64,000 bases of DNA from contig CAYTCJ010000002.1 in assembly GCA_964436545.1 (NCBI GenBank), forward strand, positions 110,738 through 174,737. The letters are read 5' to 3'. Below the pieces are notes generated by a model. That model was not told where the DNA came from, did not search any database, and worked only from the letters and a program-made list of their open reading frames with translations. Source of the DNA: an uncultured Candidatus Saccharibacteria bacterium (GTDB lineage: Bacteria > Patescibacteriota > Doudnabacteria > UBA920). Shown here in pieces: positions 1 through 64,000 of the stretch. A program made the position numbers and the translations under genes. The number at the start of each line of letters is the position of its first letter. Position 1 is the first letter of the stretch.

Positions 1-86
1 GTGGTTTGGCCTTCGGACTGGGCGGACAGAGCACAGCTAAAAGATGGCTGGAAAACTTAGAAGAAGACTTAACAAAGAAAAACTAG
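1..86 (+). CDS. 3' fragment of an upstream gene (frame 3 open from the window edge to TAG at 84-86)
   Basis: Open frame from position 3 to the stop at 84-86. It is followed by an intrinsic terminator at 100-133. No similarity could be judged from 28 residues. Confidence 0.2.
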   Translation, partial: GLAFGLGGQSTAKRWLENLEEDLTKKN

Positions 87-99
87 CCTTATGAAAGAA

Positions 100-133
100 A
101 AACCCTCCCAAATACCTTTGGGAGGGTTTTTCT
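100..133 (+). terminator. Rho-independent terminator (AAACCCTCCCAAA-tacc-TTTGGGAGGGTTT followed by a T-run)
   Basis: Perfect 13-bp GC-containing stem, 4-nt loop, T-tract. Sits between the upstream fragment and mltG. Confidence 0.7.
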
Positions 134-141
134 GATATAAT
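133..141 (+). promoter_or_regulatory. Extended -10 element TGATATAAT 6 nt upstream of the mltG ATG (near-leaderless arrangement)
   Basis: TGnTATAAT consensus at 133-141, ATG at 148. No Shine-Dalgarno sequence. The same 15-nt string CTGATATAATAAAA recurs at 4872-4885. Confidence 0.4.
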
Positions 142-147
142 AAAATT

Positions 148-1029
148 ATGAAAAAACAGTTAATAATTGGTATGGTTTTGTTATTACTGGTTGGATTAAT
201 TGGGGGCGGATTTGTTTATTGGCAAAGAAAAGCTAGGTGGCAAGAGTACAAAAAAAATGTGGAAAACCAAAAAGCCGAAGAAATTACCATTCGCATTATT
301 GAAGGTTGGCCTAACCAAGAAATTGCGGAGTATTTGGAAAAACAGGGGATTGTAACCAAAGAAATTTTTTTAAAAACCGCTTCCAACTTTAATTCTTTAG
401 AATATCAAAGTCGGCTTCCCATGGAAGCGCAAAAAAATCTGCAAGGCTTTTTGTATCCCAATACTTACCGTTTATTTAAATCCATTACCAACCGTGTCAT
501 TACCCCAGATGCCGACGCTGCGCAAATTGTAATTAAAAAACTCTTAAACGAATTTTTTAACAAACTACCCACAGACGCGGAAAGCTTAGCCAAACAACAA
601 GGTTTGAGTTTATACCAAGCCATTACTTTAGCTTCCATTGTAGAAAAAGAAACCGGAAGGAATGCTCTAACCCCCAATGCCAAAAATCTTTTGGAAGAAG
701 AAAGAAAACTTGTGGCGGGAATTTTTTACAATCGCTTAAAAATTAAAATGGCTTTACAAAGCGATGCCACCATCAACTACATTACCGGTAAAAACGACCC
801 GTCGGCTACTTTAGCGGACTTAGAAATAGATTCCCCATATAATACCTACAAATATGCCGGCTTACCGCCCACACCCATTGCCAACCCTTCGCTATCTTCC
901 ATTTTGGCGGTTTTAAACCCTACCAAAACCGACTATTTATACTTTCTACACAAACAACCCACAGGAGAACCGGTATATGCCAAAACCTTTGACGAACATG
1001 TTAAAAATAAGGTAAGATACTTAAAATAA
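148..1029 (+). CDS. mltG: Endolytic murein transglycosylase MltG (YceG family)
   Basis: N-terminal transmembrane helix. YceG-like hallmarks including the GLPPTPI motif and 'YLYF..H' near the C-terminus. 293 aa is typical for the family. Confidence 0.85.
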   Translation: MKKQLIIGMVLLLLVGLIGGGFVYWQRKARWQEYKKNVENQKAEEITIRIIEGWPNQEIAEYLEKQGIVTKEIFLKTASNFNSLEYQSRLPMEAQKNLQGFLYPNTYRLFKSITNRVITPDADAAQIVIKKLLNEFFNKLPTDAESLAKQQGLSLYQAITLASIVEKETGRNALTPNAKNLLEEERKLVAGIFYNRLKIKMALQSDATINYITGKNDPSATLADLEIDSPYNTYKYAGLPPTPIANPSLSSILAVLNPTKTDYLYFLHKQPTGEPVYAKTFDEHVKNKVRYLK

Positions 1030-1042
1030 TAATAATACTAAT

Positions 1043-1480
1043 ATGAGTACATCAAATTCGGAAAACCAATTCTTACGAGAAAGAACAAAAAGAGAAGTTA
1101 GATTTTATATAATGTTCACCAGTCCTGAAGAAAGGAACAAAGCAAAAAATGTTCTAGACGCACTTTTAAAAGAAGATAGGGAACAAGGCATCTACCAAAT
1201 ACCAGCTGGTCCAGATTATCCTCTAACTCAAAAAAATATCCTCAATGCTGAATATAAAGAATCACATGATGATGAAAACCCAGAAAAAACTGATGTTGGT
1301 TTAGAAATTTCCTTTACTCATACACCTGATTATTTTAAAACACCTGAGGCGCTTGAATTATTCTTAATTAACGAATTAAAAAAGAGAAATTTACATATAA
1401 ATAAAAAAGATGGTCATGATGAGGTTTACGAAGTGGTAGGCAATGAACCTCAAGAATTCACACCACCCCAATCAAACTAA
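1043..1480 (+). CDS. Hypothetical acidic protein (145 aa)
   Basis: Clean ORF with no recognisable motif. Its 3' end overlaps convergent fmt by 9 nt. Confidence 0.45.
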   Translation: MSTSNSENQFLRERTKREVRFYIMFTSPEERNKAKNVLDALLKEDREQGIYQIPAGPDYPLTQKNILNAEYKESHDDENPEKTDVGLEISFTHTPDYFKTPEALELFLINELKKRNLHINKKDGHDEVYEVVGNEPQEFTPPQSN

Positions 1481-2401
1481 AACGCTCCCATTAAACTCTT
1501 TGTTTCCATGCAAAAAGTCTGAAATTTTTATGGCTTTTTTTCCCTCCACTTGGAGGGTTTTTATTTGCAGAAAAGTATTTTCCCCACAAGCGACTATCCC
1601 GCCATCTAAAACTTGTCCATATCTGTAGGCATCTGCCCCAAGGCTATGTTCTGTCGTGTGGCAATCTAAAATCTTAATTTTTTTACCATTCCAAGTTGTC
1701 CACACCCCCGGCCACGGGTAAAACGCCCGAAATCGGTTATAAATTTCTCTCGCGGTTTTTTGCCAATTAATTTGACCATCAGTTTTATTAATGTGTTTAG
1801 TAAAAGTCGCTTGAGTATGCTCTTGAGCTTGGGGTATAAGCTTACCTAAAGCATAATCGTTTAAAGTTGTTAAAATTAACTCAGCCGAAGCAAAAGCCAT
1901 CTTCTGGCTTAAGCTTAGGGCATTGTCGTCATTGTCAATCTTTAGGTTTAAATTAGCCAATATCGGCCCATGGTCAACTAATTCATCTAGAATAAATAAA
2001 CTGACGCCCGATTGCGTTTCCCCATTTAATAAGGCCGATTGGATAGGGGAAGGTCCTCGGTATTGGGGTAAAAGCGAAAAATGCACATTGATAGTTTTTA
2101 ATTTGGGTAAATTAATTAACTCTAAAGGTAAAATTTTACCGTATGATACCACCACAAAAACGTCCGCACTAAGCGCTGTAAGCTGATGGATTAACTCCAT
2201 ATTACCTTTAACTTTTTCCGGTTTAAATAAAGGTAAATTCATTTCCTTAGCCAATACCGAAACCGGGCTTTCGGTAAGCGTCTGGCTTCTACCCACTGGA
2301 GCATCGGGCGAAGTAACTACTGCAGAAATCTCAAATTTTCTAGATAAACTCTCTAGTATGGGCAAAGCAACATTCGATGTTCCAAAAAAAACAATTTTCA
2401 T
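1472..2401 (-). CDS. fmt: Methionyl-tRNA formyltransferase
   Basis: MKIVFFGTS start. Formyl_trans_N signature HFSLLPQYRGPSPIQ. About 309 aa. def lies nearby on the same strand. Confidence 0.85.
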   Translation of the reverse strand: MKIVFFGTSNVALPILESLSRKFEISAVVTSPDAPVGRSQTLTESPVSVLAKEMNLPLFKPEKVKGNMELIHQLTALSADVFVVVSYGKILPLELINLPKLKTINVHFSLLPQYRGPSPIQSALLNGETQSGVSLFILDELVDHGPILANLNLKIDNDDNALSLSQKMAFASAELILTTLNDYALGKLIPQAQEHTQATFTKHINKTDGQINWQKTAREIYNRFRAFYPWPGVWTTWNGKKIKILDCHTTEHSLGADAYRYGQVLDGGIVACGENTFLQIKTLQVEGKKAIKISDFLHGNKEFNGSVLV

Positions 2402-2513
2402 AATTTCTTTTCTGTCATCCCGATCCCTCTTCCAAATGGGAAAGGGAAATAACTAATACAAACTCTTTAAACTTTCTCTATAAGATTCTAATTTATCCGA
2501 AAAGCATAAAAAG

Positions 2514-3113
2514 CTATTTTAACATTTGCCTTAACACTTCTGCCTCAATTCTGCAATCGGTGAGCGCATCGTGCCTGGAACCTAAATTTTTAATGTTATA
2601 TTTTTTTACCAAATCTTCCAAACTGAATCCGGTAAATTTCTTTTTATTAGTCAACTGATTTTTACTAGCGAGCACAGCAAAAAAATAAGCCCAGAGATTA
2701 AAAAAATGATAATCAAATTGCCATTTAAGCTTATTCTCTCGGTAAGCCTTCCGTAAAAAATCCATATCCATCGGACCCCCATAATTACACAAAATCACTT
2801 TTTGGGGATTAAATTTTTTATTAAAGGCTTTTAAGACTACGCCTAAAGCCGGGGCATGCTTTACCCATTCGGCTTTAATACCGTTGATGCGCATAGATTC
2901 TCTATTGCGATTCTGCCACCGGACTGACTTGGCAAAAGCATTAAAACACGCTTTTTCTTTTAAAGTCTGCTTGTCTAAAAGCACGCCGGCAATTTGAATA
3001 ATTTCATGCTTATTCACGTCCAAACCAGTCATTTCCAAATCTATAAGTAATAAGTCTTTGTTAAAATGTCCCGCGAAGCGGGATCCCGCTTCGCGGGACA
3101 TATTTTTTTTCAT
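2514..3113 (-). CDS. DEDDh-family 3'-5' exonuclease (DnaQ / Pol III epsilon-like)
   Basis: Exo I motif LLIDLEMTGLD. C-terminal HDALTDCRIEAEVL resembles Exo III (H-x4-D). The listed start at 3155 is probably too far upstream. Likely starts are ATG 3111-3113 or the ATG inside the 36-bp palindrome (3099-3101). Confidence 0.7.
   Translation of the reverse strand: MKKNMSREAGSRFAGHFNKDLLLIDLEMTGLDVNKHEIIQIAGVLLDKQTLKEKACFNAFAKSVRWQNRNRESMRINGIKAEWVKHAPALGVVLKAFNKKFNPQKVILCNYGGPMDMDFLRKAYRENKLKWQFDYHFFNLWAYFFAVLASKNQLTNKKKFTGFSLEDLVKKYNIKNLGSRHDALTDCRIEAEVLRQMLK
3066..3101. repeat. 36-bp perfect GC-rich palindrome ATGTCCCGCGAAGCGGGA|TCCCGCTTCGCGGGACAT, followed by T8
   Basis: Read directly. Each half is itself a hairpin (TCCCGC-GAA-GCGGGA). 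A central GGATCC is present. It sits in frame in the 5' end of the exonuclease ORF and encodes MSREAGSRFAGH. A related stem GTCCCGC-cata-GCGGGAC occurs at 33248-33265. Confidence 0.85.
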
Positions 3114-3219
3114 ATTCCTAAAATTAATAATTTCAATCCTGGTGTCCAAATGCATCCAAATTGTGAACTAAGCGCGGTTTAGTGGCATTCGGATGTTAAT
3201 TCGTAGCATTTGGATCGGA

Positions 3220-3756
3220 TTATACTTGTTTAATAATTTTTCTAAACACTTCAGCTTCCAAACGCACTTTTTCCAAAGCATCGTAAGGATTTTTTTGTTT
3301 AAATTTAAAGTAATCAAAAAAAGTATTGGCCGTAGGCATTTTTTTTAAACCGAAATTTAAAGTAAAAATATAACCCAAAGTCCACAAATCCAAAACATGA
3401 GAATCGTAATCAAAGGCCACCAAAGCTTTTTTAAATGCCATTTTTAAAAATAACAAATTGGTTAAATTGTGGGTGGCCAATAAATACTGCTTGCCAAAAA
3501 CTTTATGAAATTGCTTAATGGCATCGTAAATTTTAGGACTTTTTTTTAAAGTTTCCGGAGGAATCCTTAAAAGTTTACTGTGTTCCCAAATTACATTATC
3601 CAAATAACTTACCCGCACATACGAATTAAAAAAACCTTTTTCCAAAAGATTATCTTTATCTAAAACAATGGCGGATAATTGTAAAATGTTATCCTTATCG
3701 GTATCGTTTCCGGTAGTAATTAATTCAAAAAATAAAATATCTTTAATAAATTTCAT
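3220..3756 (-). CDS. DnaQ-like exonuclease paralog with a degenerate catalytic motif I (FELITTGND instead of D-x-E)
   Basis: Same architecture and same C-terminal motif (YDALEKVRLEAEVF) as the neighbouring exonuclease. The Exo I acidic pair is replaced, so it may be catalytically inactive. Confidence 0.5.
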   Translation of the reverse strand: MKFIKDILFFELITTGNDTDKDNILQLSAIVLDKDNLLEKGFFNSYVRVSYLDNVIWEHSKLLRIPPETLKKSPKIYDAIKQFHKVFGKQYLLATHNLTNLLFLKMAFKKALVAFDYDSHVLDLWTLGYIFTLNFGLKKMPTANTFFDYFKFKQKNPYDALEKVRLEAEVFRKIIKQV

Positions 3757-3843
3757 ATTTCTAATCTACCAATTAAACAAATCTGGGATGTCAACAAATA
3801 AAATTTGTAGAGATTTGTATATTTGTTTCATTCGTATATTTGA

Positions 3844-4341
3844 TTATTTCCACGCCTTAACTTTTTCTTCCCCTTTCGTGTAATTTTTTATTAAATCAAT
3901 AATCAATACTCCATTGGTGTGGTCAATTTCGTGCTGAGCCACTCTGGCTATCCAACCATCATCGGTAATTTGAATTTTTTTCCCTTCTGCATCCTGCGCT
4001 TCAATGACTACTTGAATCGGTCTTTTTACCATACCATACACCCCAGGGATAGATAAACAACCTTCTTCAATTTCTCCCTTTTTCCAACTTTTTTTAACTA
4101 TCTTGGCATTATATAAAGGGAATAAACCTTCACCGCTTTTTTCCAAATTAATAATTATAAGTTTAACCGATTTTCCCACCTGTGGAGCAGCGAGACCAAT
4201 CCCGTCCGCATCGCGGACAGTTTCGATCATATTATTGGTCAGATCTATCAGGGCGGGGGATAACGGAAAAACCACCGGATCAGTCGGTTTTCTTAATATT
4301 TCATTAGGATAGGTTAAGATGGGTAAAATCATAAATTGCAT
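3844..4341 (-). CDS. def: Peptide deformylase
   Basis: Def motifs GLAAPQVG, EGCLSIPG and QHEIDH are all present. 165 aa. Confidence 0.9.
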   Translation of the reverse strand: MQFMILPILTYPNEILRKPTDPVVFPLSPALIDLTNNMIETVRDADGIGLAAPQVGKSVKLIIINLEKSGEGLFPLYNAKIVKKSWKKGEIEEGCLSIPGVYGMVKRPIQVVIEAQDAEGKKIQITDDGWIARVAQHEIDHTNGVLIIDLIKNYTKGEEKVKAWK

Positions 4342-4348
4342 CTTAAAA

Positions 4349-4630
4349 TTAATTTTTTTGCTCCTGATTGCGCTTTTTTACCAAATAAGAAAACAGTTTT
4401 CCCGGAGTTTGAATATTTTTATTTTCCAAAACTTCTCCCATAATTTTTCTTAAATAGTCGTGATGATATCTCGTAGCCATACCCAAATACAAACCAAAAT
4501 GCCGACGATCGTTAAATTTTACCGACAACTCTTCCGCAAGCAAATGCGCAGGGGAATGCAAATGCCGGTTAGGTTTGGTGCGAGTGCTGACTTTGGATAA
4601 TTTTTTTGTAATTTTACCAAGGGCTTCCAT
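4349..4630 (-). CDS. Hypothetical basic protein (93 aa)
   Basis: ORF immediately upstream of def on the same strand. Lys/Arg-rich. No family recognised. Confidence 0.4.
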   Translation of the reverse strand: MEALGKITKKLSKVSTRTKPNRHLHSPAHLLAEELSVKFNDRRHFGLYLGMATRYHHDYLRKIMGEVLENKNIQTPGKLFSYLVKKRNQEQKN

Positions 4631-4637
4631 TTCTCAA

Positions 4638-4880
4638 TTATATCAGGACTTACACACTGAGCCAAGTTCAACAAGAGCTTGATTTGGTCTGAGTTCGGGC
4701 TTAGCCCGAACTTTAAGACCAAATCATCACGATCCAGGCATTTTCTGAGGATTTTTGGAGACGTAGTCTGACTACGGCGACAAAAACCTTGAAGAAAATA
4801 ACGAAGAAATTGGCCGGAGCCACTTTAAGGGTCGGGCTTTGCCCGCCCTATAAAGTGGCGATGCGGAAGTCCTGATATAA
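4638..4880. ncRNA. Candidate structured RNA (riboswitch-like leader) or MITE-like element bounded by a 14-bp perfect inverted repeat
   Basis: TTATATCAGGACTT (4638-4651) is the exact reverse complement of AAGTCCTGATATAA (4867-4880). Three perfect nested hairpins lie inside (4683-4723, about 4762-4776, 4818-4860). GC content is well above the flanks. Only spurious ORFs overlap. It lies between divergent genes. Confidence 0.4.
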
Positions 4881-4921
4881 TAAAACTTCAAAAAAAGCTA
4901 TTAAACAAAGCATTTTTAGGC

Positions 4922-4927
4922 TATAAT
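4922..4927 (+). promoter_or_regulatory. -10 hexamer TATAAT 7 nt upstream of ATG 4935 (leaderless-type promoter)
   Basis: TATAAT at 4922-4927, ATG at 4935-4937, no Shine-Dalgarno sequence. A second extended -10 (TGATATAAT) at 4872-4880 overlaps the right arm of the inverted repeat. Confidence 0.35.
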
Positions 4928-4934
4928 ATAAGTT

Positions 4935-6269
4935 ATGCAACAAATTGACATTGCGGGCTTAAAACTTAATCAACTTAGCAAAACCGATTTGCTAACCAGG
5001 CTATTAAAAGAACTTCGGGCTAATCATTCCATTTGGCTTACCACCGTGTACTCGGAATTTTTATACGCTGGGCTCTGTGACCCAAAAATTATGGGGCTGT
5101 TAAACCAAGCTGATATTGCCATACCCGATGGCATAGCGATGTTTTGGGCAAAACGCTTTTTATACCTCCCGTTTACCGCCAAAACTTATTTGGGTAAAAT
5201 TTTTGAAGCTATTTGGCAAGCCGGCTATTCTTTATTGGCCATTATTTTTTACAAAAAATGGATCCTTTCCGCCTTGCCGGAAAAAATTGTGGGTGCAAAT
5301 TTAATTTGGGATTTAGCCAAACTGGCTAATGACAACCATTTATCCATTTACCTATTGGGTGGATTTGGCGACACTCCAGAACTTGTCAGAAAAAAACTTA
5401 CAACTTACAACTTAAAACTTAAAACTTATACCTCCAATAAACACCCAAGTGATACAACTATAATTAATGACATTAACCAAGCATCGCCCGACATTCTTCT
5501 GGTAGCTTATGGACCAATAAAACAAGAGCAGTGGATTTTAGAAAATCGTAATAAATTACCATCGGTTAAATTGGTGGTAGGGTTGGGTGGAACTTTTGAT
5601 TATCTGGCGGGCCGGCGCCTAAGTCCGCCTGAGTGGATAAGACGCGTAGGCCTAGAATGGCTTTTTCGGCTCATTACTCAACCCCACAGAATAACAAGAA
5701 TTTATAATGCCACGATAGGTTTAGTCAATTTATTAATTCATTATAAAGTTTTTACTTCACTACCCTTAAGACCCAATGTGGCAATTATTATTTTAAACAA
5801 TAAAAATCAAATCTTGCTTTGCGAACGAAATACCCATAACCACGAAGTGGATATTATCAGCACTCGCGAAGCCTTAACGCAAACCAACTATTGGCAATTA
5901 CCCCAAGGGGGGATTGATGCCCACGAAGACCTCGTTGGGGCTGCAAGACGGGAAGCCAGAGAAGAAACTTCACTTACTAATTTACAAGAGCTCTATATTT
6001 CTCCTCATACTCATACTTACTTTTGGAATAATGCTTTAAGAAATTTTAGGAAAAATAATCGCCACAAAAACCGCGGGCAAATTCAGAATCTGGTTTACTT
6101 GAAACATTTAGGACCAGACACGGAAGTTCAAATTGATAATCATGAATTTTCCAATTACCAATGGACGGACATAAATGCTTTAGACAAAACCATCCATCCG
6201 GAGCGAAAAACCCTTACAGCTATTGTGCTAAAAGATTTGAAAGAAATGCAAGAAAAAGGTATAATATAA
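4935..6269 (+). CDS. WecB/TagA/CpsF-family glycosyltransferase fused to a C-terminal NUDIX hydrolase domain
   Basis: The central region (VVGLGGTFDYLAGRRLSPPEWIRRVGLEWLFRL) matches the TagA/WecG fold family. The C-terminal part carries a NUDIX box (GGIDAHEDLVGAARREAREETSL). Confidence 0.7.
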   Translation: MQQIDIAGLKLNQLSKTDLLTRLLKELRANHSIWLTTVYSEFLYAGLCDPKIMGLLNQADIAIPDGIAMFWAKRFLYLPFTAKTYLGKIFEAIWQAGYSLLAIIFYKKWILSALPEKIVGANLIWDLAKLANDNHLSIYLLGGFGDTPELVRKKLTTYNLKLKTYTSNKHPSDTTIINDINQASPDILLVAYGPIKQEQWILENRNKLPSVKLVVGLGGTFDYLAGRRLSPPEWIRRVGLEWLFRLITQPHRITRIYNATIGLVNLLIHYKVFTSLPLRPNVAIIILNNKNQILLCERNTHNHEVDIISTREALTQTNYWQLPQGGIDAHEDLVGAARREAREETSLTNLQELYISPHTHTYFWNNALRNFRKNNRHKNRGQIQNLVYLKHLGPDTEVQIDNHEFSNYQWTDINALDKTIHPERKTLTAIVLKDLKEMQEKGII

Positions 6270-6291
6270 TAGCAAAATTTGCATCGGGTAT

Positions 6292-6465
6292 ATGTTAGGC
6301 CTACAAGCCTTTAAAAATATTTGGATAGTTACGGTAATTTCTGTTACTTCTATATTATTGACTGAACCTATATTAACTTACACAATCACTCACGAGTTTT
6401 CCACCAAGGGGGTCATTGCTGGTTTAATTTTAGGGTTTATAGGTTTAATATTAACTTTGATTTGA
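6292..6465 (+). CDS. Possible 57-aa small membrane protein (below the ORF-track cutoff)
   Basis: ATG at 6292 with a hydrophobic C-terminal half (GVIAGLILGFIGLILTLI). No other support. Confidence 0.2.
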   Translation: MLGLQAFKNIWIVTVISVTSILLTEPILTYTITHEFSTKGVIAGLILGFIGLILTLI

Positions 6466-6480
6466 GATTAAACAATAAAT

Positions 6481-6732
6481 ATGAGTGTTGAATTTTTAGG
6501 ATATATCGCAGGTAGTTTAGTGGCAATTTCAGTTTTACCACAAGTTATAAAATCTTGGAAAACTAAATCCACCAAAGACATTGCTCTTTCTTGGGCAACA
6601 ATAAACCTTGTAGGACAATTTTTATGGATAGTTTTTGGATTTTTAATTCATAGTAACTCTTTAGTCATTATGTCTGGAATTACCTCAATTTTTCAAATTT
6701 CTATGATATATTTAAAACTTAAACATGGATAA
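6481..6732 (+). CDS. SemiSWEET / PQ-loop family sugar transporter (3-TM unit)
   Basis: 83 aa with three predicted helices and the PQ motif (VLPQVIKSWKTKSTKDIAL) typical of MtN3/SemiSWEET proteins. Confidence 0.65.
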   Translation: MSVEFLGYIAGSLVAISVLPQVIKSWKTKSTKDIALSWATINLVGQFLWIVFGFLIHSNSLVIMSGITSIFQISMIYLKLKHG

Positions 6733-6759
6733 TTTCTCTAAATTCATAATTCATAATTC

Positions 6760-8265
6760 ATGATAAGAACTCGCTTTGCTCCCTCACCAACCGGCTTTGT
6801 TCATATTGGCTCCTTAAGAACGGCGCTGTTTTCTTTTTTGTTTGCCCGTCATCACCAAGGCACTTATGCCCTAAGAATTGAAGACACCGACCAAAACCGT
6901 TTTGTGGAAGGTTCGCTGGAAAATATGCTAAAAGTGTTTAGCCAAATGGGCATAAACTTTGATGAAGGCCCTTATCTGGAAAACGGCCACATTAAACAAA
7001 AAGGCGAGTTCGGCCCATATATTCAGTCGGAAAGAAAACACCAAGGTCTGTACCAAAAATATGCTAACGAGCTCCTTACTAACAAAAAAGCCTACTACTG
7101 TTTTTGCACCCCAGAACGTTTAGAGGAAATGCGCAAAGAGCAAACTGCCTTAAAAAAACCGCCTATGTACGACCGGCACTGTCGCCATTTACCCGAAGCT
7201 GAAATCCAACTCAAACTGCAAGAAATTCGCCAAGCAGGCAAAGAACCAGTAATCCGCTTTGCCATGCCCCTTACCGGCCAAACCGTCATTCACGATTTAA
7301 TTTACGGGGACATCACTTACGAAAATAAAATTTTAGATGACCAAGTGATTTTAAAATCCGACGGTTTTCCTACCTATCATTTAGCCGTGGTGGTAGATGA
7401 CCATCATATGCAAATTAGCCATGTTATTCGGGGCGAAGAATGGATCCCTTCCACACCCAAACATTTGCTAATTTATGAAGCATTAGGTTGGAAGCCCACT
7501 CAATTTGCACATTTGCCTTTAATTGTTAATGCCGACAAATCCAAGTTAAGCAAACGGCAAGGTGATGTCGCGGTAGAGGATTATATAAATAAAGGCTACT
7601 TGCCCGAAGCTTTAATTAATTTCATTGTCCTCTTGGGCTGGAATCCAAAAACCGAACAAGAACTCTTTTCCATTCAAGAATTAGTGGAACAATTCGACTT
7701 GGCCAAAATCAACAAATCGGGTGCGGTATTTGATTTAGTCAAACTTGATTGGATAAGCTCGCAATACTTACGTCGTTTAACCGGCCAAGACCTCGCTCAA
7801 AAACTTAAACCTTTCTGGCAACAAGCCGGAGTGGATGTAAGTAAATTTTCCGATGCCTACTTGGAAGCCATTGCCGAATTAGAAAAGGACCGGCTTAAAA
7901 AACTTTCCGAAATAGGGGAGAGGACACAATTTTTCTTTGCCCTACCCGAATACGAAGCCGAATTATTAGTCTGGAAAAAGGCCAATGCCCCCGACGCCAA
8001 AAATAAATTACTTGCCTTATGGGAATTATTTAAGCAAATGGATGAAAAATTATTGCCTACGCCCGCTAACGTTCAAACCGCTTTAGAAACTTTTATTACC
8101 CAAAATAATTTTGACAAGGGGAGTGTGCTATGGCCCTTAAGAGTGGCGTTAACCGGCAAAGAAAAATCTCCGCCACCTTTTGATGTGGCGAGTGTGTTAT
8201 CTTTGGGATTAGGAAAAACGGAAGTTTTAAACAGAATCCAAACAGCCATAAATAAGCTTAAATGA
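6760..8265 (+). CDS. gltX: Glutamyl-tRNA synthetase
   Basis: HIGH motif (APSPTGFVHIGSLRTALF), KLSKRQG (KMSKS), class I catalytic core. 501 aa. Confidence 0.9.
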   Translation: MIRTRFAPSPTGFVHIGSLRTALFSFLFARHHQGTYALRIEDTDQNRFVEGSLENMLKVFSQMGINFDEGPYLENGHIKQKGEFGPYIQSERKHQGLYQKYANELLTNKKAYYCFCTPERLEEMRKEQTALKKPPMYDRHCRHLPEAEIQLKLQEIRQAGKEPVIRFAMPLTGQTVIHDLIYGDITYENKILDDQVILKSDGFPTYHLAVVVDDHHMQISHVIRGEEWIPSTPKHLLIYEALGWKPTQFAHLPLIVNADKSKLSKRQGDVAVEDYINKGYLPEALINFIVLLGWNPKTEQELFSIQELVEQFDLAKINKSGAVFDLVKLDWISSQYLRRLTGQDLAQKLKPFWQQAGVDVSKFSDAYLEAIAELEKDRLKKLSEIGERTQFFFALPEYEAELLVWKKANAPDAKNKLLALWELFKQMDEKLLPTPANVQTALETFITQNNFDKGSVLWPLRVALTGKEKSPPPFDVASVLSLGLGKTEVLNRIQTAINKLK

Positions 8266-8270
8266 TCAAT

Positions 8271-8312
8271 AAAAATTTTACCCGGGAAAACCGGGTAAAA
8301 TTTTTATTTTTT
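8271..8312 (+). terminator. Rho-independent terminator after gltX (AAAATTTTACCCGG-gaaaa-CCGGGTAAAATTTT + T-run)
   Basis: Perfect 14-bp stem, 5-nt loop and a T-tract directly after the gltX stop. Confidence 0.7.
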
Positions 8313-8340
8313 GCCAAATTCTGGTATAATTTATACCATA

Positions 8341-9642
8341 ATGTTAACTTTAATTGAAACAAAAAAATTTAAAATTATTTGGATTACTTTGGTGAGTTTT
8401 TTGTTATGGTTAAGCCCAATTTTAACCTTTTCCCAAACCCCAAGCTCAGTTAACGACTTAACTGCCAGCAAAACAGACAAGCAAAAAAAATTAACCGAGA
8501 TTAACCGGCAAATTCAAAATTTAAGCAAACAAATTTCCGATACCCGTGCAAAGACCAATTCCTTAAAAAATGAACTCTTTATTTTTGACCGCGAAATTGC
8601 TTCCACCGAACTGCAAATTCAAGCGAAACAAACCCAGATTGAAGATACCAATTTACAAATTGAAGAAATAGAAAAACTAATTGAACAACGAATCAACGAC
8701 ATTAATGAAAACAAAAAAATTCTGGGCAGTTTAATTTACGAACTTAACCAATTTGATGATGTATACGGCTTACAAACTACCTTAGGGGCCGGCAACCTTT
8801 CGGATTTTTTGGACCAAATTCAGTATAATAATTCTTTACAAGAAAAAATTTACCAGTTACAGGAAAAAATCAAGGAAATTAAAGCCAAACTGGAAAAGCA
8901 ACAAAACGAACTAAAAATTCAACTGGCAAACTTGGAAGAACTTAAACACCAATTGGAAATTACCAAACAATCCATTACCGAACAAAGAAACCAAAGACAA
9001 ATTTTACTTAATCAAACCCGAGGCCTCGAAAGTAATTTTCAAAAACTACTCGCACAAAGTAAAAAAGAAGAATCGGATTTAGAAAAAGAAATTGACGAGT
9101 TAGATTCCGCCATTAGAGCTAAATTGGGCAACAGGACAATAAAAGTAAGTAAGGGTATTTTAGCTTGGCCCATGGACGGCATTCTTACCCAAAAATACGG
9201 CAATACCGGCTTTACCGCGTTAGGGTATGATTTTCATAACGGTATTGATATTGCTGCTCCGGCCGGACAACCCATTTACGCAGTCTACGATGGCGAAGTC
9301 TTGTATACCGATAATAGCGATGCCTCATATGGCAATTGGGTGGCTATAAAGCATAATTTAAGCATAAAAAACTCGGAAACTAAAATTATTACCCTGTATG
9401 CCCATATGCGCTCGTTTAAAGTTAAAGTGGGTGCCAAAGTTAAACAGGGAGACATAATTGGCTACGAAGGCAACACCGGCAATACCACAAAAAAACTTTA
9501 TGGGCCGGAAAGAGGCTATCATATTCATTTTGGCATTTACGATGCCGAAGGTTTTGGGGTGAAAGATGGTAAATACCAAAATATTTATGGACCTTATAAA
9601 ATTCCTTTTGGCTATACCTATAACCCTTTAGATTTTTTATAA
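8341..9642 (+). CDS. Secreted M23 (LytM) metallopeptidase with a long N-terminal coiled coil (EnvC-like architecture)
   Basis: Signal peptide. Heptad-rich Q/E/K region. C-terminal M23 motifs HNGIDIAAPAGQPIYA, GNWVAIKH, LYAHM. The ORF track starts at TTG 8311. ATG 8341 follows TATAAT at 8325-8330. Confidence 0.8.
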   Translation: MLTLIETKKFKIIWITLVSFLLWLSPILTFSQTPSSVNDLTASKTDKQKKLTEINRQIQNLSKQISDTRAKTNSLKNELFIFDREIASTELQIQAKQTQIEDTNLQIEEIEKLIEQRINDINENKKILGSLIYELNQFDDVYGLQTTLGAGNLSDFLDQIQYNNSLQEKIYQLQEKIKEIKAKLEKQQNELKIQLANLEELKHQLEITKQSITEQRNQRQILLNQTRGLESNFQKLLAQSKKEESDLEKEIDELDSAIRAKLGNRTIKVSKGILAWPMDGILTQKYGNTGFTALGYDFHNGIDIAAPAGQPIYAVYDGEVLYTDNSDASYGNWVAIKHNLSIKNSETKIITLYAHMRSFKVKVGAKVKQGDIIGYEGNTGNTTKKLYGPERGYHIHFGIYDAEGFGVKDGKYQNIYGPYKIPFGYTYNPLDFL

Positions 9643-9645
9643 TCT

Positions 9646-10560
9646 ATGACTCAAACCACATTTAAATTTATCTGCTTGGCGTTGTTATTTTTTTACAGTT
9701 TTACTCCGCCGGTCCTCGCCCAAACCCATGTGGGTAGCACGTATAGTGGCCCCGAAGCTCAAATTAAACAGTTTCTTTGCACCCCTTCGGATGCCAGCAC
9801 TAATGGCGGTAAAGCGAATAATGACTTATACAACTGTATTAATCGCATCTACCGCTTTGCCTTAGTCACAGCTGCTTTTTTTGCTGTCTTTATGATTGTC
9901 TTAGGTGGCTGGGTATATATGTCAGCCGAAGGCAACGAAGAATCGGTAACTAAAGCTAAAGATATTTTAGTTACCAGCATTGCTTCCATTGTAATTCTTT
10001 CCAGTGGCTATGTCCTCTTAAAATTTATCAATCCCGACTTAATTCAATTCCAACCCATTCAACCGCCCAGCGTGGTGGGGGTGGAGAGAGGGTATAGTTT
10101 TGCCAACTTAGTAAGCGGGGGACTAGGTAGCGGAGGTGGCAGTGGGGGTGGAAGTAGTGGTGGCAGGAGCGTTCAAAATTATATTTTAGCTGGTTATAAT
10201 ATTGGTCCATATGCCACCAGTCCTAATCATGAAATTGTCGTTTCTAATATTTATCGTAACTTAGGAAGTTACAATTTTTCCTCTGCCACCATAATCGATC
10301 AATACATGAAAAAAATCAGACCCAATACTCCACTTACTGGTCAAATGATTATAAATTCGGCAAGTAAATACTCCATAGATGCCAAATTATTAGTCGCTTT
10401 AATGCAAGCCGATAGCGCCTTAGGCACAGAGGGTTTAGGTAAAAATACCAATAACCCCGGCAATGTTGGAAATACTGATGACGGTAGTATTAGACGTTTT
10501 CCTGATTGGCAAAGTGGAGTTAACGCGGTGGCCGAATGGCTATCTAGACACCGAGCATAG
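9646..10560 (+). CDS. Secreted two-TM module protein with a Gly/Ser linker and a C-terminal GH73-like (glucosaminidase/lysozyme-like) domain
   Basis: Signal peptide, then a 129-aa module with two hydrophobic helices, then a GGLGSGGGSGGGSSGG linker. The C-terminus (LVALMQADSALGTEGLGKNTNNPGNVGN) resembles GH73/FlgJ-type muramidases. The assignment is by motif only. Confidence 0.55.
   Translation: MTQTTFKFICLALLFFYSFTPPVLAQTHVGSTYSGPEAQIKQFLCTPSDASTNGGKANNDLYNCINRIYRFALVTAAFFAVFMIVLGGWVYMSAEGNEESVTKAKDILVTSIASIVILSSGYVLLKFINPDLIQFQPIQPPSVVGVERGYSFANLVSGGLGSGGGSGGGSSGGRSVQNYILAGYNIGPYATSPNHEIVVSNIYRNLGSYNFSSATIIDQYMKKIRPNTPLTGQMIINSASKYSIDAKLLVALMQADSALGTEGLGKNTNNPGNVGNTDDGSIRRFPDWQSGVNAVAEWLSRHRA
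9710..10097 (+). repeat. Copy 1 of a 388-bp direct repeat, 100% identical to 11068-11455
   Basis: Nucleotide-for-nucleotide identity from GGTCCTCGCCCAAACCC through GGGTATAGTTTTG. It encodes an identical 129-aa module in two adjacent genes. Confidence 0.9.
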
Positions 10561-10599
10561 TTAAATTTTAGTTTGACTCTTCAATTATTTTAACCGCCT

Positions 10600-11010
10600 A
10601 TGAAAAAAATTATTGTGATTATAGTTATCTTACTGGTCTGCTTCCTGGTGGCCTTAGGGATTTTAGTAATTCTTAATCAAAAATCCACATCGCCCAATTC
10701 TAACAAACAAACTCAAAAAAAATCGTCTTATAAAATTTCTTTATACGTCGATAAGGACGGTTTTAAAGATGTCTTTCTAAATGACTCTAAAGTTCCATTA
10801 CCGGCAAAAGATATTGAGCAATATATTTCATTTTTTATCAATGGTCCGGGAGATTTAATTTGGGTAAATTGTAACGAAAATTACAAACTCAAAAGCTATT
10901 ATAGTAATACTGGAGAGAATATTATCTTTGATCCCAGCATTGGGTTAGGTTTAGAACTAGAAAAATATATTTATAAGCACATAAGCCTGAGTTGTGAAAA
11001 ATATGAATAA
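10600..11010 (+). CDS. Small membrane-anchored protein (136 aa) between the two hydrolase genes
   Basis: N-terminal transmembrane helix, Cys-containing C-terminus. Its stop overlaps the next gene's start. Confidence 0.45.
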   Translation: MKKIIVIIVILLVCFLVALGILVILNQKSTSPNSNKQTQKKSSYKISLYVDKDGFKDVFLNDSKVPLPAKDIEQYISFFINGPGDLIWVNCNENYKLKSYYSNTGENIIFDPSIGLGLELEKYIYKHISLSCEKYE

Positions 11011-12121
11011 AAATATTTGGATTTTAGCTCTGTCAATTTTACTCCTATTTAACTTTAACGTTTCATTGGTCCTCGCCCAAACCCATGTGGGTAGCACGTA
11101 TAGTGGCCCCGAAGCTCAAATTAAACAGTTTCTTTGCACCCCTTCGGATGCCAGCACTAATGGCGGTAAAGCGAATAATGACTTATACAACTGTATTAAT
11201 CGCATCTACCGCTTTGCCTTAGTCACAGCTGCTTTTTTTGCTGTCTTTATGATTGTCTTAGGTGGCTGGGTATATATGTCAGCCGAAGGCAACGAAGAAT
11301 CGGTAACTAAAGCTAAAGATATTTTAGTTACCAGCATTGCTTCCATTGTAATTCTTTCCAGTGGCTATGTCCTCTTAAAATTTATCAATCCCGACTTAAT
11401 TCAATTCCAACCCATTCAACCGCCCAGCGTGGTGGGGGTGGAGAGAGGGTATAGTTTTGATAAAATTGATCCAAAAATCTTTGGTGAATTTAAAAATTTA
11501 GATAAAGCAAATTCCACCCCTCAAAGTTTTGCAAAAACTGAAATTACCAATTGTAAATCAACCACAGGTAGAATTAATGGCTTTTATCAATTTTCACAGT
11601 GTAATGGAACTTGGGTAAATGATTTATATCCATCGAAAACTGAAACCTGTAAAGAATCTAATGGCAGTGCCAGCACTATTGGCACATCAGCTTGTGGCCC
11701 AAGTTCTATGGCGACCGTTTTAAAATATTACGAAACCAAGCAACAATTAAAACCAGAAGCTAGGGTAAAAAATATGGAAATTAATCCTCAAACCATTGCT
11801 GGTCTGACTGTCGAGCTTAACGAAAGAACTTGTGGACTTGGTACCAACGCTGGCATGTTCTTAAAAGTTGCTAAGTTATATGGTTTGAATGCAAGTACAA
11901 TTTCAGGGTGGACCAATATTACCAAAGAATTAAATAACGGTCATCCAGTGATTGCAGCTATGGGACCCGGCAAATTCACAAGCGGGGGGCACTTTATAGT
12001 ACTACACAAAATTGAGAATAATATTATTTATATAGCTGATTCAGGTCCAAGAGGGATAGATAAATCAGATATCGCTACTGTTCAAAAAGAATTAAAATAC
12101 GCAATATTAATTTCACCTTAG
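10994..12121 (+). CDS. Secreted two-TM module protein with a C-terminal papain-like (C39-like/CHAP-like) cysteine peptidase domain
   Basis: N-terminal module identical to the previous hydrolase. The C-terminus has a Cys nucleophile context (SACGPSSMATVLKYY) and a downstream GGHFIVLH...D, consistent with a C39-like peptidase. Confidence 0.55.
   Translation: MKNMNKNIWILALSILLLFNFNVSLVLAQTHVGSTYSGPEAQIKQFLCTPSDASTNGGKANNDLYNCINRIYRFALVTAAFFAVFMIVLGGWVYMSAEGNEESVTKAKDILVTSIASIVILSSGYVLLKFINPDLIQFQPIQPPSVVGVERGYSFDKIDPKIFGEFKNLDKANSTPQSFAKTEITNCKSTTGRINGFYQFSQCNGTWVNDLYPSKTETCKESNGSASTIGTSACGPSSMATVLKYYETKQQLKPEARVKNMEINPQTIAGLTVELNERTCGLGTNAGMFLKVAKLYGLNASTISGWTNITKELNNGHPVIAAMGPGKFTSGGHFIVLHKIENNIIYIADSGPRGIDKSDIATVQKELKYAILISP
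11068..11455 (+). repeat. Copy 2 of the 388-bp perfect direct repeat
   Basis: Identical to 9710-10097. Confidence 0.9.
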
Positions 12122-12180
12122 TCGCATAAGATACATTATGCGACGCTATGTGTCTTAAATTATCACTGCTTCCTAATAAA

Positions 12181-12211
12181 TATCCATGTGTATATAAACA
12201 CATGGATATTT
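12181..12211. repeat. Perfect 14-bp-arm palindrome AAATATCCATGTGT-ata-ACACATGGATATTT. A second palindrome, GTCGCATAA-gataca-TTATGCGAC, lies at 12122-12146
   Basis: Read directly in the convergent intergenic region. No T-run follows, so it may be an operator or a hairpin rather than an intrinsic terminator. Confidence 0.6.
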
Positions 12212-12419
12212 ATTTACCTATGAATTCTTCTCCCCTTTTTTTACTAACACCGATTTTAAAATTTGTATAAATGTTTATTTTTTCTTTCTACAAATATAAC
12301 TCCCCCCAACATAGTGTAAAAATTTAAACAAAAGTTAACGTTCGCATTAAATTAAAAGTATATTCTAAAAGTATATTCTGTTTTTACCTTATTAATTAAG
12401 CATAAAAAAACTGGCAGTA

Positions 12420-12765
12420 AAATTAAAAACTGCCAGTGGACTAAAAGAGGTTGGAAAGCAAAAAGCTCTCAGGGCCGGAGGAGACTGGCCCGTTTACAAT
12501 CCTCTTTTAGCCACTGGCAGTTACCAGGCACCAGCCTGGCAAAAAAAATCGATAGCGCAAACTTGGCTGTTTTAGCCAAACACCCACCCCTGAGTGCAAG
12601 ACTTCTATTCAAATAGCCTTTTGAGCTAATTGAAGATTCTTGGGTTTGCGCTAAGGCACTTAACTTTAGGAGCAAAGCGCTCAACTGAAAAGCTAAGCTA
12701 AACTAGACGCAAGGGAGAAGAAGCCTTGCTATTTAGGAAATCCCGCCCTTTGGGATTTTTATTTG
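12420..12765. ncRNA. GC-rich structured non-coding region of about 340 bp (candidate ncRNA, strand uncertain)
   Basis: A 20-bp imperfect long stem (12430-12450 / 12500-12520) is followed on the minus strand by a T-run. A plus-strand terminator lies at 12738-12761. There are many internal hairpins and only a spurious 71-aa antisense ORF. GC content is far above the flanks. Confidence 0.35.
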
Positions 12766-12795
12766 ATGTAATCATGTCAGATTTGGTAAAAAAAG

Positions 12796-13182
12796 TCAAC
12801 GACTGGATTTAGTAAACCCGGCTTGCTTAGCCTCGGTTTCTGTATTAAAACACCTTTCCGGTTTTGTATTTTTATAAAAAGCACCGGTAGGTAGATGGTA
12901 CGTCATTTTGCCGGTAGAGCTAATATTGCCCTTAATTTTGCAGGTTTCTAAGGTATTAGGGGTAGTACTACCCTCCCCTACCTCAGGCGGTGAATTTTGC
13001 TTAAAGGTGGAATTTTTAGTATAATTAATGAGTAATTCATGCCGTTTTTTTTCACTCAGGGTTTCGCTTTTATACTTGCCTAACCCAAACCCCGCCAAAA
13101 ACGTTAAAATAAAACATAAAGCAATTTGTAATTCCTTAGGGTGATCCTTAAACCAATTTTTTATTTCTGTATAATTTACCAT
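12796..13182 (-). CDS. Membrane-anchored protein with a small conserved Cys-containing C-terminal domain (CKIKGN...YHLPTGAFY...CFNTETEAKQAGF)
   Basis: N-terminal transmembrane helix. The C-terminal about 45 aa resemble a small 'C-x-IKGN...YH-P-G..Y...CF.tE.eA...GF' module seen in secreted bacterial proteins. Confidence 0.45.
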   Translation of the reverse strand: MVNYTEIKNWFKDHPKELQIALCFILTFLAGFGLGKYKSETLSEKKRHELLINYTKNSTFKQNSPPEVGEGSTTPNTLETCKIKGNISSTGKMTYHLPTGAFYKNTKPERCFNTETEAKQAGFTKSSR

Positions 13183-13207
13183 ACAAAAATTATACCATAA
13201 GTCTAAT

Positions 13208-14605
13208 TTGAAAGTTTGTACTTCTTATATGCAATACGCTTTTGTTTTAGGCAGAGTCTATACTCTCTCCATTGCGGAAATTTTGGCTGTACTGGAAAAA
13301 ACCGACCCGGCCTGTGGTTTGGTAGATAACCCGGTAAAAATTTTAGAAGCTTCTAAAGAAGTTTTAATTATTGAAACCCCTAAACCCCTCCTCTGCCTAC
13401 CTTTGCAAAAAAAATTAGGCGGGGTAATTAAAATTTTAAAAATTGTGGACGTAGTGGAAAAGCGAAAGCAAGAATCTTTAAATTTTGCTTTAAGAAATTA
13501 TTTTAAACCCAGTCTCCTTAAAAAAGAATTTTTTAAGGAGTATAAAGGCAAGAAACAATTTGGGATTAGTGTTTATGTGCTGGATGAGGAATTAATTACC
13601 AAAACCAACTTTAACCAAACTCCCCACTACCCGGCTCCCAAAAATTTCGCCGATCCATTAGCCAAAAACAAGCCCATTACGCAAACCGTGTGGGGCGAAC
13701 CTAACCGGATTGGCATGATGATTAAAAAAAGTTTAACCGAAAGTGGTTTAAGTGTAAGGGTTGCTTTGCCTGAAAAATTTTCTCTCTCGCTTTCCTCAGT
13801 CGTGGTGAGTAAAAATTTACTTTTGGAAAAAGGAGCGGAAATTTGTTTGGTGGCCGGCAAAGAAAAAGTCTATGTGGCAAAAACTTTAGTAGTGCAAGAT
13901 TTTGAAGATTACGGCCGAAGAGATTACCAAAGACCCATTAGAGACGAAGAACAAGGCATGATCCCCCCAAAAGTCGCTCAGATAATGTTAAATCTATCCG
14001 GGGCCAAACCTAATGAATTTGTGTTAGATCCGTTTTGTGGTATTGGCACTATGGTGCAGGAAGGTTTATTATTGGGTTTTAAAATGTTTGGCAGTGATAT
14101 TAATCCCCTAGCTATAAGAGGTAGCGAACAAAATTTGGAGTGGTTTAGAAACCGTTACCATGTACCGGCTGGAAAATACATTATTAACTGCTCAGATGCC
14201 ACAGCAGTAAGTGACTTAGTCAAACAATCCCCTATTTCCGCCATAGTTACCGAATGCACCTTAGGACCCATTTATGGCAAATTACCCAATCTTCAAGAAA
14301 TCCAAAGCAATTTCCAGACTTTAAGCCAGCTGTACCAGCAATGCTTTACAGATTTTGCCAAATTTTTAAAACCCAAAACCAAAGTGATAATGTGTTTACC
14401 GGCTTACAAAACCGGTAAAGACCAGTATATTATGACTCCGCCTCTTGACTGGGCTAAAAATTTAGGCTATAATATTTTGGAACTTATTCCCAAGAAAATT
14501 GCCAACCAAATGAAGTTTTTAAAACTCACAGATAGGAAAACGGCAATTTACGACCGCAAAGATCAAATTGTGGCTAGGGAAATAGTTATTTTTGAAAAGA
14601 ATTAA
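13208..14605 (+). CDS. SAM-dependent methyltransferase of the Trm11/RlmL (UPF0020) type, likely RNA N2-guanine or N6-adenine methylase
   Basis: Motif I VLDPFCGIGTMVQEG and a downstream DINP (NPPY-like) motif. The long N-terminal region could be a THUMP-like RNA-binding part. Confidence 0.6.
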   Translation: MKVCTSYMQYAFVLGRVYTLSIAEILAVLEKTDPACGLVDNPVKILEASKEVLIIETPKPLLCLPLQKKLGGVIKILKIVDVVEKRKQESLNFALRNYFKPSLLKKEFFKEYKGKKQFGISVYVLDEELITKTNFNQTPHYPAPKNFADPLAKNKPITQTVWGEPNRIGMMIKKSLTESGLSVRVALPEKFSLSLSSVVVSKNLLLEKGAEICLVAGKEKVYVAKTLVVQDFEDYGRRDYQRPIRDEEQGMIPPKVAQIMLNLSGAKPNEFVLDPFCGIGTMVQEGLLLGFKMFGSDINPLAIRGSEQNLEWFRNRYHVPAGKYIINCSDATAVSDLVKQSPISAIVTECTLGPIYGKLPNLQEIQSNFQTLSQLYQQCFTDFAKFLKPKTKVIMCLPAYKTGKDQYIMTPPLDWAKNLGYNILELIPKKIANQMKFLKLTDRKTAIYDRKDQIVAREIVIFEKN

Positions 14606-14695
14606 TTTATCTTATCCACTAATTCACGAATCAACACAAATTTCACTAAACCGATATTCGTGTCATTCGTGCTATTAGTGCATTAGTGGACAATT

Positions 14696-14980
14696 ATGGC
14701 ACATAAAAAAGCTGGTGGCTCAACCGCCTTAGGCCGAGATAGCGTTTCCAAACGACTCGGCGTGAAAATTTTTGGTAACCAACTGGTTAAAACCGGACAA
14801 GTTATTATTAGACAGCATGGGACAAAATTCCATCCTGGAAAAAATGTCCGCATGGGTGGCGACTCCACCTTATATGCCACTGTTAATGGCAAAGTTCATT
14901 TTCAAAAGAAAATGACTGCCAAATTCCACGGCAACCTTAGAAAAACCAGAATTGTTAACGTAGTTTCTGAAACTAAATAG
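14696..14980 (+). CDS. rpmA: Ribosomal protein L27
   Basis: [10 protein letters not shown]...[26 protein letters not shown] matches the L27 signature. It has a short C-terminal extension. Confidence 0.9.
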
Positions 14981-15002
14981 TACTTAAAAGTCAGTCTACT
15001 TT

Positions 15003-15040
15003 TAAAACACCGCTTCAATAAATATTGAAGCGGTGTTTTA
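15003..15040. terminator. Bidirectional intrinsic terminator between convergent rpmA and the 193-aa gene
   Basis: AAAACACCGCTTCAATA-aat-ATTGAAGCGGTGTTTT is a perfect stem with A/T runs on both sides. Confidence 0.7.
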
Positions 15041-15619
15041 CTTAAATGTTATATTAGGATCATTTGCCCATATGGCTTGAATTCTTTCGTCGTGGACAGT
15101 AATTTGAGTGGGGTTTTTTAAATCTAAGGCCAGATTTAATGTACCAGCTATAGTAGGTAAGCATGCACCCTCTAATTCACCCACAGCATCTGTGGCTACA
15201 TGTGAGTCAAAATCAAAGCCTCGCGCATTCACCAAACGCTTTAACTTCTCTACTAGATTGGGGTCTGCGAAAACGTTTTCTTGAAAATTATTTGACAGAA
15301 TAATTAAACGACGACCCAATCGCTCTTTCCATTTTTTTAAATTTATTAAGTATAATTTATTTTCCTCACGCAAACTTTCTTTAATTTCTCCTTTTTCTGC
15401 GTGCGTAATTGCAATTACCAATTCGTCGGGCTTAACCCTATTTAAAAATAAATCTTCTTCTTTGAATTTCATTAAAGCGGATAATTCAGCATCATCTACT
15501 GAGTTAGCCTCCCTTAACATAAACCCCGGGTGAATTAAAAAGTGAATCTTAGACACTTTGGTTAATTCGGTTTTATTTTCCGGCAATGGCTCTTCTCGAT
15601 ATTTTCTCATAAAACCCAA
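15038..15619 (-). CDS. Hypothetical protein (193 aa)
   Basis: Clean ORF. No family recognised. Confidence 0.45.
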   Translation of the reverse strand: MGFMRKYREEPLPENKTELTKVSKIHFLIHPGFMLREANSVDDAELSALMKFKEEDLFLNRVKPDELVIAITHAEKGEIKESLREENKLYLINLKKWKERLGRRLIILSNNFQENVFADPNLVEKLKRLVNARGFDFDSHVATDAVGELEGACLPTIAGTLNLALDLKNPTQITVHDERIQAIWANDPNITFK

Positions 15620-15621
15620 TT

Positions 15622-16344
15622 TTATTTTAATTCAAAACCGGTTCTTACAATGGCGGTGATTTCTTTTTCCACCGAAGATGTATCGTAGTAACCTTCGCCG
15701 GAAAGATCGGTTGAATTGGGTGCGGTAATTTGCATCACGCCCATGCTGGCAGATTTTAATTTGCCTAATTGGGCCTTGGAACTCCTTGCTATCATTTCCG
15801 CTCTAGTTTTGGCATCTTCTGTGGCTTTACCCAACATCTCCACCCTTAACTCAGACAATTTACTGTAATAGTATTCCACTCGGGAATTTGTCATGGTCAC
15901 ACCTTGGTTAATCATCTCCCCTACTAAATCGGAAAGTTGGGGCATTTTGCCTATTTCACTAGAAGTTAAAGTAATATCTCTAGAAAGCGTATAACCGGTC
16001 TGACTACTGCTCCCATCTTTATACGTATAGTCATTGGCAATATTTACCGCGGATAAATCTATACCCTGTTTTTCAAAGCCTAATTTTTTTAAATTATTTA
16101 ATACCACTTCGGTATCGTCCGTAAGGGCCAAATTTGCGGATTTTAAATTATACAAATCGGATTTACGACTAATGGTTGCAGACCACTTAGCCACATCTGA
16201 GGTAATGGTTTTTTTGGCCGAACCGGTCACTGCAATACTGTTATCTTTCTTAAAATTTACCAAACCCCTTCCCAAAATAACCATCCCCAAAAGAAAACCC
16301 ACAACTCCCAAAATTGTAATAGTAATTTGATTTTTATTAAACAT
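15622..16344 (-). CDS. SIMPL-domain protein (DUF541 / 26-kDa periplasmic immunogenic protein family)
   Basis: N-terminal transmembrane helix. About 240 aa. The C-terminal MGVMQITAPNS...EGYYD...VEKEITAIV pattern is typical of SIMPL proteins. Confidence 0.65.
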   Translation of the reverse strand: MFNKNQITITILGVVGFLLGMVILGRGLVNFKKDNSIAVTGSAKKTITSDVAKWSATISRKSDLYNLKSANLALTDDTEVVLNNLKKLGFEKQGIDLSAVNIANDYTYKDGSSSQTGYTLSRDITLTSSEIGKMPQLSDLVGEMINQGVTMTNSRVEYYYSKLSELRVEMLGKATEDAKTRAEMIARSSKAQLGKLKSASMGVMQITAPNSTDLSGEGYYDTSSVEKEITAIVRTGFELK

Positions 16345-16357
16345 AAATTTTGATAAA

Positions 16358-18070
16358 TTATTTCTTTACTTTCACCACGGCTTTCATAAACCCGGCAAAT
16401 AACGGATGCGGACTTAGCGGACGAGATTGGAATTCGGGATGAAACTGTGAGCCAATGAAAAAGGGGTGGTCTTTTAATTCAATAATTTCCACTAGTTTGC
16501 CGTCGGGCGTGGTGCCGGAAATAATTAAACCGGCGTTAACCAACTGTTCTCTAAATTCATTATTGAACTCATAGCGATGACGGTGCCTTTCGTTAATAAT
16601 CGGACTGCCGGTACTCTTTATAATCCCCGCTTCCAAGTAGGCCTTTTCCGTGTGTGTGCCTCTGGCAATTAAACACTCCCACCCACCTAAACGCATAGTC
16701 GCCCCATATTCACGTTTTAACAATTTCTTTTCTTGGTAAGGCATAATATGAATTACCGGAAAAGGAGTTTTGCCATCCACTTCCGTGGTGTTGGCATTTT
16801 TCAGTTTGGCCACATGCCTGGCAAACTCAATGGTAGCCATTTGCATACCATAACATAAACCCAAATAAGGAATGTTGTTTTCTCTGGCGTACTCAATTGT
16901 CTCTATCATACCTTCGGTTCCCCTACTCCCAAAACCACCGGGCACGACAATTCCATCGTAACTGTTTAAAACGGCTTTGGCACCTTTCTTCTCCACATCT
17001 AAACTGGAAATCCAGTGTAAATTGGCTTTTACATTATTTGCCCAAGCTCCATGTTTAATGGCTTCTACAACCGATATATACACATCGGAAAGTTTATAGG
17101 CGCCGGTTTCATAATATTTTCCCACTACGGCAATATTTACCGTATTGGTAGCCTCATTTAATTTAGTAATTTTATTGGCCAAATTTTCCCACTGCTTTAA
17201 ATCACGTTTTTTGGGTTTTAAATTGAATTTGGCTAAAATCTTATCGGTTAAACCTTGCTCGTCAAAACTTAAAGGCACTCGGTAAATACTGTCTACATTT
17301 GGAGCGGCAATAATATTTTCTGCCGGCACATTACAAGTCCAAGCCAAAGTTTCTTTTCGGCGGTCATCGATTTCATTTTCCGCTCGGGCAATTAAAAAAT
17401 CCGGTTGAATTCCGCTCCCAATTAATAGTCGAACCGAGGTTTGAGCCGGCTTGCTCTTCATTTCACCAATTGACGGCGGGGTGGGTAAATAAGCCACATG
17501 GATATGCACCACTTCACGACCGTCTCGGTATTTCATAATCCGGTTGGCTTCCATAAACAAAATATTTTGATACTCGCCCACCGTTCCCCCGATTTCCGCA
17601 ATCACAAAATCAGCTTGTCTTTCTTCCCCCGCCTTCTCCAGCCGAGCAATAATCTCCTCCGGCACATGCAAGGCCACTTCTACATCTTCGCCGTCATATT
17701 CAAAATTTCTTTCTTTCTGAATAATTTTTTGGTAAATTTGTCCATTGGTAACGTAATTAGAAGCGGATAAATCGGTATTCATAAACCGTTCATAATTGCC
17801 CACGTCTTGGTCGGTTTCCATCCCATCTTTGGTCACAAACACTTCCCCGTGTTCTTGGGGACGAATGGTACCGGCATCGACATTTAAGTAAGCGTCCATT
17901 TTTACCGGCGCCACCGTAAAACCGCGGGATTCCAGCAGGGTAGCCAAAGAGGCTGTAGTCACGCCTTTACCCACAGACGAAATTACTCCTCCGGAAATAA
18001 AAATAAATTTGGTGGCTAATTTTTTGGCTTTACGAGGCTGAATATGATAGGACATATAAACAATTTTCAA
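16358..18070 (-). CDS. pyrG: CTP synthase
   Basis: ISGGVISSVGKGVTTASLA P-loop region. Glutamine amidotransferase triad region (GLCYGMQ). The ORF track uses a TTG start. The ATG at 18053-18055 (MSYHIQ...) is more likely. Confidence 0.9.
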   Translation of the reverse strand: MKIVYMSYHIQPRKAKKLATKFIFISGGVISSVGKGVTTASLATLLESRGFTVAPVKMDAYLNVDAGTIRPQEHGEVFVTKDGMETDQDVGNYERFMNTDLSASNYVTNGQIYQKIIQKERNFEYDGEDVEVALHVPEEIIARLEKAGEERQADFVIAEIGGTVGEYQNILFMEANRIMKYRDGREVVHIHVAYLPTPPSIGEMKSKPAQTSVRLLIGSGIQPDFLIARAENEIDDRRKETLAWTCNVPAENIIAAPNVDSIYRVPLSFDEQGLTDKILAKFNLKPKKRDLKQWENLANKITKLNEATNTVNIAVVGKYYETGAYKLSDVYISVVEAIKHGAWANNVKANLHWISSLDVEKKGAKAVLNSYDGIVVPGGFGSRGTEGMIETIEYARENNIPYLGLCYGMQMATIEFARHVAKLKNANTTEVDGKTPFPVIHIMPYQEKKLLKREYGATMRLGGWECLIARGTHTEKAYLEAGIIKSTGSPIINERHRHRYEFNNEFREQLVNAGLIISGTTPDGKLVEIIELKDHPFFIGSQFHPEFQSRPLSPHPLFAGFMKAVVKVKK

Positions 18071-18073
18071 TAA

Positions 18074-18295
18074 TTAATTTTCAATTTTCAATAAATTAGT
18101 TTGAACTTTGTGTTTTTCCGGTAGAATAATTTCTACTTGATTTTCATTCAACTCTCTTTGCTCAGTTTCATAATTGCGAATTTGGACTAATACTGCCAAC
18201 GCTATTCCACTGGCCACCAAAACAAAAATTAAAATTAACAACAAACTTCTAATACGTTGGTTGGCTTGCAAGTAATTATCAAGATCGGTTGGCAT
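18074..18295 (-). CDS. Small single-TM protein (73 aa)
   Basis: One hydrophobic helix (LLLILIFVLVASGIALAVLV). It lies between pyrG and rplI on the same strand. Confidence 0.35.
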   Translation of the reverse strand: MPTDLDNYLQANQRIRSLLLILIFVLVASGIALAVLVQIRNYETEQRELNENQVEIILPEKHKVQTNLLKIEN

Positions 18296-18745
18296 TTATT
18301 CGGCTGGTTTAATTAATAATTTTAAAGTAGCGGTTATTTGCGTTCCAAAATTAACTTTACAACTATACTCACCTAAAGCTTTAATGGGCTGAGAAAAACG
18401 AATTTGAGACTTTTCCACTACCACTCCCAAATCTTTACTTAAACTTTCCGCCACATCTTTTTCTCTTAGACTGCCAAAAATTTGCCCTTTCTCCCCCACC
18501 TTAACTTTTAAAGTTAAGGTGCGCTTTTCCGTTTCAGTTTTTAATTTTTGGAGTAAATGAAGATGTTTTTCTAATTTTTGCTTAGCTTCTTGTTGTTCTT
18601 TTTCCACTTTAGCCATAAGGGGCGCCGTTGCCACCACGGCAAAGCCTTTGGCAATTAAAAAATTTTGTGCGTAACCGTCGGCCACTTCTTTTATTTCCCC
18701 GACTTTTCCGCCTCCGGGTTGATTTTTAACAAATAATACTTTCAT
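18296..18745 (-). CDS. rplI: Ribosomal protein L9
   Basis: [36 protein letters not shown] is the L9 N-domain signature. 149 aa. Confidence 0.85.
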
Positions 18746-18756
18746 AAAAAATAAAA

Positions 18757-18797
18757 AACTCTCTTTCGCTAGTTAGCAGATTAAGAGAGTCCTTTTG
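18757..18797 (-). terminator. Intrinsic terminator downstream of ftsX (minus strand)
   Basis: On the minus strand: AAAAGGACTCTCTT-loop-AAGAGAGTTTTTT. Confidence 0.5.
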
Positions 18798-18903
18798 ACA
18801 TTTAGGCAATTCCTATTTTGGGCTCTTTATTAGTATAGTCTAAAATTTATTTTTGTCAAATATATAACCTGCGCTGTGCGTAAGCCCTAAAATAACAAAT
18901 TCT

Positions 18904-19815
18904 TTAAATAAGTAAATATTTTCTAATAGCTAAAAAGGTGGAAACCACCGATAAAACCAAAGCAATAATAAACAATAAACCTACCAATAGCCAAAAATTA
19001 ATTAAACCCGACTCATTCGCACTTACAGAAATAAAATTCATTAAACCCGACAAGGGCTTAGAATAAATGGGGGCTAATAAACCCGCGGTAAACAGCGTGG
19101 CAGTTAAACTATATAATCCGCTTTCCACAATAAACGGGGTGCGAATATACCAATTGGTAGCTCCTACCAAACGCATAATTTCAACTTCTTCTTTACGGTT
19201 AAAAATCGTCAGACGGATGGTATTAAACATAACCAAAATCGCAATGGAAGAAAAAACCAAAACCAAACCCAAGCCAAAACTCACCACAAATTGCAAAATT
19301 TTGGTTAACCGTTCAATAATTTCTTTATTGTCGTTATAATTAATTTTGTCTATAAAACCCGAAAAACTTCCGGCTTTAATTTTTTCCGCCAAAATGGGAA
19401 AATCGCCCAAATTATTGGCTTTTATTCGCAAAGTAGCTAACAACGGATTTTCGTCCACCTCGCTTAGAGCCGATAAAATTTGCGTATTATTGGCGTGCCT
19501 AGCCTTAAATGTCTCCAAAGCGGTTTGAGCCGAAACATAAGTTACTTCTTTAACCAAAACCTCTTCCTCAATACTTTTTTTTATATCTAAAATTCTCTCC
19601 TCAGCCAATCCCTTTTTTAAATAAACACTAATATCCACCCTTTGCTTAATGGCAGAAACACTCATACTGGCTAAACTAAAAATTAGAATCAATAAAGCGA
19701 AAGTCAGTAAGGTTACCGTCATCACCAAGCTCGCCGAAACCGATAAAATCCAATTCCGAGTAAAATTACTTACTCCACTTTTTAGGATTCTGATTAAAGA
19801 AATTCTGTTTAGCAT
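18904..19815 (-). CDS. ftsX: Cell-division ABC transporter permease FtsX
   Basis: FtsX topology (TM1, large periplasmic loop, three C-terminal TMs). Immediately downstream of ftsE. Confidence 0.8.
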   Translation of the reverse strand: MLNRISLIRILKSGVSNFTRNWILSVSASLVMTVTLLTFALLILIFSLASMSVSAIKQRVDISVYLKKGLAEERILDIKKSIEEEVLVKEVTYVSAQTALETFKARHANNTQILSALSEVDENPLLATLRIKANNLGDFPILAEKIKAGSFSGFIDKINYNDNKEIIERLTKILQFVVSFGLGLVLVFSSIAILVMFNTIRLTIFNRKEEVEIMRLVGATNWYIRTPFIVESGLYSLTATLFTAGLLAPIYSKPLSGLMNFISVSANESGLINFWLLVGLLFIIALVLSVVSTFLAIRKYLLI

Positions 19816-19918
19816 AAAAACAACAGGAGTTAAAAAAAATTAATAAATTACAAAAGTGAATTTTACAAATTTGTCATCTTACCCAATTTACTGATTGCTG
19901 ATTAGCTGATTGCTATTC

Positions 19919-20596
19919 TTACAATTTATACTTTCCCTTTTCTTGCTCCATGGTGATTTTACCATTTTCTAAAGTAATTACCCGTCTCTGAATTTTATTA
20001 ACCAAATCCGCAGCATGAGTGGCTAATAACACGGTAGTGCCTAACCGATTGATTTTTAAAAGTAATTCCAAAATTTCATTCGCATTGACTTCATCTAAAT
20101 TTCCCGTAGGTTCATCGGCCAACAATAACACCGGTCTATGAGCCAAAGCGCGGGCAATGGCCACGCGTTGTTTTTCTCCACCCGACATTTCATTGGGAAA
20201 ATTATTGCGCTTATGCACCAAACCCACCAAATCTAAAATTTTAGGCACATCTTGCTGAATTTTTTCATTCTCATAGCCACACACTTCCATAGCAAAGGCA
20301 ATGTTTTCAAAAGCCGTTCTCCTAGGTAGGAGTTTAATGTCTTGAAACACAAACCCGATTTTCCTGCGTAAAAAAGGAATATCACTTTCTTCCACGGTCT
20401 TTAAATCGATTCCGTCAATTAATATTTTACCTTCATCGGCTTTTTCTTCGCCAATAATTAACTTTAAAAAAGTGGATTTACCCGCCCCCGAAAGCCCAAC
20501 CATGGAAATAAATTCACCTTGGTTAATTTCCATATTTAACTTATCTAAAGCTTTGGTGGGACCGTAGTATTTAGTGACATTAATAAATTTAATCAT
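19919..20596 (-). CDS. ftsE: Cell-division ABC transporter ATPase FtsE
   Basis: Walker A GLSGAGKST, ABC signature LSGGEKQRVAIARAL, Walker B LLLADEPTGNLD. 225 aa. Confidence 0.85.
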   Translation of the reverse strand: MIKFINVTKYYGPTKALDKLNMEINQGEFISMVGLSGAGKSTFLKLIIGEEKADEGKILIDGIDLKTVEESDIPFLRRKIGFVFQDIKLLPRRTAFENIAFAMEVCGYENEKIQQDVPKILDLVGLVHKRNNFPNEMSGGEKQRVAIARALAHRPVLLLADEPTGNLDEVNANEILELLLKINRLGTTVLLATHAADLVNKIQRRVITLENGKITMEQEKGKYKL

Positions 20597-20720
20597 AAAT
20601 CACAGATTCACCGATTAGCACTGATTACACAGATGTAAAACATTAATCTTTAACCAAATAAATTATACCAGATTTAAATACTTAATAACAGAAAAAAGTA
20701 TTTTTTGATAAATATATGTG

Positions 20721-21821
20721 TTATCTGTTTATATTCTGTGAATCTGTGGTCATCTCTAAATATTTTTCCACAAATTCCCCTAACTCACCGTCTAAAACAG
20801 CATCGGGATTGGTAGATTCAAATTCAGTGCGATGATCTTTAACCAACTTATACGGATGAATCACATAACTTCGAATTTGATTGCCCCATTCCGCACTTTT
20901 AAACTCCCCGCGTAATTCTTGTTTTTCTTTTTGCAATTTTTCCTCTTCCAAAGCTTTGAGCTTAGCCATTAAAATTTTCATTGCCACTTGACGATTTTGG
21001 TGTTGACTTCTTTCGTTTTGAATGGAAACCTTAATACCGGTAGGGATATGCGTAATCCGAATGGCACTATAAGTGGTATTTACGCTTTGTCCCCCATGAC
21101 CGCTGGCAGTATTGGCTTCAATTTTTAAATCTTTTTCGTCAATTTTTAATTCTTCCTTTTCTTCTAAAAGGGGGAGTAATTCTAACAGCGCAAAACTGGT
21201 TTCGCGAGTATGCGCCGGATTAAAGGGACTTAAACGCACCAAACGGTGCACTCCGGCTTCGCTTTTAAACAAGCCGTAAGCATACGGGCCTTTTACCTCT
21301 ACCACCGCGGTTTTTACTCCGCCTTGCTCGCCCTTAGCCAATTCCAAAATTTCCGTACTAAAACCTTGTTTTTCCGCATACCTTAAAAACATTCTAAGGA
21401 GCATGCTGGCCCAATCCTGCGCATCCACTCCCCCGGCTCCGCTGTGAATGGAAAATATGGCGTTATGATCATCGTATTTTTTACTCAAGAGTGCCACAAA
21501 CCGATTTTTTTTGTATCTTGCTTCTAATTCATCAATTTGCTGTTTTATGTAATCCAAATCCGTGTGCTCAGATCCGCGTAGCAAATCCGCAACCAGATCC
21601 GCCTCACTCTCAAGCGCGATCCAGAAATCATAAAATTTTTTCAACTGATTATACTCCTGACTCACTTTTTGCGCGTGCTGATTATCTTGCCAAAAATCCG
21701 CCGATTGCATCGCATCTTCCAATTCTAAAAGCCGTTGCTCTTTTTGGGGCAAATTTAAGTGAGATTTCAAATTTAAAATTTCAGATTTAAGCTTGTCTAA
21801 ACGTTTGATTAATTCGTTCAC
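20721..21821 (-). CDS. prfB: Peptide chain release factor 2, encoded in a single frame (no programmed +1 frameshift)
   Basis: SPF motif (RLSPFN) and GGQ motif (GHGGQSVNTT). 366 aa continuous. Confidence 0.85.
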   Translation of the reverse strand: MNELIKRLDKLKSEILNLKSHLNLPQKEQRLLELEDAMQSADFWQDNQHAQKVSQEYNQLKKFYDFWIALESEADLVADLLRGSEHTDLDYIKQQIDELEARYKKNRFVALLSKKYDDHNAIFSIHSGAGGVDAQDWASMLLRMFLRYAEKQGFSTEILELAKGEQGGVKTAVVEVKGPYAYGLFKSEAGVHRLVRLSPFNPAHTRETSFALLELLPLLEEKEELKIDEKDLKIEANTASGHGGQSVNTTYSAIRITHIPTGIKVSIQNERSQHQNRQVAMKILMAKLKALEEEKLQKEKQELRGEFKSAEWGNQIRSYVIHPYKLVKDHRTEFESTNPDAVLDGELGEFVEKYLEMTTDSQNINR

Positions 21822-21989
21822 AAAACAGTGTTAATTGGTCTTAACAATTCTCATTATAGCAAAAATTTAAAAACGGGTATTTTACTACAAAAATAAAAAT
21901 TTGTCAATCCTGCCATTTTTTAAGAGCCTTGTCTTTTTGGTCAGGTATGAAAAAATTATTATAGCAGGGCAAACTATACCCAAACCCTG

Positions 21990-22292
21990 CTACCAGCCCC
22001 AAGGAGGGCAAAATGAAATTTTGGATTTTTTGTATCGGGGTAGAAGTTTTTGGTCTGGCGCTTCGCGCCATGGCCTACGACTTCGGAGCGGAGGGTTGGA
22101 ACACCTTCCGCACCAACGGGGCGGTGGCAAACCACGTGGTTTGCAACTTTTTCCTCGCCCCAGCCGGCCTCTGGGCCGGCGCCATGTTGTGGATGGTCCG
22201 CCGACACTGGCGGTGACCACCACAAACGGCCGAATACAAAAACTCGGCCGTACCTTTAAGCATTATTTCCGCCTGAGAGCGGGTTTTTTATT
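21990..22292 (+). other. GC-rich island of about 300 bp made of consecutive perfect hairpins and ending in an intrinsic terminator (22269-22290)
   Basis: At least seven perfect stems (GGCGC-ttc-GCGCC, GCAAAC-CACGTG-GTTTGC, GCCGGCC-tctg-GGCCGGC, ACGGCCGA-n10-TCGGCCGT and others). All six frames are open. GC content is much higher than the genome. Confidence 0.5.
22013..22216 (+). CDS. Candidate 67-aa two-TM small protein with a strong Shine-Dalgarno sequence (AAGGAGGG, 5-nt spacer). Alternatively part of a structured RNA
   Basis: Strong RBS plus ATG. Two hydrophobic segments. A terminator lies downstream. It sits inside the hairpin-rich GC island. Confidence 0.3.
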   Translation: MKFWIFCIGVEVFGLALRAMAYDFGAEGWNTFRTNGAVANHVVCNFFLAPAGLWAGAMLWMVRRHWR

Positions 22293-22833
22293 TAACTACC
22301 CACAAAGCGCCGGAAAGAAACACATAAATACCTAAAGTATTCAGACAAAAAACTAAAAATAAAAACCGATACTTGGGCATATTACCAATACCCATAAGCC
22401 CAATACCAATTTCATCCGGCAACGGCAAAATAATAAAGATGGCACCTATAATGGGCATTAACCACCGCATCGCCCGAATTTTAAAAATTTTTCCCATTTC
22501 CAATTTAAAAAATTTTCCCGCCAACAACCGCCATTCTGCCCATAATCCGTGCTTTAAAAATCTTAAAATGTAATAATCGCTCACCATGGCCCCCAGCCCG
22601 CCAAAAACACTTAGAGAGAGCAAACTAAACATGTCGGTCATTTCATACAACATAAAAAATCCGGCCGGAGCGGTAAAGAAAGAAGCGGTAAACATACCGG
22701 AGACAAATATCCCCCCTACCCTTAATTCACCCGCCAACCTTGCCAAGGCATGAAAAACACCATAAGCTTCGCCTAAAATGCCCACTCCCAGCAACAGTAA
22801 AAATAATAAAGTATTGGGATAAGTTTTAATCAT
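22288..22833 (-). CDS. Integral membrane protein (181 aa, about 5 TM)
   Basis: Hydrophobic throughout. No family recognised. Overlaps the ATPase gene start by 8 nt. Confidence 0.5.
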   Translation of the reverse strand: MIKTYPNTLLFLLLLGVGILGEAYGVFHALARLAGELRVGGIFVSGMFTASFFTAPAGFFMLYEMTDMFSLLSLSVFGGLGAMVSDYYILRFLKHGLWAEWRLLAGKFFKLEMGKIFKIRAMRWLMPIIGAIFIILPLPDEIGIGLMGIGNMPKYRFLFLVFCLNTLGIYVFLSGALWVVK

Positions 22834-25525
22834 GCAATAATTTTTGGTTTAAGATTTTTTTGGTAATTTCCAAAATGGGAATAATTGTAGAGGAAATTAA
22901 AACCAACCCCATCCAAGTCTGGCCCTCTAAGCGGGTGGTGGAAAAAATCGTCTGAAAACCGCTTAAGTGCGTAAGGCTCCATAAAAACGGCAACTGCACA
23001 AGAATAGACAAGTTTAACCACTGATTATTGAAAACTCCTTGAAAAAATCCCTCTCGGTCATTTTTTAAAGCCAAAGCTTTAAATAGTTGAATAAGAATTA
23101 AAGACACAAACGTGGCTGTGCCCGCATACTCTAAATTGTCGGTAAATTTCCAAAAATATAAAAAGATAAAAATATTTAACACCGTGGTCCACACGGCAGC
23201 AACCAACATATAAACTAAAGCGCGAGTGTTAAAAATGCCGGCCTGAGGATTTCTGGGTTTTTCCGACATAACACTCAAACTGCCCTTTTCCGCAGACAAA
23301 GCCAAAGCCGGCGGACCGTCGGAAGCCAAATTCACAAATAAAATTTGCACCGAAGTTAAAGGTAAAGGCCAACCCAATACCACAGCCAAAGCAATTAACA
23401 CCACTTCACCCACATGGGCGGATAACAAATAAGTTAAATATTTACGAATATTGCCAAAAATTATTCGCCCCTGCTCCACGGCGGAAACAATGGTGGCAAA
23501 ATTGTCATCTAGTAAAGTAATCGCTGCCGATTCTTTAGAGACATCTGTCCCTTTTATGCCCATAGCCACTCCAATATCCGCTTGTTTTAAGGCGGGCGCA
23601 TCATTTACCCCATCGCCGGTCATAGCCACCACTTCTCCCTGTTTTTGCAACACGCTGACAATTTTCAATTTATCTTCCGGTGAAACCCGAGCAAAAATAT
23701 TGGTACGTTTTAAAACCACTTCCAATTCTTTTGCCGGCATATGCATTAATTCTTTACCGCTTACAACCGTGTCGGTTTCTGTAATAATCCCTAATTCCAA
23801 ACCAATGGCTTTGGCAGTTTGCGGATGGTCGCCGGTAATCATAATTACCCGAATACCGGCATTTTTACACACCGCCACCGCTGTCTTGGCTTCGGGTCTT
23901 AAAGTATCCGCCATAGCCACCAAACCTAAAAATTCCAAATTATGGGGCGTGGCTTTTAAATCTTTTAAAGTATGATTTTTAGCCAAAGCAATCACTCGCC
24001 TGCCGGCTTGAGCGGATTTTTCAGTTGCCTGCAAAAATTCTTGTTTGTGCTGATCGGAAAACTTTATTGGTGAGCCCTGACTGTTATAAATATAATCGCA
24101 CATTTCCAAAACCGCCTCTACCGCGCCTTTCACATAGACGGTTTGGCCTTGAGCTGAAGCATGCAAAGTCGCCATATATTTTTTTTCCGAGGTAAAGGGA
24201 ATTTCTTCCAAACGAGGAAATTGACTAACTAAATCTTCCTTACTGATTTTTGCTTTTCGGCCGGCAACAATAATGGCCCCTTCTGTGGCATCCCCCATTA
24301 CCTGCCATTGGTTATCCGCAAAAACCAAATCGGCATCGGCACACAAACAACCAGCCACTAACAATTGGGTTAAATCGTCGGGTAAAATTGTGACAACATT
24401 TTTATGATAAAAAATTTCACCTTCCGGACTAAAGCCGGCTCCGGCAAACACATACTCCCCTTGGGGGGTTATTACACTTTTAACTGTCATTTCGTCTTTG
24501 GTTAGGGTGCCGGTTTTATCGGTGCAAATTACCGAAGTACAACCCAAAGTTTCCACCACAGGCAAACTTTTGGTTAAAGCGTGTTTTTTGGCAATCTTCG
24601 CCGCTCCTAAAGCTAAAGATACGCTCACGACCGCCACCAAAGCCTCGGGTACCACTGCTACGGCCAAAGAGAGCCCAAACAAAAACATTTGCGTTAAAGA
24701 TTGCTCGTGCCAGACACCCAACAACACAATTAGACTTACCACCACCAGAGCCAAAATCCCAAGTTTCTTACCTAAACTGTCTAAATTTTTTTGCAAAGGC
24801 GTTTTTTCCGGATTCACCCTCTTTAGCATACCGGCAATTTTGCCAATTTCCGTATTCATGCCTGTGGCCACCACCAAACCCACCCCCCGACCATATATAG
24901 CCAAAGTCCCGGCAAAAACTAAATTAGTTCTGTCTGCCAAAGGAGTTTCGGGACTATGCACTCTGCCTGCATTTTTTTCTGCCGGCACCGACTCCCCGGT
25001 AAGCATGGCCTCCTCCACCTGCAAATTATAACTTTCTACTAAACGACAATCGGCATTTAACCGATTCCCCGCGGTAATTATCAATAAATCACCCGGAACA
25101 ATTTGGGTAGATAAAATTTCTTCGGTCCTCCCCTCGCGGATCACTAAACTTTTCGGCACAGCAAATTTTTTTAAGCCCGCTAAAGATTTTTCGGCTTTAT
25201 ATTCTTGAATCAAACCTAAAACCGCGGAAGCCAAAACAATCGTCATAATAGCGCCCATTTCCACCCAATGCCCCAACACCCCCGACAAAATACTTGCCAA
25301 AATTAAAATAATCACCAAAATATTTTTAAATTGCTGAAAAAATATTTTAGCCAAGCTTATGGGTTTTTTCGCTTCAATTTCATTGGGTCCCCATTTTAGC
25401 CATCGCTCACAAGCCACGGTCTTACTTAAGCCCGAACTTTTATGGGAAGCCAAAGCTTTTACAGCTTCCTCAACCGATAAATTATGCCAGAATTCATTCT
25501 TCATACTACTGATTATTTTAGCCAT
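22826..25525 (-). CDS. P-type cation-transporting ATPase (type IIA Ca2+/Mg2+-like)
   Basis: DKTGTLT phosphorylation motif, TGDGVNDAPAL hinge, N-terminal cation-ATPase domain. 899 aa with 10 predicted TMs. Confidence 0.9.
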   Translation of the reverse strand: MAKIISSMKNEFWHNLSVEEAVKALASHKSSGLSKTVACERWLKWGPNEIEAKKPISLAKIFFQQFKNILVIILILASILSGVLGHWVEMGAIMTIVLASAVLGLIQEYKAEKSLAGLKKFAVPKSLVIREGRTEEILSTQIVPGDLLIITAGNRLNADCRLVESYNLQVEEAMLTGESVPAEKNAGRVHSPETPLADRTNLVFAGTLAIYGRGVGLVVATGMNTEIGKIAGMLKRVNPEKTPLQKNLDSLGKKLGILALVVVSLIVLLGVWHEQSLTQMFLFGLSLAVAVVPEALVAVVSVSLALGAAKIAKKHALTKSLPVVETLGCTSVICTDKTGTLTKDEMTVKSVITPQGEYVFAGAGFSPEGEIFYHKNVVTILPDDLTQLLVAGCLCADADLVFADNQWQVMGDATEGAIIVAGRKAKISKEDLVSQFPRLEEIPFTSEKKYMATLHASAQGQTVYVKGAVEAVLEMCDYIYNSQGSPIKFSDQHKQEFLQATEKSAQAGRRVIALAKNHTLKDLKATPHNLEFLGLVAMADTLRPEAKTAVAVCKNAGIRVIMITGDHPQTAKAIGLELGIITETDTVVSGKELMHMPAKELEVVLKRTNIFARVSPEDKLKIVSVLQKQGEVVAMTGDGVNDAPALKQADIGVAMGIKGTDVSKESAAITLLDDNFATIVSAVEQGRIIFGNIRKYLTYLLSAHVGEVVLIALAVVLGWPLPLTSVQILFVNLASDGPPALALSAEKGSLSVMSEKPRNPQAGIFNTRALVYMLVAAVWTTVLNIFIFLYFWKFTDNLEYAGTATFVSLILIQLFKALALKNDREGFFQGVFNNQWLNLSILVQLPFLWSLTHLSGFQTIFSTTRLEGQTWMGLVLISSTIIPILEITKKILNQKLLHD

Positions 25526-26259
25526 AAATCTTTAAGCGCAATCCTTCTAACCAATTCCCAAATTTGGTTATGCACCAAATCTACCGGTAAAAGATTTTTA
25601 TCTTCCATACACTCCACAATTTTGGTATTGGGAAAAAGCTCGGCGATTTGCAAATAAACATTTTGGGCTAACCGTAAATGAGTTAAATTTTTTTCGTGAA
25701 CGCTATCTATCCAATTCTCTTCCGATTTACGACTTTGGATTAATTTATGGGCCGACATATAAGGCATATTTAAAATAATATTCAAATCGGGTTTGGGCAT
25801 GCCAAAAATCGTGTATTCCAAATTATCCAACCATTTAAAAAATTTTAAACGCTCGGCTTCCTCGGTAATTTTACAACCTTGGTGTCCGGCATTGGCCGTA
25901 ACATACCTATCGGATAAAACAATTTTTCCTTCCAAAAGCCATTTTTTTATTTGGGCCGAGGCATCAAATCTGTCTACCGCATAAAAAATAGAAGCTGCAT
26001 AAGCATTCACTTCACCATATTTCCCTTTTAAATATTCATCAACCAAAAACGCGGTAGGCTGGCCATGACGAGGAAAATGAATACTTTCGGTTTTAAACCC
26101 ATTCAGTTCCAATTCTTGCTGTAACAATTTCCTTTGAGTAGATTTGCCACTGCCATCGATGCCATCGATGACAATTAACTTACCCAAAGGTTTGGATGGT
26201 TTTTTGCCAAATGGGGATCTTTTTAAGATTGTCATAAAATAAATGCACCAAAATGACAA
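25513..26259 (-). CDS. tmk: Thymidylate kinase
   Basis: P-loop IVIDGIDGSGKSTQ and DRY...AGHQG lid/NMP motifs. The true start is probably downstream of the listed one (the N-terminus is over-extended). Confidence 0.7.
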   Translation of the reverse strand: MSFWCIYFMTILKRSPFGKKPSKPLGKLIVIDGIDGSGKSTQRKLLQQELELNGFKTESIHFPRHGQPTAFLVDEYLKGKYGEVNAYAASIFYAVDRFDASAQIKKWLLEGKIVLSDRYVTANAGHQGCKITEEAERLKFFKWLDNLEYTIFGMPKPDLNIILNMPYMSAHKLIQSRKSEENWIDSVHEKNLTHLRLAQNVYLQIAELFPNTKIVECMEDKNLLPVDLVHNQIWELVRRIALKDLWLK

Positions 26260-26339
26260 AATTAAGCCTAAATGACAAAAACTTTCCCAATTTAATTCTT
26301 GTCATTTATTTAACTTGTGTCAATTAAAAACGAGCCTAC

Positions 26340-26891
26340 TTAAGTTAATGCTTTGAGTAACCTTTCTATTTTTCCATACAGCTCTTCCAAGCTCCCCACA
26401 TTCTCAATTTTATAATCCGCCCTAGCACCCAAAATCGGAATATCCTTTTCCGTTAATTCTTCCTTATCCTGCCGAGCAAAAGCCTCAAAACTCAATTTAC
26501 CATCATCAACTTTTTCATGCCTAGCCAAATATCTTTTATACCTTACTTCCACCGGCGCAGTAATATAAAAAGTTTTGGCTTGTAAATCCGTTACCACTTT
26601 TTCAAACTCATCCATTCTTACTCCATTAATAACAATCAACCGATTATTCAAAGGCTCAATCCGTTGTTTTAACGCATTAAATAATACTTGGTTGCCAAAA
26701 ATATTTCTTAAACCCAAACCTAAATCAATTTCGTTTCTTCGAGTTTTAGGCAAGGCCAAGACGGTTAAAATTTCATCCAACAAGTGACTAAATTTTATGT
26801 GGAAACCTTGGTATTTGTCCACCAAATACTTAGCCACTTCATCTTTCCCCGCTAATTTTTCTCCAATCAAAGCAATTACTAATTTTGTCAT
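26340..26891 (-). CDS. P-loop kinase-like protein (possible (d)NMP/dephospho-CoA-kinase-like) with a degenerate Walker A (GEKLAGKD)
   Basis: N-terminal IALIGEKLAGKDEV resembles a P-loop but is not canonical. 183 aa. Confidence 0.35.
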   Translation of the reverse strand: MTKLVIALIGEKLAGKDEVAKYLVDKYQGFHIKFSHLLDEILTVLALPKTRRNEIDLGLGLRNIFGNQVLFNALKQRIEPLNNRLIVINGVRMDEFEKVVTDLQAKTFYITAPVEVRYKRYLARHEKVDDGKLSFEAFARQDKEELTEKDIPILGARADYKIENVGSLEELYGKIERLLKALT

Positions 26892-27035
26892 ATTTGTCCC
26901 TATAAATAAACCATATCCTTAAACCACATAGAACTCCTTTTTGTCCTTACTATGTCATTGTAATCCAATTATACCATAAATTGACTAACATTAAATATCC
27001 AGTTATGATGAATTTATGAGAATTATCATGAATTT

Positions 27036-27641
27036 ATGAAAAAAAATAGAGACTTGGAATTACTATATGAACTGGGTGCTTTACGGTTTATTCCACGAGC
27101 TTGGAAGCAGTTTTTTAATGCGGATTTTGAAAATTTAGCCGAACATCATTTCCGGGTGGCGTGGCTGGGAATGCTCTTGGCCAAAATGGAAAAACGAGGC
27201 GATGCCGGCAAAATTGTCCAAATGGCTTTAGTTCACGACATTGCGGAAAGTCGCACCGGCGATGCTCATGCCATTTCTCGGCAATACGTTAAACGTAACG
27301 AGCACTTGGGTGCCATGGATATGTTAAAAGACACACTTTTAGAACAAGATATGCTAAACCTGTGGCAAGAATACGAAGATCGCCACACTATTGAAGCCAA
27401 AATTGTTAAAGACGCCGATTGGTTAGATGTCGATTTGGAAATTAAAGAACAGTTAGCCAGAGGCCATGCGTCTTTAAGAGTGTGGATGCCCCAAAGAAAA
27501 TTGGTTTACGACAAATTTAATACCGCCTCAGCCAAAAAGCTCTTTAAGCTTATCCACCAATCCGACCCGTTTGATTGGCTCCTTCATGCCCGTTCGCGCT
27601 TTACCGAAGGCGATATGAAACCAAAACCAAACAAGAATTAA
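27036..27641 (+). CDS. HD-domain phosphohydrolase (YfbR-like 5'-deoxynucleotidase candidate)
   Basis: HD motif region HHFRVAWLGMLLA ... VHDIAESRTGD. 201 aa. Confidence 0.65.
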   Translation: MKKNRDLELLYELGALRFIPRAWKQFFNADFENLAEHHFRVAWLGMLLAKMEKRGDAGKIVQMALVHDIAESRTGDAHAISRQYVKRNEHLGAMDMLKDTLLEQDMLNLWQEYEDRHTIEAKIVKDADWLDVDLEIKEQLARGHASLRVWMPQRKLVYDKFNTASAKKLFKLIHQSDPFDWLLHARSRFTEGDMKPKPNKN

Positions 27642-27669
27642 GAAGTATGAATTAAGCATTAAGATAAAT

Positions 27670-28362
27670 ATGACACATCAATACGAAATTGAAATTAAAT
27701 CTTTACTAGGCTCTAAAGACAATGCCGACGCTTTGGTAGAAAAAATGAAGGCTTCGGATTCTGACTTTAAAATTTTAGGTTCCCATAAGCAACTCAACCA
27801 TTATTTTGTCGGGGGAAACTTAACCTCTTTATCCGATAAACTTCATCACCTGTTAAACGACGAGTTAAAAACTAAATTAACTGACTTGGTAAAACGAGCA
27901 AAAAATTTTTCCGTACGCACTCGCGAAGCCGACGGCCGAGTGATTTTAGTCGTTAAAGCCACAGTCGATGACACCACCAGCGAAAACGGCACCGCGCGTT
28001 TGGAATTTGAAGCAAAACTTGATAACTTAAACTTGGAAGAGCTGGATAACCTTATCCTTAATGCGGGTTTTACCTACCAAGCCAAGTGGTCCAGAGAAAG
28101 ACAAGAATTTTTATTTCACTCCGGTAAAAGAGAACTCGCGGTGAGTATAGACAAAAACGCCGGCTATGGCTTTTTGGCAGAATTGGAAGTAGTGGTTAAT
28201 GATGCCGGTAAAGCCGAAGAAGTTAAAGCTTTTATAAGGGAAACCATGTCAAAACTGGCTATAGAAGAACTCCCACAAGATAGACTCCAAAGAATGTTTG
28301 ATTTTTATAACCAAAATTGGCAAGATTATTACGGCACAGAAAAAGTATTTACAATTAACTGA
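27670..28362 (+). CDS. CYTH-like domain protein (triphosphate tunnel metalloenzyme candidate)
   Basis: N-terminal EIEIK motif (the ExExK hallmark of CYTH) and alternating acidic beta-strand pattern. Weak call. Confidence 0.4.
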   Translation: MTHQYEIEIKSLLGSKDNADALVEKMKASDSDFKILGSHKQLNHYFVGGNLTSLSDKLHHLLNDELKTKLTDLVKRAKNFSVRTREADGRVILVVKATVDDTTSENGTARLEFEAKLDNLNLEELDNLILNAGFTYQAKWSRERQEFLFHSGKRELAVSIDKNAGYGFLAELEVVVNDAGKAEEVKAFIRETMSKLAIEELPQDRLQRMFDFYNQNWQDYYGTEKVFTIN

Positions 28363-28419
28363 TTTTTATTTGTATTATTTGCATCATTCGCATTAATTAG
28401 CATATTAGCATCGAGTATT

Positions 28420-29370
28420 ATGCATCCGGAACATCAATACCTAAATTTATTAAAAGACATTTTGGAAAACGGCGATCGCAAAGTTGACCGTGGCACACAC
28501 GATGCGTCTTTTAGCGTGTTTGGCAGACAAATCCGGTTTGATTTATCTACAGGCGACTTTCCCCTCCTCACCACGAAAAAAGTCTATTGGAAAGGTGTCT
28601 TACACGAGCTTTACTGGTTTTTTTCCGGCCAAAGCAACATTAAATACTTAGTGGATAATGGCGTGCATATTTGGGACGATTACCCCTTAAGAATCTATAA
28701 CGAGGCTGTAAAAGCCGGCCAAATGCCCAAACTTACCAAAGATGACTTTATAAAAAAAATTGCTGAGGATGCGGAATTTGCCAAACAGTGGGGTGAATTA
28801 CCTAAAATTTACGGTGAACTGTGGCGACGTTGGCCAACCAGAAGCCAGAGGACCATTGACCAGCTCCAATGGGTGGTAGACGAACTTTCCGAAGACCCCA
28901 ATGCCCACAACGCCATAGTTAACTCTTGGAATCCGGAATATTTATATACCATGGCCACCAGAGAAGACGCTTCCCGCTTCCCCATTTGTCACAATATGTA
29001 TCAGGTCAATATTATTAAAGACAAAGTTTGCCTACAGCTTTACCAAAGAAGCGCGGATATTTTTTTAGGTGTGCCTTTTAATATTGCTTCTTATGCGCTC
29101 CTAACTTTAGTGCTTGCTAAAATTTTAAACCGTGAGCCCGGAGAGTTTGTTCACACTTTTGGTGATGTGCATATATATGAAAATCATCTGGAGCAAGTCA
29201 AGGAACAACTCAAACGAGAACCCTTGCCGTTTCCCAAAATTATTTTAAACGATGAAATAAAAACTTTAAACGATTTTACTCCCGACAAAGTTCGCTTGGA
29301 AAACTACCAAGCCCACCCTCCGTTAAAAGCCGAACTCTCCGTGTCGGGTGGATTGTTTGAACACAGCTAA
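28420..29370 (+). CDS. thyA: Thymidylate synthase (long, Lactobacillus-type ThyA with an insert)
   Basis: Complete ThyA signature, including the catalytic Cys context PICHNMYQ and the motif EL.WFL.G. 316 aa. Confidence 0.9.
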   Translation: MHPEHQYLNLLKDILENGDRKVDRGTHDASFSVFGRQIRFDLSTGDFPLLTTKKVYWKGVLHELYWFFSGQSNIKYLVDNGVHIWDDYPLRIYNEAVKAGQMPKLTKDDFIKKIAEDAEFAKQWGELPKIYGELWRRWPTRSQRTIDQLQWVVDELSEDPNAHNAIVNSWNPEYLYTMATREDASRFPICHNMYQVNIIKDKVCLQLYQRSADIFLGVPFNIASYALLTLVLAKILNREPGEFVHTFGDVHIYENHLEQVKEQLKREPLPFPKIILNDEIKTLNDFTPDKVRLENYQAHPPLKAELSVSGGLFEHS

Positions 29371-29734
29371 CTTTATGAATATATATTTAAGCCATTCCAA
29401 AAATTTTGACTACCAAAATCAATTTTATTTACCTGTAAAAAATTCACCTATAAGCCAAAATCACCACATCTTATATCCCCACCAAAACAGCCAAAAACCC
29501 TTTCCAGTAAAAAACTTATTGGCCAAACACCAAATCCAATTAATTATTGCCGAAATCACTTACCCTTCCACCGGTCAGGGCATTGAGCTTGGCTGGGCCA
29601 ATGCTTGCCGGATTCCCATTATTGGTATTCACCGTTTTGGCGCTAAAATTTCTTCCTCCCTTAAATTAATTACCCGCAAAATTATCCCTTACCGAAAAAT
29701 TGACTCTATACTACCCAAGCTCATTATAAAATAA
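29348..29734 (+). CDS. Nucleoside 2-deoxyribosyltransferase-like protein (candidate)
   Basis: The GQGIELGWANACRIPIIG motif resembles the Nuc_deoxyrib_tr family active-site region. The start may be at 29378 (MNIYLSH). Confidence 0.35.
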   Translation: MDCLNTANFMNIYLSHSKNFDYQNQFYLPVKNSPISQNHHILYPHQNSQKPFPVKNLLAKHQIQLIIAEITYPSTGQGIELGWANACRIPIIGIHRFGAKISSSLKLITRKIIPYRKIDSILPKLIIK

Positions 29735-29781
29735 GTTTATTAATTTTTCCCTGTCAGTTCCCTTAGTCCCATTCGTCATAT

Positions 29782-30255
29782 ATGATTTCTCTCATCGCAT
29801 GCATAAATAAAAACCGTGGACTCGGATACCAAAATAAACTCCTCTACCAACTCCCCGAGGATATGAAGTTTTTTCGGGAAACCACCAAAAATAGTGTGGT
29901 AATTATGGGCAAAAATACGTTTTTATCCATTGGCCGGCCTTTGCCTAACCGCACTAATATTGTAATCACGCGAGATAAAAATTTTAAAGCCGAGGGGTGT
30001 GAGGTAAAATATAGTGTTGATGATGCTTTAGAGGTAAGGACGACCACTACTCGCCCAATCTTCGTAATCGGCGGAGCGCAAATTTACGAACAAACCATTC
30101 CACAAGCCAACACGCTCTATTTAACCATAGTAAATGATGACAAAACACCAGCCGATACCTTTTTCCCCACATATGATAATTTTAAACATCAAGAATTAAT
30201 TTCTGAAGGCGTTTCCCAAGGATACCAATATCAAATCCTAAAATTTACAAAATAA
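29782..30255 (+). CDS. folA: Dihydrofolate reductase
   Basis: ISLIACINKNRGLG...MGKNTFLSIGRPLPNR...VIGG matches DHFR motifs. 157 aa. Adjacent to thyA. Confidence 0.85.
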   Translation: MISLIACINKNRGLGYQNKLLYQLPEDMKFFRETTKNSVVIMGKNTFLSIGRPLPNRTNIVITRDKNFKAEGCEVKYSVDDALEVRTTTTRPIFVIGGAQIYEQTIPQANTLYLTIVNDDKTPADTFFPTYDNFKHQELISEGVSQGYQYQILKFTK

Positions 30256-30407
30256 AACTATCAATCACAAAGTGTCATTTCCGACGAGTGCATCTAAGAT
30301 CCGGGATCCAGATTTATAACTAAATCCTCAATATTACTTAGAGCATTCATAATTTTCTAATAATCTTTACGACGGTATAACAAATTTTATTTAAAACCAA
30401 CACCAAT

Positions 30408-31322
30408 ATGCCCATCTTAGAAATTGTCCTGCCTATCTTTTTAGTGATTATTGCCGGATTCTTGGCAGGAAAAAATAAACTTATCAATCCCGAGCACTTA
30501 GACGCTCTCAATAATTTTGCTTATTTTATTGCTTTACCCGCTTTAATAATTATCAGCTTTTGGTCAATTAATTTTTCCAGTCCGAGTTTGTTAAAAATTT
30601 TAGGTTTCAATGTATTAGTCTTGGGCTTGTTTGCTTTTCTAATTTTATTTGGTTTAAATTTTACCCCTTTTAAAAACTCCACTAAAGCCGGAATTTTTTT
30701 AAGCGCACTGGTAGGTAATGCCATTTATATTGGTTTTCCCATGGGCAAAGAAGCTTTTGGCTTACATAACTTCACCTACATTGCCGGAATCGGCTCCGTG
30801 CATTTAGTGTTAGGCACTTTTTTAGGCATTATGTCTGCCATTTACTGGAGCAAACAACACCATAACTTAAAGTTGTATTTATGGGAATTCGCCAAAAACC
30901 CCCTAATTCTTTCTATGGGTTTGGGAATCCTCCTTAGCTTTGCACCCCCTTTTGGCACCGCAGAAATTATTTTAAATAAAACTCTTAATCTGCTCGCGGT
31001 TACCGCTTCGCCGATTGCGCTCTTTGCATTAGGCAGTTTTTTATCTCTCCGTCAACATCAACTCTCCACCGGACTCTTAATTCTACCGGTGATTTTAAAA
31101 ATTATGGTTTTTCCCCTCTTTGTCTTTGGGCTATTAACTTTATTTCAGTTACCTTTGGAACAAATAAAAATGTCAGCTTTTTTAAGCACCATGCCAACTG
31201 CCATTACCACCTTTGTTATTGCGGAAAAATTTAAATTAGACGAAACCTTAATTGCCAGCGCTTTGCTAATTACCACCGCGCTATCTGTTATCACCATCTT
31301 TTTGTATTTAAGTTTAATTTAA
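30408..31322 (+). CDS. AEC-family (auxin efflux carrier-like) transporter
   Basis: MPILEIVLPIFLVIIAGF start. 10 predicted TMs. 304 aa, typical of the AEC family. Confidence 0.7.
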   Translation: MPILEIVLPIFLVIIAGFLAGKNKLINPEHLDALNNFAYFIALPALIIISFWSINFSSPSLLKILGFNVLVLGLFAFLILFGLNFTPFKNSTKAGIFLSALVGNAIYIGFPMGKEAFGLHNFTYIAGIGSVHLVLGTFLGIMSAIYWSKQHHNLKLYLWEFAKNPLILSMGLGILLSFAPPFGTAEIILNKTLNLLAVTASPIALFALGSFLSLRQHQLSTGLLILPVILKIMVFPLFVFGLLTLFQLPLEQIKMSAFLSTMPTAITTFVIAEKFKLDETLIASALLITTALSVITIFLYLSLI

Positions 31323-31353
31323 AAAACTCCCAATTTTAAGCGGGAGTTTTTTT
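31321..31353. terminator. Bidirectional intrinsic terminator between the AEC transporter and dcd
   Basis: AAAAACTCCC-aattttaagc-GGGAGTTTTTTT. Confidence 0.7.
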
Positions 31354-31366
31354 ATTTTTCTAATAT

Positions 31367-31945
31367 CTATTTCTTTCTAACTTCGTTGGTAAGTTTAGAA
31401 GCCAAAGGCGACTGCTGGCCTGCATACTTATTGCCCAGTTTTTTTCTGTAAGGCACTTCTACCGGAGAGGAAACTTCCTCAAACGTAAACGCACAAATGC
31501 GCATACCGGGGTAAAGGGCCACGGGCATTACGCCTAAGTTCCCCAGTTCCATAGTGGGCTTACCCACCCACCCGGGATCAAAAATACTGGCAGTGCCGTG
31601 CACAATAATACCTAAACGGCCGAGCGATGAACGACCTTCAATTCGGCCCAATAAATCGTCAGCCAATTCCAAATTTTCCACAGTGGTAACTAAAGCAAAA
31701 TCTCCCGGTTGCATTACAAACGCTTCCCCCTTTTTTACCACAATTTCCTTCATTAGTTTGTCGGTATCCACCTTACCTTTTAAATCTATATAAGGATGGC
31801 TGGAATGTTTAAACACCCGAAAATTATTGCCTAAATGCAAATCTATAGAACACGAACCCAGTTGCTCCTTAAAATTCGGCTTAGGCGTAATTTTTATTCT
31901 ACCCTCTAACAGGGCTTTTTTTATATGCGTATCAGATAATATCAT
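31367..31945 (-). CDS. dcd: dCTP deaminase
   Basis: MILSDTHIKKALLEGRIKITP ... GSCSIDLHLG is the Dcd/dUTPase-fold signature. 192 aa. Confidence 0.85.
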   Translation of the reverse strand: MILSDTHIKKALLEGRIKITPKPNFKEQLGSCSIDLHLGNNFRVFKHSSHPYIDLKGKVDTDKLMKEIVVKKGEAFVMQPGDFALVTTVENLELADDLLGRIEGRSSLGRLGIIVHGTASIFDPGWVGKPTMELGNLGVMPVALYPGMRICAFTFEEVSSPVEVPYRKKLGNKYAGQQSPLASKLTNEVRKK

Positions 31946-32168
31946 AATTTTTTAATCCCCCCTCTTAGGGTAAGAGGGGGCTAGGGGGTGATATTGTTTA
32001 ATTCCAACCCTAAAATAATACACGAAAAAACCTTTCTTGACAAAATTTTCTCTGTGGATTAAAATAACCTAAATTATGAAATTCCAAAACCTTTCCAGCA
32101 TTATTAGCATTATTATTCCTCGCTTCAGGCAGTGGAAGAGTTTTTAATGCTTTAAATTAAATTCTCTG

Positions 32169-32200
32169 AAATCCCTGCCGTTAGGCAGGGATTTTTATTT
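32169..32200 (+). terminator. Intrinsic terminator (AAATCCCTGCC-gtta-GGCAGGGATTTTTATTT)
   Basis: Perfect stem plus T-tract inside a 1.7-kb region with no coding sequence. Confidence 0.6.
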
Positions 32201-32289
32201 TTATGGCTATATCATAAAAAAACAATCCATTAGTCCTATTGGTCATATAAATCTTATAAGACCTATATGACTTATATGACACAAACAAC

Positions 32290-32811
32290 CTTTAGACCGC
32301 CACCCCTTGCCCCCGAAGACTCGGGCGCAGAGAACATCGGCCTAAAAGGCCACTAAAAGGAGGATTTATGTTGGTGTTTCTGAAGATGGATGGGTACGTG
32401 AGTACCCAGGCGGGCCTCAATGCCCTCCAGGCCCAAGGGCTCCGGCCTGCGGGTCGCCAAGAAATCAGCGTCGCCCTAGACATGGGCGACAATGAAAAAA
32501 ACACTTATATGGTTTTTGCCAGACAGAAGGACTGGCAAACATCCTGCCCAGAGGCGTCAATCCGCCAATGGGAACCTACGCCGATCACAACGTGCCCGGT
32601 ATTGTACCGGGTTTGGATGGGAAATCCAGAGCCCCGAGAAATCCGGGAAATGTCGGTGGTGGGCGTGTGGCACGACCCCATATTTGTTGGGGTCAAGGAT
32701 GACTAACCGCGCGGGGAGGGGTGCAGAAAGATTTTGTATTTATAGGCCTTAAAACAGCCAACTAAAGCAAATTCTCTCTGCCCCCTCCCCGCAGAAAATT
32801 CTTTTTTTATC
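32290..32811 (+). other. GC-rich island of about 520 bp. Candidate structured RNA and/or foreign small gene
   Basis: GC content far above the flanks. Three or more frames are open on both strands. Multiple perfect hairpins. A 15-bp long-range stem GCGGGGAGGGGTGCAG / CTGCCCCCTCCCCGC (32710-32793) is followed by a T-run. Confidence 0.4.
32368..32706 (+). CDS. Candidate 112-aa ORF with a strong Shine-Dalgarno sequence (AAAGGAGGA, 4-nt spacer). May be spurious within a structured RNA
   Basis: Strong RBS plus ATG. GC-rich codons unlike the host genome. No recognisable domain. Confidence 0.25.
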   Translation: MLVFLKMDGYVSTQAGLNALQAQGLRPAGRQEISVALDMGDNEKNTYMVFARQKDWQTSCPEASIRQWEPTPITTCPVLYRVWMGNPEPREIREMSVVGVWHDPIFVGVKDD

Positions 32812-33012
32812 TTCTACCTTTTGACTCTAATTTTGCAGATATTATCCAACTATGGTATGGTATGAATACCTTAAACTTAGCATTCGGATTTGATTATTAC
32901 TTTTACTAATTAAATCCGAGTGCTAAGGGACCTAGCACTATTCAGCGAAGCCACAGGGTTTCCGGTTAGCCACTCTCCTCCAGCTAACCTGCTTAATAGC
33001 CCCCTGTGTGCC

Positions 33013-33042
33013 AAAAAAAATGGGGCGCTTACCGGTGCCCCA
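33013..33042 (-). terminator. Minus-strand intrinsic terminator (TGGGGCACCGGTAAGCGCCCCA + T8)
   Basis: Stem TGGGGC/GCCCCA with a 10-nt loop, followed on the minus strand by TTTTTTTT. Confidence 0.5.
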
Positions 33043-33184
33043 CTCTCAACTTTTGACAAAATTATTAAAATCCTATAAACTTTTTCTATGAAGCGATTAC
33101 AAACCAACTTAAGCCTTAACCTCCTTACCCTTACATACTTAAGGCGTAATTTGGTTTAGTTTTCAGTTAATACTTCTCTTTACC

Positions 33185-33216
33185 AAACCCCCGCCTTAAG
33201 GCGGGGGTTTTTTTAT
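33185..33216 (+). terminator. Plus-strand intrinsic terminator (AAACCCCCGCCTTAAGGCGGGGGTTTTTTT)
   Basis: Perfect 8-bp GC stem plus T7. The upstream ACUUAAGGCG (33139-33148) can pair with the 5' arm, giving an antiterminator-like alternative. Confidence 0.65.
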
Positions 33217-33425
33217 TTTACTGTAAACAGTAAAATAACCCTTCGTAGTCCCGCCATAGCGGGACGAAGTAGGGTAAATGATTTACCAAAGGAGGAAAAG
33301 TTAGTTGGTGGTCAGATTTTAGATTTTTAATTAAAAATGTTGGCTTTAAAATCAAATTTTAGGTTCTCCACAGAGTCGAACACTAAAATGATAAAAGTCT
33401 AAAATATGACCACCCAACAACAACC

Positions 33426-33460
33426 CAAAAAAATTTCTTCGGGCTTTAAGCCCGAAGACG
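33426..33460 (-). terminator. Minus-strand intrinsic terminator (CTTCGGGCTTAAAGCCCGAAG + T7)
   Basis: Perfect 8-bp stem followed on the minus strand by AAATTTTTTT. A second terminator about 115 nt downstream of the rplA terminator, delimiting a short GC-rich transcript candidate. Confidence 0.5.
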
Positions 33461-33521
33461 TATACATTCCCCGACAGGGGGATCCAGGTGTCCCCTGGCC
33501 AACCCTGTGGAACCGCCCTGT

Positions 33522-33547
33522 CCGGCGAGCCCCCGCTCGCCGGTTTT
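33522..33547 (+). terminator. Plus-strand hairpin plus T-run (CCGGCGAGC-cccc-GCTCGCCGG-TTTTT)
   Basis: Perfect 9-bp stem plus T5. Confidence 0.5.
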
Positions 33548-33573
33548 TCTTTTTATTAAAATGCCAAAAACAT

Positions 33574-33612
33574 GAAGACGGACTTCTGGGATTTTCCCAG
33601 AGGTCCGTCTTC
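33574..33612 (-). terminator. Terminator hairpin immediately downstream of rplA
   Basis: GAAGACGGACCTCTGGG-aaaat-CCCAGAAGTCCGTCTTC on the minus strand, followed by a U-rich tract. Confidence 0.55.
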
Positions 33613-33620
33613 AGATGGAC

Positions 33621-34325
33621 TTAGTAGATTTTCACTTTTATCCCCGGGCCCATAGAAGCATTCATGCTCATAGATACAATATATTGTCCTTTTAAAGATG
33701 CCGGCTTGGCCGATACAATCGCTTCGTGTAAGACTTTAAAATTTTCTTCCAAAGCCTTAGCTTTAAAATTGGTTTTGCCAATAATTTGGTGAATATTACC
33801 GCTATCATCATTTTTAAAATTTACCTTACCGCCGGCAATAGCCTTCACCATTTCCCCAATATTGGGTCCCACGGTACCGGTTTTGGGGTTAGGCATTACT
33901 CCTTTTGGCCCTAAAATTTTGGCAATCAGGGCTAATTTGGGCATTAAAGCCGGTTCAGCAATGGCAATATCAAACTCCACTTTCTCGGTTTCTTTAATTT
34001 TTTTAATTAAATCTTCCCCGCCTACCAAAACCGCACCAGCGTCTTTGGCTTCTTTTTCCTTACTTTCCGTAACAAAAGCCACCACGCGTTTTAATTTACC
34101 GGTGCCATGGGGTAAACTGGCCGTTCCGCGCACCGCTTGGTCTGTCTGCTTGGGGTCAATCCCCACTCTTACATGCACTTCCACCGAACCAACAAACTTG
34201 GTGTTTGCAGTTTGCTTGGCTAAGGCGACTGCTTCACTTAACGAATAAACTTTATTACTATCTACCAAACTGTTGTTGGCTTTGACTCTTTTGGCTAACT
34301 TAGACATTGTTTCCTTCCTCATCAC
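33621..34325 (-). CDS. rplA: Ribosomal protein L1
   Basis: L1 signature throughout. The likely true start is ATG 34305-34307 (MSKLAKR), preceded by GAGGAAGGAAACA, one of the few clear Shine-Dalgarno sequences in the window. Confidence 0.9.
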   Translation of the reverse strand: MMRKETMSKLAKRVKANNSLVDSNKVYSLSEAVALAKQTANTKFVGSVEVHVRVGIDPKQTDQAVRGTASLPHGTGKLKRVVAFVTESKEKEAKDAGAVLVGGEDLIKKIKETEKVEFDIAIAEPALMPKLALIAKILGPKGVMPNPKTGTVGPNIGEMVKAIAGGKVNFKNDDSGNIHQIIGKTNFKAKALEENFKVLHEAIVSAKPASLKGQYIVSMSMNASMGPGIKVKIY

Positions 34326-34475
34326 CCACTTGTCATTCCGGACTTGATCCGGAATCTATTTTATGGACTCTGAAATAAATTCAGAGTGACAAAGGAGACT
34401 TAGTGGTTTACGATCTTAATGATCTCCCACAAATTAATTAATAAAATTTTAAACTAAAAAAATTTACAAACTCTT

Positions 34476-34850
34476 TTAGACTTCCTTTTTAGCCATACGC
34501 CAGTGGAAAAACCAAACCGGTGTAGCAACAATTAACATAGACAAAGCTGTTGGCAAATCTCTTAATTCATATCCGCCGTGATTAAAATCTGTTAATATTA
34601 AAGACTTTAACCCAAAATTCAATAAGATAATAGAACCAATCACCGCAATAACCAAAGCAACAAAAGAAACCAAATATAAATAAACTTTTTTCAAATTCAT
34701 AGGTAAGTTATTTTCTTTGGCTTCCTTGCTTGAGGCAAATAAGAAAACCAAACTAATTATTAACAATGGGATAAACCCAACTCCAAAAATAGAAAATATA
34801 ATCATATTTTTTAAACTTCCTTTTTGGCCAGACGCCAGTGACCCCACCAA
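34476..34850 (-). CDS. Small 2-TM membrane protein, paralog A (C-terminal PVWFFHWRMAKKEV)
   Basis: Two hydrophobic helices. The C-terminal motif is shared with the upstream paralog. The true start is probably internal (MNLKKVYLYLVS). Confidence 0.45.
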   Translation of the reverse strand: MVGSLASGQKGSLKNMIIFSIFGVGFIPLLIISLVFLFASSKEAKENNLPMNLKKVYLYLVSFVALVIAVIGSIILLNFGLKSLILTDFNHGGYELRDLPTALSMLIVATPVWFFHWRMAKKEV

Positions 34851-35200
34851 ACCGGACCGGCAACCAATAGCATAGCCAAGGCTTGCGAGGCATCGCGTTG
34901 TTTTTGAGCAGTCCGATTGTCTTCATTTTGCTTTTTTTGCAACGCTTCTTCTTCGGGAGAACACTTGGGCATTTCTCCGTTTGGCAAAGCTGGTTTAGAT
35001 GAATAACAGACTGACATATAATAATCTCTATCGGCTTTGGTAAACACCCAGGTTTTAAGGGCTAAATTTAAAAGCATAATCGCCCCCACTACCACAATAA
35101 TTAGCGAAATAACCGAAACCAAATAAAGATAGGCCTTTTTTAAACTCATAGAATTATTGAGCAAAATTGACAAAAACGACGAAAATGACAAAATTATCAC
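34811..35200 (-). CDS. Small 2-TM membrane protein, paralog B (C-terminal PVWWGHWRLAKKEV)
   Basis: Same architecture and motif as paralog A. The pair is inserted between rplK and rplA. Confidence 0.45.
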   Translation of the reverse strand: MIILSFSSFLSILLNNSMSLKKAYLYLVSVISLIIVVVGAIMLLNLALKTWVFTKADRDYYMSVCYSSKPALPNGEMPKCSPEEEALQKKQNEDNRTAQKQRDASQALAMLLVAGPVWWGHWRLAKKEV

Positions 35201-35247
35201 TGCATTTCATTTTTGTCATTCTTGTTCATTTTTTTGATTTTTGTCAT

Positions 35248-35670
35248 TTAATTAACTACCTCTACTCCCATACTTCTGGCGGTACCCGCCACAATTCTTT
35301 CCGCAGCCGAAATATCATTGGCGTTTAAATCAGGCATTTTCTTTTCGGCAATTTCCGTAATTTGCTTTTTGGTAATCTTGCCCACTTTATTGGCTAAAGG
35401 GTTAGCGCTCCCTTTGGGTATGCCAATAGCCTTCATAATTAAATTCGCCACTGGCGGAGTTTTTAAAATAAAACTAAAAGACCTGTCTTCGTAAATGGTC
35501 ATTTCCACCGGAGTAAGCATATCCCCGCCTTGAGTCTTATCGTTAAATTCCTTAACAAATTGTGCAATGTTCACACCGTGGGGCCCAAGGGCGGTACCCA
35601 CTGGTGGGGCTGGAGTTGCTTTACCGGCCGGAAGCTGTAATTTTAATACTGTCTTAATTTTCTTTGCCAT
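35248..35670 (-). CDS. rplK: Ribosomal protein L11
   Basis: [35 protein letters not shown] is the L11 signature. 140 aa. Confidence 0.9.
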
Positions 35671-35869
35671 AAATTTCCTTAAATTCGAAATTCTAAACCC
35701 GAAATTCGAAACAATACTAATAATTAAAATCTAAATTTCATAATTTTAGAAGCGAAATTATGAAATTAACTTACACTAATCACTAATTGGCACTAATACA
35801 CAGATTATCTTACTCAGTTGGGTGTTAAGAAAATCATCTGTGTATTGGTGGTATCTGTGTTCTGTGAAA
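35671..35869 (-). promoter_or_regulatory. rplK 5' leader region containing CACAGAT/ATCTGTG inverted heptamers and GAAATTCGAAA tandem units
   Basis: On the gene strand: CACAGAACACAGATACCACCAATACACAGAT...ATCTGTGTATTAGTGCCAATTAGTGATTAGTG...AATTTCGGGTTTAGAATTTCGAATTT. A possible L1/L11 autoregulatory leader. Function not established. Confidence 0.35.
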
Positions 35870-36415
35870 TTAAACTTTCTTTACTTGCAAAAAATCCAAT
35901 TCTACCGGAGTTTCTCTACCAAAAATGGTCACCATAACTTTTACCTTACCGTGAGTTTCATCCACTTCACCGATTTTACCTTCGTAATCTTTAAACGGAC
36001 CATCGGTAATTTTGACCAAATCTTCCACTTTAAATTCCACTTTAAACTTAGGTTCATCGGCGCCCATTCGCTTTTGCAAAAACTGCCATTCCTCGGTGGA
36101 AACCGGCGTGGGCACAGTCCCACTGCCCACAAAACCGGTAACATTGGGGGTATTCCGAACCACATACCAAGAGTCATCGGTTACTATCATATCTACCAAA
36201 ACATACCCTGGAAAAATTTTTTCTTCTACCGTGGTTCTTTTGCCTTCTTTAATTTTAATTTTCTTTTCTTTAGGCACTATGGCGTCAAAAATTTTATCTT
36301 GCATACCCATAGATTCAATTCTCTGCTTCACGTTTAAAGCCACGCTATCTTCGTAGCCTGAATAAGTATGCAAAACATACCACTGCCTTTGACCGGTAAC
36401 TTGTTGTCTGGACAT
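35870..36415 (-). CDS. nusG: Transcription antitermination factor NusG
   Basis: NGN domain (WYVLHTYSGYE) and C-terminal KOW (VKITDGPFKDYEGKIGEVD). 181 aa. Confidence 0.85.
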   Translation of the reverse strand: MSRQQVTGQRQWYVLHTYSGYEDSVALNVKQRIESMGMQDKIFDAIVPKEKKIKIKEGKRTTVEEKIFPGYVLVDMIVTDDSWYVVRNTPNVTGFVGSGTVPTPVSTEEWQFLQKRMGADEPKFKVEFKVEDLVKITDGPFKDYEGKIGEVDETHGKVKVMVTIFGRETPVELDFLQVKKV

Positions 36416-36424
36416 AAAATAAAA

Positions 36425-36607
36425 TTATTTGGTTACTACCTTTTCAAAAAAAGTTAAAATGCCTAAATCGGCCAAACCTAGCAATAAAGATACCACAACG
36501 CTAAAAATTATTACGGTTAAAGTATACCGTAAGGTTTCTTGTTTGGTAGGCCAAACCACTTTGGAGAGTTCGGTTTTAACCTCAACTAAAAAATTGAAAA
36601 TATTCAT
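36425..36607 (-). CDS. secE: Preprotein translocase subunit SecE
   Basis: 60 aa with a single TM. The KVVWPTKQET motif is typical of SecE. Sits in the canonical secE-nusG-rplK order. Confidence 0.75.
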   Translation of the reverse strand: MNIFNFLVEVKTELSKVVWPTKQETLRYTLTVIIFSVVVSLLLGLADLGILTFFEKVVTK

Positions 36608-36766
36608 ACTTTTTTAAAAGGCCTTCTTTTGGGCCTTTATACCCCATATAATAATGGATTTATTAATGTTTGTCAATATTGTCAGCTATACCCATTTAGA
36701 ATCCCCGTACCCAAGCGGAAAAACTACAGCCCTAGTCATGGGAAGTTAAATATACCGTCCCCAATC

Positions 36767-37147
36767 TTACTCTAACAACTTTTTTACTTTGCTAAAAACT
36801 TCTTCCATATCGGTTTGAGCTTTAACAAAATACTCGTCAATTTTTAAACTTTTTACCCTTAAAATATCTTTATCTGTCCATAAATTACTTAGCACCATTA
36901 CCCGAGTATTGGCAATTTCCGCATCGGGATATTCTCGAATTTTCTGTAACACTGTAAAACCATCCACTTTCGGAATCAGTAAATCCAACAAAACCAAATT
37001 AGGCTTTTTGTCTAAAATTAAATCTATGGCTTCCTGACCGTCTTCAGCCTGGTACACATCGTACCCTAAAGTCTTTAGCTTGTCCGACATAACTTTACGC
37101 AATAAGCCGTCATCTTCCACCACAATAATTTTTTTGGGATTCGTCAT
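36767..37147 (-). CDS. Stand-alone response-regulator receiver domain (CheY-like)
   Basis: KKIIVVEDD ... LLDLLIPKVDGF ... K: phospho-acceptor Asp and conserved Lys are present. 126 aa, no output domain. Confidence 0.75.
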   Translation of the reverse strand: MTNPKKIIVVEDDGLLRKVMSDKLKTLGYDVYQAEDGQEAIDLILDKKPNLVLLDLLIPKVDGFTVLQKIREYPDAEIANTRVMVLSNLWTDKDILRVKSLKIDEYFVKAQTDMEEVFSKVKKLLE

Positions 37148-37161
37148 AATATAATTATACC

Positions 37162-38091
37162 CTATAAACCTTGAATTTCAAAATTGGCGGTTAATACTCC
37201 GCTTTTTCCAATTCTTACCGGCATCGCTCCAATCAAATTACCCTTATCCACATCAAAAGCTTGTAAAAGATACTTCCCCGGATTGGCCCGCAAAAAATAT
37301 TTTCCTTCTTCCTGAGTTACCGCCATGCCAAAACGAATGTTCGGAAAGGTCGGACGGGTTAACAACAAACTAATCCGAGATATGGGTAAAGAAGTTTTAG
37401 CCTGAACCACTCTGCCCCAAAGTCGACTTTCCGGAACTAAACTGGCCCCCACAAATACCAACATATAAACTAAAGCCCAAGGAATAACCCACCAGGAATT
37501 AAACTGATGTTTATAAGCATAAATGACTAACCCTAACAAACCTAACCAAAAAATCATGGAGACTATAAAATTCAACAACCATTGTTTGTAATAAGGCTTT
37601 TTTATGATTTTTTGTTTCGCAATTTGATTCCAATCTTCTTTGACAGGATCCATGGGAATATTGGGAGCGATTACATCCGATTCACCTTTAATTTCAAAAA
37701 ATTCGCCCCGATAAATATTGTAATAAATTAAATCATTGCTACGATTCACAATTTTCGATGGAAAAGCATAGTTGCTTTTTTGAGGAAAAATCTTAAACTT
37801 TCCAGGTCTGGCTAGAAAACCATATCTCCCTCCCAAATCTGTTATGCACTCGCCTTCCACCTTACCGGTATCTTCGTAAACCAAAATTACCTTCACCGGA
37901 TCCAAAGGTTGTTTGGAAATACTATCGTAAATTATTCCCCAAAATTCTTTGGGTCTTTTTAATTGGATAAAAACCAAAAACCGATTAAACAGACTAATAA
38001 ACTTTAATACCAAATTACTCAACACCGGCTTAGTAAAAATGATTTTTTTCTCAATTTTCATAAATTTTTGTTTGCGCCACTTGTAATACAT
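37162..38091 (-). CDS. Membrane protein with carboxypeptidase-regulatory-like (prealbumin-fold) domains flanking two TM helices
   Basis: GKVEGECITDLGGRYGF and GKYLLQAFDVDKGNLIGAMPV resemble CarboxypepD_reg-like beta-sandwich repeats. There is a central double TM. The listed start overlaps the folD stop, so the true start is probably MKIEKK. Confidence 0.45.
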   Translation of the reverse strand: MYYKWRKQKFMKIEKKIIFTKPVLSNLVLKFISLFNRFLVFIQLKRPKEFWGIIYDSISKQPLDPVKVILVYEDTGKVEGECITDLGGRYGFLARPGKFKIFPQKSNYAFPSKIVNRSNDLIYYNIYRGEFFEIKGESDVIAPNIPMDPVKEDWNQIAKQKIIKKPYYKQWLLNFIVSMIFWLGLLGLVIYAYKHQFNSWWVIPWALVYMLVFVGASLVPESRLWGRVVQAKTSLPISRISLLLTRPTFPNIRFGMAVTQEEGKYFLRANPGKYLLQAFDVDKGNLIGAMPVRIGKSGVLTANFEIQGL

Positions 38092-38887
38092 TACCTAATA
38101 ATTTGGCCACCGTAACCGGACCCACTCCCCCCGGTACCGGTGAAACAGCTTTGGCAATTTTAACCACTTCCGCGAAATTTACATCGCCCACTATGGTACC
38201 ATAATCCTCGGAAGTTCCGGCATCAATAATTATGGCATTCGGCTTAATGGCTTCCGCGGTAATTAAGTTGGGTTTACCTACCGCGGAAATTATCACCTCG
38301 GCTTGTTTTAATAATTCCGCAGTATTTGTGGTTTCCCGATTAGCCGTATTTACCCTTATACCTTGTCGGTTTAATAAATAAGTTAAAGGTTTTCCAACTA
38401 ATTTACCTTGACCCAAAACCAACACATTACAACTTTTCAAATCGACTTTTAATGTTTGTAAAATTTCCAAAATCGCTCCGGCTGTGGGTGGAATCATGCT
38501 TATATCTCCGGCGTAAAACCGATTGATGCGTTGCTTACTTAAACCTTCCACATCTACATTATAACTCACTTCGTCTAAAACCTGCTGAGTATCAATATGC
38601 GCCGGCAAAGGTAATTGTAAAATCAAACCGCATAAATTCTTGGTGGTGTTTAAGTTTCGGATGGCTTGCATTAAAGCTTCGGTTGTGATGGTCGAGGGGA
38701 AATCGGCTCTTAAAAATTTCATCCCGCACTCTTCGGCTTTCTTGGCTTTCATTTCCACATATTGTCTGGAGGCCAAATCTTCTCCCACTAACACATCACA
38801 AAAAACCGGCTGGAAACTTAAACCCGCCACGGCTTGTTTAATTTCGGCTAACAATTTATTCGCAATAATTTTTCCATCAATTATCAT
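38051..38887 (-). CDS. folD: Bifunctional methylenetetrahydrofolate dehydrogenase/cyclohydrolase
   Basis: FolD signatures: GKPNLIT, PVPGGVGPVTVAKLLGN, NADP-binding GxGxxVG. 278 aa. Confidence 0.85.
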   Translation of the reverse strand: MIIDGKIIANKLLAEIKQAVAGLSFQPVFCDVLVGEDLASRQYVEMKAKKAEECGMKFLRADFPSTITTEALMQAIRNLNTTKNLCGLILQLPLPAHIDTQQVLDEVSYNVDVEGLSKQRINRFYAGDISMIPPTAGAILEILQTLKVDLKSCNVLVLGQGKLVGKPLTYLLNRQGIRVNTANRETTNTAELLKQAEVIISAVGKPNLITAEAIKPNAIIIDAGTSEDYGTIVGDVNFAEVVKIAKAVSPVPGGVGPVTVAKLLGNVLQVAQTKIYEN

Positions 38888-38926
38888 TAAAATACTACTT
38901 TATCCGCTTAATATTTTTTAGATGAT

Positions 38927-40876
38927 TTATCGATTTTTTGCCCACCAATTCAAAACCTCTTTAACAATGGGCACGGAAACACTGGAACCTTCCCCCCCGG
39001 CTTCCACTAACACCGTAATGGCAATTTGCGGATCTTCATACGGGGCATAGGCTGTAAACCAAGCATGAGTTTTTTTAGGATCACTGCCGTCAAATTGTGA
39101 TGTTCCGGTCTTGCCCGCAGAAGTAATGGGTAAAGTATTCAATAACCTACCCGATCCGCTGAGTACAGTTTCCCGCATACCTTCCTGAACCAGCTTAAGA
39201 TGTTTATAGTCCACAAATTTAGAAATTTTTACTTTGGGGGTTTGTTCAAAAATTATTTGTTGTTGCTCCTCATCTATTATACTCTTTAATACCTGTGGTT
39301 GCATACCCACCCCTCGATTAGCTATCGTGGCAGTCCATAGCAAAACTTGAAGTGGCGTGGTTAATAAATCACCCTGACCAATCCCCACATGGTAGGTATC
39401 ACCCAAATACCATTTACTTAAAATGGGGTCATGTTTAAAATATTCCGCTTTCCATTGCACATCAGGCACCAAACCCGGTTTTTCACCGGGCAAATCCACG
39501 CCTGTCATTTGACCTAAACCGAATTTTCTATAATAAGCCGACAATTTATCTATCCCAAGTCCGGGCAAATTAGCTTTAGGATAACCCCCGGCAACAATAT
39601 AAAAAAAGATATCGGAACTTTTAGCAATGGCCAATTTTACATCCACCATACCCAACCCGTCTCGTTTCCAACCATAAAAATTATAATTAATCATAGGATT
39701 GTATTGATTGGGAATCACCAACACGCCATTATCTTTGTACTCGGTCTTTTCTGAAATTACCCCTTCTTCCAAAGCCATTAAAGCCACCATTGGCTTAACC
39801 GTGGAACCCGGCGGATAAGTGCCTTGAATTACCCGATTAAACAAAGGCAGCCTTTTGTCGGCAAGAATATTTTGATATTCGGTTTGCGTCAAACCCTTGG
39901 CAAACCTAGAGCCATCCAGACCCGGAAGACTCAATAAACTCAAGACTTCTCCGGTTTCTGGTTTCATGGCCACCACTGCCACTTTCCCGCTGGGCAGAAG
40001 ACGTTTAACAATCTTATAAATTTCTTCTTGGAGTTGTTTGTCAATATTTAAATTTAATGTCAGTCCGCCCCGAGGCTCTTTAGTGCCTAATTTGGAAAGC
40101 AAATTACCCTTGGCGTCAACTTCAATTTGCGTATAACCGTTTTCACCTTTTAAATATTTTTCATAATTTTGCTCGATTCCCGATTTTCCAATAAAATCCA
40201 AATTGTCATACCCTTCGGCCTTCAAACCCTTTAATTCCTGAGCATTAATAAACCCGGGGTAGCCCAATAAATGAAAATACACTTCCGGAAAATCGTATTC
40301 GCGCACCGGAATTTTTTGTAAAGAAAAACCTACAAATTGACTGGATTGAGTATCAAACAGGATACTTTCCTGCTCAGAGATATTCTGGGCAATTAATATG
40401 GGGTCTAAGGAACTTTGTCCCGCGGAAATAATTTTATTTTGCGCCACCTTAACCTCAAATTTCACAATTTTTGATAAGGCTTCCAAATAAGGTAACAAAT
40501 CGTTTTTGGGCAAATCAAAAGGCACGGCAACTAAATTAAAGCTGGCGGTATTTTTGGCTAAAACTTTGCCAAACCGGTCTTTAATGATGCCTCGGGGCGC
40601 CAAAATAACTTGTCGTCTAAGACGATTTTGATCGGCAAAATTATTATAATAGTGTCCTTTTAAAACTTGTAAATAAAATAACCTGAACGTCACTCCTAAA
40701 AACACTGCGAATAAAGCCAAGGTTAAATAAAAAAAGTGATTTTTTACCGTTCTTTCCGAAAAACCTTCTACCGAACTTAAGCCATCAATAGCTGATTCTT
40801 CCCAATCTAAAGGCTTTAAGAGCCTCGACTGTCTCCTGTCATCAGAAAAATCTAAATTAAACGGATTTCTTTTCAT
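38927..40876 (-). CDS. mrdA: Penicillin-binding protein 2 (elongasome transpeptidase)
   Basis: N-terminal TM plus dimerisation domain. Transpeptidase motifs STVKP (SxxK), SSD(SxN)-like, KTGT. Immediately downstream of mreBCD. Confidence 0.85.
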   Translation of the reverse strand: MKRNPFNLDFSDDRRQSRLLKPLDWEESAIDGLSSVEGFSERTVKNHFFYLTLALFAVFLGVTFRLFYLQVLKGHYYNNFADQNRLRRQVILAPRGIIKDRFGKVLAKNTASFNLVAVPFDLPKNDLLPYLEALSKIVKFEVKVAQNKIISAGQSSLDPILIAQNISEQESILFDTQSSQFVGFSLQKIPVREYDFPEVYFHLLGYPGFINAQELKGLKAEGYDNLDFIGKSGIEQNYEKYLKGENGYTQIEVDAKGNLLSKLGTKEPRGGLTLNLNIDKQLQEEIYKIVKRLLPSGKVAVVAMKPETGEVLSLLSLPGLDGSRFAKGLTQTEYQNILADKRLPLFNRVIQGTYPPGSTVKPMVALMALEEGVISEKTEYKDNGVLVIPNQYNPMINYNFYGWKRDGLGMVDVKLAIAKSSDIFFYIVAGGYPKANLPGLGIDKLSAYYRKFGLGQMTGVDLPGEKPGLVPDVQWKAEYFKHDPILSKWYLGDTYHVGIGQGDLLTTPLQVLLWTATIANRGVGMQPQVLKSIIDEEQQQIIFEQTPKVKISKFVDYKHLKLVQEGMRETVLSGSGRLLNTLPITSAGKTGTSQFDGSDPKKTHAWFTAYAPYEDPQIAITVLVEAGGEGSSVSVPIVKEVLNWWAKNR

Positions 40877-40880
40877 ACCT

Positions 40881-41411
40881 TTAGCTTATGGCTTGAATAT
40901 CCAACTTTTTAACCACCCAAGTCACTTTTTGCCACAAAAAATACATGGGTATGGAGAATAATAAATAGACCAGTACTCCAATTAACTGATACACCAAAAT
41001 ATAAACTAAGCCCAAATTATTATGATATATCCCGTTATTAAAATTAAAGAGCATGCCACACACCCACAAAAGTCCCTCACTTAAAACATAAGAAAAGCAC
41101 AATAAAAGAATAGAAACTTTAATATTGATTTCGTAGACTAAAAAATTTCTTACTACCCAATTTACTATCCACACCACCAATAAAAAACTGAAACTAAAAC
41201 TCCCAAAACTTTGGGGACTATAAATATCCAAAATCAATCCGGAAGCCATGGCAAAAAATAAAAAATCATAATGCCTTTTTTCCATTGCCGACAAGGTACA
41301 CAGAATTAACAACAAATTAACATGAAAAAACGCTTCCGCAAATAATCCCGTTATTTCTAAGTTGACAGCCAAAGTAAATAAAATTAATCCGGTATATAAA
41401 AAATATTTCAT
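40881..41411 (-). CDS. mreD: Rod shape-determining protein MreD (candidate)
   Basis: 176-aa polytopic membrane protein in the mreB-mreC-X-mrdA position. Confidence 0.55.
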   Translation of the reverse strand: MKYFLYTGLILFTLAVNLEITGLFAEAFFHVNLLLILCTLSAMEKRHYDFLFFAMASGLILDIYSPQSFGSFSFSFLLVVWIVNWVVRNFLVYEINIKVSILLLCFSYVLSEGLLWVCGMLFNFNNGIYHNNLGLVYILVYQLIGVLVYLLFSIPMYFLWQKVTWVVKKLDIQAIS

Positions 41412-41415
41412 ACGC

Positions 41416-42213
41416 TTACTTCACCACAAACACAAAATTTAAAGCTCCAAAATCCACCGGACTGATTAAAGTGGCTTTTTTAAATAATTCATTTTGTCCG
41501 GTAATTACCTCCCCCACTTCCCCAATGGCTAAATTTTTTGGAATTTTTTCATTTACTCCGGCGGTGATAATTAATTGACCTTTGCTCAGTTCCTCTTGCT
41601 GAGAAATTTGGTCAATTATCAATCCGGAGTTAAAAGAACCCCTAACTACTCCCAAATGACCGGTTTGACTCACCTTGGCATCGGTGGAAAAATTAGTGTT
41701 GGTAATTAATTGTACTGCGGAAAAACCCTCGTTGACATAGGTAATTCTACCCACTAAAAAACCCAACGCCGACACAGCTAAACCCGCCTCGGCTCCCTCT
41801 TGGGTGCCACAATCAATCACTACCGAATCAATTATGCCGGTAGGGTTTTTACCAATTACCGAGCATGGAATCAGTTCGTGCTTTTCAGTCTTTACAAACT
41901 TCAATTCTTTTTTTAGTTGTTCATTCTCCAGTTTTAGCTGATCAAAATTCACTTGCTGATTTTGCAGGGTATAAATTTTCTGTTTTAAAGTCTGATTTTC
42001 TTTGACAATTTGCCTTAAGTCATAAATGGTGTAAAAAAACTTTTTGACAGGACTTACGGTTTTGTTTACGACAAAATTTATGGGTCTGGGAATGTAAATA
42101 ATCGCCCGTTCTAGAATCCCCAGCCAGCCATAATAATGAGAAACGGTCATTATGGCGACCACGCATAAACTAATAAAAAAAATTGCGAAACCTTTTGAAT
42201 AAATAAACCTCAT
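41416..42213 (-). CDS. mreC: Rod shape-determining protein MreC
   Basis: N-terminal TM, coiled coil (LKLENEQLKKELKF), C-terminal beta-rich domain. 265 aa. Confidence 0.75.
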   Translation of the reverse strand: MRFIYSKGFAIFFISLCVVAIMTVSHYYGWLGILERAIIYIPRPINFVVNKTVSPVKKFFYTIYDLRQIVKENQTLKQKIYTLQNQQVNFDQLKLENEQLKKELKFVKTEKHELIPCSVIGKNPTGIIDSVVIDCGTQEGAEAGLAVSALGFLVGRITYVNEGFSAVQLITNTNFSTDAKVSQTGHLGVVRGSFNSGLIIDQISQQEELSKGQLIITAGVNEKIPKNLAIGEVGEVITGQNELFKKATLISPVDFGALNFVFVVK

Positions 42214-42272
42214 AGACTTATTCGCTAAGGACTGAGAGCTTCAATCAAGATGAGACAAAAGTCCTACCTCTA

Positions 42273-43334
42273 TTAATTTTGACGAGGAATCCGGCCAAAA
42301 TCCAACGGAATCAAAATATCCTTTAAATTTTCCAAGTCTTCCACCACCACCCCTGCGCCTCTGGCCACGGAAGTTAAAGGATCTTCGGCAATAATTACCG
42401 GCATGGCTGTGGCTTCAGAAACTAAAGTATCTATACCTCTTAGCAAACTCCCCCCACCGGCAAAAACAATTCCCCGTTTTAACACGTCAGAGGTTAATTC
42501 CGGTGGAATTTCTTCCACTACCGCTTTCACTCCATTAACAATGGCCCTTAAGGCCGGTAAAAGCGCATTGCGAATATCAGTATCGGAAACCGTAATTTCT
42601 TTCGGCAAGCCGGTTAATAAATCTCTGCCTCGAATTTGTGTATACAGTGGCTCCTTAAGCCCATAAGCTGAACCAATTTGAATTTTAGCTTCTTCGGCAC
42701 TTCTTTCTCCAATCAGTAAATTAAAATTTTCTCTCACATACTGCATAATATTCTCGTTCATTTCATCGCCTGCCACGCGCAAAGATTTAGACAAAACAAT
42801 GCCCCCTAAAGAAATTAAGGCGATTTCCGTAGTACCACCCCCAATATCTACCACCATAGAGCCGGTTGGATCTTGCACGGGCAAACGCGCTCCAATGGCT
42901 GCCGCCATAGGTTCCTCAATTAAAAACGCCTTGGTGGCGCCGGCATTAATTGCCGCGTCCACCACAGCTCGTTTTTCCACTTCGGTTACTCCGGAAGGGA
43001 TTCCAATCACCACTCTCGGTCTGCGCAAAAAACTTAAAGTCTGACTGTGAACTTTATCTATAAAATACCGAAGCATCGCTTCGGTTACCTCAAAATCGGA
43101 AATCACGCCATCTACCAACGGCCTCGTGGCCACAATATGCTGAGGCGTTCTGCCCACCATTTTTTTTGCCTCCACCCCAATCGCCAAAATTTGCTTGGTC
43201 CGCTGATTAATAGCCACCACGCTGGGCTCATTAATAACAATCCCTTTACCTTTCACATATACTAAAGTATTGGCCGTGCCCAAATCGATCCCAATATCTT
43301 TGCTGAATTTTTGATAGATTTTATCAAATAGCAT
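42273..43334 (-). CDS. mreB: Rod shape-determining protein MreB (actin homolog)
   Basis: DIGIDLGTANTLVYV phosphate-1, DIGGGTTEIA phosphate-2, adenosine motif GIVFAGGGSLL. 353 aa. Confidence 0.9.
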   Translation of the reverse strand: MLFDKIYQKFSKDIGIDLGTANTLVYVKGKGIVINEPSVVAINQRTKQILAIGVEAKKMVGRTPQHIVATRPLVDGVISDFEVTEAMLRYFIDKVHSQTLSFLRRPRVVIGIPSGVTEVEKRAVVDAAINAGATKAFLIEEPMAAAIGARLPVQDPTGSMVVDIGGGTTEIALISLGGIVLSKSLRVAGDEMNENIMQYVRENFNLLIGERSAEEAKIQIGSAYGLKEPLYTQIRGRDLLTGLPKEITVSDTDIRNALLPALRAIVNGVKAVVEEIPPELTSDVLKRGIVFAGGGSLLRGIDTLVSEATAMPVIIAEDPLTSVARGAGVVVEDLENLKDILIPLDFGRIPRQN

Positions 43335-43451
43335 TTAAGAAAAATTAAAATGTAAAACTCAAAGTATAAACTGACAAATAAAAATTCAAAATGATTATTG
43401 CAATTTTTACTTTTGCAGTGTCATTTTGATTTTTGATTTTTAAATTTTGAT

Positions 43452-45134
43452 TTATTGAAGAAAACTTATTAACTCATTTATTTTTATAAGTTGAGTTTCA
43501 CTTAATGCTCTTTTCTTTACCTCCACACTCTCCTTCTCTAAGGTTTTTGAGCTTACCACGATTCTGTAAGGAATACCAATTAAATCACTGTCGGCAAATT
43601 TTACTCCGGCGCTTAATTCCCGGTCATCATATAATACCTCAATTCCGTCTCTAAGCAAAGTCTCATACAAATTTTCCGCCACCTGTTCTGTGCCTTTTAA
43701 GGCAATTAAATGCACGGTAAACGGCGCAACCGCCGGTGGCCAAATTATCCCTTTGGCATCGTGAAATTTTTCCACCACCGCTGCCATAGTCCTACCCACG
43801 CCAATGCCATAACAACCCATATAAAAGGGCTTAGCTTCGCCATCTTCGTCTCTAAAATTTGCCCCTTTCATTAATTGGGTATAATGGTAGCCAAGTTGAA
43901 AAATATTCCCTACCTCAATCCCGCGCTTTTCTTCCAAAGGTTTATTATTAACCGAAATAAACCCCGCTTTCACTAAAGCAATATCGCCAATTATATCCGG
44001 CTCATAATCTCTGTGAAGATTAACATTTAACAAATCACAATGTTGTTTATTGGCCCCGCCATACATATTTTTAACAGTTGCCAAAGAATCATCAGCCACA
44101 ATAATTAAATCTGGATGCTTAATTTTTACGGGTGATAAGAATCCGGGCTCAGAGTTTAAGTTTTGCCTGATTTCTTCATCTGTGGCATGTCTTAACTCAA
44201 CAGATTTTATTAGACTTTTTAACTTTACTTCATTAACCTCAAAATCCCCCCGAATAATTGCCAAAATAAACCGTTTTTTTTCATCTACATACAAAACATC
44301 TTTAATTTGTCGCCACAAAGGCAACTTATGAAACTTAACGCCGTCCTCCATAGTCTTACCTCTTACTGCCTCCACTTCCACCAATGCTTGTTCGGGTTCA
44401 TTTAAATTCATATCGGCTTTTATAAATTTTGCCACGTCTTCGTGAGCGCTGTAAACACCGTCGGTAAAAAATTTGGTTTCGCCAATGGGCGATTCCACTA
44501 CAAACTCATGACAATATTCCCCGCCAATATAACCATTATCGCTTTCCACCACTAAAGTCTCCAAGCCCAAGCGCTGAAAAATTCGAGTATAAACCTGTTT
44601 AAGTTTTTCGTATTCCAGTTTAAAATCCTCTTCGTTTTTATGAAAAGAATAACCATCTTTCATAATAAACTCCCTTACCCTTAAAAGTCCGCCTCTGGCC
44701 CGAAGTTCGTCTCTAAATTTAGTGGAGAATTGATACAAATGAAAAGGCAAATCTTTATAACTGAGTTGATATTTACGCACTAAATCCACAAACATTTCTT
44801 CCGCTGTCCCGCCTAAGGCAAACTCACTCTCCCTGCGGTCTTTAACTTTCATTAACTCAAAACCCGTAGTGCTGGTCCGGTTGGTTTCTTGCCACAATTC
44901 CAAAGGATGCAAAATTGGGGCCGACATTTCTTGGGCTCCGGCCCTATCCATTTCTTCCTTAATAATTGCCATAATTTTTTGCTGAACTCTATAGCCGACA
45001 GGTAAAAAATAATACCTGCCCGCTACCGACTCGGCAATGAACCCCGCCTGCTTTAAAAGCTTGGAAGAAATAATTTTTAAATCTTCCTCGGAAAAGGTTT
45101 TACTGGTTTTCAAAAAATATTTACTTTGTCTCAT
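43452..45134 (-). CDS. proS: Prolyl-tRNA synthetase (class II)
   Basis: Class II motifs and ProRS anticodon-binding C-terminal region. 560 aa. Confidence 0.85.
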   Translation of the reverse strand: MRQSKYFLKTSKTFSEEDLKIISSKLLKQAGFIAESVAGRYYFLPVGYRVQQKIMAIIKEEMDRAGAQEMSAPILHPLELWQETNRTSTTGFELMKVKDRRESEFALGGTAEEMFVDLVRKYQLSYKDLPFHLYQFSTKFRDELRARGGLLRVREFIMKDGYSFHKNEEDFKLEYEKLKQVYTRIFQRLGLETLVVESDNGYIGGEYCHEFVVESPIGETKFFTDGVYSAHEDVAKFIKADMNLNEPEQALVEVEAVRGKTMEDGVKFHKLPLWRQIKDVLYVDEKKRFILAIIRGDFEVNEVKLKSLIKSVELRHATDEEIRQNLNSEPGFLSPVKIKHPDLIIVADDSLATVKNMYGGANKQHCDLLNVNLHRDYEPDIIGDIALVKAGFISVNNKPLEEKRGIEVGNIFQLGYHYTQLMKGANFRDEDGEAKPFYMGCYGIGVGRTMAAVVEKFHDAKGIIWPPAVAPFTVHLIALKGTEQVAENLYETLLRDGIEVLYDDRELSAGVKFADSDLIGIPYRIVVSSKTLEKESVEVKKRALSETQLIKINELISFLQ

Positions 45135-45208
45135 AAATCACAGATTAATGCACTGATTACGCAGATAACACAGACATATTATTGATAATCCTTTTAATTA
45201 AAACTTTT

Positions 45209-45538
45209 TTACTTTGTCTCAAACCGGTCTAAAATTGTATAAATTTCTGAAAGTTTTTGATTTAACACTCTACTTATTTCTGAGTTTGGTATAAAATCTT
45301 GCTCAAGTATATCACCCGCTTGTTTTTTATAAGCATCTATAGACGTAGCCTTCTCGATTTTACTTTTACCACCGGCAATTTTCATCATCCCCTTAAAATC
45401 TTCCACAGATACTTTTAACTGTTCCAAAATTGCGATATTTCTGGCACCTGCGAATCCTGCATGATAAGTCCTAGGCCGAAACGCTCTTAATTGAGCTAAT
45501 CTCGCTCCCTCACTTAATTCACCGGTTTCTAATGACAT
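45209..45538 (-). CDS. Hypothetical protein (109 aa)
   Basis: Clean ORF. No family recognised. Confidence 0.4.
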   Translation of the reverse strand: MSLETGELSEGARLAQLRAFRPRTYHAGFAGARNIAILEQLKVSVEDFKGMMKIAGGKSKIEKATSIDAYKKQAGDILEQDFIPNSEISRVLNQKLSEIYTILDRFETK

Positions 45539-45600
45539 AAAAAATCTTTAAATAATAAATTATTATTATTGCTATCTGCACTCATCTGTGTATCTGTGAA

Positions 45601-46752
45601 TCAAAATCCTTTCACATCTTTAATTGTCACCAAGACCATCAATAAGAGTAAAAAAGCAAAACCAAAAGCATTAAAGGCTTGCTCCCATTTTTGATTATTT
45701 CTTTTACCTCTAATTTTTTCAATTAATAAAAAGAAAACTCTTCCGCCATCTAAAGCCGGAAAAGGCAAAATATTTAACACGGCCAAATTTAAAGACAAAA
45801 AAGCGGTAAATTGTAATAAATAAATCATACCCTTATCTGCCACTTGTCCGGTAATCTGCGCAATCTTTACCGGTCCGCCTAAAGCACCTAAACCGATTTT
45901 AGCGCTTATTAAGCCATACAACCCGACTACAATATTATGCAGTTGGCCATACGTGGCATTGGCCCCTTGCCACCAAGCAGTCAAAAAAGTAAATCGCAAA
46001 TTACCCACATTGGCTAAAGCAATGCCGGTAGGACCCTCCCCGGACTTAAAAATCTGTTGGGAATTGACTGCTAAATTTAAAACTTGTTGGTTACGATGAA
46101 CTGTAAAACTTAAAGTTTGTCCGGAGTTTTGTAAAATAAATTCCCTAATTTCCTCAATGCTAACAAAATTTTTCCCGTTAATGGCAACAATATTATCTCC
46201 GGCTTTTAAACCGGCCATTTCAGCCGGGCTGTTAGGCAACACTTCCACAATAGCCAATTGTTGATGGGTAAATTGCGCCTTTGGGGGCAAATCTGAAAGT
46301 TGGTTTACCGCTGTAGGCATCCCCACCATAAAACCGACACTCAGCAAACCCCAAGCTAAGATTACATTCATTATTACCCCAGCCACAAGCGTTAACAACC
46401 TTGCCCAAAAGGGCCGGTTAATAAAAGACTGCGGATCGTGCTCGTGTTCATTATTTTCTCCTAAAATTCTCACGAACCCACCTAAAGGAATTAAATTAAT
46501 GGAATAAATAGTAGACTCATCCGGGGTTGAATCTTTTTGGTCTAATGGTTGATTTGATTGCTTTCTCGGATGCCCTAAAATGACTTTCCAACCACTTAAG
46601 GTTTTTTGAAAGCCGACTAAACGAGGCGGGAAACCAAACCCAAATTCCAAAACCCGCATTCCGCTTTTTTTAGCAACAATAAAATGCCCAAACTCGTGCA
46701 CAAACACGAGCAAGCCAAGGATGATGATAAAAATAATGATTGTGGTCAACAT
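45601..46752 (-). CDS. rseP: RIP metalloprotease RseP (site-2 protease, M50) with a PDZ domain
   Basis: HEFGHFIVAKK (HExxH) in TM1, a central PDZ (GLKAGDNIVAINGKN), and the C-terminal LDGG motif. 383 aa. Confidence 0.8.
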   Translation of the reverse strand: MLTTIIIFIIILGLLVFVHEFGHFIVAKKSGMRVLEFGFGFPPRLVGFQKTLSGWKVILGHPRKQSNQPLDQKDSTPDESTIYSINLIPLGGFVRILGENNEHEHDPQSFINRPFWARLLTLVAGVIMNVILAWGLLSVGFMVGMPTAVNQLSDLPPKAQFTHQQLAIVEVLPNSPAEMAGLKAGDNIVAINGKNFVSIEEIREFILQNSGQTLSFTVHRNQQVLNLAVNSQQIFKSGEGPTGIALANVGNLRFTFLTAWWQGANATYGQLHNIVVGLYGLISAKIGLGALGGPVKIAQITGQVADKGMIYLLQFTAFLSLNLAVLNILPFPALDGGRVFFLLIEKIRGKRNNQKWEQAFNAFGFAFLLLLMVLVTIKDVKGF

Positions 46753-46831
46753 AAATTTAACAAATACTCACTCTTGCAAATTCCTAATTACTAATTAGTC
46801 TAATTTCTAAACAATACCCAAATCCTAATTC

Positions 46832-47188
46832 TTAATTTTTTGACTTTTTATATATTGCATTAAAAATAAGATTTAATGCTTTTGCTTCCAACCACAGTTT
46901 TCTAGCCTTGTCTGCCATTTCCGTGACAGCAATAGCTGACATTCTCAAAAAGTGCTTACATTCCCTAGATTCTTTTTTACAAATACCAATTTTGTGGTAA
47001 AAATCTTTTCTACTTTCAGCATCATCGGCTTCGCAATAATTTGCCCCAACACTTGTGCCACATTTTATTAATTGATTAATAATTGGTCTCGTTATTTCAT
47101 TTTTAGGCAAATCTTTACAAAATTTTATTATCTCCTCGCCAAATTTAGCTGTTCTTTCTTCCAAATCAAATTTTAAGTCTTTCGGCAT
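46832..47188 (-). CDS. Four-helix-bundle protein of the 23S rRNA intervening-sequence (IVS) protein family, free-standing
   Basis: 118 aa. INQLIKCGTSVGANYCEA and CKHFLRMSAIAVTEM match the S23-IVS/four-helix-bundle family pattern. Motif-level call. Confidence 0.5.
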   Translation of the reverse strand: MPKDLKFDLEERTAKFGEEIIKFCKDLPKNEITRPIINQLIKCGTSVGANYCEADDAESRKDFYHKIGICKKESRECKHFLRMSAIAVTEMADKARKLWLEAKALNLIFNAIYKKSKN

Positions 47189-47234
47189 TAGAACTTATTT
47201 AGGTCAATTAGAAATTAAAATAATTAGGTCAATT

Positions 47235-47792
47235 CTAAACCGTCATTACTTCTTTTTCTTTGCTTTCCGCGTGTTGTTTAATTTCTGCATTATACTTATC
47301 TACAATTTCTTGAAGTTGTTTTTGGCCGGCGGTTAAATCATCTTTGGAAATTTTTCCTTCACTTTCCGCATTCTTCATGGCCTTAATCACGCTTTCCCTA
47401 ACATTCCGTATGCTAATTTTACCCTTTTCCGATATTTGGCCGATTAACTTAACCATTTCTTTTCTTCTCTCTTCACTTAGAGCCGGTAAAGAAATTCTAA
47501 TTACTACGCCATCGTTAGACGGATTAAAACCCAAATTCGCCATTTGAATCCCTTTTTCAATTGCCTGTAATTGACCTTTATCCCAAGGACTAATTACCAA
47601 GGTTTTGGCATCACTTACACTTACCGAAGCCACGTGTTCCAAAGGCATTTTACTGCCATAACTTTCCACCACTACAGTATTCAGCAAAGCCGGATTAGCC
47701 CGACCGGTTCTCACACTGGCTAATTCGTGTAAATAATGCTCAATGGCTTTTTCAAATTCCGGTTTATGTTGATTTAAGATTTGATTTACCAT
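47235..47792 (-). CDS. frr: Ribosome recycling factor
   Basis: VRTGRANPALLNTVVVESYGSKMPL and the C-terminal coiled coil are typical of RRF. 185 aa. Confidence 0.9.
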   Translation of the reverse strand: MVNQILNQHKPEFEKAIEHYLHELASVRTGRANPALLNTVVVESYGSKMPLEHVASVSVSDAKTLVISPWDKGQLQAIEKGIQMANLGFNPSNDGVVIRISLPALSEERRKEMVKLIGQISEKGKISIRNVRESVIKAMKNAESEGKISKDDLTAGQKQLQEIVDKYNAEIKQHAESKEKEVMTV

Positions 47793-47945
47793 AACAATAT
47801 GATACTAATCTACAAATTATTACTAATAATGCAAATAATACTAATTTTGATCTTTTAAAATTCTCTATGCAGACCAATAAGCTCTTGTTTCGCGAGGTAT
47901 TCGTATAATTTGCATCATTCGCATGCATTAGTATATTAGTATCGC

Positions 47946-49001
47946 TTATTGATTTACATAATTCCCCGCATAGACTATTTGAGGCAATTGAGGATCAATC
48001 AATAAATAATTTACAAATCCCGAAGTGTTTACTTCTTGCGTTTGCCAAGTTTTTGCCCCATCGGTGGATTTATACACCACTTTACCTACACTTAACATTA
48101 CAATATTGCTCGTGGTTTTGGCCACGGTAACGGCTCTAGCCGGCAATTCCGAACTTTGTTTGCCGGGCAAGCTCAGCTTTTCCCAAGTTTTACCCTCATT
48201 GGTGGTTTTAAACACCCCCTTGCCTGCAGTTAAATATATCAGAAGCGGGCTGGTTTTGTCTATATAAACCTGATTAAAAGTCTGCTCGTTTAAACCGGAA
48301 AAATTTTCCAAAAATCCGCTTTGGTTAGTTAAATTTGCGGTCAAGTTTTCAAACTCGCCTTTTTCCAAATTGGTTAACTTATAAAGTCCCTTGGTTTTCA
48401 GTAATACATACATCGATTGATTTTGCCACAAGATTTTATTTATCCGATCATCAAAATTTTTAATTAATTTCCAATTTCTGCCTCCATCGGCGCTATAGAT
48501 TAAACTACCGGCACTATTGCCCAGAACAACTTGGTTGGGCGCTTGCGGATTTAAAGCCACCGTCCTTACCGAAACCACGCTTACGGCTTCACTATATATT
48601 TCTTCCCAACTTTTACCTCCGTCTTCAGTTTTTACCACTCTGCCCTTGTCCGCAAAATATCCACCGGCGTAAAGGATTTGAGTGTTAAACGGATGAATGG
48701 CAAAATCATAAGTAAAAATTTTACTTAAAATTCTTGTCCAAGTGGCCCCACTATCCTCAGATTTATACAACCCATCGTTAAAGCCGGACACATAAACAAT
48801 TTCTCGATTTTTGGGATCCAAGTCCATTTTGGCAACATTCAATCCGGCTAAAGTAGCACTGTTATCTTTAACCACATTGATGCCGGCCCAGTCCACTCCG
48901 CCATTGGTAGTTTTAGCCACCCCGGCAACCACCGGTGTCTTAAAAGGATTACATGATGCCGATATCAATAACAAGCCAATTACAAGTATTTTGTTTTTCA
49001 T
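47946..49001 (-). CDS. Secreted lipoprotein with BNR/Asp-box repeats (beta-propeller, Ycf48/sortilin-like)
   Basis: Lipobox LLISASC. Five or more S-x-D-x-G-x-T-W repeats (SEDSGATW, TEDGGKSW, SADGGRNW, TNEGKTW, STDGAKTW). Confidence 0.65.
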   Translation of the reverse strand: MKNKILVIGLLLISASCNPFKTPVVAGVAKTTNGGVDWAGINVVKDNSATLAGLNVAKMDLDPKNREIVYVSGFNDGLYKSEDSGATWTRILSKIFTYDFAIHPFNTQILYAGGYFADKGRVVKTEDGGKSWEEIYSEAVSVVSVRTVALNPQAPNQVVLGNSAGSLIYSADGGRNWKLIKNFDDRINKILWQNQSMYVLLKTKGLYKLTNLEKGEFENLTANLTNQSGFLENFSGLNEQTFNQVYIDKTSPLLIYLTAGKGVFKTTNEGKTWEKLSLPGKQSSELPARAVTVAKTTSNIVMLSVGKVVYKSTDGAKTWQTQEVNTSGFVNYLLIDPQLPQIVYAGNYVNQ

Positions 49002-49085
49002 AAATTTTCAATTTTCGAATAAAACAAATCTACAAAATTTTTTATTCGTTGTTATTTGTAAATTCGTTCCATGGGTTGATTTAAA

Positions 49086-49832
49086 TTAAATTTTTAGCAT
49101 TACTCCCTGCATAATAAATTTTTTATTTTTATTGGTATTAAACTCTTCCAAAGCTTTCAGCCCCACTCCCAACAATCCATACTGTTCGGGCAATTGCGCC
49201 AACCTTTCCGACACCAGATATACAAAATTTTCTAACGTTAATAAAAATTCGTTATCCTCCAACTCGGCAAACACATTAACAGCGTTAAGTCTTTCCGCTA
49301 AACTTTTGCCCAAAAAACTCATTACCGATGGCAGACGAGTGGTCGTGTCTGCCGGATAAACGGATTTAGGCGAATTAAAATTAAAAATCTGGCATCGGGA
49401 CATAATAGTTGGCAAAAGCTTTCGGGTATGCGCAGTTAAAAAAATACACGTATCCGGCGCGGGTTCTTCCACCACTTTAAGCAAAGCGTTTGAGCTGTAC
49501 CAATTCAATTGGTCCAAATGGGGTATAAAAACAATCTTACTTTTGGCCACCATTGGTTTTAAAAACATTTTTTCTGTAAACTGCCTAATCTGCTGTGCCT
49601 CTTTCTCATTTTCAGGATCTACTTTAAACTCTAAAAAATCCGGGTGGGTGAAGGGTGTATGAGCGGTATCTGTCCGGCTCTTCAGGGATAAAATATTTTT
49701 TGCAAATTCATACACCACGTTTTCCATATTGGCACCTTTGGGGCCTAAAAATAAATAGGCGTGCGCCAACCGATGATTTTGGGCTTGAATTAACAAAATC
49801 TCTAAAATTTTTTGAGCTGAGGGCAAGAGCAT
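49086..49832 (-). CDS. holB: DNA polymerase III delta-prime subunit
   Basis: AHAYLFLGPKG degenerate P-loop, SRC region, HPDFLEF. 248 aa. Confidence 0.6.
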   Translation of the reverse strand: MLLPSAQKILEILLIQAQNHRLAHAYLFLGPKGANMENVVYEFAKNILSLKSRTDTAHTPFTHPDFLEFKVDPENEKEAQQIRQFTEKMFLKPMVAKSKIVFIPHLDQLNWYSSNALLKVVEEPAPDTCIFLTAHTRKLLPTIMSRCQIFNFNSPKSVYPADTTTRLPSVMSFLGKSLAERLNAVNVFAELEDNEFLLTLENFVYLVSERLAQLPEQYGLLGVGLKALEEFNTNKNKKFIMQGVMLKI

Positions 49833-49863
49833 AAAAATAATTGAACTACAAATTACTGAGAAT

Positions 49864-50400
49864 CTATTTGACTATAATTACCCCTTGCATCTGAGAATTT
49901 AAATGATTATGATACGGCCATTCTCCGGATTTTTTAAATTCAAATTGCCATTTACCCCCAGCCTGTATGGCTTGTTTAGGGTCAAACTCCGAATAAAGAC
50001 TGTGGGTAGGGTGCGGGTTGCTCGCCGGCCACATGGGCGATTTGGAATTATTTTTAAAAATTACAAAATCCCCGACTTTTAAATTTACAGTGGCGGGGGA
50101 AAATTTTTCTCCGTCAAAATCCACTTGCACTACTAAAATATCGGGAGCTAAAGGCTCAGCCTCGGCTCCTTCAGAAAGCTTCTTTTCCGGCAAAGCCGGA
50201 GCCACAGCCGGAGTATCTTTTATACTGTTTTGGGGGTTAGTTGGGGTTTGGGTAGTGGGCTTTACACCCAGAGCCAAGTCGCTCTTTAAAGTAGTTTGAT
50301 CTTCTGCTGAATTTGGGACTGTGGGTTGCCGGTTAATTAAATAATTAAACAGCCCGGCCACTGCTAACATAAAAATAATAAAATATAAAAATTTACGCAT
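49864..50400 (-). CDS. Secreted protein with a Pro/Thr-rich linker and a cupredoxin-like C-terminal beta domain (no Cys ligand)
   Basis: Signal peptide. The PTTQTPTNPQ linker. The C-terminal HPTHSLYSEFD...YHNHLNSQMQGVIIV resembles EfeO/cupredoxin-like folds. Low-confidence call. Confidence 0.35.
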   Translation of the reverse strand: MRKFLYFIIFMLAVAGLFNYLINRQPTVPNSAEDQTTLKSDLALGVKPTTQTPTNPQNSIKDTPAVAPALPEKKLSEGAEAEPLAPDILVVQVDFDGEKFSPATVNLKVGDFVIFKNNSKSPMWPASNPHPTHSLYSEFDPKQAIQAGGKWQFEFKKSGEWPYHNHLNSQMQGVIIVK

Positions 50401-50636
50401 AAATTTTAAAACTTTATGTTATATCCTCCTTTGCTGTATTAATTCCCAGCTACGGAGGATGATTCTGAATTTATTTAATAATTTGTTATAATTATAACAT
50501 AATTTAAAAAATATGAGAAAAAAAATTTTAGATGACTTTATTAGCAAAGCCAAAAAGCGAGAAATTAAAAAACGACCTCGAATGAAAGTTTATGGCAAGG
50601 GCTTAATCCTTAGCCAAACCCACGCAGGTAAAAAAC

Positions 50637-51647
50637 TTGCCAAACATTAACTCTCACGCCATGCTTAACCACCCGCCAAAAATTTTGGTACTTGTAGGGC
50701 CGACTTCGTCCGGAAAATCGGCATTGGCGGTTAAATTGGCAAAAAAATTTAAGGGTGAAATTATCTCCTGCGATAGCCGACAGATATATAAAAAAATGGA
50801 TTTAGGCACTGGTAAAGTGACTGGCCACTGGCAAACTGTGCCAGTGACCAGTCATCTTAAACGAGGTGGGAAATCTAAACGCAAATTTAAAAAAGTCTAT
50901 TTTTATAAATCCATTCCTCATCACTTGATTGATTTTCAAAATCCCAAAAAACAATATTCAGTGGTTCATTTTCAAAAGTCGGCCCAAAAACTCATTGCAC
51001 AAATTACTCACAAACAAAAACTCCCAATCTTATGCGGAGGCACCGGTCATTGGATAGATGCGGTAGTCTTTAACCAAAGCCTGCCTCAAGTTAAACCCAA
51101 CCTCAAACTCCGAAAAAATTTAGAAAAACTTGAAGCCAACGAACTATTTGCAAAATTGAAAAACTTAGACCCCCAGCGCGCTCAAACCATTGACAGATTT
51201 AACAAACGTCGCCTTATTCGGGCTTTGGAAATTATTTTCACCACCGGCCAACCTGTCCCGGTTTTATCTAAAAACTATAAACAACTCTCAAAAAACCATA
51301 GTGCATTATGGCTGGGTTTAAAACTGCCCAAAAATCTTTTGTATAAAAAAATTAAAACTCGCTTACAGCAAAGACTTAAAGCCGGTATGATTAAAGAAGT
51401 CCAGCGACTAAAAAAACAAGGCCTGTCGTGGCAAAAACTGGAATCCTTTGGTTTGGAATACCGGTATATAAGCCGATATTTAAGAGGTAAGATAAACTAT
51501 GAGGAAATGTTTAACCAGCTGTTATTGGCCATTCAGCACTATGCCAAACGGCAACTTACTTGGTGGAAAAAAAATCCTGCCATTCATTGGTTAAAACCCC
51601 CTACTCCCAACACTGACAAACTTATTTTAAAATTTTTAAAATCTTAA
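50637..51647 (+). CDS. miaA: tRNA dimethylallyltransferase
   Basis: P-loop GPTSSGKSALAV, SCDSRQIYKKMDLGTGK. 336 aa. The true start is possibly ATG 50661 (MLNHPP). Confidence 0.85.
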   Translation: MPNINSHAMLNHPPKILVLVGPTSSGKSALAVKLAKKFKGEIISCDSRQIYKKMDLGTGKVTGHWQTVPVTSHLKRGGKSKRKFKKVYFYKSIPHHLIDFQNPKKQYSVVHFQKSAQKLIAQITHKQKLPILCGGTGHWIDAVVFNQSLPQVKPNLKLRKNLEKLEANELFAKLKNLDPQRAQTIDRFNKRRLIRALEIIFTTGQPVPVLSKNYKQLSKNHSALWLGLKLPKNLLYKKIKTRLQQRLKAGMIKEVQRLKKQGLSWQKLESFGLEYRYISRYLRGKINYEEMFNQLLLAIQHYAKRQLTWWKKNPAIHWLKPPTPNTDKLILKFLKS

Positions 51648-51655
51648 TTTAATAA

Positions 51656-52501
51656 TTAAGCCAAAGCTTTAACAATCAAATTTTTATTTAATTTTAAAGC
51701 TTGGTTAGTGTCATAATGTACCATATTAACCCCTACGGTATTTAACCTCGAAATAACCGTATGTATCAATCGGTGACGCATTTCACCATAAATACCCTCG
51801 CCATTCGCTAAGCAAGCTTCGTTATAATCAAACACCTCTTTATACATATGCCTAACATTTTCCAATTCGGCACCAAACCTTTTAATAAATTGCTTTTCCA
51901 AACTTTCCACTGTATTATCGCCTTTCGCTTGCGCCCTGAGTAGTTCACTCATAGCTTGAACAAACGGGTGTTGCATATTAATATTAAAAAGCCATATACC
52001 CGAATTATCTACTACTCCGTGCACCAACGCCTCGTGAGAAACCCCTTGCACTTGCAATTGAACTCTCTGTAAAACTGAATAAGCAATATCACCTCGTTGT
52101 CCATGTATGGTAAACGCATTCTCATTAGGGGGTGAAATGAGCTTAGGTCTTTTAGGATAATGAGAAAGCTTATGCAATTTCTTTAAGGTTTTTACCGGAT
52201 GAATGTGAACATCTGCCACCCAAAACCCTTGAGCTAATTTACCTTCTAAATACCTAATCTGCCCTGTCATATTTACGCCATTGGCAGTGCCTATTTTTAG
52301 ATTATCTAAAGACGATTCACCGGTTGATGAATGCAAAAATACTTCGGCGATTTCTTGATTATTCTCTTGAGCTGATCTTAACCACTTAGCCACTCCAGCT
52401 TGCCAAACCGGATCTGGTTCTTTTTCTTTTTCTGCTTTCTTTTTCGCCTCTAAAGTTAAACCGGCGACAAGACCTAAAAATTCACGTCTGGGTAAGTTCA
52501 T
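51656..52501 (-). CDS. Hypothetical protein with a twin-arginine-like N-terminus (RREFLGLVAGL)
   Basis: 281 aa. The N-terminus resembles a Tat signal. No enzymatic motif recognised. Confidence 0.4.
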   Translation of the reverse strand: MNLPRREFLGLVAGLTLEAKKKAEKEKEPDPVWQAGVAKWLRSAQENNQEIAEVFLHSSTGESSLDNLKIGTANGVNMTGQIRYLEGKLAQGFWVADVHIHPVKTLKKLHKLSHYPKRPKLISPPNENAFTIHGQRGDIAYSVLQRVQLQVQGVSHEALVHGVVDNSGIWLFNINMQHPFVQAMSELLRAQAKGDNTVESLEKQFIKRFGAELENVRHMYKEVFDYNEACLANGEGIYGEMRHRLIHTVISRLNTVGVNMVHYDTNQALKLNKNLIVKALA

Positions 52502-52594
52502 ACCTTTATGGTATTTTTTTTAACGATAATTCATTCATTTCTTTTCAAACAACATTTTAAATACTGTGTAGTATTGAAATGTTGTAAAAAATCT

Positions 52595-54133
52595 TTAGGC
52601 TAATTTTTGTTTCAACAGTTCATTAATTTTCTGCGGATTCCCCTTCCCTTTCAGCTCCTTCATAGTTTGTCCCACCAAAAACCCAAAACTTTTTTGCTCT
52701 CCGCCTTTATAATCCGAAACGGCTTTTGGATTATCTGTCATTACCTTATCAATTGCCAATGCAATCACTGCATCATCACTTACTTGTTTTAAACCCAAAT
52801 CCTCCACAATGTTGGAAGGATCGCCACCTTTTTCAAACATTACTTTAAACACTTGTTTGCCGGCAGAACCGGAGATTTCACCGGTTTGAATCATTTTTAA
52901 AAGTTCGGCAAAATTTTCCGCATCCACTCGTGAATCCGCCGGGTTTAAAAGCTGTTGATTTAACAAAGCGCTAAATTCCCCCAAACACCAATTCACGGCT
53001 TGTTTGATAATTGCCTGTCTGCCTGTAGGGGAAGCCATTGGCTTCCCGTTTTCTGGGCGGGCAATGCCCGCCCCTACATCTACATTCATCCATTCATCAA
53101 CCTCACTCACTACATTTTCAAAAAAAGTTGCCATTTCTTTCCAAGCAATTAAATTTTCCACATCGGCCTTAGGCAAACCGTATTCATTTAAAAATCTCTG
53201 TCTTTTTTGTGCGGGCAACTCCGGCATTTTACTTTTAAGCTCGCCTAAATACTCTTGAGTAAAATGTAAAATCGGCAAGTCAGGATCCGGAAAATACCGG
53301 TAGTCATTTGCCTCTTCTTTGGTTCTTTGTTCTACGGTACAACCTTGTTTTTCATCCCACCCCATAGTTACTTGCTTAGGCATGCCACCGGACTTTAAAA
53401 TTTCTATTTGGCGGGCAATTTCGTAATCGATGGCATTTTGCGCAAACCGAAAAGAATTAATATTTTTTACTTCCACTTTATATTTAGGCAAAGTGGTTTC
53501 TCCGGGTTTTCTCACGGAAATACTGGGTTCACAGCGCATAATGCCTTTTTCCATATCACAAGACGAGGCACCTAAATACTTTACAATATTTTTTATTTCC
53601 GATAAAAACGCGTAAGCTTCCTCTCCACTACTTATTTCCGGCTCCGTAACAATTTCGAGTAGCGGAGTGCCGGCACGATTATAATCTACCAAAGAATACG
53701 GCAAACCTTCGGGGTGAATATTCTTTCCCGCATCTTCTTCCAAATGAGCACGGGTAATATTTACTCTTTTTACTTTCCCGTTGACTTCAATATCTAAAAA
53801 ACCACTCCTAGCAATTGGTTTATCAAATTGGGAAATTTGGTAGCCTTTAGGAAGGTCGGGATAAAAATAGTGCTTACGGTCAAACTTGCTCCACTCGTCT
53901 ATTTGGCAATTTAAAGCCAACCCCACCATAGCGCTAAGCCTGATGGCCTCTTTATTAGCCACAGGCAAAGTACCAGGCTGACCTGTGTTGACCTCGTCAA
54001 TATCTACATTCGGATCTGCTTGGTCCGGATTATTTGGCGCTATGCCAAACATCTTAGATTTTGTCGCAAGCTGAATGTGGATTTCAAAGCCAATAACTGG
54101 CTCATACTCGGTTGATGCTGGATATGTTTTCAT
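52595..54133 (-). CDS. gatB: Glu-tRNA(Gln)/Asp-tRNA(Asn) amidotransferase subunit B
   Basis: GatB N-terminal catalytic region (PVIGFEIHIQL) and C-terminal YqeY-like tail. 512 aa. Confidence 0.9.
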   Translation of the reverse strand: MKTYPASTEYEPVIGFEIHIQLATKSKMFGIAPNNPDQADPNVDIDEVNTGQPGTLPVANKEAIRLSAMVGLALNCQIDEWSKFDRKHYFYPDLPKGYQISQFDKPIARSGFLDIEVNGKVKRVNITRAHLEEDAGKNIHPEGLPYSLVDYNRAGTPLLEIVTEPEISSGEEAYAFLSEIKNIVKYLGASSCDMEKGIMRCEPSISVRKPGETTLPKYKVEVKNINSFRFAQNAIDYEIARQIEILKSGGMPKQVTMGWDEKQGCTVEQRTKEEANDYRYFPDPDLPILHFTQEYLGELKSKMPELPAQKRQRFLNEYGLPKADVENLIAWKEMATFFENVVSEVDEWMNVDVGAGIARPENGKPMASPTGRQAIIKQAVNWCLGEFSALLNQQLLNPADSRVDAENFAELLKMIQTGEISGSAGKQVFKVMFEKGGDPSNIVEDLGLKQVSDDAVIALAIDKVMTDNPKAVSDYKGGEQKSFGFLVGQTMKELKGKGNPQKINELLKQKLA

Positions 54134-54152
54134 AATTCATTATTCATACTTC

Positions 54153-55634
54153 TTAATTCATCTCCGGATGCTTTTTATGCCACGCGGTGACTTGCTGGTA
54201 AGCATAACCTAAATTAAATATGGTTTGCTCGCCCCACTGGGGGCCAATAATTTGGAGACCCACGGGCAATTCTATTTCTGCGCCATCGCTAGGTTTACCC
54301 ATTCCGCAAGGCACGGACACAGCCGGAAGTCCGGCTAAAGAAGAAGGAATATTTAATTGATCGGCAATATACCCAAACAAAGGATTATTTTTAGCATTCC
54401 CAATTTTTACCGCAACATTTGGACTAGCGGGACATACCAAAGCATCAACCTGTTTAAAGACTTCTGCAAATTCATTTACAATTAAGCGTCGCACTTTTTG
54501 TGCCCGTTTATAATACGCATCATAATAACCCGCGGACAATACGTACGTACCGGTAAGAATTCGGCGTTTAGCTTCGTCCCCAAAACCTTCGGCACGGCTT
54601 TTGGCATAAACTTCATAAAGATTTTTGGCTTCACGAGAGGAATGCCCATAACGAATCCCATCGTACCGCATTAAATTAGAAGAAACTTCACTGGGACAAA
54701 TTATGGCATAAACCAAAGAACCGTATTTCGTGTTAGGCAAACTCACTTCTGAAACTTTAGCGCCTAATTTTTCTAATTCCTTAACCGCGGTTAAGACTGC
54801 ATTTTTTACCCCCGGCTCCATACCTTCCACAAAATATTCTTTGGGAATTCCTAGTCTCAAACCTTGAATATCTGCTGTTAAATTTTGAGTATAAGTTGGC
54901 ACCGGCACATCACCGGTAGTAGAATCGTGAGTATCTTTGCCGGAAATAATTTCAGCTAATTTTGCCAAATCTTCCACCGAATAAGCCACAGCGCCCGGAC
55001 AATCCAAAGAACTACCCATGGCAATAATGCCGTTTCTGGACACCCGACCATAGGTAGGCTTCCAGCCACTAATCCCACAAAGTGAAGAAGGTTGCCTAAT
55101 GCTTCCACCGGTTTCGGTAGCGGTTGCCCAAGGTGCCAAACCTCCTGCCACAGCCGATGTAGAACCACCACTACTACCACCCGGAATTCTGCTAATATCC
55201 CACGGATTTTTGGAAGCTCCAAAAGCGGAAGTTTCCGTACTGCTCCCATGAGCAAATTCATCTAAATTGGTTTTACCCAATAACACGGCTTTTTGCTCTC
55301 TTATTTTTTTTGTAACTTGACCTTCATAAGGAGGTAAATAATTTTCTAAAATTTTACTGGCAGCTGTGGTTTTTACTCCTTTGGTTAAAAACAAATCTTT
55401 GGAAGCATAAGGGATTCCGCACAAAAAAGGGTTTTCTCCCCCGCTGGCCATATATTCATCGGCTTCTGTAGCCTGTTTTAAAGCTTCTGCTTCACAAACC
55501 GTAATAAAGGAATTCAACTCGGTATCGTATTTTCTCACGCGCGCTAAAAAATACTTCGTCAATTCCACAGAAGAAACTTTTTTCTCATCTAATAACTTTC
55601 GCAGTTCAGTGAGTGATAAATATTCAAAATTCAT
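54153..55634 (-). CDS. gatA: Glu-tRNA(Gln) amidotransferase subunit A (amidase signature)
   Basis: Amidase signature GGSSGGSTSAVAGG and Ser-cisSer-Lys triad context. 493 aa. Confidence 0.9.
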   Translation of the reverse strand: MNFEYLSLTELRKLLDEKKVSSVELTKYFLARVRKYDTELNSFITVCEAEALKQATEADEYMASGGENPFLCGIPYASKDLFLTKGVKTTAASKILENYLPPYEGQVTKKIREQKAVLLGKTNLDEFAHGSSTETSAFGASKNPWDISRIPGGSSGGSTSAVAGGLAPWATATETGGSIRQPSSLCGISGWKPTYGRVSRNGIIAMGSSLDCPGAVAYSVEDLAKLAEIISGKDTHDSTTGDVPVPTYTQNLTADIQGLRLGIPKEYFVEGMEPGVKNAVLTAVKELEKLGAKVSEVSLPNTKYGSLVYAIICPSEVSSNLMRYDGIRYGHSSREAKNLYEVYAKSRAEGFGDEAKRRILTGTYVLSAGYYDAYYKRAQKVRRLIVNEFAEVFKQVDALVCPASPNVAVKIGNAKNNPLFGYIADQLNIPSSLAGLPAVSVPCGMGKPSDGAEIELPVGLQIIGPQWGEQTIFNLGYAYQQVTAWHKKHPEMN

Positions 55635-55697
55635 AATTAGCGTTTAGCGTTTAGCGTTTAGCGTTTAGGCTAAATCCTAATCGCTACCGACTAAAAG

Positions 55698-55979
55698 CTA
55701 GAGTATTGTTTTAACCTTAAAGTATCTGTCTTTCATTTCCGGCGCTTGGGAAAAAATATCTTGATGAATATCCGATACAACCGGCACATCTGCTCTTTGC
55801 ACGTTCACGAGACCCGTAACCTGCGACACCTCTTCCAAACCCTCCACATTCACCGCTTTAAGCTCTTCCACATATTCCAAAACCTTAGACAAGTCTTTTT
55901 GGAACTTGTCCACCTGAGCGTCAGTAAGTTCAATTCTGGCTAAAAATGCAATTTTTCTTACTTCTTCAATAGTTAACAT
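55698..55979 (-). CDS. gatC: Glu-tRNA(Gln) amidotransferase subunit C
   Basis: 93 aa. LTIEEVRKIAFLARIELTDAQ is typical of GatC. Located upstream of gatA-gatB. Confidence 0.8.
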   Translation of the reverse strand: MLTIEEVRKIAFLARIELTDAQVDKFQKDLSKVLEYVEELKAVNVEGLEEVSQVTGLVNVQRADVPVVSDIHQDIFSQAPEMKDRYFKVKTIL

Positions 55980-56021
55980 AAAAAAATTATACTCAAATCA
56001 AGCCCTGCGGTCAAACCCGTT

Positions 56022-58427
56022 TTAACTCTTGGGATTTTGATTAATCCGGGCAAACACCGTGCGTAAAAATTGACGCTGGATTTCCACGCCCATATGCTCA
56101 AATAATTTTCGACTTTCCAAAATATAGTCAATTAACGGATCTTCGGAAGCATAAGAAAATAGTCCGGCTTCTTCTTTTAAAATATCCATTAATTCCAAAT
56201 GCCCGCTCCAATTCTGGTCTATAATTTGCAAAACCAAATTTTGACAAGCCGAATAAACTTCCGGATTGGTTTTTAACCTTTCCATTTGGCCGGTTAATTC
56301 CCGAACAATCCCATTCACCGCTGTCTGAAACCGAAACGGCCTTTGGGAAACAAACACCGGATTAAACCATTCGTTTAAATTCTCCCCCCAAGTTTTTTTA
56401 GCATTTAATTCGGCTAAACCACTTCCGGTAATTTTTAACCCAAAAATCGCATTTAATTCTTGAGTGATTAACTCGGGGACTTGAAGCGCTAAAATATGCT
56501 CTACGGTTTCCGTAATGGCATTTTGCACAAAAGCTTCAAAACCTGTGGGGTTTTCTAACAAGCTGTCTCTTAATTTATAAACCTCAAACCGTTGATAGTT
56601 AGTTACGCTATCATACTTATATAAATAGATGCGACCATCAAAATTCTTACTTTCCACAAAATCTTGCGCTTTTTTAAAAGCCAAATCCAAACTCGGCGCG
56701 CTAATGTATTCATCTTCCGGAATATCAAACTCTTCCATGGCGTCAATAATGCTTTCACTGCCAAACAACCGCATAATTTCATCTTCCATGGAAATTAAAA
56801 ATTGCGATTCTCCCGCATCACCTTGCCTGCCACTTCTCCCAACTAATTGATTATCGATCCGGCGTGACTCGTGCCGTTCTGTGCCCAGCACAAACAGACC
56901 ACCCACATCGGCCACCCCTTGGCCCAATAAAATATCTGTGCCTCTCCCGGCCATATTCGTAGCCACGGTAATCATGCCTCTTTGTCCGGCTTTGGCGATT
57001 TTTTCACTTTCCGCCTTGTGGTCTTTAGCGGTCAAGAGTTGATAGGGTAAATTTTGTTCATCTAAAATTTCCGAAATTAAATGAGCGATCTCCACATTTC
57101 TGGCGCCAATTAAAATGGGCTGACCTTTACTATTAATATGCTTAATTTTTTTTATTAATCCGGCAAATTTGCCTTTTTCAGTTTTAAAAAACAAATCATT
57201 ATGGTCAATTCTGGCTAACGGCCGATTGGTGGGGATTTGCACTACATCTAACTTATAGACTCGGTTAAATTCCTCCCTTGCAGACATCACCGTGCCACTC
57301 ATGCCCGAAAGTTTTTCGTACATGGGAAAAAAATTCTGAAAAGTAATACTGGCAGCGGTCCGGTCGGCTTCTTTCACTTTAACCTTTTCTTTGGCCTCAA
57401 TGGCTTGGTGCACGCCATCGGTAAACCTTCTCCCCGGCAATACCCGGCCGGTAAACTCATCTACAATTTCTACACCTTCCGGTGAAATAATGTAATCCCT
57501 ATCTCGCTCAAATAACACTCTGGCTCTTAAGCACACGTCTAAATAAAAAGCGAACATGGGTTTGTCTTTGGAAAAAATCGTTTCCCCCAATAATTTTTCC
57601 ACTCGATTCAAACCACTATCTGTCATGCTCACGGCCTTATTTTTATAATCCACTTTAAAATCTTCCTCTTCCACCAGCCTCGCACATAGCTCGGTGAATT
57701 GAGTATAATAATTTCTTTCTTCCTTCAAAGGCTCGGCAATAATTAATGGCGTGCGAGATTCATCTATTAAAATCGAATCAATTTCATCTACAATGCCAAA
57801 ATGCAACGGATGCTTGAGCCTTAACACTCGGTCGGATTTTGCATACACCAAATTATCCCGTAAATAATCAAAACCCACTTCTTGATTGGTTACGTAAGTT
57901 ACATCACTCAAGTAAGCTTTGCGCCTTTGCTCGCTTTTCATGGTAGAAGTCACATAACCTACGCTCATTCCCAAAGCTTCATACAGCTTACCGTTTAATT
58001 TAGCGTCTCGTTCTGCCAAATAATCATTGGTGGTAATAATGTGCACACCTTGTCCGGTAAGCGCATTTAAATATACCGGCATGGTTTCGGTTAAAGTTTT
58101 ACCTTCGCCCGCTTTCATTTCCGCCACTCGGCCTTGGTGAATAACCATACCCGCTAAAATTTGCACATCAAAAGGCACCCGATTTAATACCCGCCGTGCT
58201 GTCTCGCCCACCACTGCGAAAGCGGGAATTAACAGCCTGTCTAAAGCTTTGCCTTTTTGCAAATCGTCTTTAAACGCCGAACCCGCGAGCTTTAATTCCT
58301 TATCGCTCCAGGTTTTTAACTCCTCTCTTTCCTTAACAATTAACTTAACCTTATCTTCCAAACGGCTAATATAATTTCTGTCCAAAAAGTCGTTAAATTT
58401 TTGTTTTAGATTTTGTGTAAATTGCAT
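56022..58427 (-). CDS. secA: Preprotein translocase ATPase SecA
   Basis: DEAD-like motor (MKAGEGKTLT Walker A, the VDEIDSILIDESRTPLII Walker B (DEID)/helicase motif II region), PPXD, HSD. 801 aa, lacking the C-terminal Zn finger. Confidence 0.9.
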   Translation of the reverse strand: MQFTQNLKQKFNDFLDRNYISRLEDKVKLIVKEREELKTWSDKELKLAGSAFKDDLQKGKALDRLLIPAFAVVGETARRVLNRVPFDVQILAGMVIHQGRVAEMKAGEGKTLTETMPVYLNALTGQGVHIITTNDYLAERDAKLNGKLYEALGMSVGYVTSTMKSEQRRKAYLSDVTYVTNQEVGFDYLRDNLVYAKSDRVLRLKHPLHFGIVDEIDSILIDESRTPLIIAEPLKEERNYYTQFTELCARLVEEEDFKVDYKNKAVSMTDSGLNRVEKLLGETIFSKDKPMFAFYLDVCLRARVLFERDRDYIISPEGVEIVDEFTGRVLPGRRFTDGVHQAIEAKEKVKVKEADRTAASITFQNFFPMYEKLSGMSGTVMSAREEFNRVYKLDVVQIPTNRPLARIDHNDLFFKTEKGKFAGLIKKIKHINSKGQPILIGARNVEIAHLISEILDEQNLPYQLLTAKDHKAESEKIAKAGQRGMITVATNMAGRGTDILLGQGVADVGGLFVLGTERHESRRIDNQLVGRSGRQGDAGESQFLISMEDEIMRLFGSESIIDAMEEFDIPEDEYISAPSLDLAFKKAQDFVESKNFDGRIYLYKYDSVTNYQRFEVYKLRDSLLENPTGFEAFVQNAITETVEHILALQVPELITQELNAIFGLKITGSGLAELNAKKTWGENLNEWFNPVFVSQRPFRFQTAVNGIVRELTGQMERLKTNPEVYSACQNLVLQIIDQNWSGHLELMDILKEEAGLFSYASEDPLIDYILESRKLFEHMGVEIQRQFLRTVFARINQNPKS

Positions 58428-58455
58428 TTTTTCCGATTAGGACATGAACCTTAAT

Positions 58456-59180
58456 TCTTTTTTTTTGAGGAGGAGGGCTAGAGCTTGCCCCGTACTTGAT
58501 ACGGGGGGTGAGCTATCTATCTTTTCCCCTCTTTTCCAAAGAGGGGTTAGGGGAGTTAATTACTTCTAGCATTCTCTGATAAACTCCTTCTATATTTTTT
58601 ATCACATCAATATTCTGAAACCTAATAACTTTAATACCAATCAATTTCAAATATTCAGTTCTTTGTTTATCGGCTTTAATCAGACTTTCCTCAAAATGAT
58701 GTCCTCCATCTAACTCCACAGCTAACTTTTTTTCTGGACAATAAAAATCTAAAATATAATTGCCTATACCAAACTGCCTAAAAAATTTACAACCTTTAAT
58801 TTGTCTATTCCTTACAATATTCCAAATTTTCCGTTCTGGTTCTGTTAAATTTTTCCGCAACTTTCTTCTTAAATCTTTATTTTTAGCAATATTACTTATC
58901 AACATAACTCCCTCCAAATAACTCCCTCCAACTCCCTCTTTGGAAAAGAGGGAGGGTAAGACAATGTATTTTGTAGATCCTCTCTTTTCCAAAGAAGGTG
59001 GTTAGGAGATTCCTGTTCCCTCTCTTTTCCAAAGAGAGGGTTAGGGTGAGTTAGCTGTCTTCTTCCCCACTTTTCCAAAGCATGCCCTGAGCTTGCCGAA
59101 CGGGAGAGGGCTAAAGCTTAACCTGTACCTGATGCGGTTTGCATTCCATACCTAGTGGGCTTGCCCTGAGATAATTGATT
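58456..59180. repeat. Hairpin-repeat array surrounding the DUF559 gene, with five or more copies of an about 30-bp unit CCCTCT(C)TTTCCAAAGAG(A)GGGTTAGGG(G)GAG in both orientations, plus GAGCTTGCC x3
   Basis: Copies at about 58529-58562, 58933-58972 (inverted), 58976-59008, 59015-59050 and 59063-59085. About 35-bp direct repeats GTGAG(C/T)TA(T/G)CT...TTCCCC(T/A)CTTTTCCAAAG lie at 58500-58545 and 59046-59082. GC content is elevated. Confidence 0.75.
58513..58992 (-). CDS. DUF559 endonuclease-domain protein (Vsr/restriction-endonuclease-like fold). Both ORF ends are encoded by flanking hairpin repeats
   Basis: The core (LDFYCPEKKLAVELDGGHHF...D...VIRF) matches DUF559. The N-terminal MEKRGS...LFSKEGVGG and the C-terminal EKRGKDR are translations of CCAAAGAGGGG repeat units. 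The likely real start is MLISNIAK. Confidence 0.65.
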   Translation of the reverse strand: MEKRGSTKYIVLPSLFSKEGVGGSYLEGVMLISNIAKNKDLRRKLRKNLTEPERKIWNIVRNRQIKGCKFFRQFGIGNYILDFYCPEKKLAVELDGGHHFEESLIKADKQRTEYLKLIGIKVIRFQNIDVIKNIEGVYQRMLEVINSPNPSLEKRGKDR

Positions 59181-59286
59181 TTGTTTCAAATTTCCTTATT
59201 TGCATTAAAATTATACCATAAAAAGTTAAACCGGCGAAACGCAGTAATGCGCTCCGCCGGTTGTTGCGTTTTCCTTCCTCCCCTTC

Positions 59287-59691
59287 CTAATGATCCTCCC
59301 TCTGCCACCAGTCCTGCATTTCTTCACTGCAAAGCTCGCAACGCAAAGTTACTTCAGTAACCCCGTACTGCTTGAGCTGTGTATCATCGATGTTAATGAC
59401 TCTCCACTGATGATCGCATTTGATCTTCTTGGGGAAATACGGAATGATAGTTTCATCTGGATGCACATGAGCGTACATACTTTCCTCTTTCTGATTGAAT
59501 TTTATTTTTTTGGCAACCCCGACGACCTTAGTGCCGGAGTAAAAACAAAAAACCCTTCCTCGCAAGGAAGGGGCTAAATTCATCTGCATCCTAAACTTGT
59601 TTACCCCGTAGCGAACCAAAGGTTCTGCTATTGGAGTTTCAGGATTTATTTTAGATGCTGAAATTAATTCAGCATGACAAGAAAAAATCAA
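59287..59691 (-). CDS. Hypothetical 134-aa protein with Cys pairs (CDHQW...CELCSEE), possible zinc ribbon
   Basis: Overlaps the upstream YerC-like gene by 4 nt (ATGA), implying co-translation. No family recognised. Confidence 0.4.
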   Translation of the reverse strand: MIFSCHAELISASKINPETPIAEPLVRYGVNKFRMQMNLAPSLRGRVFCFYSGTKVVGVAKKIKFNQKEESMYAHVHPDETIIPYFPKKIKCDHQWRVINIDDTQLKQYGVTEVTLRCELCSEEMQDWWQREDH

Positions 59692-60005
59692 AGTAACCCT
59701 TTCCCAACGAAGGAAAGGTTATGGTGCACGCCATTTCTTTTTAACATCAACTTATACCCACCCTTGCCATTCTTAAGCCACTTGGAAATCCGAGCAATGG
59801 TCCGGCTGGAAAGCCGAGTCTGTTTTTGAATAAGGTTATATGACACTTTGGCATTCAGCATTTGCACGGCGAGCCAACGGTTGCCGAATTCGTCCAGTTC
59901 ATCTGGGGTAAGCAAATCGCGAAAAAAAGCCTTAGCTTCTTTTATATTCTTTAAAGCCAAGATTGCTTGGAGCAACTGTTCAGTTTTAAGATTATCCCAT
60001 TTCAT
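59688..60005 (-). CDS. YerC/YecD-like TrpR-family DNA-binding protein
   Basis: 105 aa. LLTPDELDEFGNRWLAVQML...QTRLSSRTIARISKWLKNGKGGYK matches the TrpR-related YerC/YecD pattern. Confidence 0.55.
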   Translation of the reverse strand: MKWDNLKTEQLLQAILALKNIKEAKAFFRDLLTPDELDEFGNRWLAVQMLNAKVSYNLIQKQTRLSSRTIARISKWLKNGKGGYKLMLKRNGVHHNLSFVGKGLL

Positions 60006-60201
60006 ATCAATTCAATATTAGAAATTAGAAATTCTGAATATCACTTTACTTAAGTAAAGTATATCATATCCCCAAAATCTGTCAAGAAACTTTCACTAAA
60101 ATGTGCTATAATGTAAATAATGTGGTTAATTAATTATTAATTGTCATAGACAATACTTATTGCATCAGTGTAATCTGTGTTATCTGTGTATCTGTGAATA
60201 T

Positions 60202-60753
60202 ATGATGATATTTTGGATAATTTTAGGAGTTTTGGTATTAGGAGCCATAGGTATTTACAATGGGCTTATTCGTTCTAAAAACCGCGTAGACGAAGCTTGG
60301 AGCGACATTGAAGTCCAGTTAAAAAGAAGGTATGACCTTGTCCCTAATTTGGTGGAAACCGTGAAAGGTTTTGCCAAACAAGAAGCCGGTGTGTTAGAAA
60401 ATGTTACCAAGGCCAGAAATTTGGCCATGGGCGCCGGAGCGGATATGAAAGAAAAACTTAAAGACGAAAATCTGCTTTCCGGAGCTTTAAAGTCACTCTT
60501 TGCGGTGAGCGAAGCTTACCCTGACTTAAAAAGCAACACTAACTTTTTGCAAATGCAAAAAGACTTAGCCGATACTGAAGATAAAATTCAAGCAGCCAGA
60601 AGATTCTACAATGGCAATGTTCGAGACTTTAACACTAAATTGGAAGTCTTCCCTTCTAACCTGTTTGCTTCTATGTTTGGCTTTACCAAACGAGAATTTT
60701 TTGACATCGACGAAAAAGGTGTTGAAGGCCAACCAGTGAAAGTTAGCTTTTAG
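60202..60753 (+). CDS. lemA: LemA-family membrane protein
   Basis: N-terminal TM. YNGLIRSKNRVDEAWSDIEVQLKRRYDLVPNLVETVKG is the LemA signature. The ORF-track start (60160) lies inside the ATCTGTG repeat leader, so ATG 60202 is more likely. Confidence 0.8.
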   Translation: MMIFWIILGVLVLGAIGIYNGLIRSKNRVDEAWSDIEVQLKRRYDLVPNLVETVKGFAKQEAGVLENVTKARNLAMGAGADMKEKLKDENLLSGALKSLFAVSEAYPDLKSNTNFLQMQKDLADTEDKIQAARRFYNGNVRDFNTKLEVFPSNLFASMFGFTKREFFDIDEKGVEGQPVKVSF

Positions 60754-60810
60754 TTAGTAGTGGGTAGCATTTAGCTAAACGCTAATCGCTAAACCCTAAA
60801 CGCTTTTACC

Positions 60811-61722
60811 ATGCTCACCTACGATCATATAAATAAAAATAAAAGGGAAAGCTGGATACTCATATTCAGCTTTTTGGTAATTATCTCCGTATTAGGTTTT
60901 GTGTTTAGCCAAGCATACAACGCGCCGGAAATTTTATTTTTTGCAGTGGGTTTTTCGATTTTTTCTTCGCTAATTTCGTATTATTTTTCCGACTCCATCA
61001 CTCTTGCCCTCTCGCACGCACAAGCAGTGGACAAACAATCCAACCCGGAGCTGTATCGCCTTGTAGAAAACCTCTGTATAACCGCCGGCCTGCCTACCCC
61101 TAAAATTTATATAATTGACGATACGGCGCCTAACGCTTTTGCCACAGGCAGAGACCCTAAGCATGCAGTGGTGTGTTTTACCACCGGGATTTTAGCCAAA
61201 TTAGAAAAAACCGAATTGGAAGGCGTAGTAGCGCACGAACTTTCCCACATTGGCAATTATGATATTCGCGTAATGACTTTGGTAGTTGTTTTAGTCGGCA
61301 CAGTCACACTACTTGCTGACTGGATGCTAAGAGCTTCCATTTTTGGCGGACGCAAAAAATCCAACAGCGAAGGCGGTGGACAACTCCAAGCTATTCTAAT
61401 TATTGTGGGTTTAATTTTAGCCATCCTCTCCCCCATAATTGCCACGCTCATAAAATTAGCCGTTTCCCGCAAAAGAGAATTTCTAGCCGATGCCAGCGGT
61501 GCCCTGCTTACCCGCTACCCGGAAGGCTTAGCTAGGGCTTTGGAAAAAATTAGTGCTGATACTGAACCTCTGGAAGTAGCCAACAAAGCTACCGCCCATA
61601 TGTATATTGTGAATCCTTTAAAAGCAGACGAGCAAGGGAAAGTCGGATGGTTAGCTTCGCTTTTTAACACCCACCCGCCAATAGAAGAAAGAATTGCCAA
61701 ACTTAGAAATATGAACTTATGA
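60811..61722 (+). CDS. htpX: Zinc metalloprotease HtpX (M48)
   Basis: HELSHIGNYD (HExxH) between TM helices. 303 aa. The canonical lemA-htpX pair. Confidence 0.85.
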   Translation: MLTYDHINKNKRESWILIFSFLVIISVLGFVFSQAYNAPEILFFAVGFSIFSSLISYYFSDSITLALSHAQAVDKQSNPELYRLVENLCITAGLPTPKIYIIDDTAPNAFATGRDPKHAVVCFTTGILAKLEKTELEGVVAHELSHIGNYDIRVMTLVVVLVGTVTLLADWMLRASIFGGRKKSNSEGGGQLQAILIIVGLILAILSPIIATLIKLAVSRKREFLADASGALLTRYPEGLARALEKISADTEPLEVANKATAHMYIVNPLKADEQGKVGWLASLFNTHPPIEERIAKLRNMNL

Positions 61723-61803
61723 AGAAAAATTATTTATCCGCTGTAGCTTTAGCGAAGGCGTAAGAGAAATGAACCTATAAAATTTAAAGCTAAAAAATCA
61801 AAA

Positions 61804-62319
61804 TTAAAAAACCAATCTTGCCACAACTTCTCCCCGAAAACCTTTAGTTTTTAACTTTTGTGCGATTTTTTGCTTAACCTGATTTTCCACCTCGTTAAAA
61901 TTACTATAATGAGGTTCTAAATTTGTTTCGGATTTCACAACTATCCCGACTTTTTTTAAAAACTTTTTGGCAATTTTTATTTCCTCTGCCAAGGTAAGTC
62001 CTTCCGCTAAAACTTTCTCAATGATTTTTGGGGGCAATTTTTTTTCCATCAATTTTTTCTTAATGCCATAATACCCAAAATTTTTATACTGCTTTAAATT
62101 TTCCACATAAACTTCCGCAAACTTTTGATCATCCAAATAGTTTTGAGCCGTAAGTCTTTGAATTACAGCATCGGCAATACTTAAGTCGTAATGCCTGATT
62201 TTCAGCTTTTCCCTTATTTCGCCTTCGGTGCGCAACCGCAAAGTTAACAAAAACATCGCGTACTCGTAAGCTTGTTCCGCATTCCTCGGCTCTTGGGTTT
62301 TAGTTGGTTTTTTATACAT
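61804..62319 (-). CDS. recX: RecX-family regulatory protein
   Basis: Three-helix repeats. AEQAYEYAMFLLTLRLRTEGEIREKL...YLDDQKFAEVY is typical of RecX. 171 aa. Confidence 0.6.
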   Translation of the reverse strand: MYKKPTKTQEPRNAEQAYEYAMFLLTLRLRTEGEIREKLKIRHYDLSIADAVIQRLTAQNYLDDQKFAEVYVENLKQYKNFGYYGIKKKLMEKKLPPKIIEKVLAEGLTLAEEIKIAKKFLKKVGIVVKSETNLEPHYSNFNEVENQVKQKIAQKLKTKGFRGEVVARLVF

Positions 62320-62528
62320 AAAAAGTCAAATCAACAAATTGGACAAATCTACCAATGTCTACAAATATGTTTATAATTATTTGCGGATTCGTTTGTTTGT
62401 AAATTTAAATTTATTAGCAGTCTATTGACTAGAGTGATAATTTGGTTATAATATAGTTATCTGACATAATTAAGTTTAGCAGATTATCTTATCTGTGTAA
62501 TCTGCATTAATCTGTGCATCTGTGAACT

Positions 62529-64000
62529 ATGAACAGCAATAACTTCTCTTACATTTTAGAACGACTCTCTTCCAGAGCTAAAAATGCGCTCATTGCCGCC
62601 CAAATGGCCAGTGAGGAACTTAAACATGACCATATTGGCACCGAGCATTTACTGTTTGGCATAATTTCCGAAAAATCCAGTTTTGCTTCGGAAATTTTAA
62701 ATAAAACCAAACTCAGTCCGGAAATAGTTAAACAAGAAGTAATGCTGGTTAACAGCAATAACCAAGTCGCCAGTTGGAAACCCGTATTGTCGGAAAATTT
62801 AAAATCCGCCATAGAAAAATCCGCCATTATGGCGAGCCAATTTGGTTACCAATTCATTGGCACCGAACATTTTTTGTATGGCCTATTGGCTATGCAACAA
62901 AACAAAGCCCGAGTAATTCTCTCCAAACTGGGCGTGGATTTATACGAACTGGAACAAAACTTGTTAAACGTATTTGAAAACATTTCTAAATTTCCGGAAA
63001 TTCCCGAAAACGATAACAAAGCGCAATCCCCCCAAAATCCCCTTAACCAAAATCAGAAAAAACCCTCTGCGCTGGATTACTTTACTACCGATTTAGGCAA
63101 AAAGGCGTCCCAAGGCTTAGTGGATCCGGTGGTAGGCAGAAAGACGGAAATTGAAAGAGTGATTTCCATACTCAATCGCCGAACCAAAAATAATCCTTTA
63201 CTCATTGGGGAAGCCGGAGTGGGCAAAACCGCCATTGTGGAAGGTTTGGCTTTAGCCATTGCCAAAAAAGAAGTGCCCGATTCCCTTTTGGACAAAAAAA
63301 TTCTCTCTTTGGATTTAGCTTTAATTGTGGCTGGCAGTATGTTTAGGGGTGAATTTGAAAATCGCTTAAAACAAATTATTGAGGAAGTAAAAAATAACCC
63401 GAATATTATTTTATTTATAGATGAACTGCATACCATGGTGGGGGCAGGTGCCACAAGTGGCAGTTTAGATGCGGCCAATATTTTAAAACCCGCTCTCGCA
63501 CGAGGCGAACTACGGGCCATTGGCGCCACCACTTTAGCCGAATACAAAAAACATATCGAACCCGACTCCGCTTTGGAAAGAAGATTCCAATCGGTGTTAG
63601 TGGAAGAGCCCACTAAAGAAGAAGCGGTGAATATTTTAACCGGTTTGAAGCCTAATTATGAAAAGCACCATAATGTAATTATTACCGACGATGCCATTAA
63701 ATCTGCAGTGGAACTTTCGGCTCGCTACATTAATGACCGCTATTTACCCGACAAGGCCGTAGACTTAATCGACGAAACCGCCGCTTTTTTAAGAAGCATA
63801 ACTTCCCCCAGCAAGCTTTTTCGGCTTACCAAAAAATTAGAAAACGATTTACAAAGTTTGGAAGCGGAAAAAACCAAAGCCGTTTTAGCTCAAGATTTTA
63901 CCACCGCCTTGCATTTAAGAACTCAGGAAGAAAAACTACTCAAACAAAAAGCCGAGCTGAGTAAAACCTTACTCAGCGAGAACCAAACCCCAAAACACAC
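62529..64000 (+). CDS. clpC: ClpC/ClpB-family AAA+ chaperone ATPase, 5' partial (runs off the window)
   Basis: Two Clp_N repeats, then the Walker A region GEAGVGKTAIVEGLA. Absent from the ORF track because there is no stop in the window. The antisense ORFs 62549-62827 and 63077-63613 are spurious. Confidence 0.8.
   Translation, partial: MNSNNFSYILERLSSRAKNALIAAQMASEELKHDHIGTEHLLFGIISEKSSFASEILNKTKLSPEIVKQEVMLVNSNNQVASWKPVLSENLKSAIEKSAIMASQFGYQFIGTEHFLYGLLAMQQNKARVILSKLGVDLYELEQNLLNVFENISKFPEIPENDNKAQSPQNPLNQNQKKPSALDYFTTDLGKKASQGLVDPVVGRKTEIERVISILNRRTKNNPLLIGEAGVGKTAIVEGLALAIAKKEVPDSLLDKKILSLDLALIVAGSMFRGEFENRLKQIIEEVKNNPNIILFIDELHTMVGAGATSGSLDAANILKPALARGELRAIGATTLAEYKKHIEPDSALERRFQSVLVEEPTKEEAVNILTGLKPNYEKHHNVIITDDAIKSAVELSARYINDRYLPDKAVDLIDETAAFLRSITSPSKLFRLTKKLENDLQSLEAEKTKAVLAQDFTTALHLRTQEEKLLKQKAELSKTLLSENQTPKH

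Follow-up and report, generated by a model that had tools for sequence, protein, structure and literature searches.

Riboswitches and protein-mediated attenuators, such as the TRAP-regulated trp leader of Bacillus subtilis, work through alternative terminator and antiterminator structures. The RoxS/RsaE-type sRNAs of Gram-positive bacteria, in turn, target ribosome-binding sites with C/U-rich seeds. Other structured RNAs, such as OLE, GOLLD, ROOL, raiA and HEARO, occupy several hundred nucleotides of intergenic sequence, are restricted to particular lineages and have no known biochemical function. To our knowledge, almost no regulatory RNAs have been characterised in the CPR/Patescibacteria with their tiny genomes. 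Finally, the Bacteroidia, which are poor in Shine-Dalgarno (SD) sequences, have kept the anti-SD in a sequestered form; here, a rare strong SD, that of rpsU (bS21), serves autoregulation and reports the availability of the 16S 3' tail (PMC7797042, PMC9976891, PMC13000453).

The locus that we compare with these systems is a gap between convergent genes in the window, by which we mean the whole stretch of 64 kb that was analysed. An earlier note had described this gap as convergent and as richer in GC than its flanks, and it is both: the GC content is 0.45-0.47 at 12400-12700 as opposed to 0.23-0.30 in the adjacent spacer (12100-12400), with the window as a whole at 0.386. Both strands of the gap fold with a z of about -6 relative to dinucleotide shuffles, none of 100 of which folds as well. 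We consider the chance somewhat better than even that positions 12764-12403 of the minus strand form an independent gene encoding a structured non-coding RNA (ncRNA) of ~360 nt, which belongs to a previously undescribed family; the generic claim, that there is a functional independent ncRNA here, we hold with the same or marginally greater confidence. As far as the available sequences go, the family is lineage-specific, being found only in Candidatus Doudnabacteria-like (CPR/Patescibacteria) genomes; all homologous RNAs were reached via the neighboring sunset-domain gene and the range of the family is known from that locus only. The bordering genes and the parts of the predicted RNA, the latter from 5' to 3', are the following:

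ending at 12121, plus strand: open reading frame with C39-peptidase and T4SS-pilin domains, one border of the convergent gap
12796-13182, minus strand, with the stop side at 12796: sunset-domain gene (128 aa, NCBIfam NF051437), the other border of the convergent gap
12771-12799, minus strand: sigma-70-type promoter predicted by a promoter scan, with the -35 TTGACT (12799-12794), a 17-nt spacer and the TG-extended -10 CATGAT (12776-12771)
12738-12758, minus strand: H1, the 5'-proximal hairpin AAAUCCC-AAAGGGC-GGGAUUU, preceded by an A-run and resembling an intrinsic terminator when viewed from the plus strand
12709-12729, minus strand: H2, a hairpin GCAAGG...CCUUGC in the minimum-free-energy folds
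12658-12699, minus strand: H3, an irregular hairpin with G-U pairs in the minimum-free-energy folds
12469-12684, minus strand: 71-aa open reading frame, the only one inside the region and on the same strand as the RNA
12553-12653, minus strand: H4, a multibranch domain with the closing stem UAGCGCAAAC/GUUUGCGCUA and three inner hairpins, one of them CACUCA-GGGG-UGGGUG at 12596-12581
12523-12548, minus strand: a U8 run (12548-12541) and then the hairpin H5, GCCAGGCUGGUGCCUGGU (12540-12523), in the predicted folds
12497-12522, minus strand: 5' arm of the long helix, with segment A, ACUGCCAGUGG, as its GC-rich base and then the SD-like purine tract AAAAGAGGA (12508-12500)
12454-12496, minus strand: region enclosed by the long helix, folded as a three-way junction that has two small hairpins
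12428-12453, minus strand: 3' arm of the long helix, with the pyrimidine tract CCUCUUUU and then segment B, ACUGGCAGU
12403-12437, minus strand: predicted intrinsic terminator, in which segment B, ACUGGCAGU, pairs with segment C, ACUGCCAGU (12418-12410), around a 10-nt loop and is followed by U7

The domains encoded in the window include T4SS_pilin, M23 and C39. The -35 of the predicted promoter and the sunset-domain stop codon overlap, and transcription is predicted to start at ~12764; the promoter, start site and 3' end of the RNA are all predictions made from the sequence. By prediction, then, the element has a promoter and an intrinsic terminator of its own and is conserved across species, which are the generic marks of an sRNA gene. 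The long stem (12428-12453 with 12497-12522) comprises 25 bp with one bulge and is longer than the ~20 bp that had been claimed for it; the T-run on its minus-strand 3' side was also correctly seen, reading U5AAU4, after which come a 9-bp hairpin (12437-12410) and U7. Terminators had been proposed on both strands: the minus-strand one stands, whereas the plus-strand one, placed at 12738-12761 by the earlier note and found at 12736-12760 by a terminator scan, is H1 as seen from the other strand. The homologue of H1 in L002, the closest relative of the window, contains a U-G pair that is workable on the RNA strand only. Likewise, the 71-aa frame is indeed the sole ORF and most likely spurious, having no Pfam match, but it is not antisense as had been thought. 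GGGUG-like motifs, comparable by eye to the one in H4, recur in many relatives at more than 100 nt from the terminator.

A contig identical to that of the window is present in SRR11567520. We retrieved the surroundings of sunset-protein homologues at ~60 loci, mostly from records named Candidatus Doudnabacteria, and oriented all of them with the sunset gene on the plus strand, which corresponds to the minus strand of the window. The gene order of a methyltransferase, the sunset gene, a gap and a next gene is conserved among them. In ~20 lineages, 180-760 nt of strongly folding, GC-rich sequence occupy the gap (the window, L002, L008, L012, L018, L021, L023, L024, L026, L027, L028, L030, L032, L045, L046, L048, L053, L059 and L069, with L050 and L052 likely to be added), whereas a similar number, about half of the relatives, have a gap of just 0-130 nt and lack the element at this locus. 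The expectation of conservation in close relatives holds for the syntenic position in these ~20 lineages and fails for the other half. The next gene in most relatives codes for a same-strand cysteine desulfurase of the NifS/IscS type; in most RNA-positive lineages this nifS begins within ~40-70 nt past the terminator of the RNA. No nifS was found by tblastn in the 64-kb window, and none lies downstream of the RNA in the window or L002. These two instead have a common AT-rich spacer in its place; the loss of nifS most likely preceded their split, given this shared replacement. The element is single-copy within the window, and a duplex-energy scan, which is unspecific, recovered no second copy in the 64 kb or in ~400 kb of related loci.

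The relatives also indicate the strand on which the RNA is made. In none of the 18 lineages compared is the fold of the sunset-gene strand less stable than that of its complement; the advantage is usually 20-70 kcal/mol, and G-U pairs are more numerous on the sunset-gene strand in 16 of the 18. The window itself is the least informative case, with -140.8 kcal/mol on the minus strand against -139.7 on the plus strand, which is why the element could not be oriented in the first reading; it has 13 G-U pairs on the plus as opposed to 6 on the minus strand. A predicted promoter with at least 10 of 12 consensus positions lies at or just past the sunset stop codon in 11 of 18 lineages, as against 2.6% of shuffles; its -35 TTGAC overlaps that stop codon in nine lineages, and L026 and L030 have a perfect TTGACA-17-TATAAT. 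In several relatives a terminator hairpin of the sunset gene overlaps the -35. In most of the nifS-linked relatives, a second TATAAT, frequently TG-extended, precedes the ATG of nifS by 6-14 nt, such that nifS looks leaderless and independently transcribed.

The sequence of the RNA has drifted while its fold has been kept. Between the window and L002 the flanking genes are 79-92% identical and the spacer 68% overall (82% if only the aligned columns are taken), whereas the RNA is 54% identical, with shuffled partners reaching ~50%. Across the family, a sunset-gene identity of ~80% already goes with ~50% identity in the RNA, the only pair to retain more being L046 and L048 (76% in the RNA at 87.5% in the gene). 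Of the 62 base pairs common to the window and L002, however, 20 are changed on both sides, among them two in the closing stem of H4 and five in the long helix, and the divergence takes the form of compensatory base-pairing with non-triplet indels. A further 22 compensatory pairs are seen among four two-module relatives. An alignment of the helix from 20 modules shows compensatory changes in 13 of 14 pairs, with a covariation score of 0.40 as opposed to 0.20 for shuffles (0 of 500 reach 0.40) and at most 0.20 for slid registers; this alignment comprises only the arms, picked from RNAfold predictions with the interiors replaced by GAAA, a procedure that inflates the percentage paired. The comparison with orthologous intergenic regions that had been proposed thus yielded the covariation sought, and the inference of a structured ncRNA is supported by syntenic structured regions with compensatory base changes in ~20 related lineages. 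In these alignments, compensatory substitutions keep the predicted fold while the primary sequence drifts to near-random. Such fast drift fits weak constraint as well as it fits constraint on a scaffold only.

One short word has escaped this drift. A k-mer census recovered AAGGAGGA exactly in 14 of the 18 lineages, against a null maximum of 4, and the only other recurrent words were the promoter TTGAC and U-runs. This SD-like octamer always lies in the 5' arm of a helix of 10-31 bp (25 bp in the window), preceded on its 5' side by a GC-rich variable base and an A-rich linker. The 3' arm supplies a varying pyrimidine tract (CCUCC, CUUCC, CUUUC) with G-U wobble pairing, and is the less conserved partner, with CCUCCUU in 9 of 18 lineages as opposed to 14 for AAGGAGGA. 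The helix encloses an interior of 6-192 nt with no common sequence among the relatives. The copy in the window is degenerate, reading AAAAGAGGA at 12508-12500. As for a role in translation initiation, no AUG, GUG or UUG occurs 3-13 nt after the motif in 10 of 21 modules, and the frames that follow it in the remaining ones encode unrelated peptides of 2-101 aa. A scan of viral_contigs with GCGGCGRAAGGAGGAWT gave eight matches, all of them ordinary ribosome-binding sites before start codons. In the window, an SD-like GGAG, GAGG or AGGA occurs at -20 to -4 in only 4 of 65 ORFs, suggesting that the organism makes little use of SD initiation; typical start contexts are A/U-rich, with TATAAT 6-7 nt before the ATG in several genes, including the sunset gene.

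Thus, as with rpsU in the Bacteroidia, an SD-poor genome keeps a strong SD-like sequence at one special locus. However, the SD of rpsU resides in an mRNA, whereas that of the Doudnabacteria is base-paired inside an ncRNA, and a ribosomal role for the latter is suggested by analogy; there is no rpsU in the window. The pyrimidine tract (UCCUCCUU-like) that is complementary to SD sequences, together with the intrinsic terminator at the end, recalls the RoxS/RsaE-type sRNAs. In contrast to these, it is buried in a long helix rather than displayed in a loop and is less conserved than its purine partner, and possible SD-bearing targets are rare in the genome of the window.

The long helix competes with the terminator for a strand. 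In 15 of 18 lineages, the final 3-8 nt of the 3' arm of the helix also serve as part of the 5' arm of the terminator, giving the mutually exclusive terminator and antiterminator with a shared strand that are looked for in riboswitches and attenuators; on account of this shared strand, the full helix and the terminator hairpin are alternative structures. In the window, segment C is a copy of segment A, and segment B, common to the helix and the terminator, can pair with either (9-mers at 12521-12513, 12437-12429 and 12418-12410). These segments change in sequence between lineages and stay complementary, as can be seen by reading A, B and C in turn:

window: ACUGCCAGU, ACUGGCAGU, ACUGCCAGU
L024: GGCGG, CCGCC, GGCGG
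L012: CCAGCAGC, GCUGCUGG, CCGGUAGC

The terminators of L023 and L027 are separate. In L002 the helix directly abuts the U-run, and in the window both U5AAU4 and the B:C hairpin with U7 come after it; a helix running directly into a U-run makes termination look constitutive in both of these nifS-less lineages.

The arrangement in which B pairs with A in the long helix or with C in a hairpin with a U-run is that of an attenuator, and the conserved purine-rich 5' arm would be a natural handle for a candidate trans-acting factor. Unlike attenuators, the Doudnabacteria RNA has its own predicted promoter, is usually followed by a second one and persists with no downstream gene in the window and L002, and the region that the helix encloses is hypervariable, with no conserved aptamer. 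We propose that the RNA is probably a riboregulator built on a masked SD mimic. It would act through the masked SD/anti-SD-like duplex, with the rest of the molecule as a stable scaffold of unconstrained sequence. With the full helix formed, the purine tract would be tightly locked and the 3' tail free; with the terminator formed, the base of the helix would open and the purine tract would be loosened. By analogy, the loosened RNA could engage a partner reading AAGGAGGA, the most obvious candidate being the 16S rRNA 3' tail on 30S subunits and the alternative an RNA-binding protein. The masked tract might sense the 16S 3' tail or act as its decoy, be bound by a protein or provide a handle for attenuation. 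The more specific version, namely a dedicated SD mimic that pairs with the exposed anti-SD of the 16S 3' tail of the 30S and titrates or reports a sub-population of ribosomes, is drawn by analogy and we regard it as rather unlikely; in the nifS-linked versions, capture of the 5' arm by a 30S would free the 3' arm and let the terminator form, coupling 30S availability to termination. Selection appears to act on three things: transcription, a stable fold on the minus strand, and an SD-like tract within a terminator-competing helix.

The main rivals of an independent ncRNA gene are a nifS attenuator, an insulator or structured 3' UTR, and a hairpin-rich insertion that has no function. As an attenuator, the element would be a cis-acting leader of nifS/iscS, with an A:B antiterminator opposed to a B:C terminator and read-through set by a factor on the purine-rich 5' arm, either a TRAP-like protein or the 30S. 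This reading is favored by the shared strand, a classic attenuator design kept complementary through sequence change in 15 of 18 lineages, and by the proximity of a same-strand nifS to the terminator in most RNA-positive lineages, and the constitutive look of termination in both nifS-less lineages agrees with it. We nevertheless judge it unlikely: nifS typically carries its own TATAAT, often TG-extended, immediately before the ATG, in RNA-less relatives its transcription is driven directly by the promoter that lies at the sunset stop codon, and the hypervariable region within the helix is unlike a ligand-binding aptamer. A role solely in cis is most strongly contradicted by the window and L002, in which the changes in the RNA after the loss of nifS are compensatory and not disruptive. 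The element could also be nothing but the 3' UTR of the sunset gene, long and structured, together with its terminator, or an insulator between convergent genes, with no separate function as an RNA. In the window, the sunset stop codon and the structured region are not separated by a terminator, so that sunset transcripts must enter the latter and end at 12403-12437; its -10 CATGAT is weak, and fast drift would suit a role that needs stable hairpins only. On the other hand, L046, L048 and L069 place a sunset terminator hairpin upstream of, or overlapping, a near-consensus RNA promoter (TTGACT-17-TATAAT), a bare terminator would require neither a length of 200-700 nt nor the conserved octamer AAGGAGGA nor the one or two long helices that covary, and half of the relatives manage without the element, all of which make this reading quite doubtful. 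A palindromic MITE/REP-like or otherwise selfish insertion, or a decaying hairpin-rich spacer, would account for the patchy presence at one locus, the long inverted repeats and the divergence down to the level of shuffled sequence beside conserved flanks. We find it very unlikely, as there is one copy in 64 kb and none other in ~400 kb of related loci, and the customary terminal repeats and target duplications are missing; moreover, the octamer holds its position across lineages whose sunset proteins are only ~40% identical, compensatory changes are present, and the folding asymmetry in 18 of 18 lineages with its many G-U pairs points to selection on RNA rather than on DNA.

The remaining alternatives concern other identities and the other strand. 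The earlier note had likened the region to RNase P RNA, tmRNA, 6S and SRP RNA, and its size, GC-richness, strong structure and strong promoter and terminator would suit one of these that is too divergent for current models, CPR RNAs often being divergent. The Rfam search that was suggested does not sustain this: Rfam 15, whose models include those of RNase P RNA, tmRNA, 6S and SRP RNA, has no match at the gathering score across the 64-kb window, only microRNA-like or terminator-like noise at E<=10 within 12100-13000, and nothing relevant at permissive thresholds in 14 homologous loci, while ARAGORN detects no tRNA or tmRNA in the window. With neither program giving a match, the housekeeping idea is unsupported; absence at the locus in about half of the close relatives and evolution faster than that of the flanks are further unlike essential housekeeping RNAs. 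There is also no invariant core beyond AAGGAGGA, divergence is near-random at ~80% gene identity, and inspection reveals no 6S rod, P4 pseudoknot core, tRNA-like domain or SRP domain IV, so that we give a divergent housekeeping RNA only a very remote chance. Transcription of the plus strand, alone or as an antisense pair, could run from a promoter-like site at 12335-12364, in a spacer block conserved in L002, to the terminator-like hairpin at 12736-12760, and in the window the two strands fold equally well with more G-U pairs (13 against 6) on the plus strand. It is highly improbable, given that the equivalent of the minus strand folds better in all 17 other lineages, often by 20-70 kcal/mol, that the nifS-linked relatives leave no room for a reverse promoter, and that the first hairpin of L008 has no T-run after it on the other strand. 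A small protein, either translated from AAGGAGGA as a real ribosome-binding site or encoded by the 71-aa ORF, can draw on the perfect SD consensus and on an AUG or GUG at the same spot, ~6 nt after the motif, in three close relatives (L046, L048 and L032). Its probability is nonetheless close to nil in our view, considering the 10 of 21 modules with no start codon at 3-13 nt and the unrelated peptides of the others, the lack of both a Pfam match and an L002 counterpart for the 71-aa ORF (the 55-aa ORF called in L002 lies elsewhere), and base-pairing that is compensatory amid non-triplet indels.

Several individual candidates were tried and set aside. RNase P RNA gave no RNaseP_bact_a/b match, and the P4 core strands (GGAAAGUCC..., ACAGAA...) were not seen on reading the sequence; tmRNA had neither an ARAGORN nor an Rfam match, and SRP RNA (4.5S or large bacterial) had none in Rfam here or in the 14 homologous loci. 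6S RNA is a ~180-nt rod with a large central bubble; the present element, with no 6S match in Rfam, folds as a string of hairpins and a helix closing a three-way junction, with homologues of 180-760 nt. For a T-box leader there was no Rfam match, and the GGGUG-like motifs are >100 nt away from the terminator. A riboswitch or attenuator in a 5' UTR was rejected owing to the lack of a same-strand downstream gene in the window and L002 and the TATAAT before nifS in most relatives, and one with a ligand-binding core owing to the interior of 6-192 nt with no common sequence, AAGGAGGA alone being conserved. A small-protein gene or type I toxin mRNA lacked a conserved ORF after the motif, and the 71-aa ORF a Pfam match. 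We also tried and rejected an RNase III-excised product, a retron RNA and a MITE as readings of the RNA. Reverse transcriptase, transposase and CRISPR genes were not seen in the neighborhood. A possible RNP with the sunset-domain protein, whose link to the RNA is one of adjacency, was likewise set aside. In the literature on structured RNAs of the CPR and on the sunset domain we found nothing relevant.

The Doudnabacteria RNA shares with OLE, GOLLD, ROOL, raiA and HEARO a length of several hundred nucleotides, an intergenic position, a folded structure and restriction to a lineage. It differs from them in matching no Rfam model and in that they have many conserved nucleotides, whereas here there is essentially one octamer and the helices. 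As no current model recognises the RNA, annotation pipelines leave the locus blank. Its anatomy is unusual in combining a drifting sequence with an SD look-alike, exempt from the drift, in a covarying and terminator-competing helix, all in an SD-poor organism. If the purine tract is indeed directed at the 16S 3' tail or at a dedicated protein, it would offer a testable route into the use that SD-poor bacteria make of their conserved anti-SD. Were the SD mimic to hold true, the element would be a ribosome-sensing riboregulator that has no leader peptide, and an RNA counterpart of the rpsU/bS21 circuit of the Bacteroidia; were the role of the purine tract to prove false, it would still be a clean new Rfam family. 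More generally, the locus cautions that GC-rich structured gaps in AT-rich genomes are not to be read as housekeeping RNAs.

Finally, the family varies in the number of its modules. L027 represents a minimal version of ~200 nt, and L032, L046, L048 and L053 have two modules in tandem; the bases after the AAAAGAGGA of the window (GAGGAUUGU) agree with those of the terminal module in relatives that have two.

Downstream of the predicted structured RNA (window 12764-12403, minus strand) lies an AT-rich spacer (12122-12400), which the window shares with L002, the closest of the related loci, and whose identity to the L002 counterpart (82% over aligned columns) exceeds the conservation of the RNA itself. 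Promoters, a binding site for a protein or a small transcript may remain in this spacer after the loss of nifS, the cysteine desulfurase gene that follows the RNA in most relatives. The blocks ATACTTTTAATTTAATGCGAACGYTAA and TTTTYACWCTATGTTGGGGG are also present in it, and both of its strands carry promoter-like sites. Two hairpins occur 3' of the C39-peptidase gene, a plus-strand ORF ending at 12121, within 12121-12214. The repeat and hairpin features of this stretch are:

12121-12144: hairpin GTCGCATAA/TTATGCGAC, after the C39-peptidase gene
12175-12214: perfect palindrome of 40 nt, after the C39-peptidase gene
12353-12378: tandem 13-mer, two copies of TAAAAGTATATTC, inside the AT-rich spacer

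L002 retains the palindrome with compensatory changes (CCATGTG to CCGTGTG), and the two hairpins are probably bidirectional terminators.

On its other side the RNA adjoins a gene (12796-13182, minus strand) whose product, like its homologs P0001-P0009, combines an N-terminal transmembrane helix with a C-terminal sunset domain (NF051437), a domain for which NCBIfam also has models where it extends the C-terminus of a ribosomal protein (L17, L4, L20 and S2). In many lineages the stop codon of this gene overlaps the predicted -35 box of the RNA. Among the relatives, the central part of the RNA defines a sub-family (L024, L026 and L045) with a common hairpin, CCCYG-UAAAAYC-RGGG, followed by a k-turn-like UGAUGA, and with the motif GGCCCGAGG...GGAAYGGGYCC; CGGCUCCCGC, within the first module (a long helix with a Shine-Dalgarno-like purine tract in its 5' arm), is common to L032, L046, L048 and L053.

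A check of all ORF starts of the window showed almost no Shine-Dalgarno sequences, with 4 ORFs out of 65 carrying one. Many of the genes appear to be leaderless or have A/U-rich upstream regions; the sunset-domain gene, for instance, has a TATAAT 6 nt upstream of its ATG. The sole perfect AAAGGAGGAUUU-AUG ribosome-binding site belongs to the single ORF of at least 100 aa in the ~1.7 kb between 31950 and 33620, which contains:

32368-32706: GC-rich ORF of 112 aa without a Pfam match
about 32170-32200, 33180-33215 and 33520-33560: several terminator-like hairpins
near 33290: a further occurrence of AAGGAGGA

A search of this stretch with Rfam returned only terminator-like noise; it may encode additional unannotated small RNAs.

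Elsewhere in the window, a duplex scan recovered repeated palindromes (within 58450-59320):

58452-58550, 58930-59043 and 59079-59317: CCCUCUUUGGAAAAGAGGG-type palindromes

Furthermore, two genes, 54153-55634 (minus strand) and 60811-61722 (plus strand), have repeats of a CTAAACG-like heptamer (GCTAAACGCTAAACGCTAAACG...) arranged in runs immediately ahead of their start codons.

Follow-up and report, generated by a model that had tools for sequence, protein, structure and literature searches.

Spaced arrays of a degenerate heptamer, ATYNGYR, at gene boundaries of a Doudnabacteria genome: a possible cis-acting mRNA element

Directly ahead of a set of start codons in a 64-kb stretch of a Doudnabacteria genome (called the window here, meaning the whole 64,000 nucleotides analysed) stand ordered arrays of a degenerate heptamer, ATYNGYR, that read in the sense of the gene, and reversed arrays of the same word lie just past the stop codons of upstream genes. 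The arrays are far more frequent than in shuffled DNA, have a stereotyped internal spacing, carry no Shine–Dalgarno (SD) sequence and are predicted to pair with their reversed partners. We propose, tentatively and at rather less than even probability, that they act in cis in the mRNA, as part of the translation-initiation region or of the intercistronic junction. For initiation on leadered and internal cistrons in bacteria of the candidate phyla radiation, many of which have lost the anti-SD sequence, they would provide a concrete, conserved and mutable element; and since there is a defined consensus, a clear polarity, natural presence/absence variants and an anti-array that predicts stop-to-start hairpins, the question of how translation starts there becomes experimentally testable.

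Results

A degenerate heptamer family at gene boundaries

ATCTGTG occurs 20 times on the two strands of the window against 2.76 ± 1.58 expected, a number reached by none of 100 dinucleotide shuffles. Fifteen of the copies fall into eight clusters at gene boundaries and the five within genes are each single, which is the chance level. The word is the most frequent form of a degenerate consensus, ATYNGYR, of which at least 15 variants were observed. Two such words separated by one nucleotide are found 13 times (0.69 expected) and by two nucleotides 14 times (0.40 expected), counts that again no shuffle out of 100 attained, and arrays of three or more words number 12 against 0.04 expected for the window. 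The leader and 3′-end sequences quoted in the first-pass annotation were confirmed where it had placed them, the inverted pair of the rplK leader being at 35774-35805 and 35836-35859, and its view of the heptamers as a non-random gene-boundary family is upheld: density is not equal in coding DNA, all 12 arrays being non-coding and intergenic. The exact heptamer that it took as the unit gives way to degenerate ATYNGYR in arrays of fixed internal spacing.

A viral collection scanned for tandem ATCTGTG gave at least 120 matches, about the chance frequency by our own estimate; among the matches listed, real arrays were present only in phage contig L221 and contigs L268 and L196, as inverted 3 + 3 sets of ATCNGYG words that recur every 10 nt exactly. 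An artefact of chance or of AT-rich base composition, which could appeal to the intragenic copies, to these viral matches and to a second word without enrichment (CTAATCG, below), has a negligible probability and is refuted by the enrichment, the array counts, the pattern of substitutions, the comparison with four-fold sites and the retention of arrays in relatives.

Layout and polarity of the arrays

The arrays are composites of three to five words, about 34–43 nt in total, with stereotyped inter-word spacers of 2-2-3-1 nt (range inside arrays 1–5 nt, periods 8–12). The individual sites are listed here, with spacers set off by hyphens.

20597-20640, minus strand: ftsE leader, CATCTGTGTAATCAGTGCTAATCGGTGAATCTGTGATTT-ATG, read from the sequence
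20601..20634, minus strand: ftsE forward array, ATCTGTG-TA-ATCAGTG-CTA-ATCGGTG-A-ATCTGTG, 4 nt to the ATG
20721..20760, plus strand: degenerate reversed words in the last ~12 codons of prfB, in the mRNA CACAGAT-T-CACAGAA-TATA-AACAGAT
45135-45180, minus strand: proS leader, TATCTGCGTAATCAGTGCATTAATCTGTGATTT-ATG, read from the sequence
45139..45175, minus strand: proS forward array, GTCTGTG-TT-ATCTGCG-TA-ATCAGTG-CATTA-ATCTGTG, 4 nt to the ATG
45574..45598, plus strand: rseP reversed array, 2 nt past the stop, in the mRNA CACAGAT-A-CACAGAT-GAG-TGCAGAT
60164..60196, plus strand: lemA forward array, ATCAGTG-TA-ATCTGTG-TT-ATCTGTG-T-ATCTGTG, 5 nt to the ATG, no reversed partner
62491..62524, plus strand: clpC forward array, ATCTGTG-TA-ATCTGCA-TTA-ATCTGTG-C-ATCTGTG, 4 nt to the ATG
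35774..35805, minus strand: rplK forward array, ATCTGTG-T-ATTAGTG-CCA-ATTAGTG-ATTAGTG, 3′ arm of the nusG–rplK spacer hairpin
35836..35866, plus strand: nusG reversed array, ~3 nt past the stop, in the mRNA CACAGAA-CACAGAT-AC-CACCAAT-A-CACAGAT, 5′ arm of the nusG–rplK hairpin
14656..14688, plus strand: rpmA (L27) forward array, ATTCGTG-TC-ATTCGTG-CT-ATTAGTG-C-ATTAGTG, 7 nt to the ATG, 3′ arm of a stop-to-start hairpin
14617..14641, minus strand: reversed array, 11 nt past the stop of a methyltransferase gene, 5′ arm of the rpmA spacer hairpin
28368..28410, plus strand: thyA five-word forward array, ATTTGTA-TT-ATTTGCA-TC-ATTCGCA-TTA-ATTAGCA-T-ATTAGCA, filling the leader, 9 nt to the ATG
47803..47845, minus strand: five-word forward array in the leader of frr (ribosome recycling factor), 10 nt to the ATG
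47899..47941, plus strand: five-word reversed array, 4 nt past the stop of a 351-aa BNR-repeat gene, pairing with the frr leader array

Eight forward arrays lie before start codons, and seven of them (ftsE, proS, lemA, clpC, thyA, rpmA and frr) end 4–10 nt ahead of the ATG, the exception being that of rplK, 103 nt upstream. Within the ATCTGTG subgroup the distance from the last word to the ATG is 4, 4, 5 and 4 nt. Four reversed arrays start 2–11 nt past the stop of an upstream gene, and the 3′ end of prfB contains a fifth, weaker one; the CACAGAT copies reported earlier for that end are present, but they lie within the last ~12 codons and are degenerate (CACAGAT, CACAGAA, AACAGAT). Each of the eight forward arrays reads in the sense of the gene that follows, four on plus-strand and four on minus-strand genes, and array polarity tracks transcription, not replication. 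Paired arrays come in the order reversed then forward in every case. As such a pair is identical on both strands, strand information resides only in the unpaired arrays, which make up about half of the total, and those of thyA, lemA, clpC and a second proS locus (L027) are all sense. Polarity exceptions that came out of a looser scan were set aside as chance two-word matches or miscalled starts. Single copies of the word are not enriched (sense core at 15 genes, antisense core at 10). Array-bearing genes amount to about 12% of all genes, so that the arrays are not a general initiation signal, and they are not a universal ribosome-binding signal.

Shine–Dalgarno sequences and translation context

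None of the array-bearing leaders of the window contains GGAG, GAGG or AGGA. The earlier observation that the words occupy the SD position in genes lacking an SD is correct as it stands, but the absence is organism-wide and not peculiar to these genes, since an SD-like tetramer (GGAG, GAGG or AGGA at −20 to −4) precedes 4 of 67 starts in the window. So few SD-like starts are consistent with anti-SD loss, the anti-SD motif being missing in about half of Parcubacteria (PMC9297842); the window and 174 fetched loci yielded no 16S or other rRNA gene. In SD-using relatives and phages (L054, L221 and L268) the same arrays end 5–13 nt upstream of GGAGG, which places them always immediately 5′ of the ribosome-binding region. 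The arrays are like an SD in their position next to the start codon and in the tight last-word spacing of the ATCTGTG subgroup, but unlike it in having no GGAGG-like core, in being confined to that ~12% of genes and in lying upstream of the true SD where there is one. A cold-shock gene was found neither in the window nor in the nine clade-relative loci scanned, which cover the genomes in part.

Promoters, terminators and other elements near the arrays

An extended −10 element, TGnTATAAT, lies upstream of the ftsE, lemA and clpC arrays (the lemA array is downstream of TGCTATAAT and the clpC array downstream of TGGTTATAAT), and the L017 promoter is likewise upstream of its array. The ftsE element is situated between the reversed prfB words and the forward array:

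20662..20670, minus strand: ftsE extended −10, TGGTATAAT, read from the sequence and kept in L161, L168 and L169

As this promoter is upstream of the array, the ftsE array would be transcribed as 5′ UTR, and the arrays in general are probably transcribed parts of mRNAs. A scan for consensus −35/−10 pairs at ftsE gave no match, so the promoter is called there from the extended −10 by itself.

No terminator-like site was found in 20500-20900, and the array hairpins, which are AT-rich and without a T-run, do not have the make-up of intrinsic terminators; canonical ones occur elsewhere in the window (e.g. 8266-8310 and 14981-15037). Rfam 15 gave no matches at gathering thresholds and six sub-threshold ones at E ≤ 1, none overlapping an array, and a tRNA scan found no match at the arrays. 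The CIRCE/HrcA operator was tested because clpC, htpX and lemA are stress genes, and the arrays do not match its sequence (TTAGCACTC-N9-GAGTGCTAA); at 62414-62440, upstream of the clpC −10 element, there is a CIRCE-like site distinct from the arrays, matching at 16 of 18 bases. The CtsR heptad (GGTCAAA), the DnaA box, the IHF site and MraZ boxes were compared with the sequences by eye and dropped, as were CRP half-sites, also by eye, on account of the wrong arrangement. The elemental-pause consensus (G-10/Y-1/G+1) was rejected, the dominant 9-nt period not putting it in register. Neither a transposase nor flanking direct repeats (target-site duplication) were seen at the arrays in the window. 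A gene for a Y1 transposase does occur in relative L295, but it adjoins no array.

Conservation, gain and loss

Close relatives were obtained by FtsE and HtpX protein searches; a metagenome scan with ProRS yielded no match closer than 70% identity. Compared with relative R1 the arrays are 93–95% identical at a pooled four-fold-site identity of 0.50 (n = 1234). The ftsE array has 32 of 34 bases in common with that of L161, where the ftsE four-fold sites are 47% identical, and the leader with the thyA array 53 of 57, the changes lying at word positions 4 and 6. In L001 (ProRS 88%) the proS leader retains 69 of 74 bases, the frr array is kept and three CACAGAT words persist 3′ of rseP with different spacers; the gene between the rseP and proS arrays is a 109-aa ORF in the window versus a PD-(D/E)XK nuclease in L001. 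The proS arrangement recurs in L027, a Doudnabacteria locus with a ProRS only 63% identical. Eight of 11 independent substitutions are at word positions 4 and 6 and none at positions 1, 2, 3 or 7, a concentration which argues that the arrays are under purifying selection.

Conservation at orthologous leaders, named beforehand as a check on the motif, holds for part of the set, with some arrays kept far above neutral, but not for lemA and clpC at 92–94% HtpX identity: L295 has a decayed lemA array and L296 none, and the clpC array, identical in L294 (the same organism), is absent in L296. Arrays are gained and lost at orthologous sites between close relatives, and each genome has 0.6–1.9 of them per 10 kb.

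Folding and pairing of the arms

In minimum free energy (MFE) folds three leaders pair through their forward copies with reversed copies further upstream: ftsE with those of prfB, rplK with those of nusG and proS with those of rseP. The prfB–ftsE fold is weak, marginally better than shuffles (z = −1.8), and those of the nusG–rplK spacer (z = −4.7) and of 475 nt joining the rseP array to the proS leader (z = −3.7) are stronger; between the BNR-repeat gene and frr the arms give a predicted duplex of −28 kcal/mol versus −10 kcal/mol for shuffles (z = −5.3). Ten spacers were selected by hand for their arrays or for strong hairpin scores, and in all ten the outermost helix runs from a base −2 to +14 nt from the stop to one 0–18 nt ahead of the ATG. 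Of the clade's co-directional spacers, 32% have a stop-arm/start-arm duplex with z < −2. A hairpin in the methyltransferase–rpmA spacer is retained in four relatives with different words in each. Leader–trailer pairing as first suggested is supported in that the MFE folds join the arms, but the excess of G·U over A·C that would prove RNA pairing is not there: in 39 intergenic hairpins 42 mismatches are G·U in the sense strand and 55 A·C in the sense strand, transversions (173) being the majority. Sense and antisense fold energies show no consistent difference. Selection for unstructured leaders was considered and discarded, forward arrays alone folding like shuffles (z from −1.9 to +1.2).

Other word families

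CTAATCG, which had been put forward as an enriched sister word, loses that status, with six exact copies in the window versus 4.85 expected (four of the six intergenic). Its placements were right in part: the ftsX region has CTAATCA instead, and the gatA copy is present, but in a reversed arm. Words of the GCTAAAC type make up the two sites below, the first belonging to a different word family from ATYNGYR but having the architecture of the arrays.

55635..55697, minus strand: gatC–gatA spacer, TAGCGATTAGG...(GCTAAAC)x4-GCTAATT-ATG, with a stop-to-start hairpin (z = −5.5)
60754..60810, plus strand: htpX leader of GCTAAAC and GCTAATC words, 100% identical in L295

The htpX leader words are the source of the CTAATCG reported there earlier. 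The copy number of GCTAAAC in the gatA spacer is four in the window versus seven in L295, and this separate repeat has the properties of a neutral slippage repeat, which the ATYNGYR arrays do not have. Many further word families have this layout; a single wider core for all of them, AWYNG, covered several arrays, but not the AATTCAT, GAATTT or AAATGA types, and was given up. Throughout the intergenic DNA of the window 5-mer self-matches at lags 7, 8 and 9 number 88, 46 and 41 versus about 11.5 ± 4.5, and a comparable lag excess extends across other Patescibacteria loci (283 versus 36; 415 versus 57).

Discussion

Likeness to known leader repeats

Nothing specific was found in the literature on the word itself or on leader repeats of Patescibacteria. 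TRAP binds (G/U)AG repeats with 2–3-nt spacers, cold-shock-domain sites are heptanucleotides (footprint ~7 nt) and the direct repeats of the tobacco mosaic virus (TMV) omega leader are an SD-independent enhancer. The arrays share with these systems several short words, short variable spacers and a place in the 5′ leader beside the start codon, and their ~7-nt unit equals the cold-shock-domain footprint in size, but their motif sequence is unlike all of them.

The nearest precedent is the TAACTGA heptamer direct repeats of marine Beggiatoaceae, also present in some Cyanobacteria and Bacteroidetes (MacGregor 2015, PMC4679880). According to that study these come in sets of two to six copies, mostly intergenic and forward and a few nucleotides upstream of starts, overlap the expected ribosome-binding site in spacers where a canonical SD is rare, and precede essential genes including those for ribosomal proteins; binding of S1, Csp or CsrA was proposed, as a suggestion only. 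The ATYNGYR arrays too are 7-nt direct repeats in at least two copies (12 intergenic arrays of 3–5 words), and seven forward arrays end 4–10 nt before the ATG, none with an SD. They differ in several respects. The TAACTGA word is exact and contiguous (period 7), related heptamers are rarely repeated and only one inverted set was reported (PMC4679880), whereas the ATYNGYR word is degenerate with spacers of 1–5 nt (2-2-3-1), no TAACTGA is present, reversed partners after upstream stops create stop-to-start hairpins, and the host belongs to another phylum and is largely without SD.

Proposed function

A forward array (AUYNGYR in the mRNA) directly 5′ of a start codon would work in cis within the translation-initiation region. 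Most plausibly it would offer a landing site to a factor that binds single-stranded RNA, or to the ribosome directly. Candidate partners include an S1-like multi-OB protein, an exposed rRNA segment and a protein with a cold-shock domain (footprint ~7 nt). The reversed array (YRCNRAU) right past the upstream stop may pair with the forward one and so turn the spacer into one closed hairpin domain with the stop beside the start; a terminating ribosome might then melt the base of the stem, and initiation would be coupled to termination of the upstream cistron. Alternatively the closed hairpin may mark an intercistronic processing or stability site. Enrichment, placement, strand polarity, spacing inside the arrays, selective constraint, the lack of SD and predicted pairing are shown by the data; action at the level of RNA, an effect on translation and the nature of the partner are what we infer. 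With spacers as variable as these (1–5 nt, periods 8–12), recognition of a single strand is a better fit than phased binding on duplex DNA. Against action on RNA it can be said that the phage contig words with their exact 10-nt period also fit phased DNA binding, that there is no wobble signature, that arrays are gained and lost between close relatives and that the rplK array is 103 nt from its ATG. The first-pass annotation offered a global regulator or RNA-binding protein, an SD-independent enhancer and pairing between leaders and trailers; sequence data alone do not single out any of the three.

A bolder version of this proposal is improbable in our estimation. It takes AUYNGYR 2-2-3-1 arrays as the mRNA half of a replacement recruitment system in Parcubacteria-type lineages without SD/anti-SD, termination-gated and shared by phages. 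The arrays of leadered and internal cistrons alike would be docking sites, either for a conserved RNA-binding protein of several domains or for a segment of rRNA that is exposed. The reversed array would gate docking so that initiation needs termination of the preceding gene (hairpin-mediated termination–reinitiation), and the platform would also serve phages of other bacteria, placed there upstream of the phage SD.

Competing explanations

A live alternative, though an unlikely one, makes the arrays operator sites, on whose short direct or inverted repeats a sequence-specific DNA-binding protein would polymerise, for example a ribbon-helix-helix or similar repressor. The arrays would then define a regulon, repressed through a roadblock or through DNA loops that join arrays on either side of a promoter. 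Parallels are the omega repressor of inc18 plasmids (pSM19035), which binds arrays of 7-bp heptads (WATCACW), direct or inverted, and the ribbon-helix-helix protein MetJ, which binds tandem 8-bp met-boxes; both bind cooperatively, and their units are of 7–8 bp, direct and inverted, with degenerate positions tolerated, as in the arrays. Reversed-then-forward arrays are strand-symmetric with no wobble bias, two arrays flank the ftsE −10 element, the period of the inverted 3 + 3 sets in L221, L268 and L196 equals one helical turn, and constraint at word positions 1–3, 5 and 7, but not at 4 and 6, is the pattern expected of base contacts. Omega and MetJ operators, however, overlap promoters and have uniform periods, while the arrays lie in transcribed leaders and abut start or stop codons. 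Periods vary from 8 to 12 bp within a single array in the window, which would put neighbouring sites on different faces of the helix; identifiable promoters are all upstream of the arrays and do not overlap them; arrays without a reversed partner all read in sense and adjoin the ATG; the clpC promoter already has its separate CIRCE-like operator; arrays take up the whole of several spacers (rpmA and thyA), leaving no space for a promoter; and no candidate regulator gene was found adjoining the arrays.

Equally unlikely, and equally live, is an origin as a dispersed repeat family (REP/BIME, MITE or STRR-like) that reached gene boundaries by slippage, template switching or transposition, any effect on mRNA stability or RNase III processing being secondary or absent. 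Escherichia coli REP/BIME, Neisseria Correia/NEMIS and the intercistronic RNase III sites of phage T7 are transcribed imperfect inverted repeats whose hairpins stabilise or process polycistronic mRNA, and cyanobacterial STRR repeats are heptamers. The arrays resemble the former in forming inverted repeats in co-directional spacers that are present or absent at orthologous sites, and the latter, like long simple repeats at large, in that a period of ~7 dominates, the lag-7 excess being general in the intergenic DNA of the window, and in the varying copy number of GCTAAAC between relatives. The excess at lags 7–9 also in other Patescibacteria loci, the many word families of identical layout, the turnover of arrays at an overall 0.6–1.9 per 10 kb, the differing gene enclosed by the rseP and proS arrays and the absent wobble bias all favour such an origin. 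In these 64 kb of genome some arrays are moreover alike as copies, those of thyA and the reversed frr array being ~84% identical. Pairs form inverted repeats, but the arms are word arrays and half of the arrays are unpaired. Among the long simple repeats of prokaryotes, heptanucleotide ones are the most abundant according to Mrazek (2007), as cited in PMC4679880. Neutral repeats, however, would not remain 93–95% identical with four-fold sites at 50%, nor confine their substitutions to two word positions, and the proS array persists to 63% ProRS identity. Fixed 2-2-3-1 spacing and strict stop/start placement indicate function, and neither transposase nor target-site duplication is associated with the arrays, which are not perfect tandem repeats and combine that fixed architecture with strand polarity. 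REP/BIME and Correia-type families have one conserved sequence per genome with arms not made of tandem words, in contrast to the arrays, many of which are unpaired and whose 3′ arm abuts the ATG. Were operators or domesticated repeats to prove the right answer, the arrays would still be among the few defined regulatory or structural motifs common to several Patescibacteria classes and some phages.

Pairing in trans, in which CACAGAU small RNAs released from 3′ UTRs would co-regulate the AUCUGUG leaders of ftsE, proS, lemA, clpC and rplK, is very improbable. Reversed arrays do stand in 3′ UTR position just past stops, the word is common to five leaders and three trailers, and pairing is energetically predicted in cis. 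Position 4, however, is often mismatched between the arms, leaving only helices of 3 + 3 bp (L017), no terminator or processing signal delimits a small RNA and the wobble signature is again missing. Nor is action in trans needed, given that a forward partner lies in cis downstream of each reversed array.

Organization of the ATYNGYR arrays

The first-pass annotation had drawn attention to ATCTGTG and CACAGAT heptamers in leaders and 3' ends, and all of the sequences that it quoted were found in place. Counting both strands, ATCTGTG is present in 20 copies; dinucleotide-preserving shuffles of the window give an expectation of 2.76 ± 1.58, and none of them reached 20. The claimed location at gene boundaries holds for 15 of these copies, which fall in eight clusters (the leaders of ftsE, proS, lemA and clpC, the nusG–rplK spacer in both orientations, and, reversed, the 3' ends of prfB and rseP), while the remaining five are isolated and intragenic, matching the chance prediction. 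Genes were identified with NCBIfam and Pfam (FtsE, FtsX, RF2, ProRS, RseP, NusG, L11, LemA, HtpX, GatA, SecA, ThyA, L27, RRF and MreB). The proposed sister word CTAATCG did not hold up, the exact word being present 6 times with 4.85 expected.

Inspection of all intergenic regions of the window showed that many leaders consist of short words recurring at 7–10 nt. Variants within the ATCTGTG clusters are ATCAGTG, ATCGGTG, ATCTGCG and ATCTGCA, other leaders carry ATTAGTG, ATTCGTG, ATTAGCA, ATTCGCA and ATTTGCA, and the degenerate word ATYNGYR covers every cluster variant together with the ATT-type leader words. Arrays, defined as at least three ATYNGYR words with gaps of 6 nt or less, number 12 where a first-order Markov model predicts 0.04, and all 12 are non-coding (one was first scored as coding owing to an overcalled lemA ORF that began at an upstream TTG). 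Pairs of words (W) separated by one nucleotide (13 versus 0.69 expected) or two (14 versus 0.40) are likewise in excess. Spacing is stereotyped: thyA, the forward and reversed frr arrays and array L067a of a comparison locus share the five-word pattern W-2-W-2-W-3-W-1-W, and the final 1-nt spacer is retained in the four-word arrays of ftsE, lemA, clpC, rpmA and the proS gene of comparison locus L027. The arrays divide into a GTG and a GYA sub-type. The sequence of the thyA array recurs, at about 84% identity, in the reversed array of frr, and in this respect the arrays resemble a dispersed repeat too.

Eight arrays are forward, i.e. sense to the downstream gene, and end 4 nt (ftsE, proS, clpC), 5 nt (lemA), 7 nt (rpmA), 9 nt (thyA) or 10 nt (frr) from the ATG, the exception being rplK, whose array is 103 nt upstream. 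Four reversed arrays start 2–11 nt past the upstream stop codon (methyltransferase, nusG, rseP and BNR-repeat protein genes) and a fifth, weaker one lies within the final codons of prfB. The order is reversed-then-forward in every pair; since such a pair is identical on both strands, strand information comes only from the unpaired arrays (thyA, lemA, clpC and L027 proS). Forward arrays precede genes on both strands (four plus, four minus), and their polarity accordingly tracks transcription and not replication. An extended −10 sequence (TGnTATAAT) is visible at ftsE, lemA and clpC, and in each case the array follows it within the 5' UTR. At the prfB 3' end (20721–20756) the repeat array itself supplies the codons for the RF2 C-terminal tail (MTTDSQNINR-stop; LTADAQNKNR-stop in locus L161 of relative R1), and (GTTGTAA)×9 spans the prfB stop in relatives with 89–90% FtsE identity (locus L164, 4390–4470).

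Conservation and turnover

Orthologous leaders, to which the first-pass annotation had looked for conservation, gave a divided answer. R1 (GCA_964522815, loci L001 and L161), the nearest relative with long contigs, is only 50% identical to the window at four-fold degenerate sites (n = 1234) but matches it at 32/34 positions of the ftsE array, 53/57 of the thyA leader and 69/74 of the proS leader, and its frr arrays are nearly identical. Eight of 11 independent array substitutions lie at word positions 4 and 6 and none at 1, 2, 3 or 7. A compositional or neutral origin is excluded by the enrichment and this position-specific constraint. The rseP 3' words are preserved in R1 and the spacers between them differ. 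A Doudnabacteria contig at only 63% ProRS identity keeps the proS array (ATCCGTG-TA-ATCAGTG-AT-ATCTGTG-T-ATCTGTG-GTAT-ATG), and ATYNGYR-family arrays following the identical placement rule are found in comparison loci L017 (Berkelbacteria-labelled), L054 (Roizmanbacteria-labelled), L067, L172, L173 and L296. In other relatives there is turnover: the ftsE array is replaced at 89–90% FtsE identity and vestigial at 84%, the lemA array has decayed at 94% HtpX identity, and those of lemA and clpC are absent at 92%. Such genomes carry arrays in other places (0.6–1.9 per 10 kb).

The small gene between rseP and proS is non-homologous in the window and R1 (window 45209–45538, minus strand, a 109-aa ORF with no Pfam match; L001 2580–2990, a PD-(D/E)XK nuclease, PF13366), and in both it is bracketed by the reversed rseP and forward proS arrays, like a replaceable cassette. 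L054 comes from a Patescibacterium that uses Shine–Dalgarno (SD) sequences; before its rpsU (bS21; 5530–5700) there are TACGGAT ×3, a GC-rich hairpin, ATCCGCA-ATCCGTA-ATCAGTA, GGAGG and ATG, the array thus lying upstream of a true SD.

Translation signals of the host

Searches with ProRS, FtsE and HtpX assign the window to the Patescibacteria, in the neighbourhood of MAGs labelled Doudnabacteria, and its htpX–clpC stretch is identical in a Logan contig from run SRR11567520. An SD-like tetramer at −20 to −4 precedes only 4 of 67 starts; T is at −1 in 49 and A at −4 in 34. In at least six genes TATAAT stands exactly 6–7 nt from the ATG, a geometry typical of leaderless mRNAs.

Starts with TATAAT 6–7 nt upstream
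148, plus strand
4630, minus strand
4935, plus strand
13182, minus strand
37147, minus strand
55979, minus strand

Given the few SD-like starts, this geometry and the reported absence of the anti-SD motif from about half of Parcubacteria (PMC9297842), the genome carrying the arrays initiates without SD pairing. The arrays are not the general initiation signal, because no more than about 12% of genes have one and the words show no enrichment as single copies.

Arrays in a phage

Viral contigs were scanned for tandem ATCTGTG, and by our estimate most matches were at chance level; real arrays were present in three contigs (L221, L268 and L196). L221 (IMG/VR contig 3300031949_001619; GC content 43%) is from a tailed phage that encodes terminase, portal and capsid proteins and has normal GGAGG sites. 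Its six ATCNGYG ×3 arrays are of exact 10-nt period, four in reversed-then-forward pairs and two alone, all within gaps of the structural operon.

Arrays of L221, in gaps among the terminase, portal and capsid genes
3292–3363
5640–5666
7819–7890
9707–9733

The forward arrays stop 5–13 nt short of the SD, a layout that reveals a placement rule shared with the window, namely that the forward array directly precedes the ribosome-binding region and its reversed partner follows the previous stop.

Predicted pairing between arrays and possible roles

In minimum free energy folds reversed arrays pair with forward arrays in all three stretches folded (z of −1.8 for the prfB 3' end with ftsE, −4.7 for nusG/rplK and −3.7 for rseP to proS), and 42% of the clade's co-directional spacers have a fold z below −2. 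Complementarity of the 35-nt stretches that follow the stop and precede the start gave z < −2 for 32% of clade spacers, 22% of those in other Patescibacteria and 14% of a mixed and imperfect control set. The outermost helix, in 10 of 10 spacers hand-picked for arrays or strong hairpin scores, has one foot between −2 and +14 nt of the stop and the other 0–18 nt before the ATG. The methyltransferase–rpmA hairpin is kept in four relatives with different words in each. Spacers showed no consistent difference between sense and antisense fold energy, G·U-in-sense mismatches in 39 hairpins (42) were not above A·C-in-sense (55), transversions predominating (173), and forward arrays folded alone were like shuffled sequence. 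The lack of energy bias, of G·U excess and of structure beyond shuffled sequence argues against an RNA-specific reading.

The best-supported interpretation, which we hold tentatively and with rather less than even confidence, is that the arrays are cis-acting mRNA parts at the initiation region. Several features point to this: the arrays adjoin start and stop codons, the unpaired ones have sense polarity, they follow the promoters that can be recognized, they tolerate spacers of variable length, their host is SD-less, and in genomes that do use the SD they precede it. An array of DNA operators is unlikely, although hairpins without a wobble signature and rapid gain and loss of arrays are in its favour and the strict helical 10-nt period of L221 fits DNA binding equally; a domesticated dispersed repeat, favoured by the same hairpins and turnover, we consider similarly unlikely. 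As mRNA parts, the reversed partners would supply a stop-to-start hairpin, through which initiation could be coupled or gated, or which could indicate a site of processing. The arrays themselves might be bound by an S1-like protein, a cold-shock-domain protein or an rRNA segment, candidates suggested in part by MacGregor (2015).

The nearest parallel on record is the TAACTGA heptamer, repeated directly in marine Beggiatoaceae, some Cyanobacteria and Bacteroidetes; these repeats lie just upstream of start codons, before essential genes, in spacers that lack a canonical RBS (PMC4679880). The window arrays too adjoin start codons before essential genes without a canonical RBS, but their word is degenerate, their spacers are fixed and non-zero, they have reversed partners and stop-to-start hairpins, and their host belongs to another phylum. 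No Rfam family matches them and a literature search found no description of ATCTGTG/ATYNGYR arrays or of Patescibacteria leader repeats.

Other repeats and leaders

Self-matches of 5-mers at lags of 7–9 are 4–8 times expectation in intergenic DNA and flat in coding DNA (88 versus 11 at intergenic lag 7), with a similar excess in about 120 other Patescibacteria loci. Words outside ATYNGYR in 7–11-nt tandem repeats abutting starts include AATTCAT, TTATGATGAAT, AAGAATT, TCATTTTTG, AAATTCG, TTTTGAT and TTCATAA.

Examples of non-ATYNGYR tandem repeats
6741–6761
27003–27039
27633–27664
35207–35249
35681–35711
43424–43458
54129–54161

In the gatA leader (55635–55697) GCTAAAC is repeated perfectly in tandem, four times in the window and seven times in L295 (5258–5352), a relative at 94% HtpX identity; this copy-number difference directly upstream of an essential gene is slippage-type variation. 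A 105-aa ORF (59688–60005, minus strand), divergent from lemA, holds the place of a Trp-repressor-family gene (PF01371) of L295 and L296, where the arrangement is kept; no evidence linking this ORF to the arrays was found. The 117-nt mreB leader in the proS–mreB spacer (43335–43451, minus strand) is identical to L001 at 112/117 positions, as against 32–61% at four-fold sites. It contains repeats of ATCAAAA, is predicted to fold into a closed hairpin domain, matches no Rfam family, and is possibly a structured leader or small RNA. GC-rich palindromes amid AT-rich spacers (2402–2513, 31946–32000, 34326–34365 and 58428–59286; e.g. CCCCCTCTTAGGGTAAGAGGGGG, TGTCATTCCGGACTTGATCCGGAATC and TCCCTCTCTTTTCCAAAGAGAGGGTTAGGGTGAG) resemble the REP-like repeats of many uncultivated bacteria. 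At clpC a CIRCE-like inverted repeat, TTAGCAGTC-N9-GAGTGATAA (62414–62440, plus strand), lies over the promoter −35 region and matches the HrcA operator consensus at 16/18 positions (17/18 in L296), which suggests that HrcA may control clpC in this lineage.

Follow-up and report, generated by a model that had tools for sequence, protein, structure and literature searches.

Layout of the GC-rich island

We found a GC-rich hairpin island next to prfB and a P-type ATPase operon in the window, that is, the whole stretch of 64,000 nucleotides analysed here. The island (21962-22293) is the GC maximum of this 64-kb window. Its GC content, averaged over 200 nt, reaches 0.575, compared with about 0.30-0.45 in the flanks, and averaged over 150 nt it peaks at 0.67 at position 22064, compared with a whole-window mean of 0.386 (sd 0.065). 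The plus-strand RNA of 21960-22295 has a minimum free energy (MFE) of -153.3 kcal/mol, as against -113.6 ± 5.4 kcal/mol for dinucleotide shuffles (z -7.4), and none of the 100 shuffles equalled it; the minus-strand fold has a z of -5.6. The fold consists of eight local stem-loops and a terminator, and includes a perfect 18-nt palindrome (22127-22144). Thus, the hairpin island described in an earlier note on this DNA is real, and it ends, as described there, in an intrinsic terminator, with a plus-strand stem at 22268-22283 followed by six T residues. The features of the locus are as follows.

21929..21956, plus strand: candidate weak sigma-70-like promoter with an extended -10 element (TTGTCT, 16-nt spacer, TG-n-AAAAAT), from a relaxed scan with 8 of 12 matches
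21962..21992, plus strand: 5' stem-loop, UAGCAGGG / CCCUGCUA, 8 bp, in the MFE fold, where the transcript is predicted to begin
22001..22008, plus strand: Shine-Dalgarno (SD) sequence AAGGAGGG, seen in the sequence
22013..22216, plus strand: 67-aa ORF for a predicted two-helix membrane protein, from comparative codon evidence, hydropathy and AlphaFold2
22052..22075, plus strand: mRNA hairpin 1, core GGCGC-UUC-GCGCC, from the fold
22088..22111, plus strand: mRNA hairpin 2, 9 bp, from the fold
22118..22161, plus strand: mRNA hairpin 3, outer stem GGGGCG/CGCCCC around the 18-nt palindrome GCAAACCACGUGGUUUGC, from the fold
22163..22180, plus strand: mRNA hairpin 4, GCCGGCC-UCUG-GGCCGGC, 7 bp, from the fold
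22189..22223, plus strand: mRNA hairpin 5, across the last codons and the stop (TGA, 22214-22216), from the fold
22226..22251, plus strand: 3' UTR hairpin, ACGGCCGA / UCGGCCGU, 8 bp, from the fold
22268..22293, plus strand: intrinsic terminator of the small gene, a GC-rich stem followed by UUUUUUAUUU, from a sequence scan and kept in all haplotypes
22288..22833, minus strand: ORF for a 181-aa orphan membrane protein, the convergent neighbour and last gene of the P-type ATPase operon
22826-25525, minus strand: P-type ATPase (Ca-type), in an operon with the 181-aa gene

The candidate promoter is kept in every haplotype that covers it and would place the start of transcription at about 21962; the strict promoter scan gave no plus-strand promoter. 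The SD sequence is separated from the ATG at 22013 by 4 nt (CAAA). The earlier note had reported a perfect SD sequence 5 nt from an ATG; the SD sequence and the ATG are both present, and the spacer is one nucleotide shorter. The 67-aa ORF that it named is found at 22013-22216. The scarcity of SD sequences that it had remarked on is also seen, an SD-like core being present at -20 to -4 in just four of 65 long ORFs. There are only two strong SD-to-ORF arrangements within the window, and the second SD-led ORF, at 32368-32706, is also GC3-rich (0.66).

The codon usage of the small ORF is GC-rich, as previously noted. Its GC3 is 0.73, compared with a mean of 0.37 (sd 0.046, maximum 0.44) for 57 genes in the window, and in two-fold codons the proportion of C over C+T is 0.71, compared with 0.24. 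Ribosomal-protein genes in the window have a GC3 of just 0.41-0.42; therefore, high expression alone does not explain this codon bias. The bias is unevenly distributed: the first ten codons are AT-rich, unpaired and host-like (30% GC), and codons 11-67 are GC-rich and base-paired. The claim that all six frames are open holds approximately, since ORFs of 62-144 aa exist in all six, with three off-frame stops within the span of the ORF. Just as many off-frame stops occur in synonymous shuffles (2.98 ± 0.93), but the number rises to 12.4 ± 2.9 when the ORF is recoded to host codon usage, indicating that the open frames are a by-product of the GC-rich codon choice.

Coding constraint and a possible RNA-level constraint at homologous loci

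We compared this locus with nine further metagenome or MAG contigs. The ten loci carry seven distinct island sequences and six protein alleles, the ORF being 66, 64 or 67 aa long in the other alleles, and gene callers called the small ORF on nine independent contigs. The exact sequence is on record solely in a read-level (Logan) assembly and is absent from the NCBI record of the same genome; samples that contain the organism are SRR11567520 and JGI 33000453xx. Protein identity among the homologues is 75-84%, and the small ORF is a sharp divergence peak between otherwise near-identical strains. The variable sites are distributed 18/7/26 over the three codon positions (chi-square p = 0.0047) and pairwise dN/dS is 0.25-0.36 in all six pairs, although these coding statistics rest on few, partly recombinant lineages because all of the homologues come from one narrow clade. 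In the +2 and antisense frames, the least variable site would be at codon position 3 or 1. The indels within the ORF measure 3 nt (the L004 group) and 9 nt (L003), both multiples of three, and those outside it measure 1 nt and 4 nt. The ATG, the SD sequence and the stop position (TGA or TAA) are kept in all seven haplotypes despite indels around the SD sequence. Judged by these patterns, purifying selection acts on the reading frame, and no other frame fits the substitutions. The codon periodicity, the dN/dS below 1, the in-frame indels and the conserved start, stop and SD sequence thus indicate a gene rather than an RNA only, and they support the small membrane protein gene that had been one of two readings in the earlier note. 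That note had also held that frame-specific versus structure-specific changes at homologous loci would tell the two apart, and the changes found are those of a gene, with the protein preserved and some of the stem pairs broken.

Even so, the GC content and the fold stability of the mRNA go well beyond what the protein sequence or its own codon set demands. Four of four haplotypes are better folded than their synonymous-codon shuffles (z -3.4, -4.7, -2.4 and -2.8), and the native fold of -96 kcal/mol compares with -62 ± 6 kcal/mol for ORFs that encode this protein in host codon usage (about 6 sd). Among third codon positions, 11 of the 39 paired ones are variable, as against 15 of the 24 unpaired ones (p = 0.009). 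The RNA structure that had been described as above chance thus exceeds the needs of both the protein and the codon set.

The individual stems behave differently from one another. The 5' stem-loop has seven invariant pairs out of eight in the six-sequence alignment, the remaining one being broken in some haplotypes. The GGG of the SD sequence belongs to a 4-bp hairpin, GCCC/GGGC (21996-22009). In hairpin 1, one pair is broken by a synonymous change of CGC to CGA in L004 and L011. A compensatory change (U-A to C-G) occurs in hairpin 2 alone, which also shows G-U to A-U; this hairpin is gone in L003 through the in-frame 9-nt deletion. In hairpin 3, the replacement of Val with Ala (L003) or with Met (L010) disrupts the palindrome. 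Hairpin 4 shows one change only, in which GCC becomes the synonymous GCT and a G-C pair becomes G-U. Hairpin 5 is the least conserved helix, with five of its 16 pairs broken in some haplotypes; its inner stem is destroyed by CGC to AAA, a replacement of Arg with Lys by three base changes that keeps the charge. The 3' UTR hairpin has an invariant stem and a variable loop. Read on the minus strand, it is followed by UUUGUGG, and this hairpin may be a minus-strand terminator for the convergent operon of the ATPase and the 181-aa protein.

Across the 91 pairs, 72 never vary, 13 are broken in some haplotype and one is changed on both sides. Seven of the variable stem pairs are kept and 13 broken, and this proportion of about one third kept is about the neutral expectation. 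Several of the pair-breaking changes leave the protein unaltered or replace a residue conservatively. The covariation term of RNAalifold is unfavourable (+2.4) and the covariation score is matched by 49 of 500 shuffles, which is not above the controls and lends no support to an RNA-only reading; the sequences are too close (mean column identity about 85%) for this comparison to have power.

These data bear on two RNA-centred explanations. The first, the ncRNA with a chance SD sequence that the earlier note had entertained, holds that the ORF, too, arose by chance in a non-coding structured RNA. The strong plus-strand fold, the dedicated terminator and the long ORFs in all six frames would suit such an RNA. 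However, it would have neither the 18/7/26 periodicity with a dN/dS of about 0.3, nor indels that are in-frame only inside the ORF, nor a stop kept in place as either TGA or TAA; some 13 stem pairs are lost in one haplotype or more, by synonymous and conservative changes among others, and the open frames are accounted for by codon choice. A search of the whole window with Rfam 15 at gathering scores returned no family, a search of 21800-22400 at E <= 10 returned just five chance matches below threshold (the best with 22 bits, where the cut-off is 65), and ARAGORN found no tRNA or tmRNA. We regard a purely non-coding RNA as scarcely credible. The second explanation is a dual-function RNA: besides serving as mRNA for the small protein, the transcript would have a regulatory role as a structured RNA. 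It would account for a fold more stable than synonymous shuffles in each of the four haplotypes and about 6 sd more stable than host-usage recoding gives, for the lower variation of synonymous sites within stems, for the invariant stem of the 3' UTR hairpin, and for a GC3 lying 8 sd above the mean with no donor found. It is decidedly unlikely all the same, because covariation is limited to one pair, substitutions in stems break pairs at the neutral rate, L003 deletes hairpin 2 outright, and selection for mRNA stability accounts for the same data without a second function.

The encoded protein, its neighbours and its relatives

The two hydrophobic helices proposed in the earlier note are recovered as Kyte-Doolittle maxima (19-residue span) of 1.76 at residues 3-21 and 1.54 at residues 42-60, the second being borderline. 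AlphaFold2 predicts a helix-turn-helix with helices at residues 2-32 and 36-66, at low confidence (pLDDT 66, pTM 0.35). The protein begins with MKFWIFC and ends in a basic tail, RRHWR; the positive-inside rule predicts that this tail and the short N-terminus with its Lys are both cytoplasmic. Polar residues inside the predicted membrane segments are invariant across the alleles (C7, E11 and R18 in helix 1; N40, H41, C44 and N45 in helix 2), and replacements between alleles in helix 1 exchange one hydrophobic residue for another. A small-xxx-small packing motif, A51 G52 xx A55 G56, is also present.

At all homologous loci, the gene order is prfB, the small ORF, the gene for the 181-aa membrane protein and the P-type ATPase gene. 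The other neighbours are ftsE, ftsX and tmk, and neither a transposase or integrase at the locus nor phage genes or an endolysin nearby were found. Every member recovered from one narrow clade of Patescibacteria carries the small ORF, and outgroup loci with an 81% identical prfB have no homologue of it. In the outgroup loci L012 and L013, a GC-rich segment upstream of prfB holds an unrelated 158-aa ORF with no BLAST similarity. The 181-aa protein is co-inherited with the small ORF and is an orphan as well, known from one cluster only (with the JGI name YpjA-like) and without a Pfam or NCBIfam match. The clade is so narrow that synteny with the ATPase operon is uninformative. We found no minus-strand promoter-like sites in or beside the island by a consensus scan, which is blind to non-canonical promoters and to antisense transcription by read-through; on that strand, the scan gave only the promoters of prfB, at 21907 and 21799.

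Searches with the 67-aa protein against Pfam, NCBIfam, PHROGs and PADLOC gave nothing above threshold. The sub-threshold matches, to a helix of CP47 from photosystem II (E about 0.006-0.008, well short of the cut-offs), were taken as chance helix similarity, and the best PHROGs match (E = 0.17) is to a family of unknown function. A PDB sequence search with a six-allele profile returned nothing below E 0.27. The profile HMM, run against 1.84 billion representatives, recovered the cluster of the query itself and, beyond it, just weak multi-stretch matches to long repetitive proteins (P0004-P0006), which were judged spurious. The sole metagenome match outside the clade (L005) was rejected, being a 25-aa pattern-selected fragment without an ORF on an unrelated low-GC contig. 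There was no homologue outside the clade in protein sets of about 5.8 billion and 1.8 billion sequences, GTDB genomes or JGI metagenomes, and none in viral contigs, phages or plasmids. The sequence and HMM searches suggested by the earlier note thus returned homologues from the same clade only, and the horizontal acquisition that it had proposed finds no donor in any of these collections.

Such acquisition would make the GC-rich codons and the strong SD sequence the unameliorated marks of a higher-GC, SD-using donor, with the hairpins as a by-product of donor composition. A GC3 of 0.73 against 0.37, a strong SD sequence where SD sequences are rare, the absence of the gene from the nearest outgroups and the recurrence of the same pair of signatures in the ORF at 32368-32706 all speak for a recently acquired gene. 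On the other hand, no other lineage has a homologue, there is no mobile-element context, and the ATPase and the 181-aa protein of the same block have a host-like GC3 of 0.42. Nor does composition alone account for the fold, which has a z of -7.4 relative to dinucleotide shuffles and of -2.4 to -4.7 relative to synonymous ones, and the first ten codons are host-like. On balance we consider a foreign origin, by-product hairpins included, unlikely.

A toxin or holin-like peptide had been the kind of acquired protein suggested. In this explanation, the product would damage membranes as a type I toxin or a holin-like pore former, and the heavy folding of its mRNA would restrain translation. The protein is small and hydrophobic, with a predicted N-in/C-in two-helix topology and a basic C-terminal tail like class II holins; the mRNA is highly structured like hok-type toxin mRNAs, and the GGG of its SD sequence lies within a 4-bp hairpin. 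An antisense RNA is conceivable through read-through of the convergent operon, and the ORF is a hotspot of divergence between strains, as conflict genes often are. However, the consensus scan gave no antisense promoter in or beside the island, and in the predicted fold the AT-rich start region is unpaired and the SD sequence appears barely occluded, the opposite of type I toxin mRNAs. The neighbours ftsE, ftsX, prfB and the ATPase form no lysis cassette and include neither phage genes nor an endolysin, PHROGs and PADLOC gave no match above noise, no phage, plasmid or viral contig holds a homologue, and 67 aa with two helices exceeds most type I toxins. A membrane-damaging peptide is therefore very unlikely.

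Interpretation and comparison with known systems

The island most probably forms a monocistronic transcription unit of about 330 nt (plus strand, about 21962-22290) for a lineage-restricted two-helix protein of 66-67 residues, with hairpins that would stabilise its mRNA. Initiation would be efficient, owing to the strong SD sequence and the AT-rich, unpaired first ten codons, in a genome that seldom uses SD sequences. The 5'-terminal stem-loop, the chain of hairpins over codons 11-67, the 3' UTR hairpin and the terminator would shield the short transcript from nucleases, and the long-lived mRNA would yield an abundant small membrane protein. This stabilising role of the hairpins is inferred. 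The invariant polar set and the small-xxx-small motif suggest that the small protein may work by packing, either with copies of itself or with another membrane protein as its partner. Obvious candidates are the 181-aa protein that is inherited with it and the adjoining Ca-type P-type ATPase.

A more elaborate scenario has two layers of selection, one on the small protein and one on a functional RNA, in a class of GC-rich, SD-led genes that would include the ORF at 32368-32706. The divergent alleles would then be old and kept by balancing or frequency-dependent selection, as expected of a membrane protein that faces a host, a phage or a competitor. We hold this whole scenario to be quite unlikely. 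The ORF may also have been born de novo inside a GC-rich structured RNA, which would explain both the absence of a homologue elsewhere and the RNA-like composition.

The small gene resembles several known systems in part. Type I toxin mRNAs (hok/sok, tisB/istR and fst, among others) likewise are compact and structured, encode small hydrophobic membrane peptides and are typically lineage-restricted orphans. In contrast to them, neither an antitoxin RNA nor an antisense promoter was found here, the SD sequence and start appear accessible rather than sequestered, and the predicted two-helix protein of 67 aa is at the large end for the class. Class II holins and pinholins, such as S68 of phage 21, share the size (65-95 aa), the two transmembrane helices, the N-in/C-in topology and the basic cytoplasmic C-terminus, as far as these are predicted for the small protein; unlike them, it has no phage context, adjacent endolysin, dual-start motif or PHROGs match, and its gene, fixed in the clade, has housekeeping genes as neighbours. 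Dual-function RNAs (RNAIII/hld of S. aureus, SgrS/SgrT and SR1/SR1P of B. subtilis) are also structured RNAs of a few hundred nucleotides with a small ORF, and here there appears to be RNA-level constraint atop coding constraint. However, the ORF is a minor part of those RNAs, which have defined base-pairing regions, whereas it makes up about 60% of the transcript here and covariation does not go beyond one pair.

By a classic rule of ncRNA screening, a GC-rich island in an AT-rich genome marks an RNA gene. The present island, as the sharpest GC peak in a 38.6% GC genome and with a strong predicted fold, looks like a case of this rule, but it is protein-coding and is therefore a false positive for it. 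It provides a counter-example to the equation of a GC-rich hairpin island in an AT-rich genome with an RNA gene, and comparative codon analysis sufficed to recognise it. The finding also adds an unannotated orphan small membrane protein to the CPR/Patescibacteria lineage. To our knowledge, the small proteins of Patescibacteria are almost unexplored, and our literature search on small membrane proteins in this group found nothing relevant. If the RNA constraint and the hyper-divergence of the alleles are real, the locus would offer a compact model for how codon choice builds mRNA structure, and one for diversifying pressure on a small membrane protein in episymbionts with reduced genomes. The family is tiny, and its general importance is accordingly moderate.

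The lpp mRNA of E. coli is the classic short, very stable mRNA. Both transcripts are monocistronic, about 320-330 nt long, and encode a small envelope protein (78 aa for lpp, 67 aa here), and both have a chain of hairpins over most of the RNA with an intrinsic terminator at the end. The two proteins have no sequence relationship, Lpp is a secreted lipoprotein whereas the protein described here is a predicted two-helix integral membrane protein, and the departure of GC3 from the host genome is far more extreme here. By analogy, the two would nevertheless share the proposed logic, in which structure gives a long half-life and the long half-life an abundant small protein.

The island upstream of prfB

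The small ORF lies in a GC-rich hairpin island (21962-22293), placed between prfB and the end of a minus-strand operon encoding an ATPase and a 181-aa membrane protein.

Features of the island and its neighbourhood
20721-21821, minus: prfB, with PCRF and RF-1 domains
21907-21879, minus: prfB promoter-like site (promoter scan)
21929-21956, plus: candidate weak extended -10 promoter, TTGTCT / 16 nt / TG-n-AAAAAT (relaxed scan)
22001-22008, plus: Shine-Dalgarno (SD) sequence AAGGAGGG, read from the sequence
22013, plus: ATG of the small ORF, 4 nt past AAGGAGGG
to 22216, plus: small ORF, 67 codons
22268-22289, plus: intrinsic terminator (scan)
22288-22833, minus: 181-aa orphan membrane protein, at the end of the ATPase operon
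22826-25525, minus: P-type ATPase of the PMR1/SERCA type, in an operon with the 181-aa gene

The GC content is approximately 0.30-0.40 in the flanks and up to 0.575 in the island, and 150-nt windows reach 0.67 at 22064, the maximum for all 64 kb (mean 0.386, sd 0.065). The plus-strand RNA of 21960-22295 folds with -153.3 kcal/mol, compared to -113.6 ± 5.4 for dinucleotide shuffles (z -7.4), and the fold of the minus strand is weaker (z -5.6). The island is genuine and non-random. The earlier note had described a strongly folded island with an SD sequence, a 67-aa ORF and a terminator, and all of these were recovered, with an SD-ATG spacer of 4 nt instead of the claimed 5 nt. The openness of all six frames is a side effect of codon choice: off-frame stops number about 3 in synonymous shuffles and about 12 after recoding with host usage. 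The Rfam scan proposed at that time gave no match at the gathering score in the whole window (Rfam 15) and only noise in the island at E <= 10, while ARAGORN found no tRNA or tmRNA; the whole 64-kb window is devoid of tRNA genes and of Rfam families at that score. The 181-aa protein forms one 90% cluster among 5.8 billion proteins, carries a 'YpjA'-like name in JGI and has no Pfam or NCBIfam match; its gene and the small ORF always co-occur.

Coding constraint and the RNA layer

The earlier note left two readings, a small membrane-protein gene or a structured RNA, to be separated by whether homologues preserve the protein and not the stems, or the reverse. Across seven haplotypes, the outcome is a gene. 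Of the variable sites, 18, 7 and 26 fall at first, second and third codon positions (chi-square p = 0.0047), and the other frames fail this periodicity test because they would place their least variable site at codon position 3 or 1. The dN/dS values (Nei-Gojobori) are 0.25-0.36 in all pairs. Indels within the ORF are of 3 nt and 9 nt, and those just outside it are of 1 nt (in the 5' hairpin loop, the SD spacer and the 3' loop) and 4 nt (directly past the stop). The stop position is fixed, with TGA changed to TAA in locus L010, and the SD sequence and ATG are kept in alleles like that of locus L004 despite a rearranged 5' end. Replacements in helix 1 exchange one hydrophobic residue for another, and Arg63 became Lys through three base changes (CGC to AAA), leaving the charge unchanged and a stem destroyed.

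Several stem-breaking changes are protein-silent or conservative. Hairpin 1 (22052-22075) is broken by CGC to CGA in L004 and L011, the outer stem of hairpin 3 (22118-22161) is opened by GCG to GCA, and the 18-nt palindrome enclosed in hairpin 3 is broken by Val to Ala and by Val to Met, while hairpin 2 (22088-22111) is lost by an in-frame deletion in L003. RNAalifold found one covarying pair among 91, with 72 stem pairs invariant and 13 broken in some haplotype; the RNAalifold covariation term is unfavourable (+2.4), and the covariation score from the pair count was reached by 49 of 500 shuffles. A pure non-coding RNA with a chance SD sequence is rejected on the codon periodicity, dN/dS, in-frame indels and silent stem-breaking changes. 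As judged from sequence comparison, the small ORF is very probably a protein-coding gene under purifying selection.

A secondary RNA-level constraint on its transcript is also likely. In host codons, the small protein would be encoded with 48% GC and a fold of -62 ± 6 kcal/mol, compared to -96 for the native ORF, and shuffling synonymous codons within the gene makes the fold less stable in each of the four haplotypes examined (z -3.4, -4.7, -2.4 and -2.8). Third codon positions vary at 11 of 39 paired sites versus 15 of 24 unpaired sites (p = 0.009), as classified by the window's own fold. Variable stem pairs keep pairing about one third of the time, which is roughly neutral, in a set of haplotypes that are few and recombinant. 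The first ten codons are unpaired with 30% GC, and the remaining codons have 53-77% GC and are 53-83% paired.

Distribution, origin and allelic divergence

The small protein has only two other clusters among approximately 5.8 billion proteins, and no credible additional homologue came from searching 1.84 billion representatives with a profile. The GTDB species representatives contain one locus (L004), in a MAG labelled uncultured Candidatus Saccharibacteria; close prfB relatives carry Doudnabacteria or Patescibacteria labels. Six further contigs with the small ORF (L006-L011) were reached via the closest prfB homologues, making ten loci with seven distinct island sequences, six protein alleles and identical gene order. 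Searching with the peptide, as once suggested, yielded relatives of the same gene order, but neither a donor family nor a described protein family: no relative was found in Pfam, NCBIfam, PHROGs, PADLOC or PDB, nor any homologue in the viral contigs, phage genomes and plasmids searched. A 25-aa stretch, YDSYSENPADFTRNGIIANHVVCNF, in metagenome contig Ga0207828_101250 (L005, 1673-1747) is 56% identical to residues 22-46; it is non-coding, lies in an unrelated low-GC contig and is probably a chance match via the search pattern. A 384-aa database protein (P0005) consists of five tandem 69-aa repeats, each weakly matching residues 13-55, APAG-WA included (37% identity). Its sequence resembles the translation of a tandem DNA repeat, and kinship to the small protein is doubtful.

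In four outgroup loci (L012-L015; prfB 81% identical), the site has neither the small ORF nor the ATPase and 181-aa genes. At the same position upstream of prfB, the nearest outgroup (L012, 3130-3700, and L013) has another GC-rich insert, with up to 0.59 GC and an unrelated ORF of 158 aa, adjoined in L013 by an rve-type transposase. This site may be an insertion hotspot.

Horizontal acquisition would account for the foreign look of the small ORF, in which an atypical GC3 and a strong SD sequence are combined. As noticed earlier, its GC-rich codon usage is unlike that of the host: GC3 is 0.73 versus 0.37 ± 0.046 (maximum 0.44) for the window genes. Ribosomal-protein genes reach only 0.41-0.42, and therefore expression-linked bias does not explain this usage. 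SD sequences are as scarce as had been stated: just 4 of the 65 long ORFs are preceded by an SD-like core, and the window has only two strong SD-to-ORF pairs. With such motifs ahead of only about 6% of long ORFs, translation in this organism appears to start mostly without an SD sequence. However, the donor family was not found in any collection searched, GC3 is host-like (0.42) in the ATPase and 181-aa genes inserted with it, and the fold is not produced by composition alone. Transfer is therefore possible but unsupported. Alternatively, the small ORF might have arisen de novo within a structured RNA.

The sole other strong SD-to-ORF pair, with the same 'foreign-looking' signature, is a 112-aa ORF (32368-32706, plus strand; AAGGAGGA and ATG; GC3 0.66). 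It lies in the window's second-highest GC island (32269-32795, peak 0.61), within 1.7 kb adjoining rplA that lack a long ORF (31946-33620). Neither Pfam nor, above the gathering score, Rfam gives a match, no homologue was found in phages or viruses, and the exact protein is recorded only from the Logan sample that also holds the small protein. Two short units in this region (about 32040-32200 and 33055-33215) each combine a promoter of the TTGACA type with a leader-like stretch or small ORF and a strong intrinsic terminator (AATCCCTGCC...GGCAGGGATTTTT and CCCCCGCC...GGCGGGGGTTTTTTT); their Rfam matches are only sub-threshold and leader/sRNA-like (31.7 and 30.6 bits versus a cut-off of 55).

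The prfB-to-ATPase region (21200-24000), compared with L003, L004, L006 and L010, is a recombination mosaic throughout. Its blocks are a few hundred bases long, and from one to the next the divergence between strains switches between 0-2% and 15-34%, as seen at 22908-23057 in the ATPase C-terminal part and at 23658-23799. The small ORF is a sharp divergence peak between strains, which adds to what the earlier note found.

Differences in the small ORF and in its two 400-nt flanks
L006 vs L010: ORF 29/201; flanks 6/797; p = 6e-16
L003 vs L006: ORF 41/192; flanks 38/792; p = 1e-11
Window vs L003: ORF 31/195; flanks 47/793; p = 2e-5

Between L002 and L003, dS is 0.05 in the 181-aa gene and 0.53 in the small ORF. 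These sequence patterns suggest old alleles in young flanks, through balancing selection or through alleles being imported repeatedly. An unlikely account of the locus is that it is under dual selection with balancing-selected alleles, or that it was born de novo from an RNA.

The small protein and its likeness to known systems

The locus is an orphan small membrane-protein gene, outside every described protein or RNA family; codon periodicity, dN/dS below 1, in-frame indels and the kept start, stop position and SD sequence agree with this first reading of the earlier note. The protein has 66-67 residues (64 in L003), with hydropathy maxima of 1.76 (residues 3-21) and 1.54 (residues 42-60), and AlphaFold2, run on a shallow alignment, predicts a pair of helices at 2-32 and 36-66 (pLDDT 66). 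The basic tail RRHWR and an N-terminal Lys predict an N-in/C-in topology by the positive-inside rule. The invariant residues include C7, E11 and R18 in helix 1, Y22-D23-F24-G25 at the helix junction, N40, H41, C44 and N45 in helix 2, and the stretch A49-P-A-G-L-W-A-G-A57. They form a polar/ionisable face inside the membrane and a small-xxx-small packing motif, and most economically, the predicted protein would self-associate or bind a partner membrane protein.

Transcription from the candidate promoter would start at about 21962, the exact foot of an 8-bp 5' stem-loop, and the accessible strong SD sequence and open initiation region would start translation. Together with a hairpin at the 5' end, a body full of hairpins, another hairpin in the 3' UTR and a terminator, these features would be the expected design of a short mRNA built for stability, as in the textbook case of the E. 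coli lpp mRNA. In its working, the locus would come closest to such lpp-type mRNAs, which are stable, structured and encode a small protein. Class II holins share the topology, but their defining context is absent here. Type I toxins are alike in peptide size and mRNA structure, whereas this locus has no antitoxin RNA signal and its start is accessible. Dual-function sRNAs likewise combine coding with structure, whereas this transcript is without covariation or a known target.
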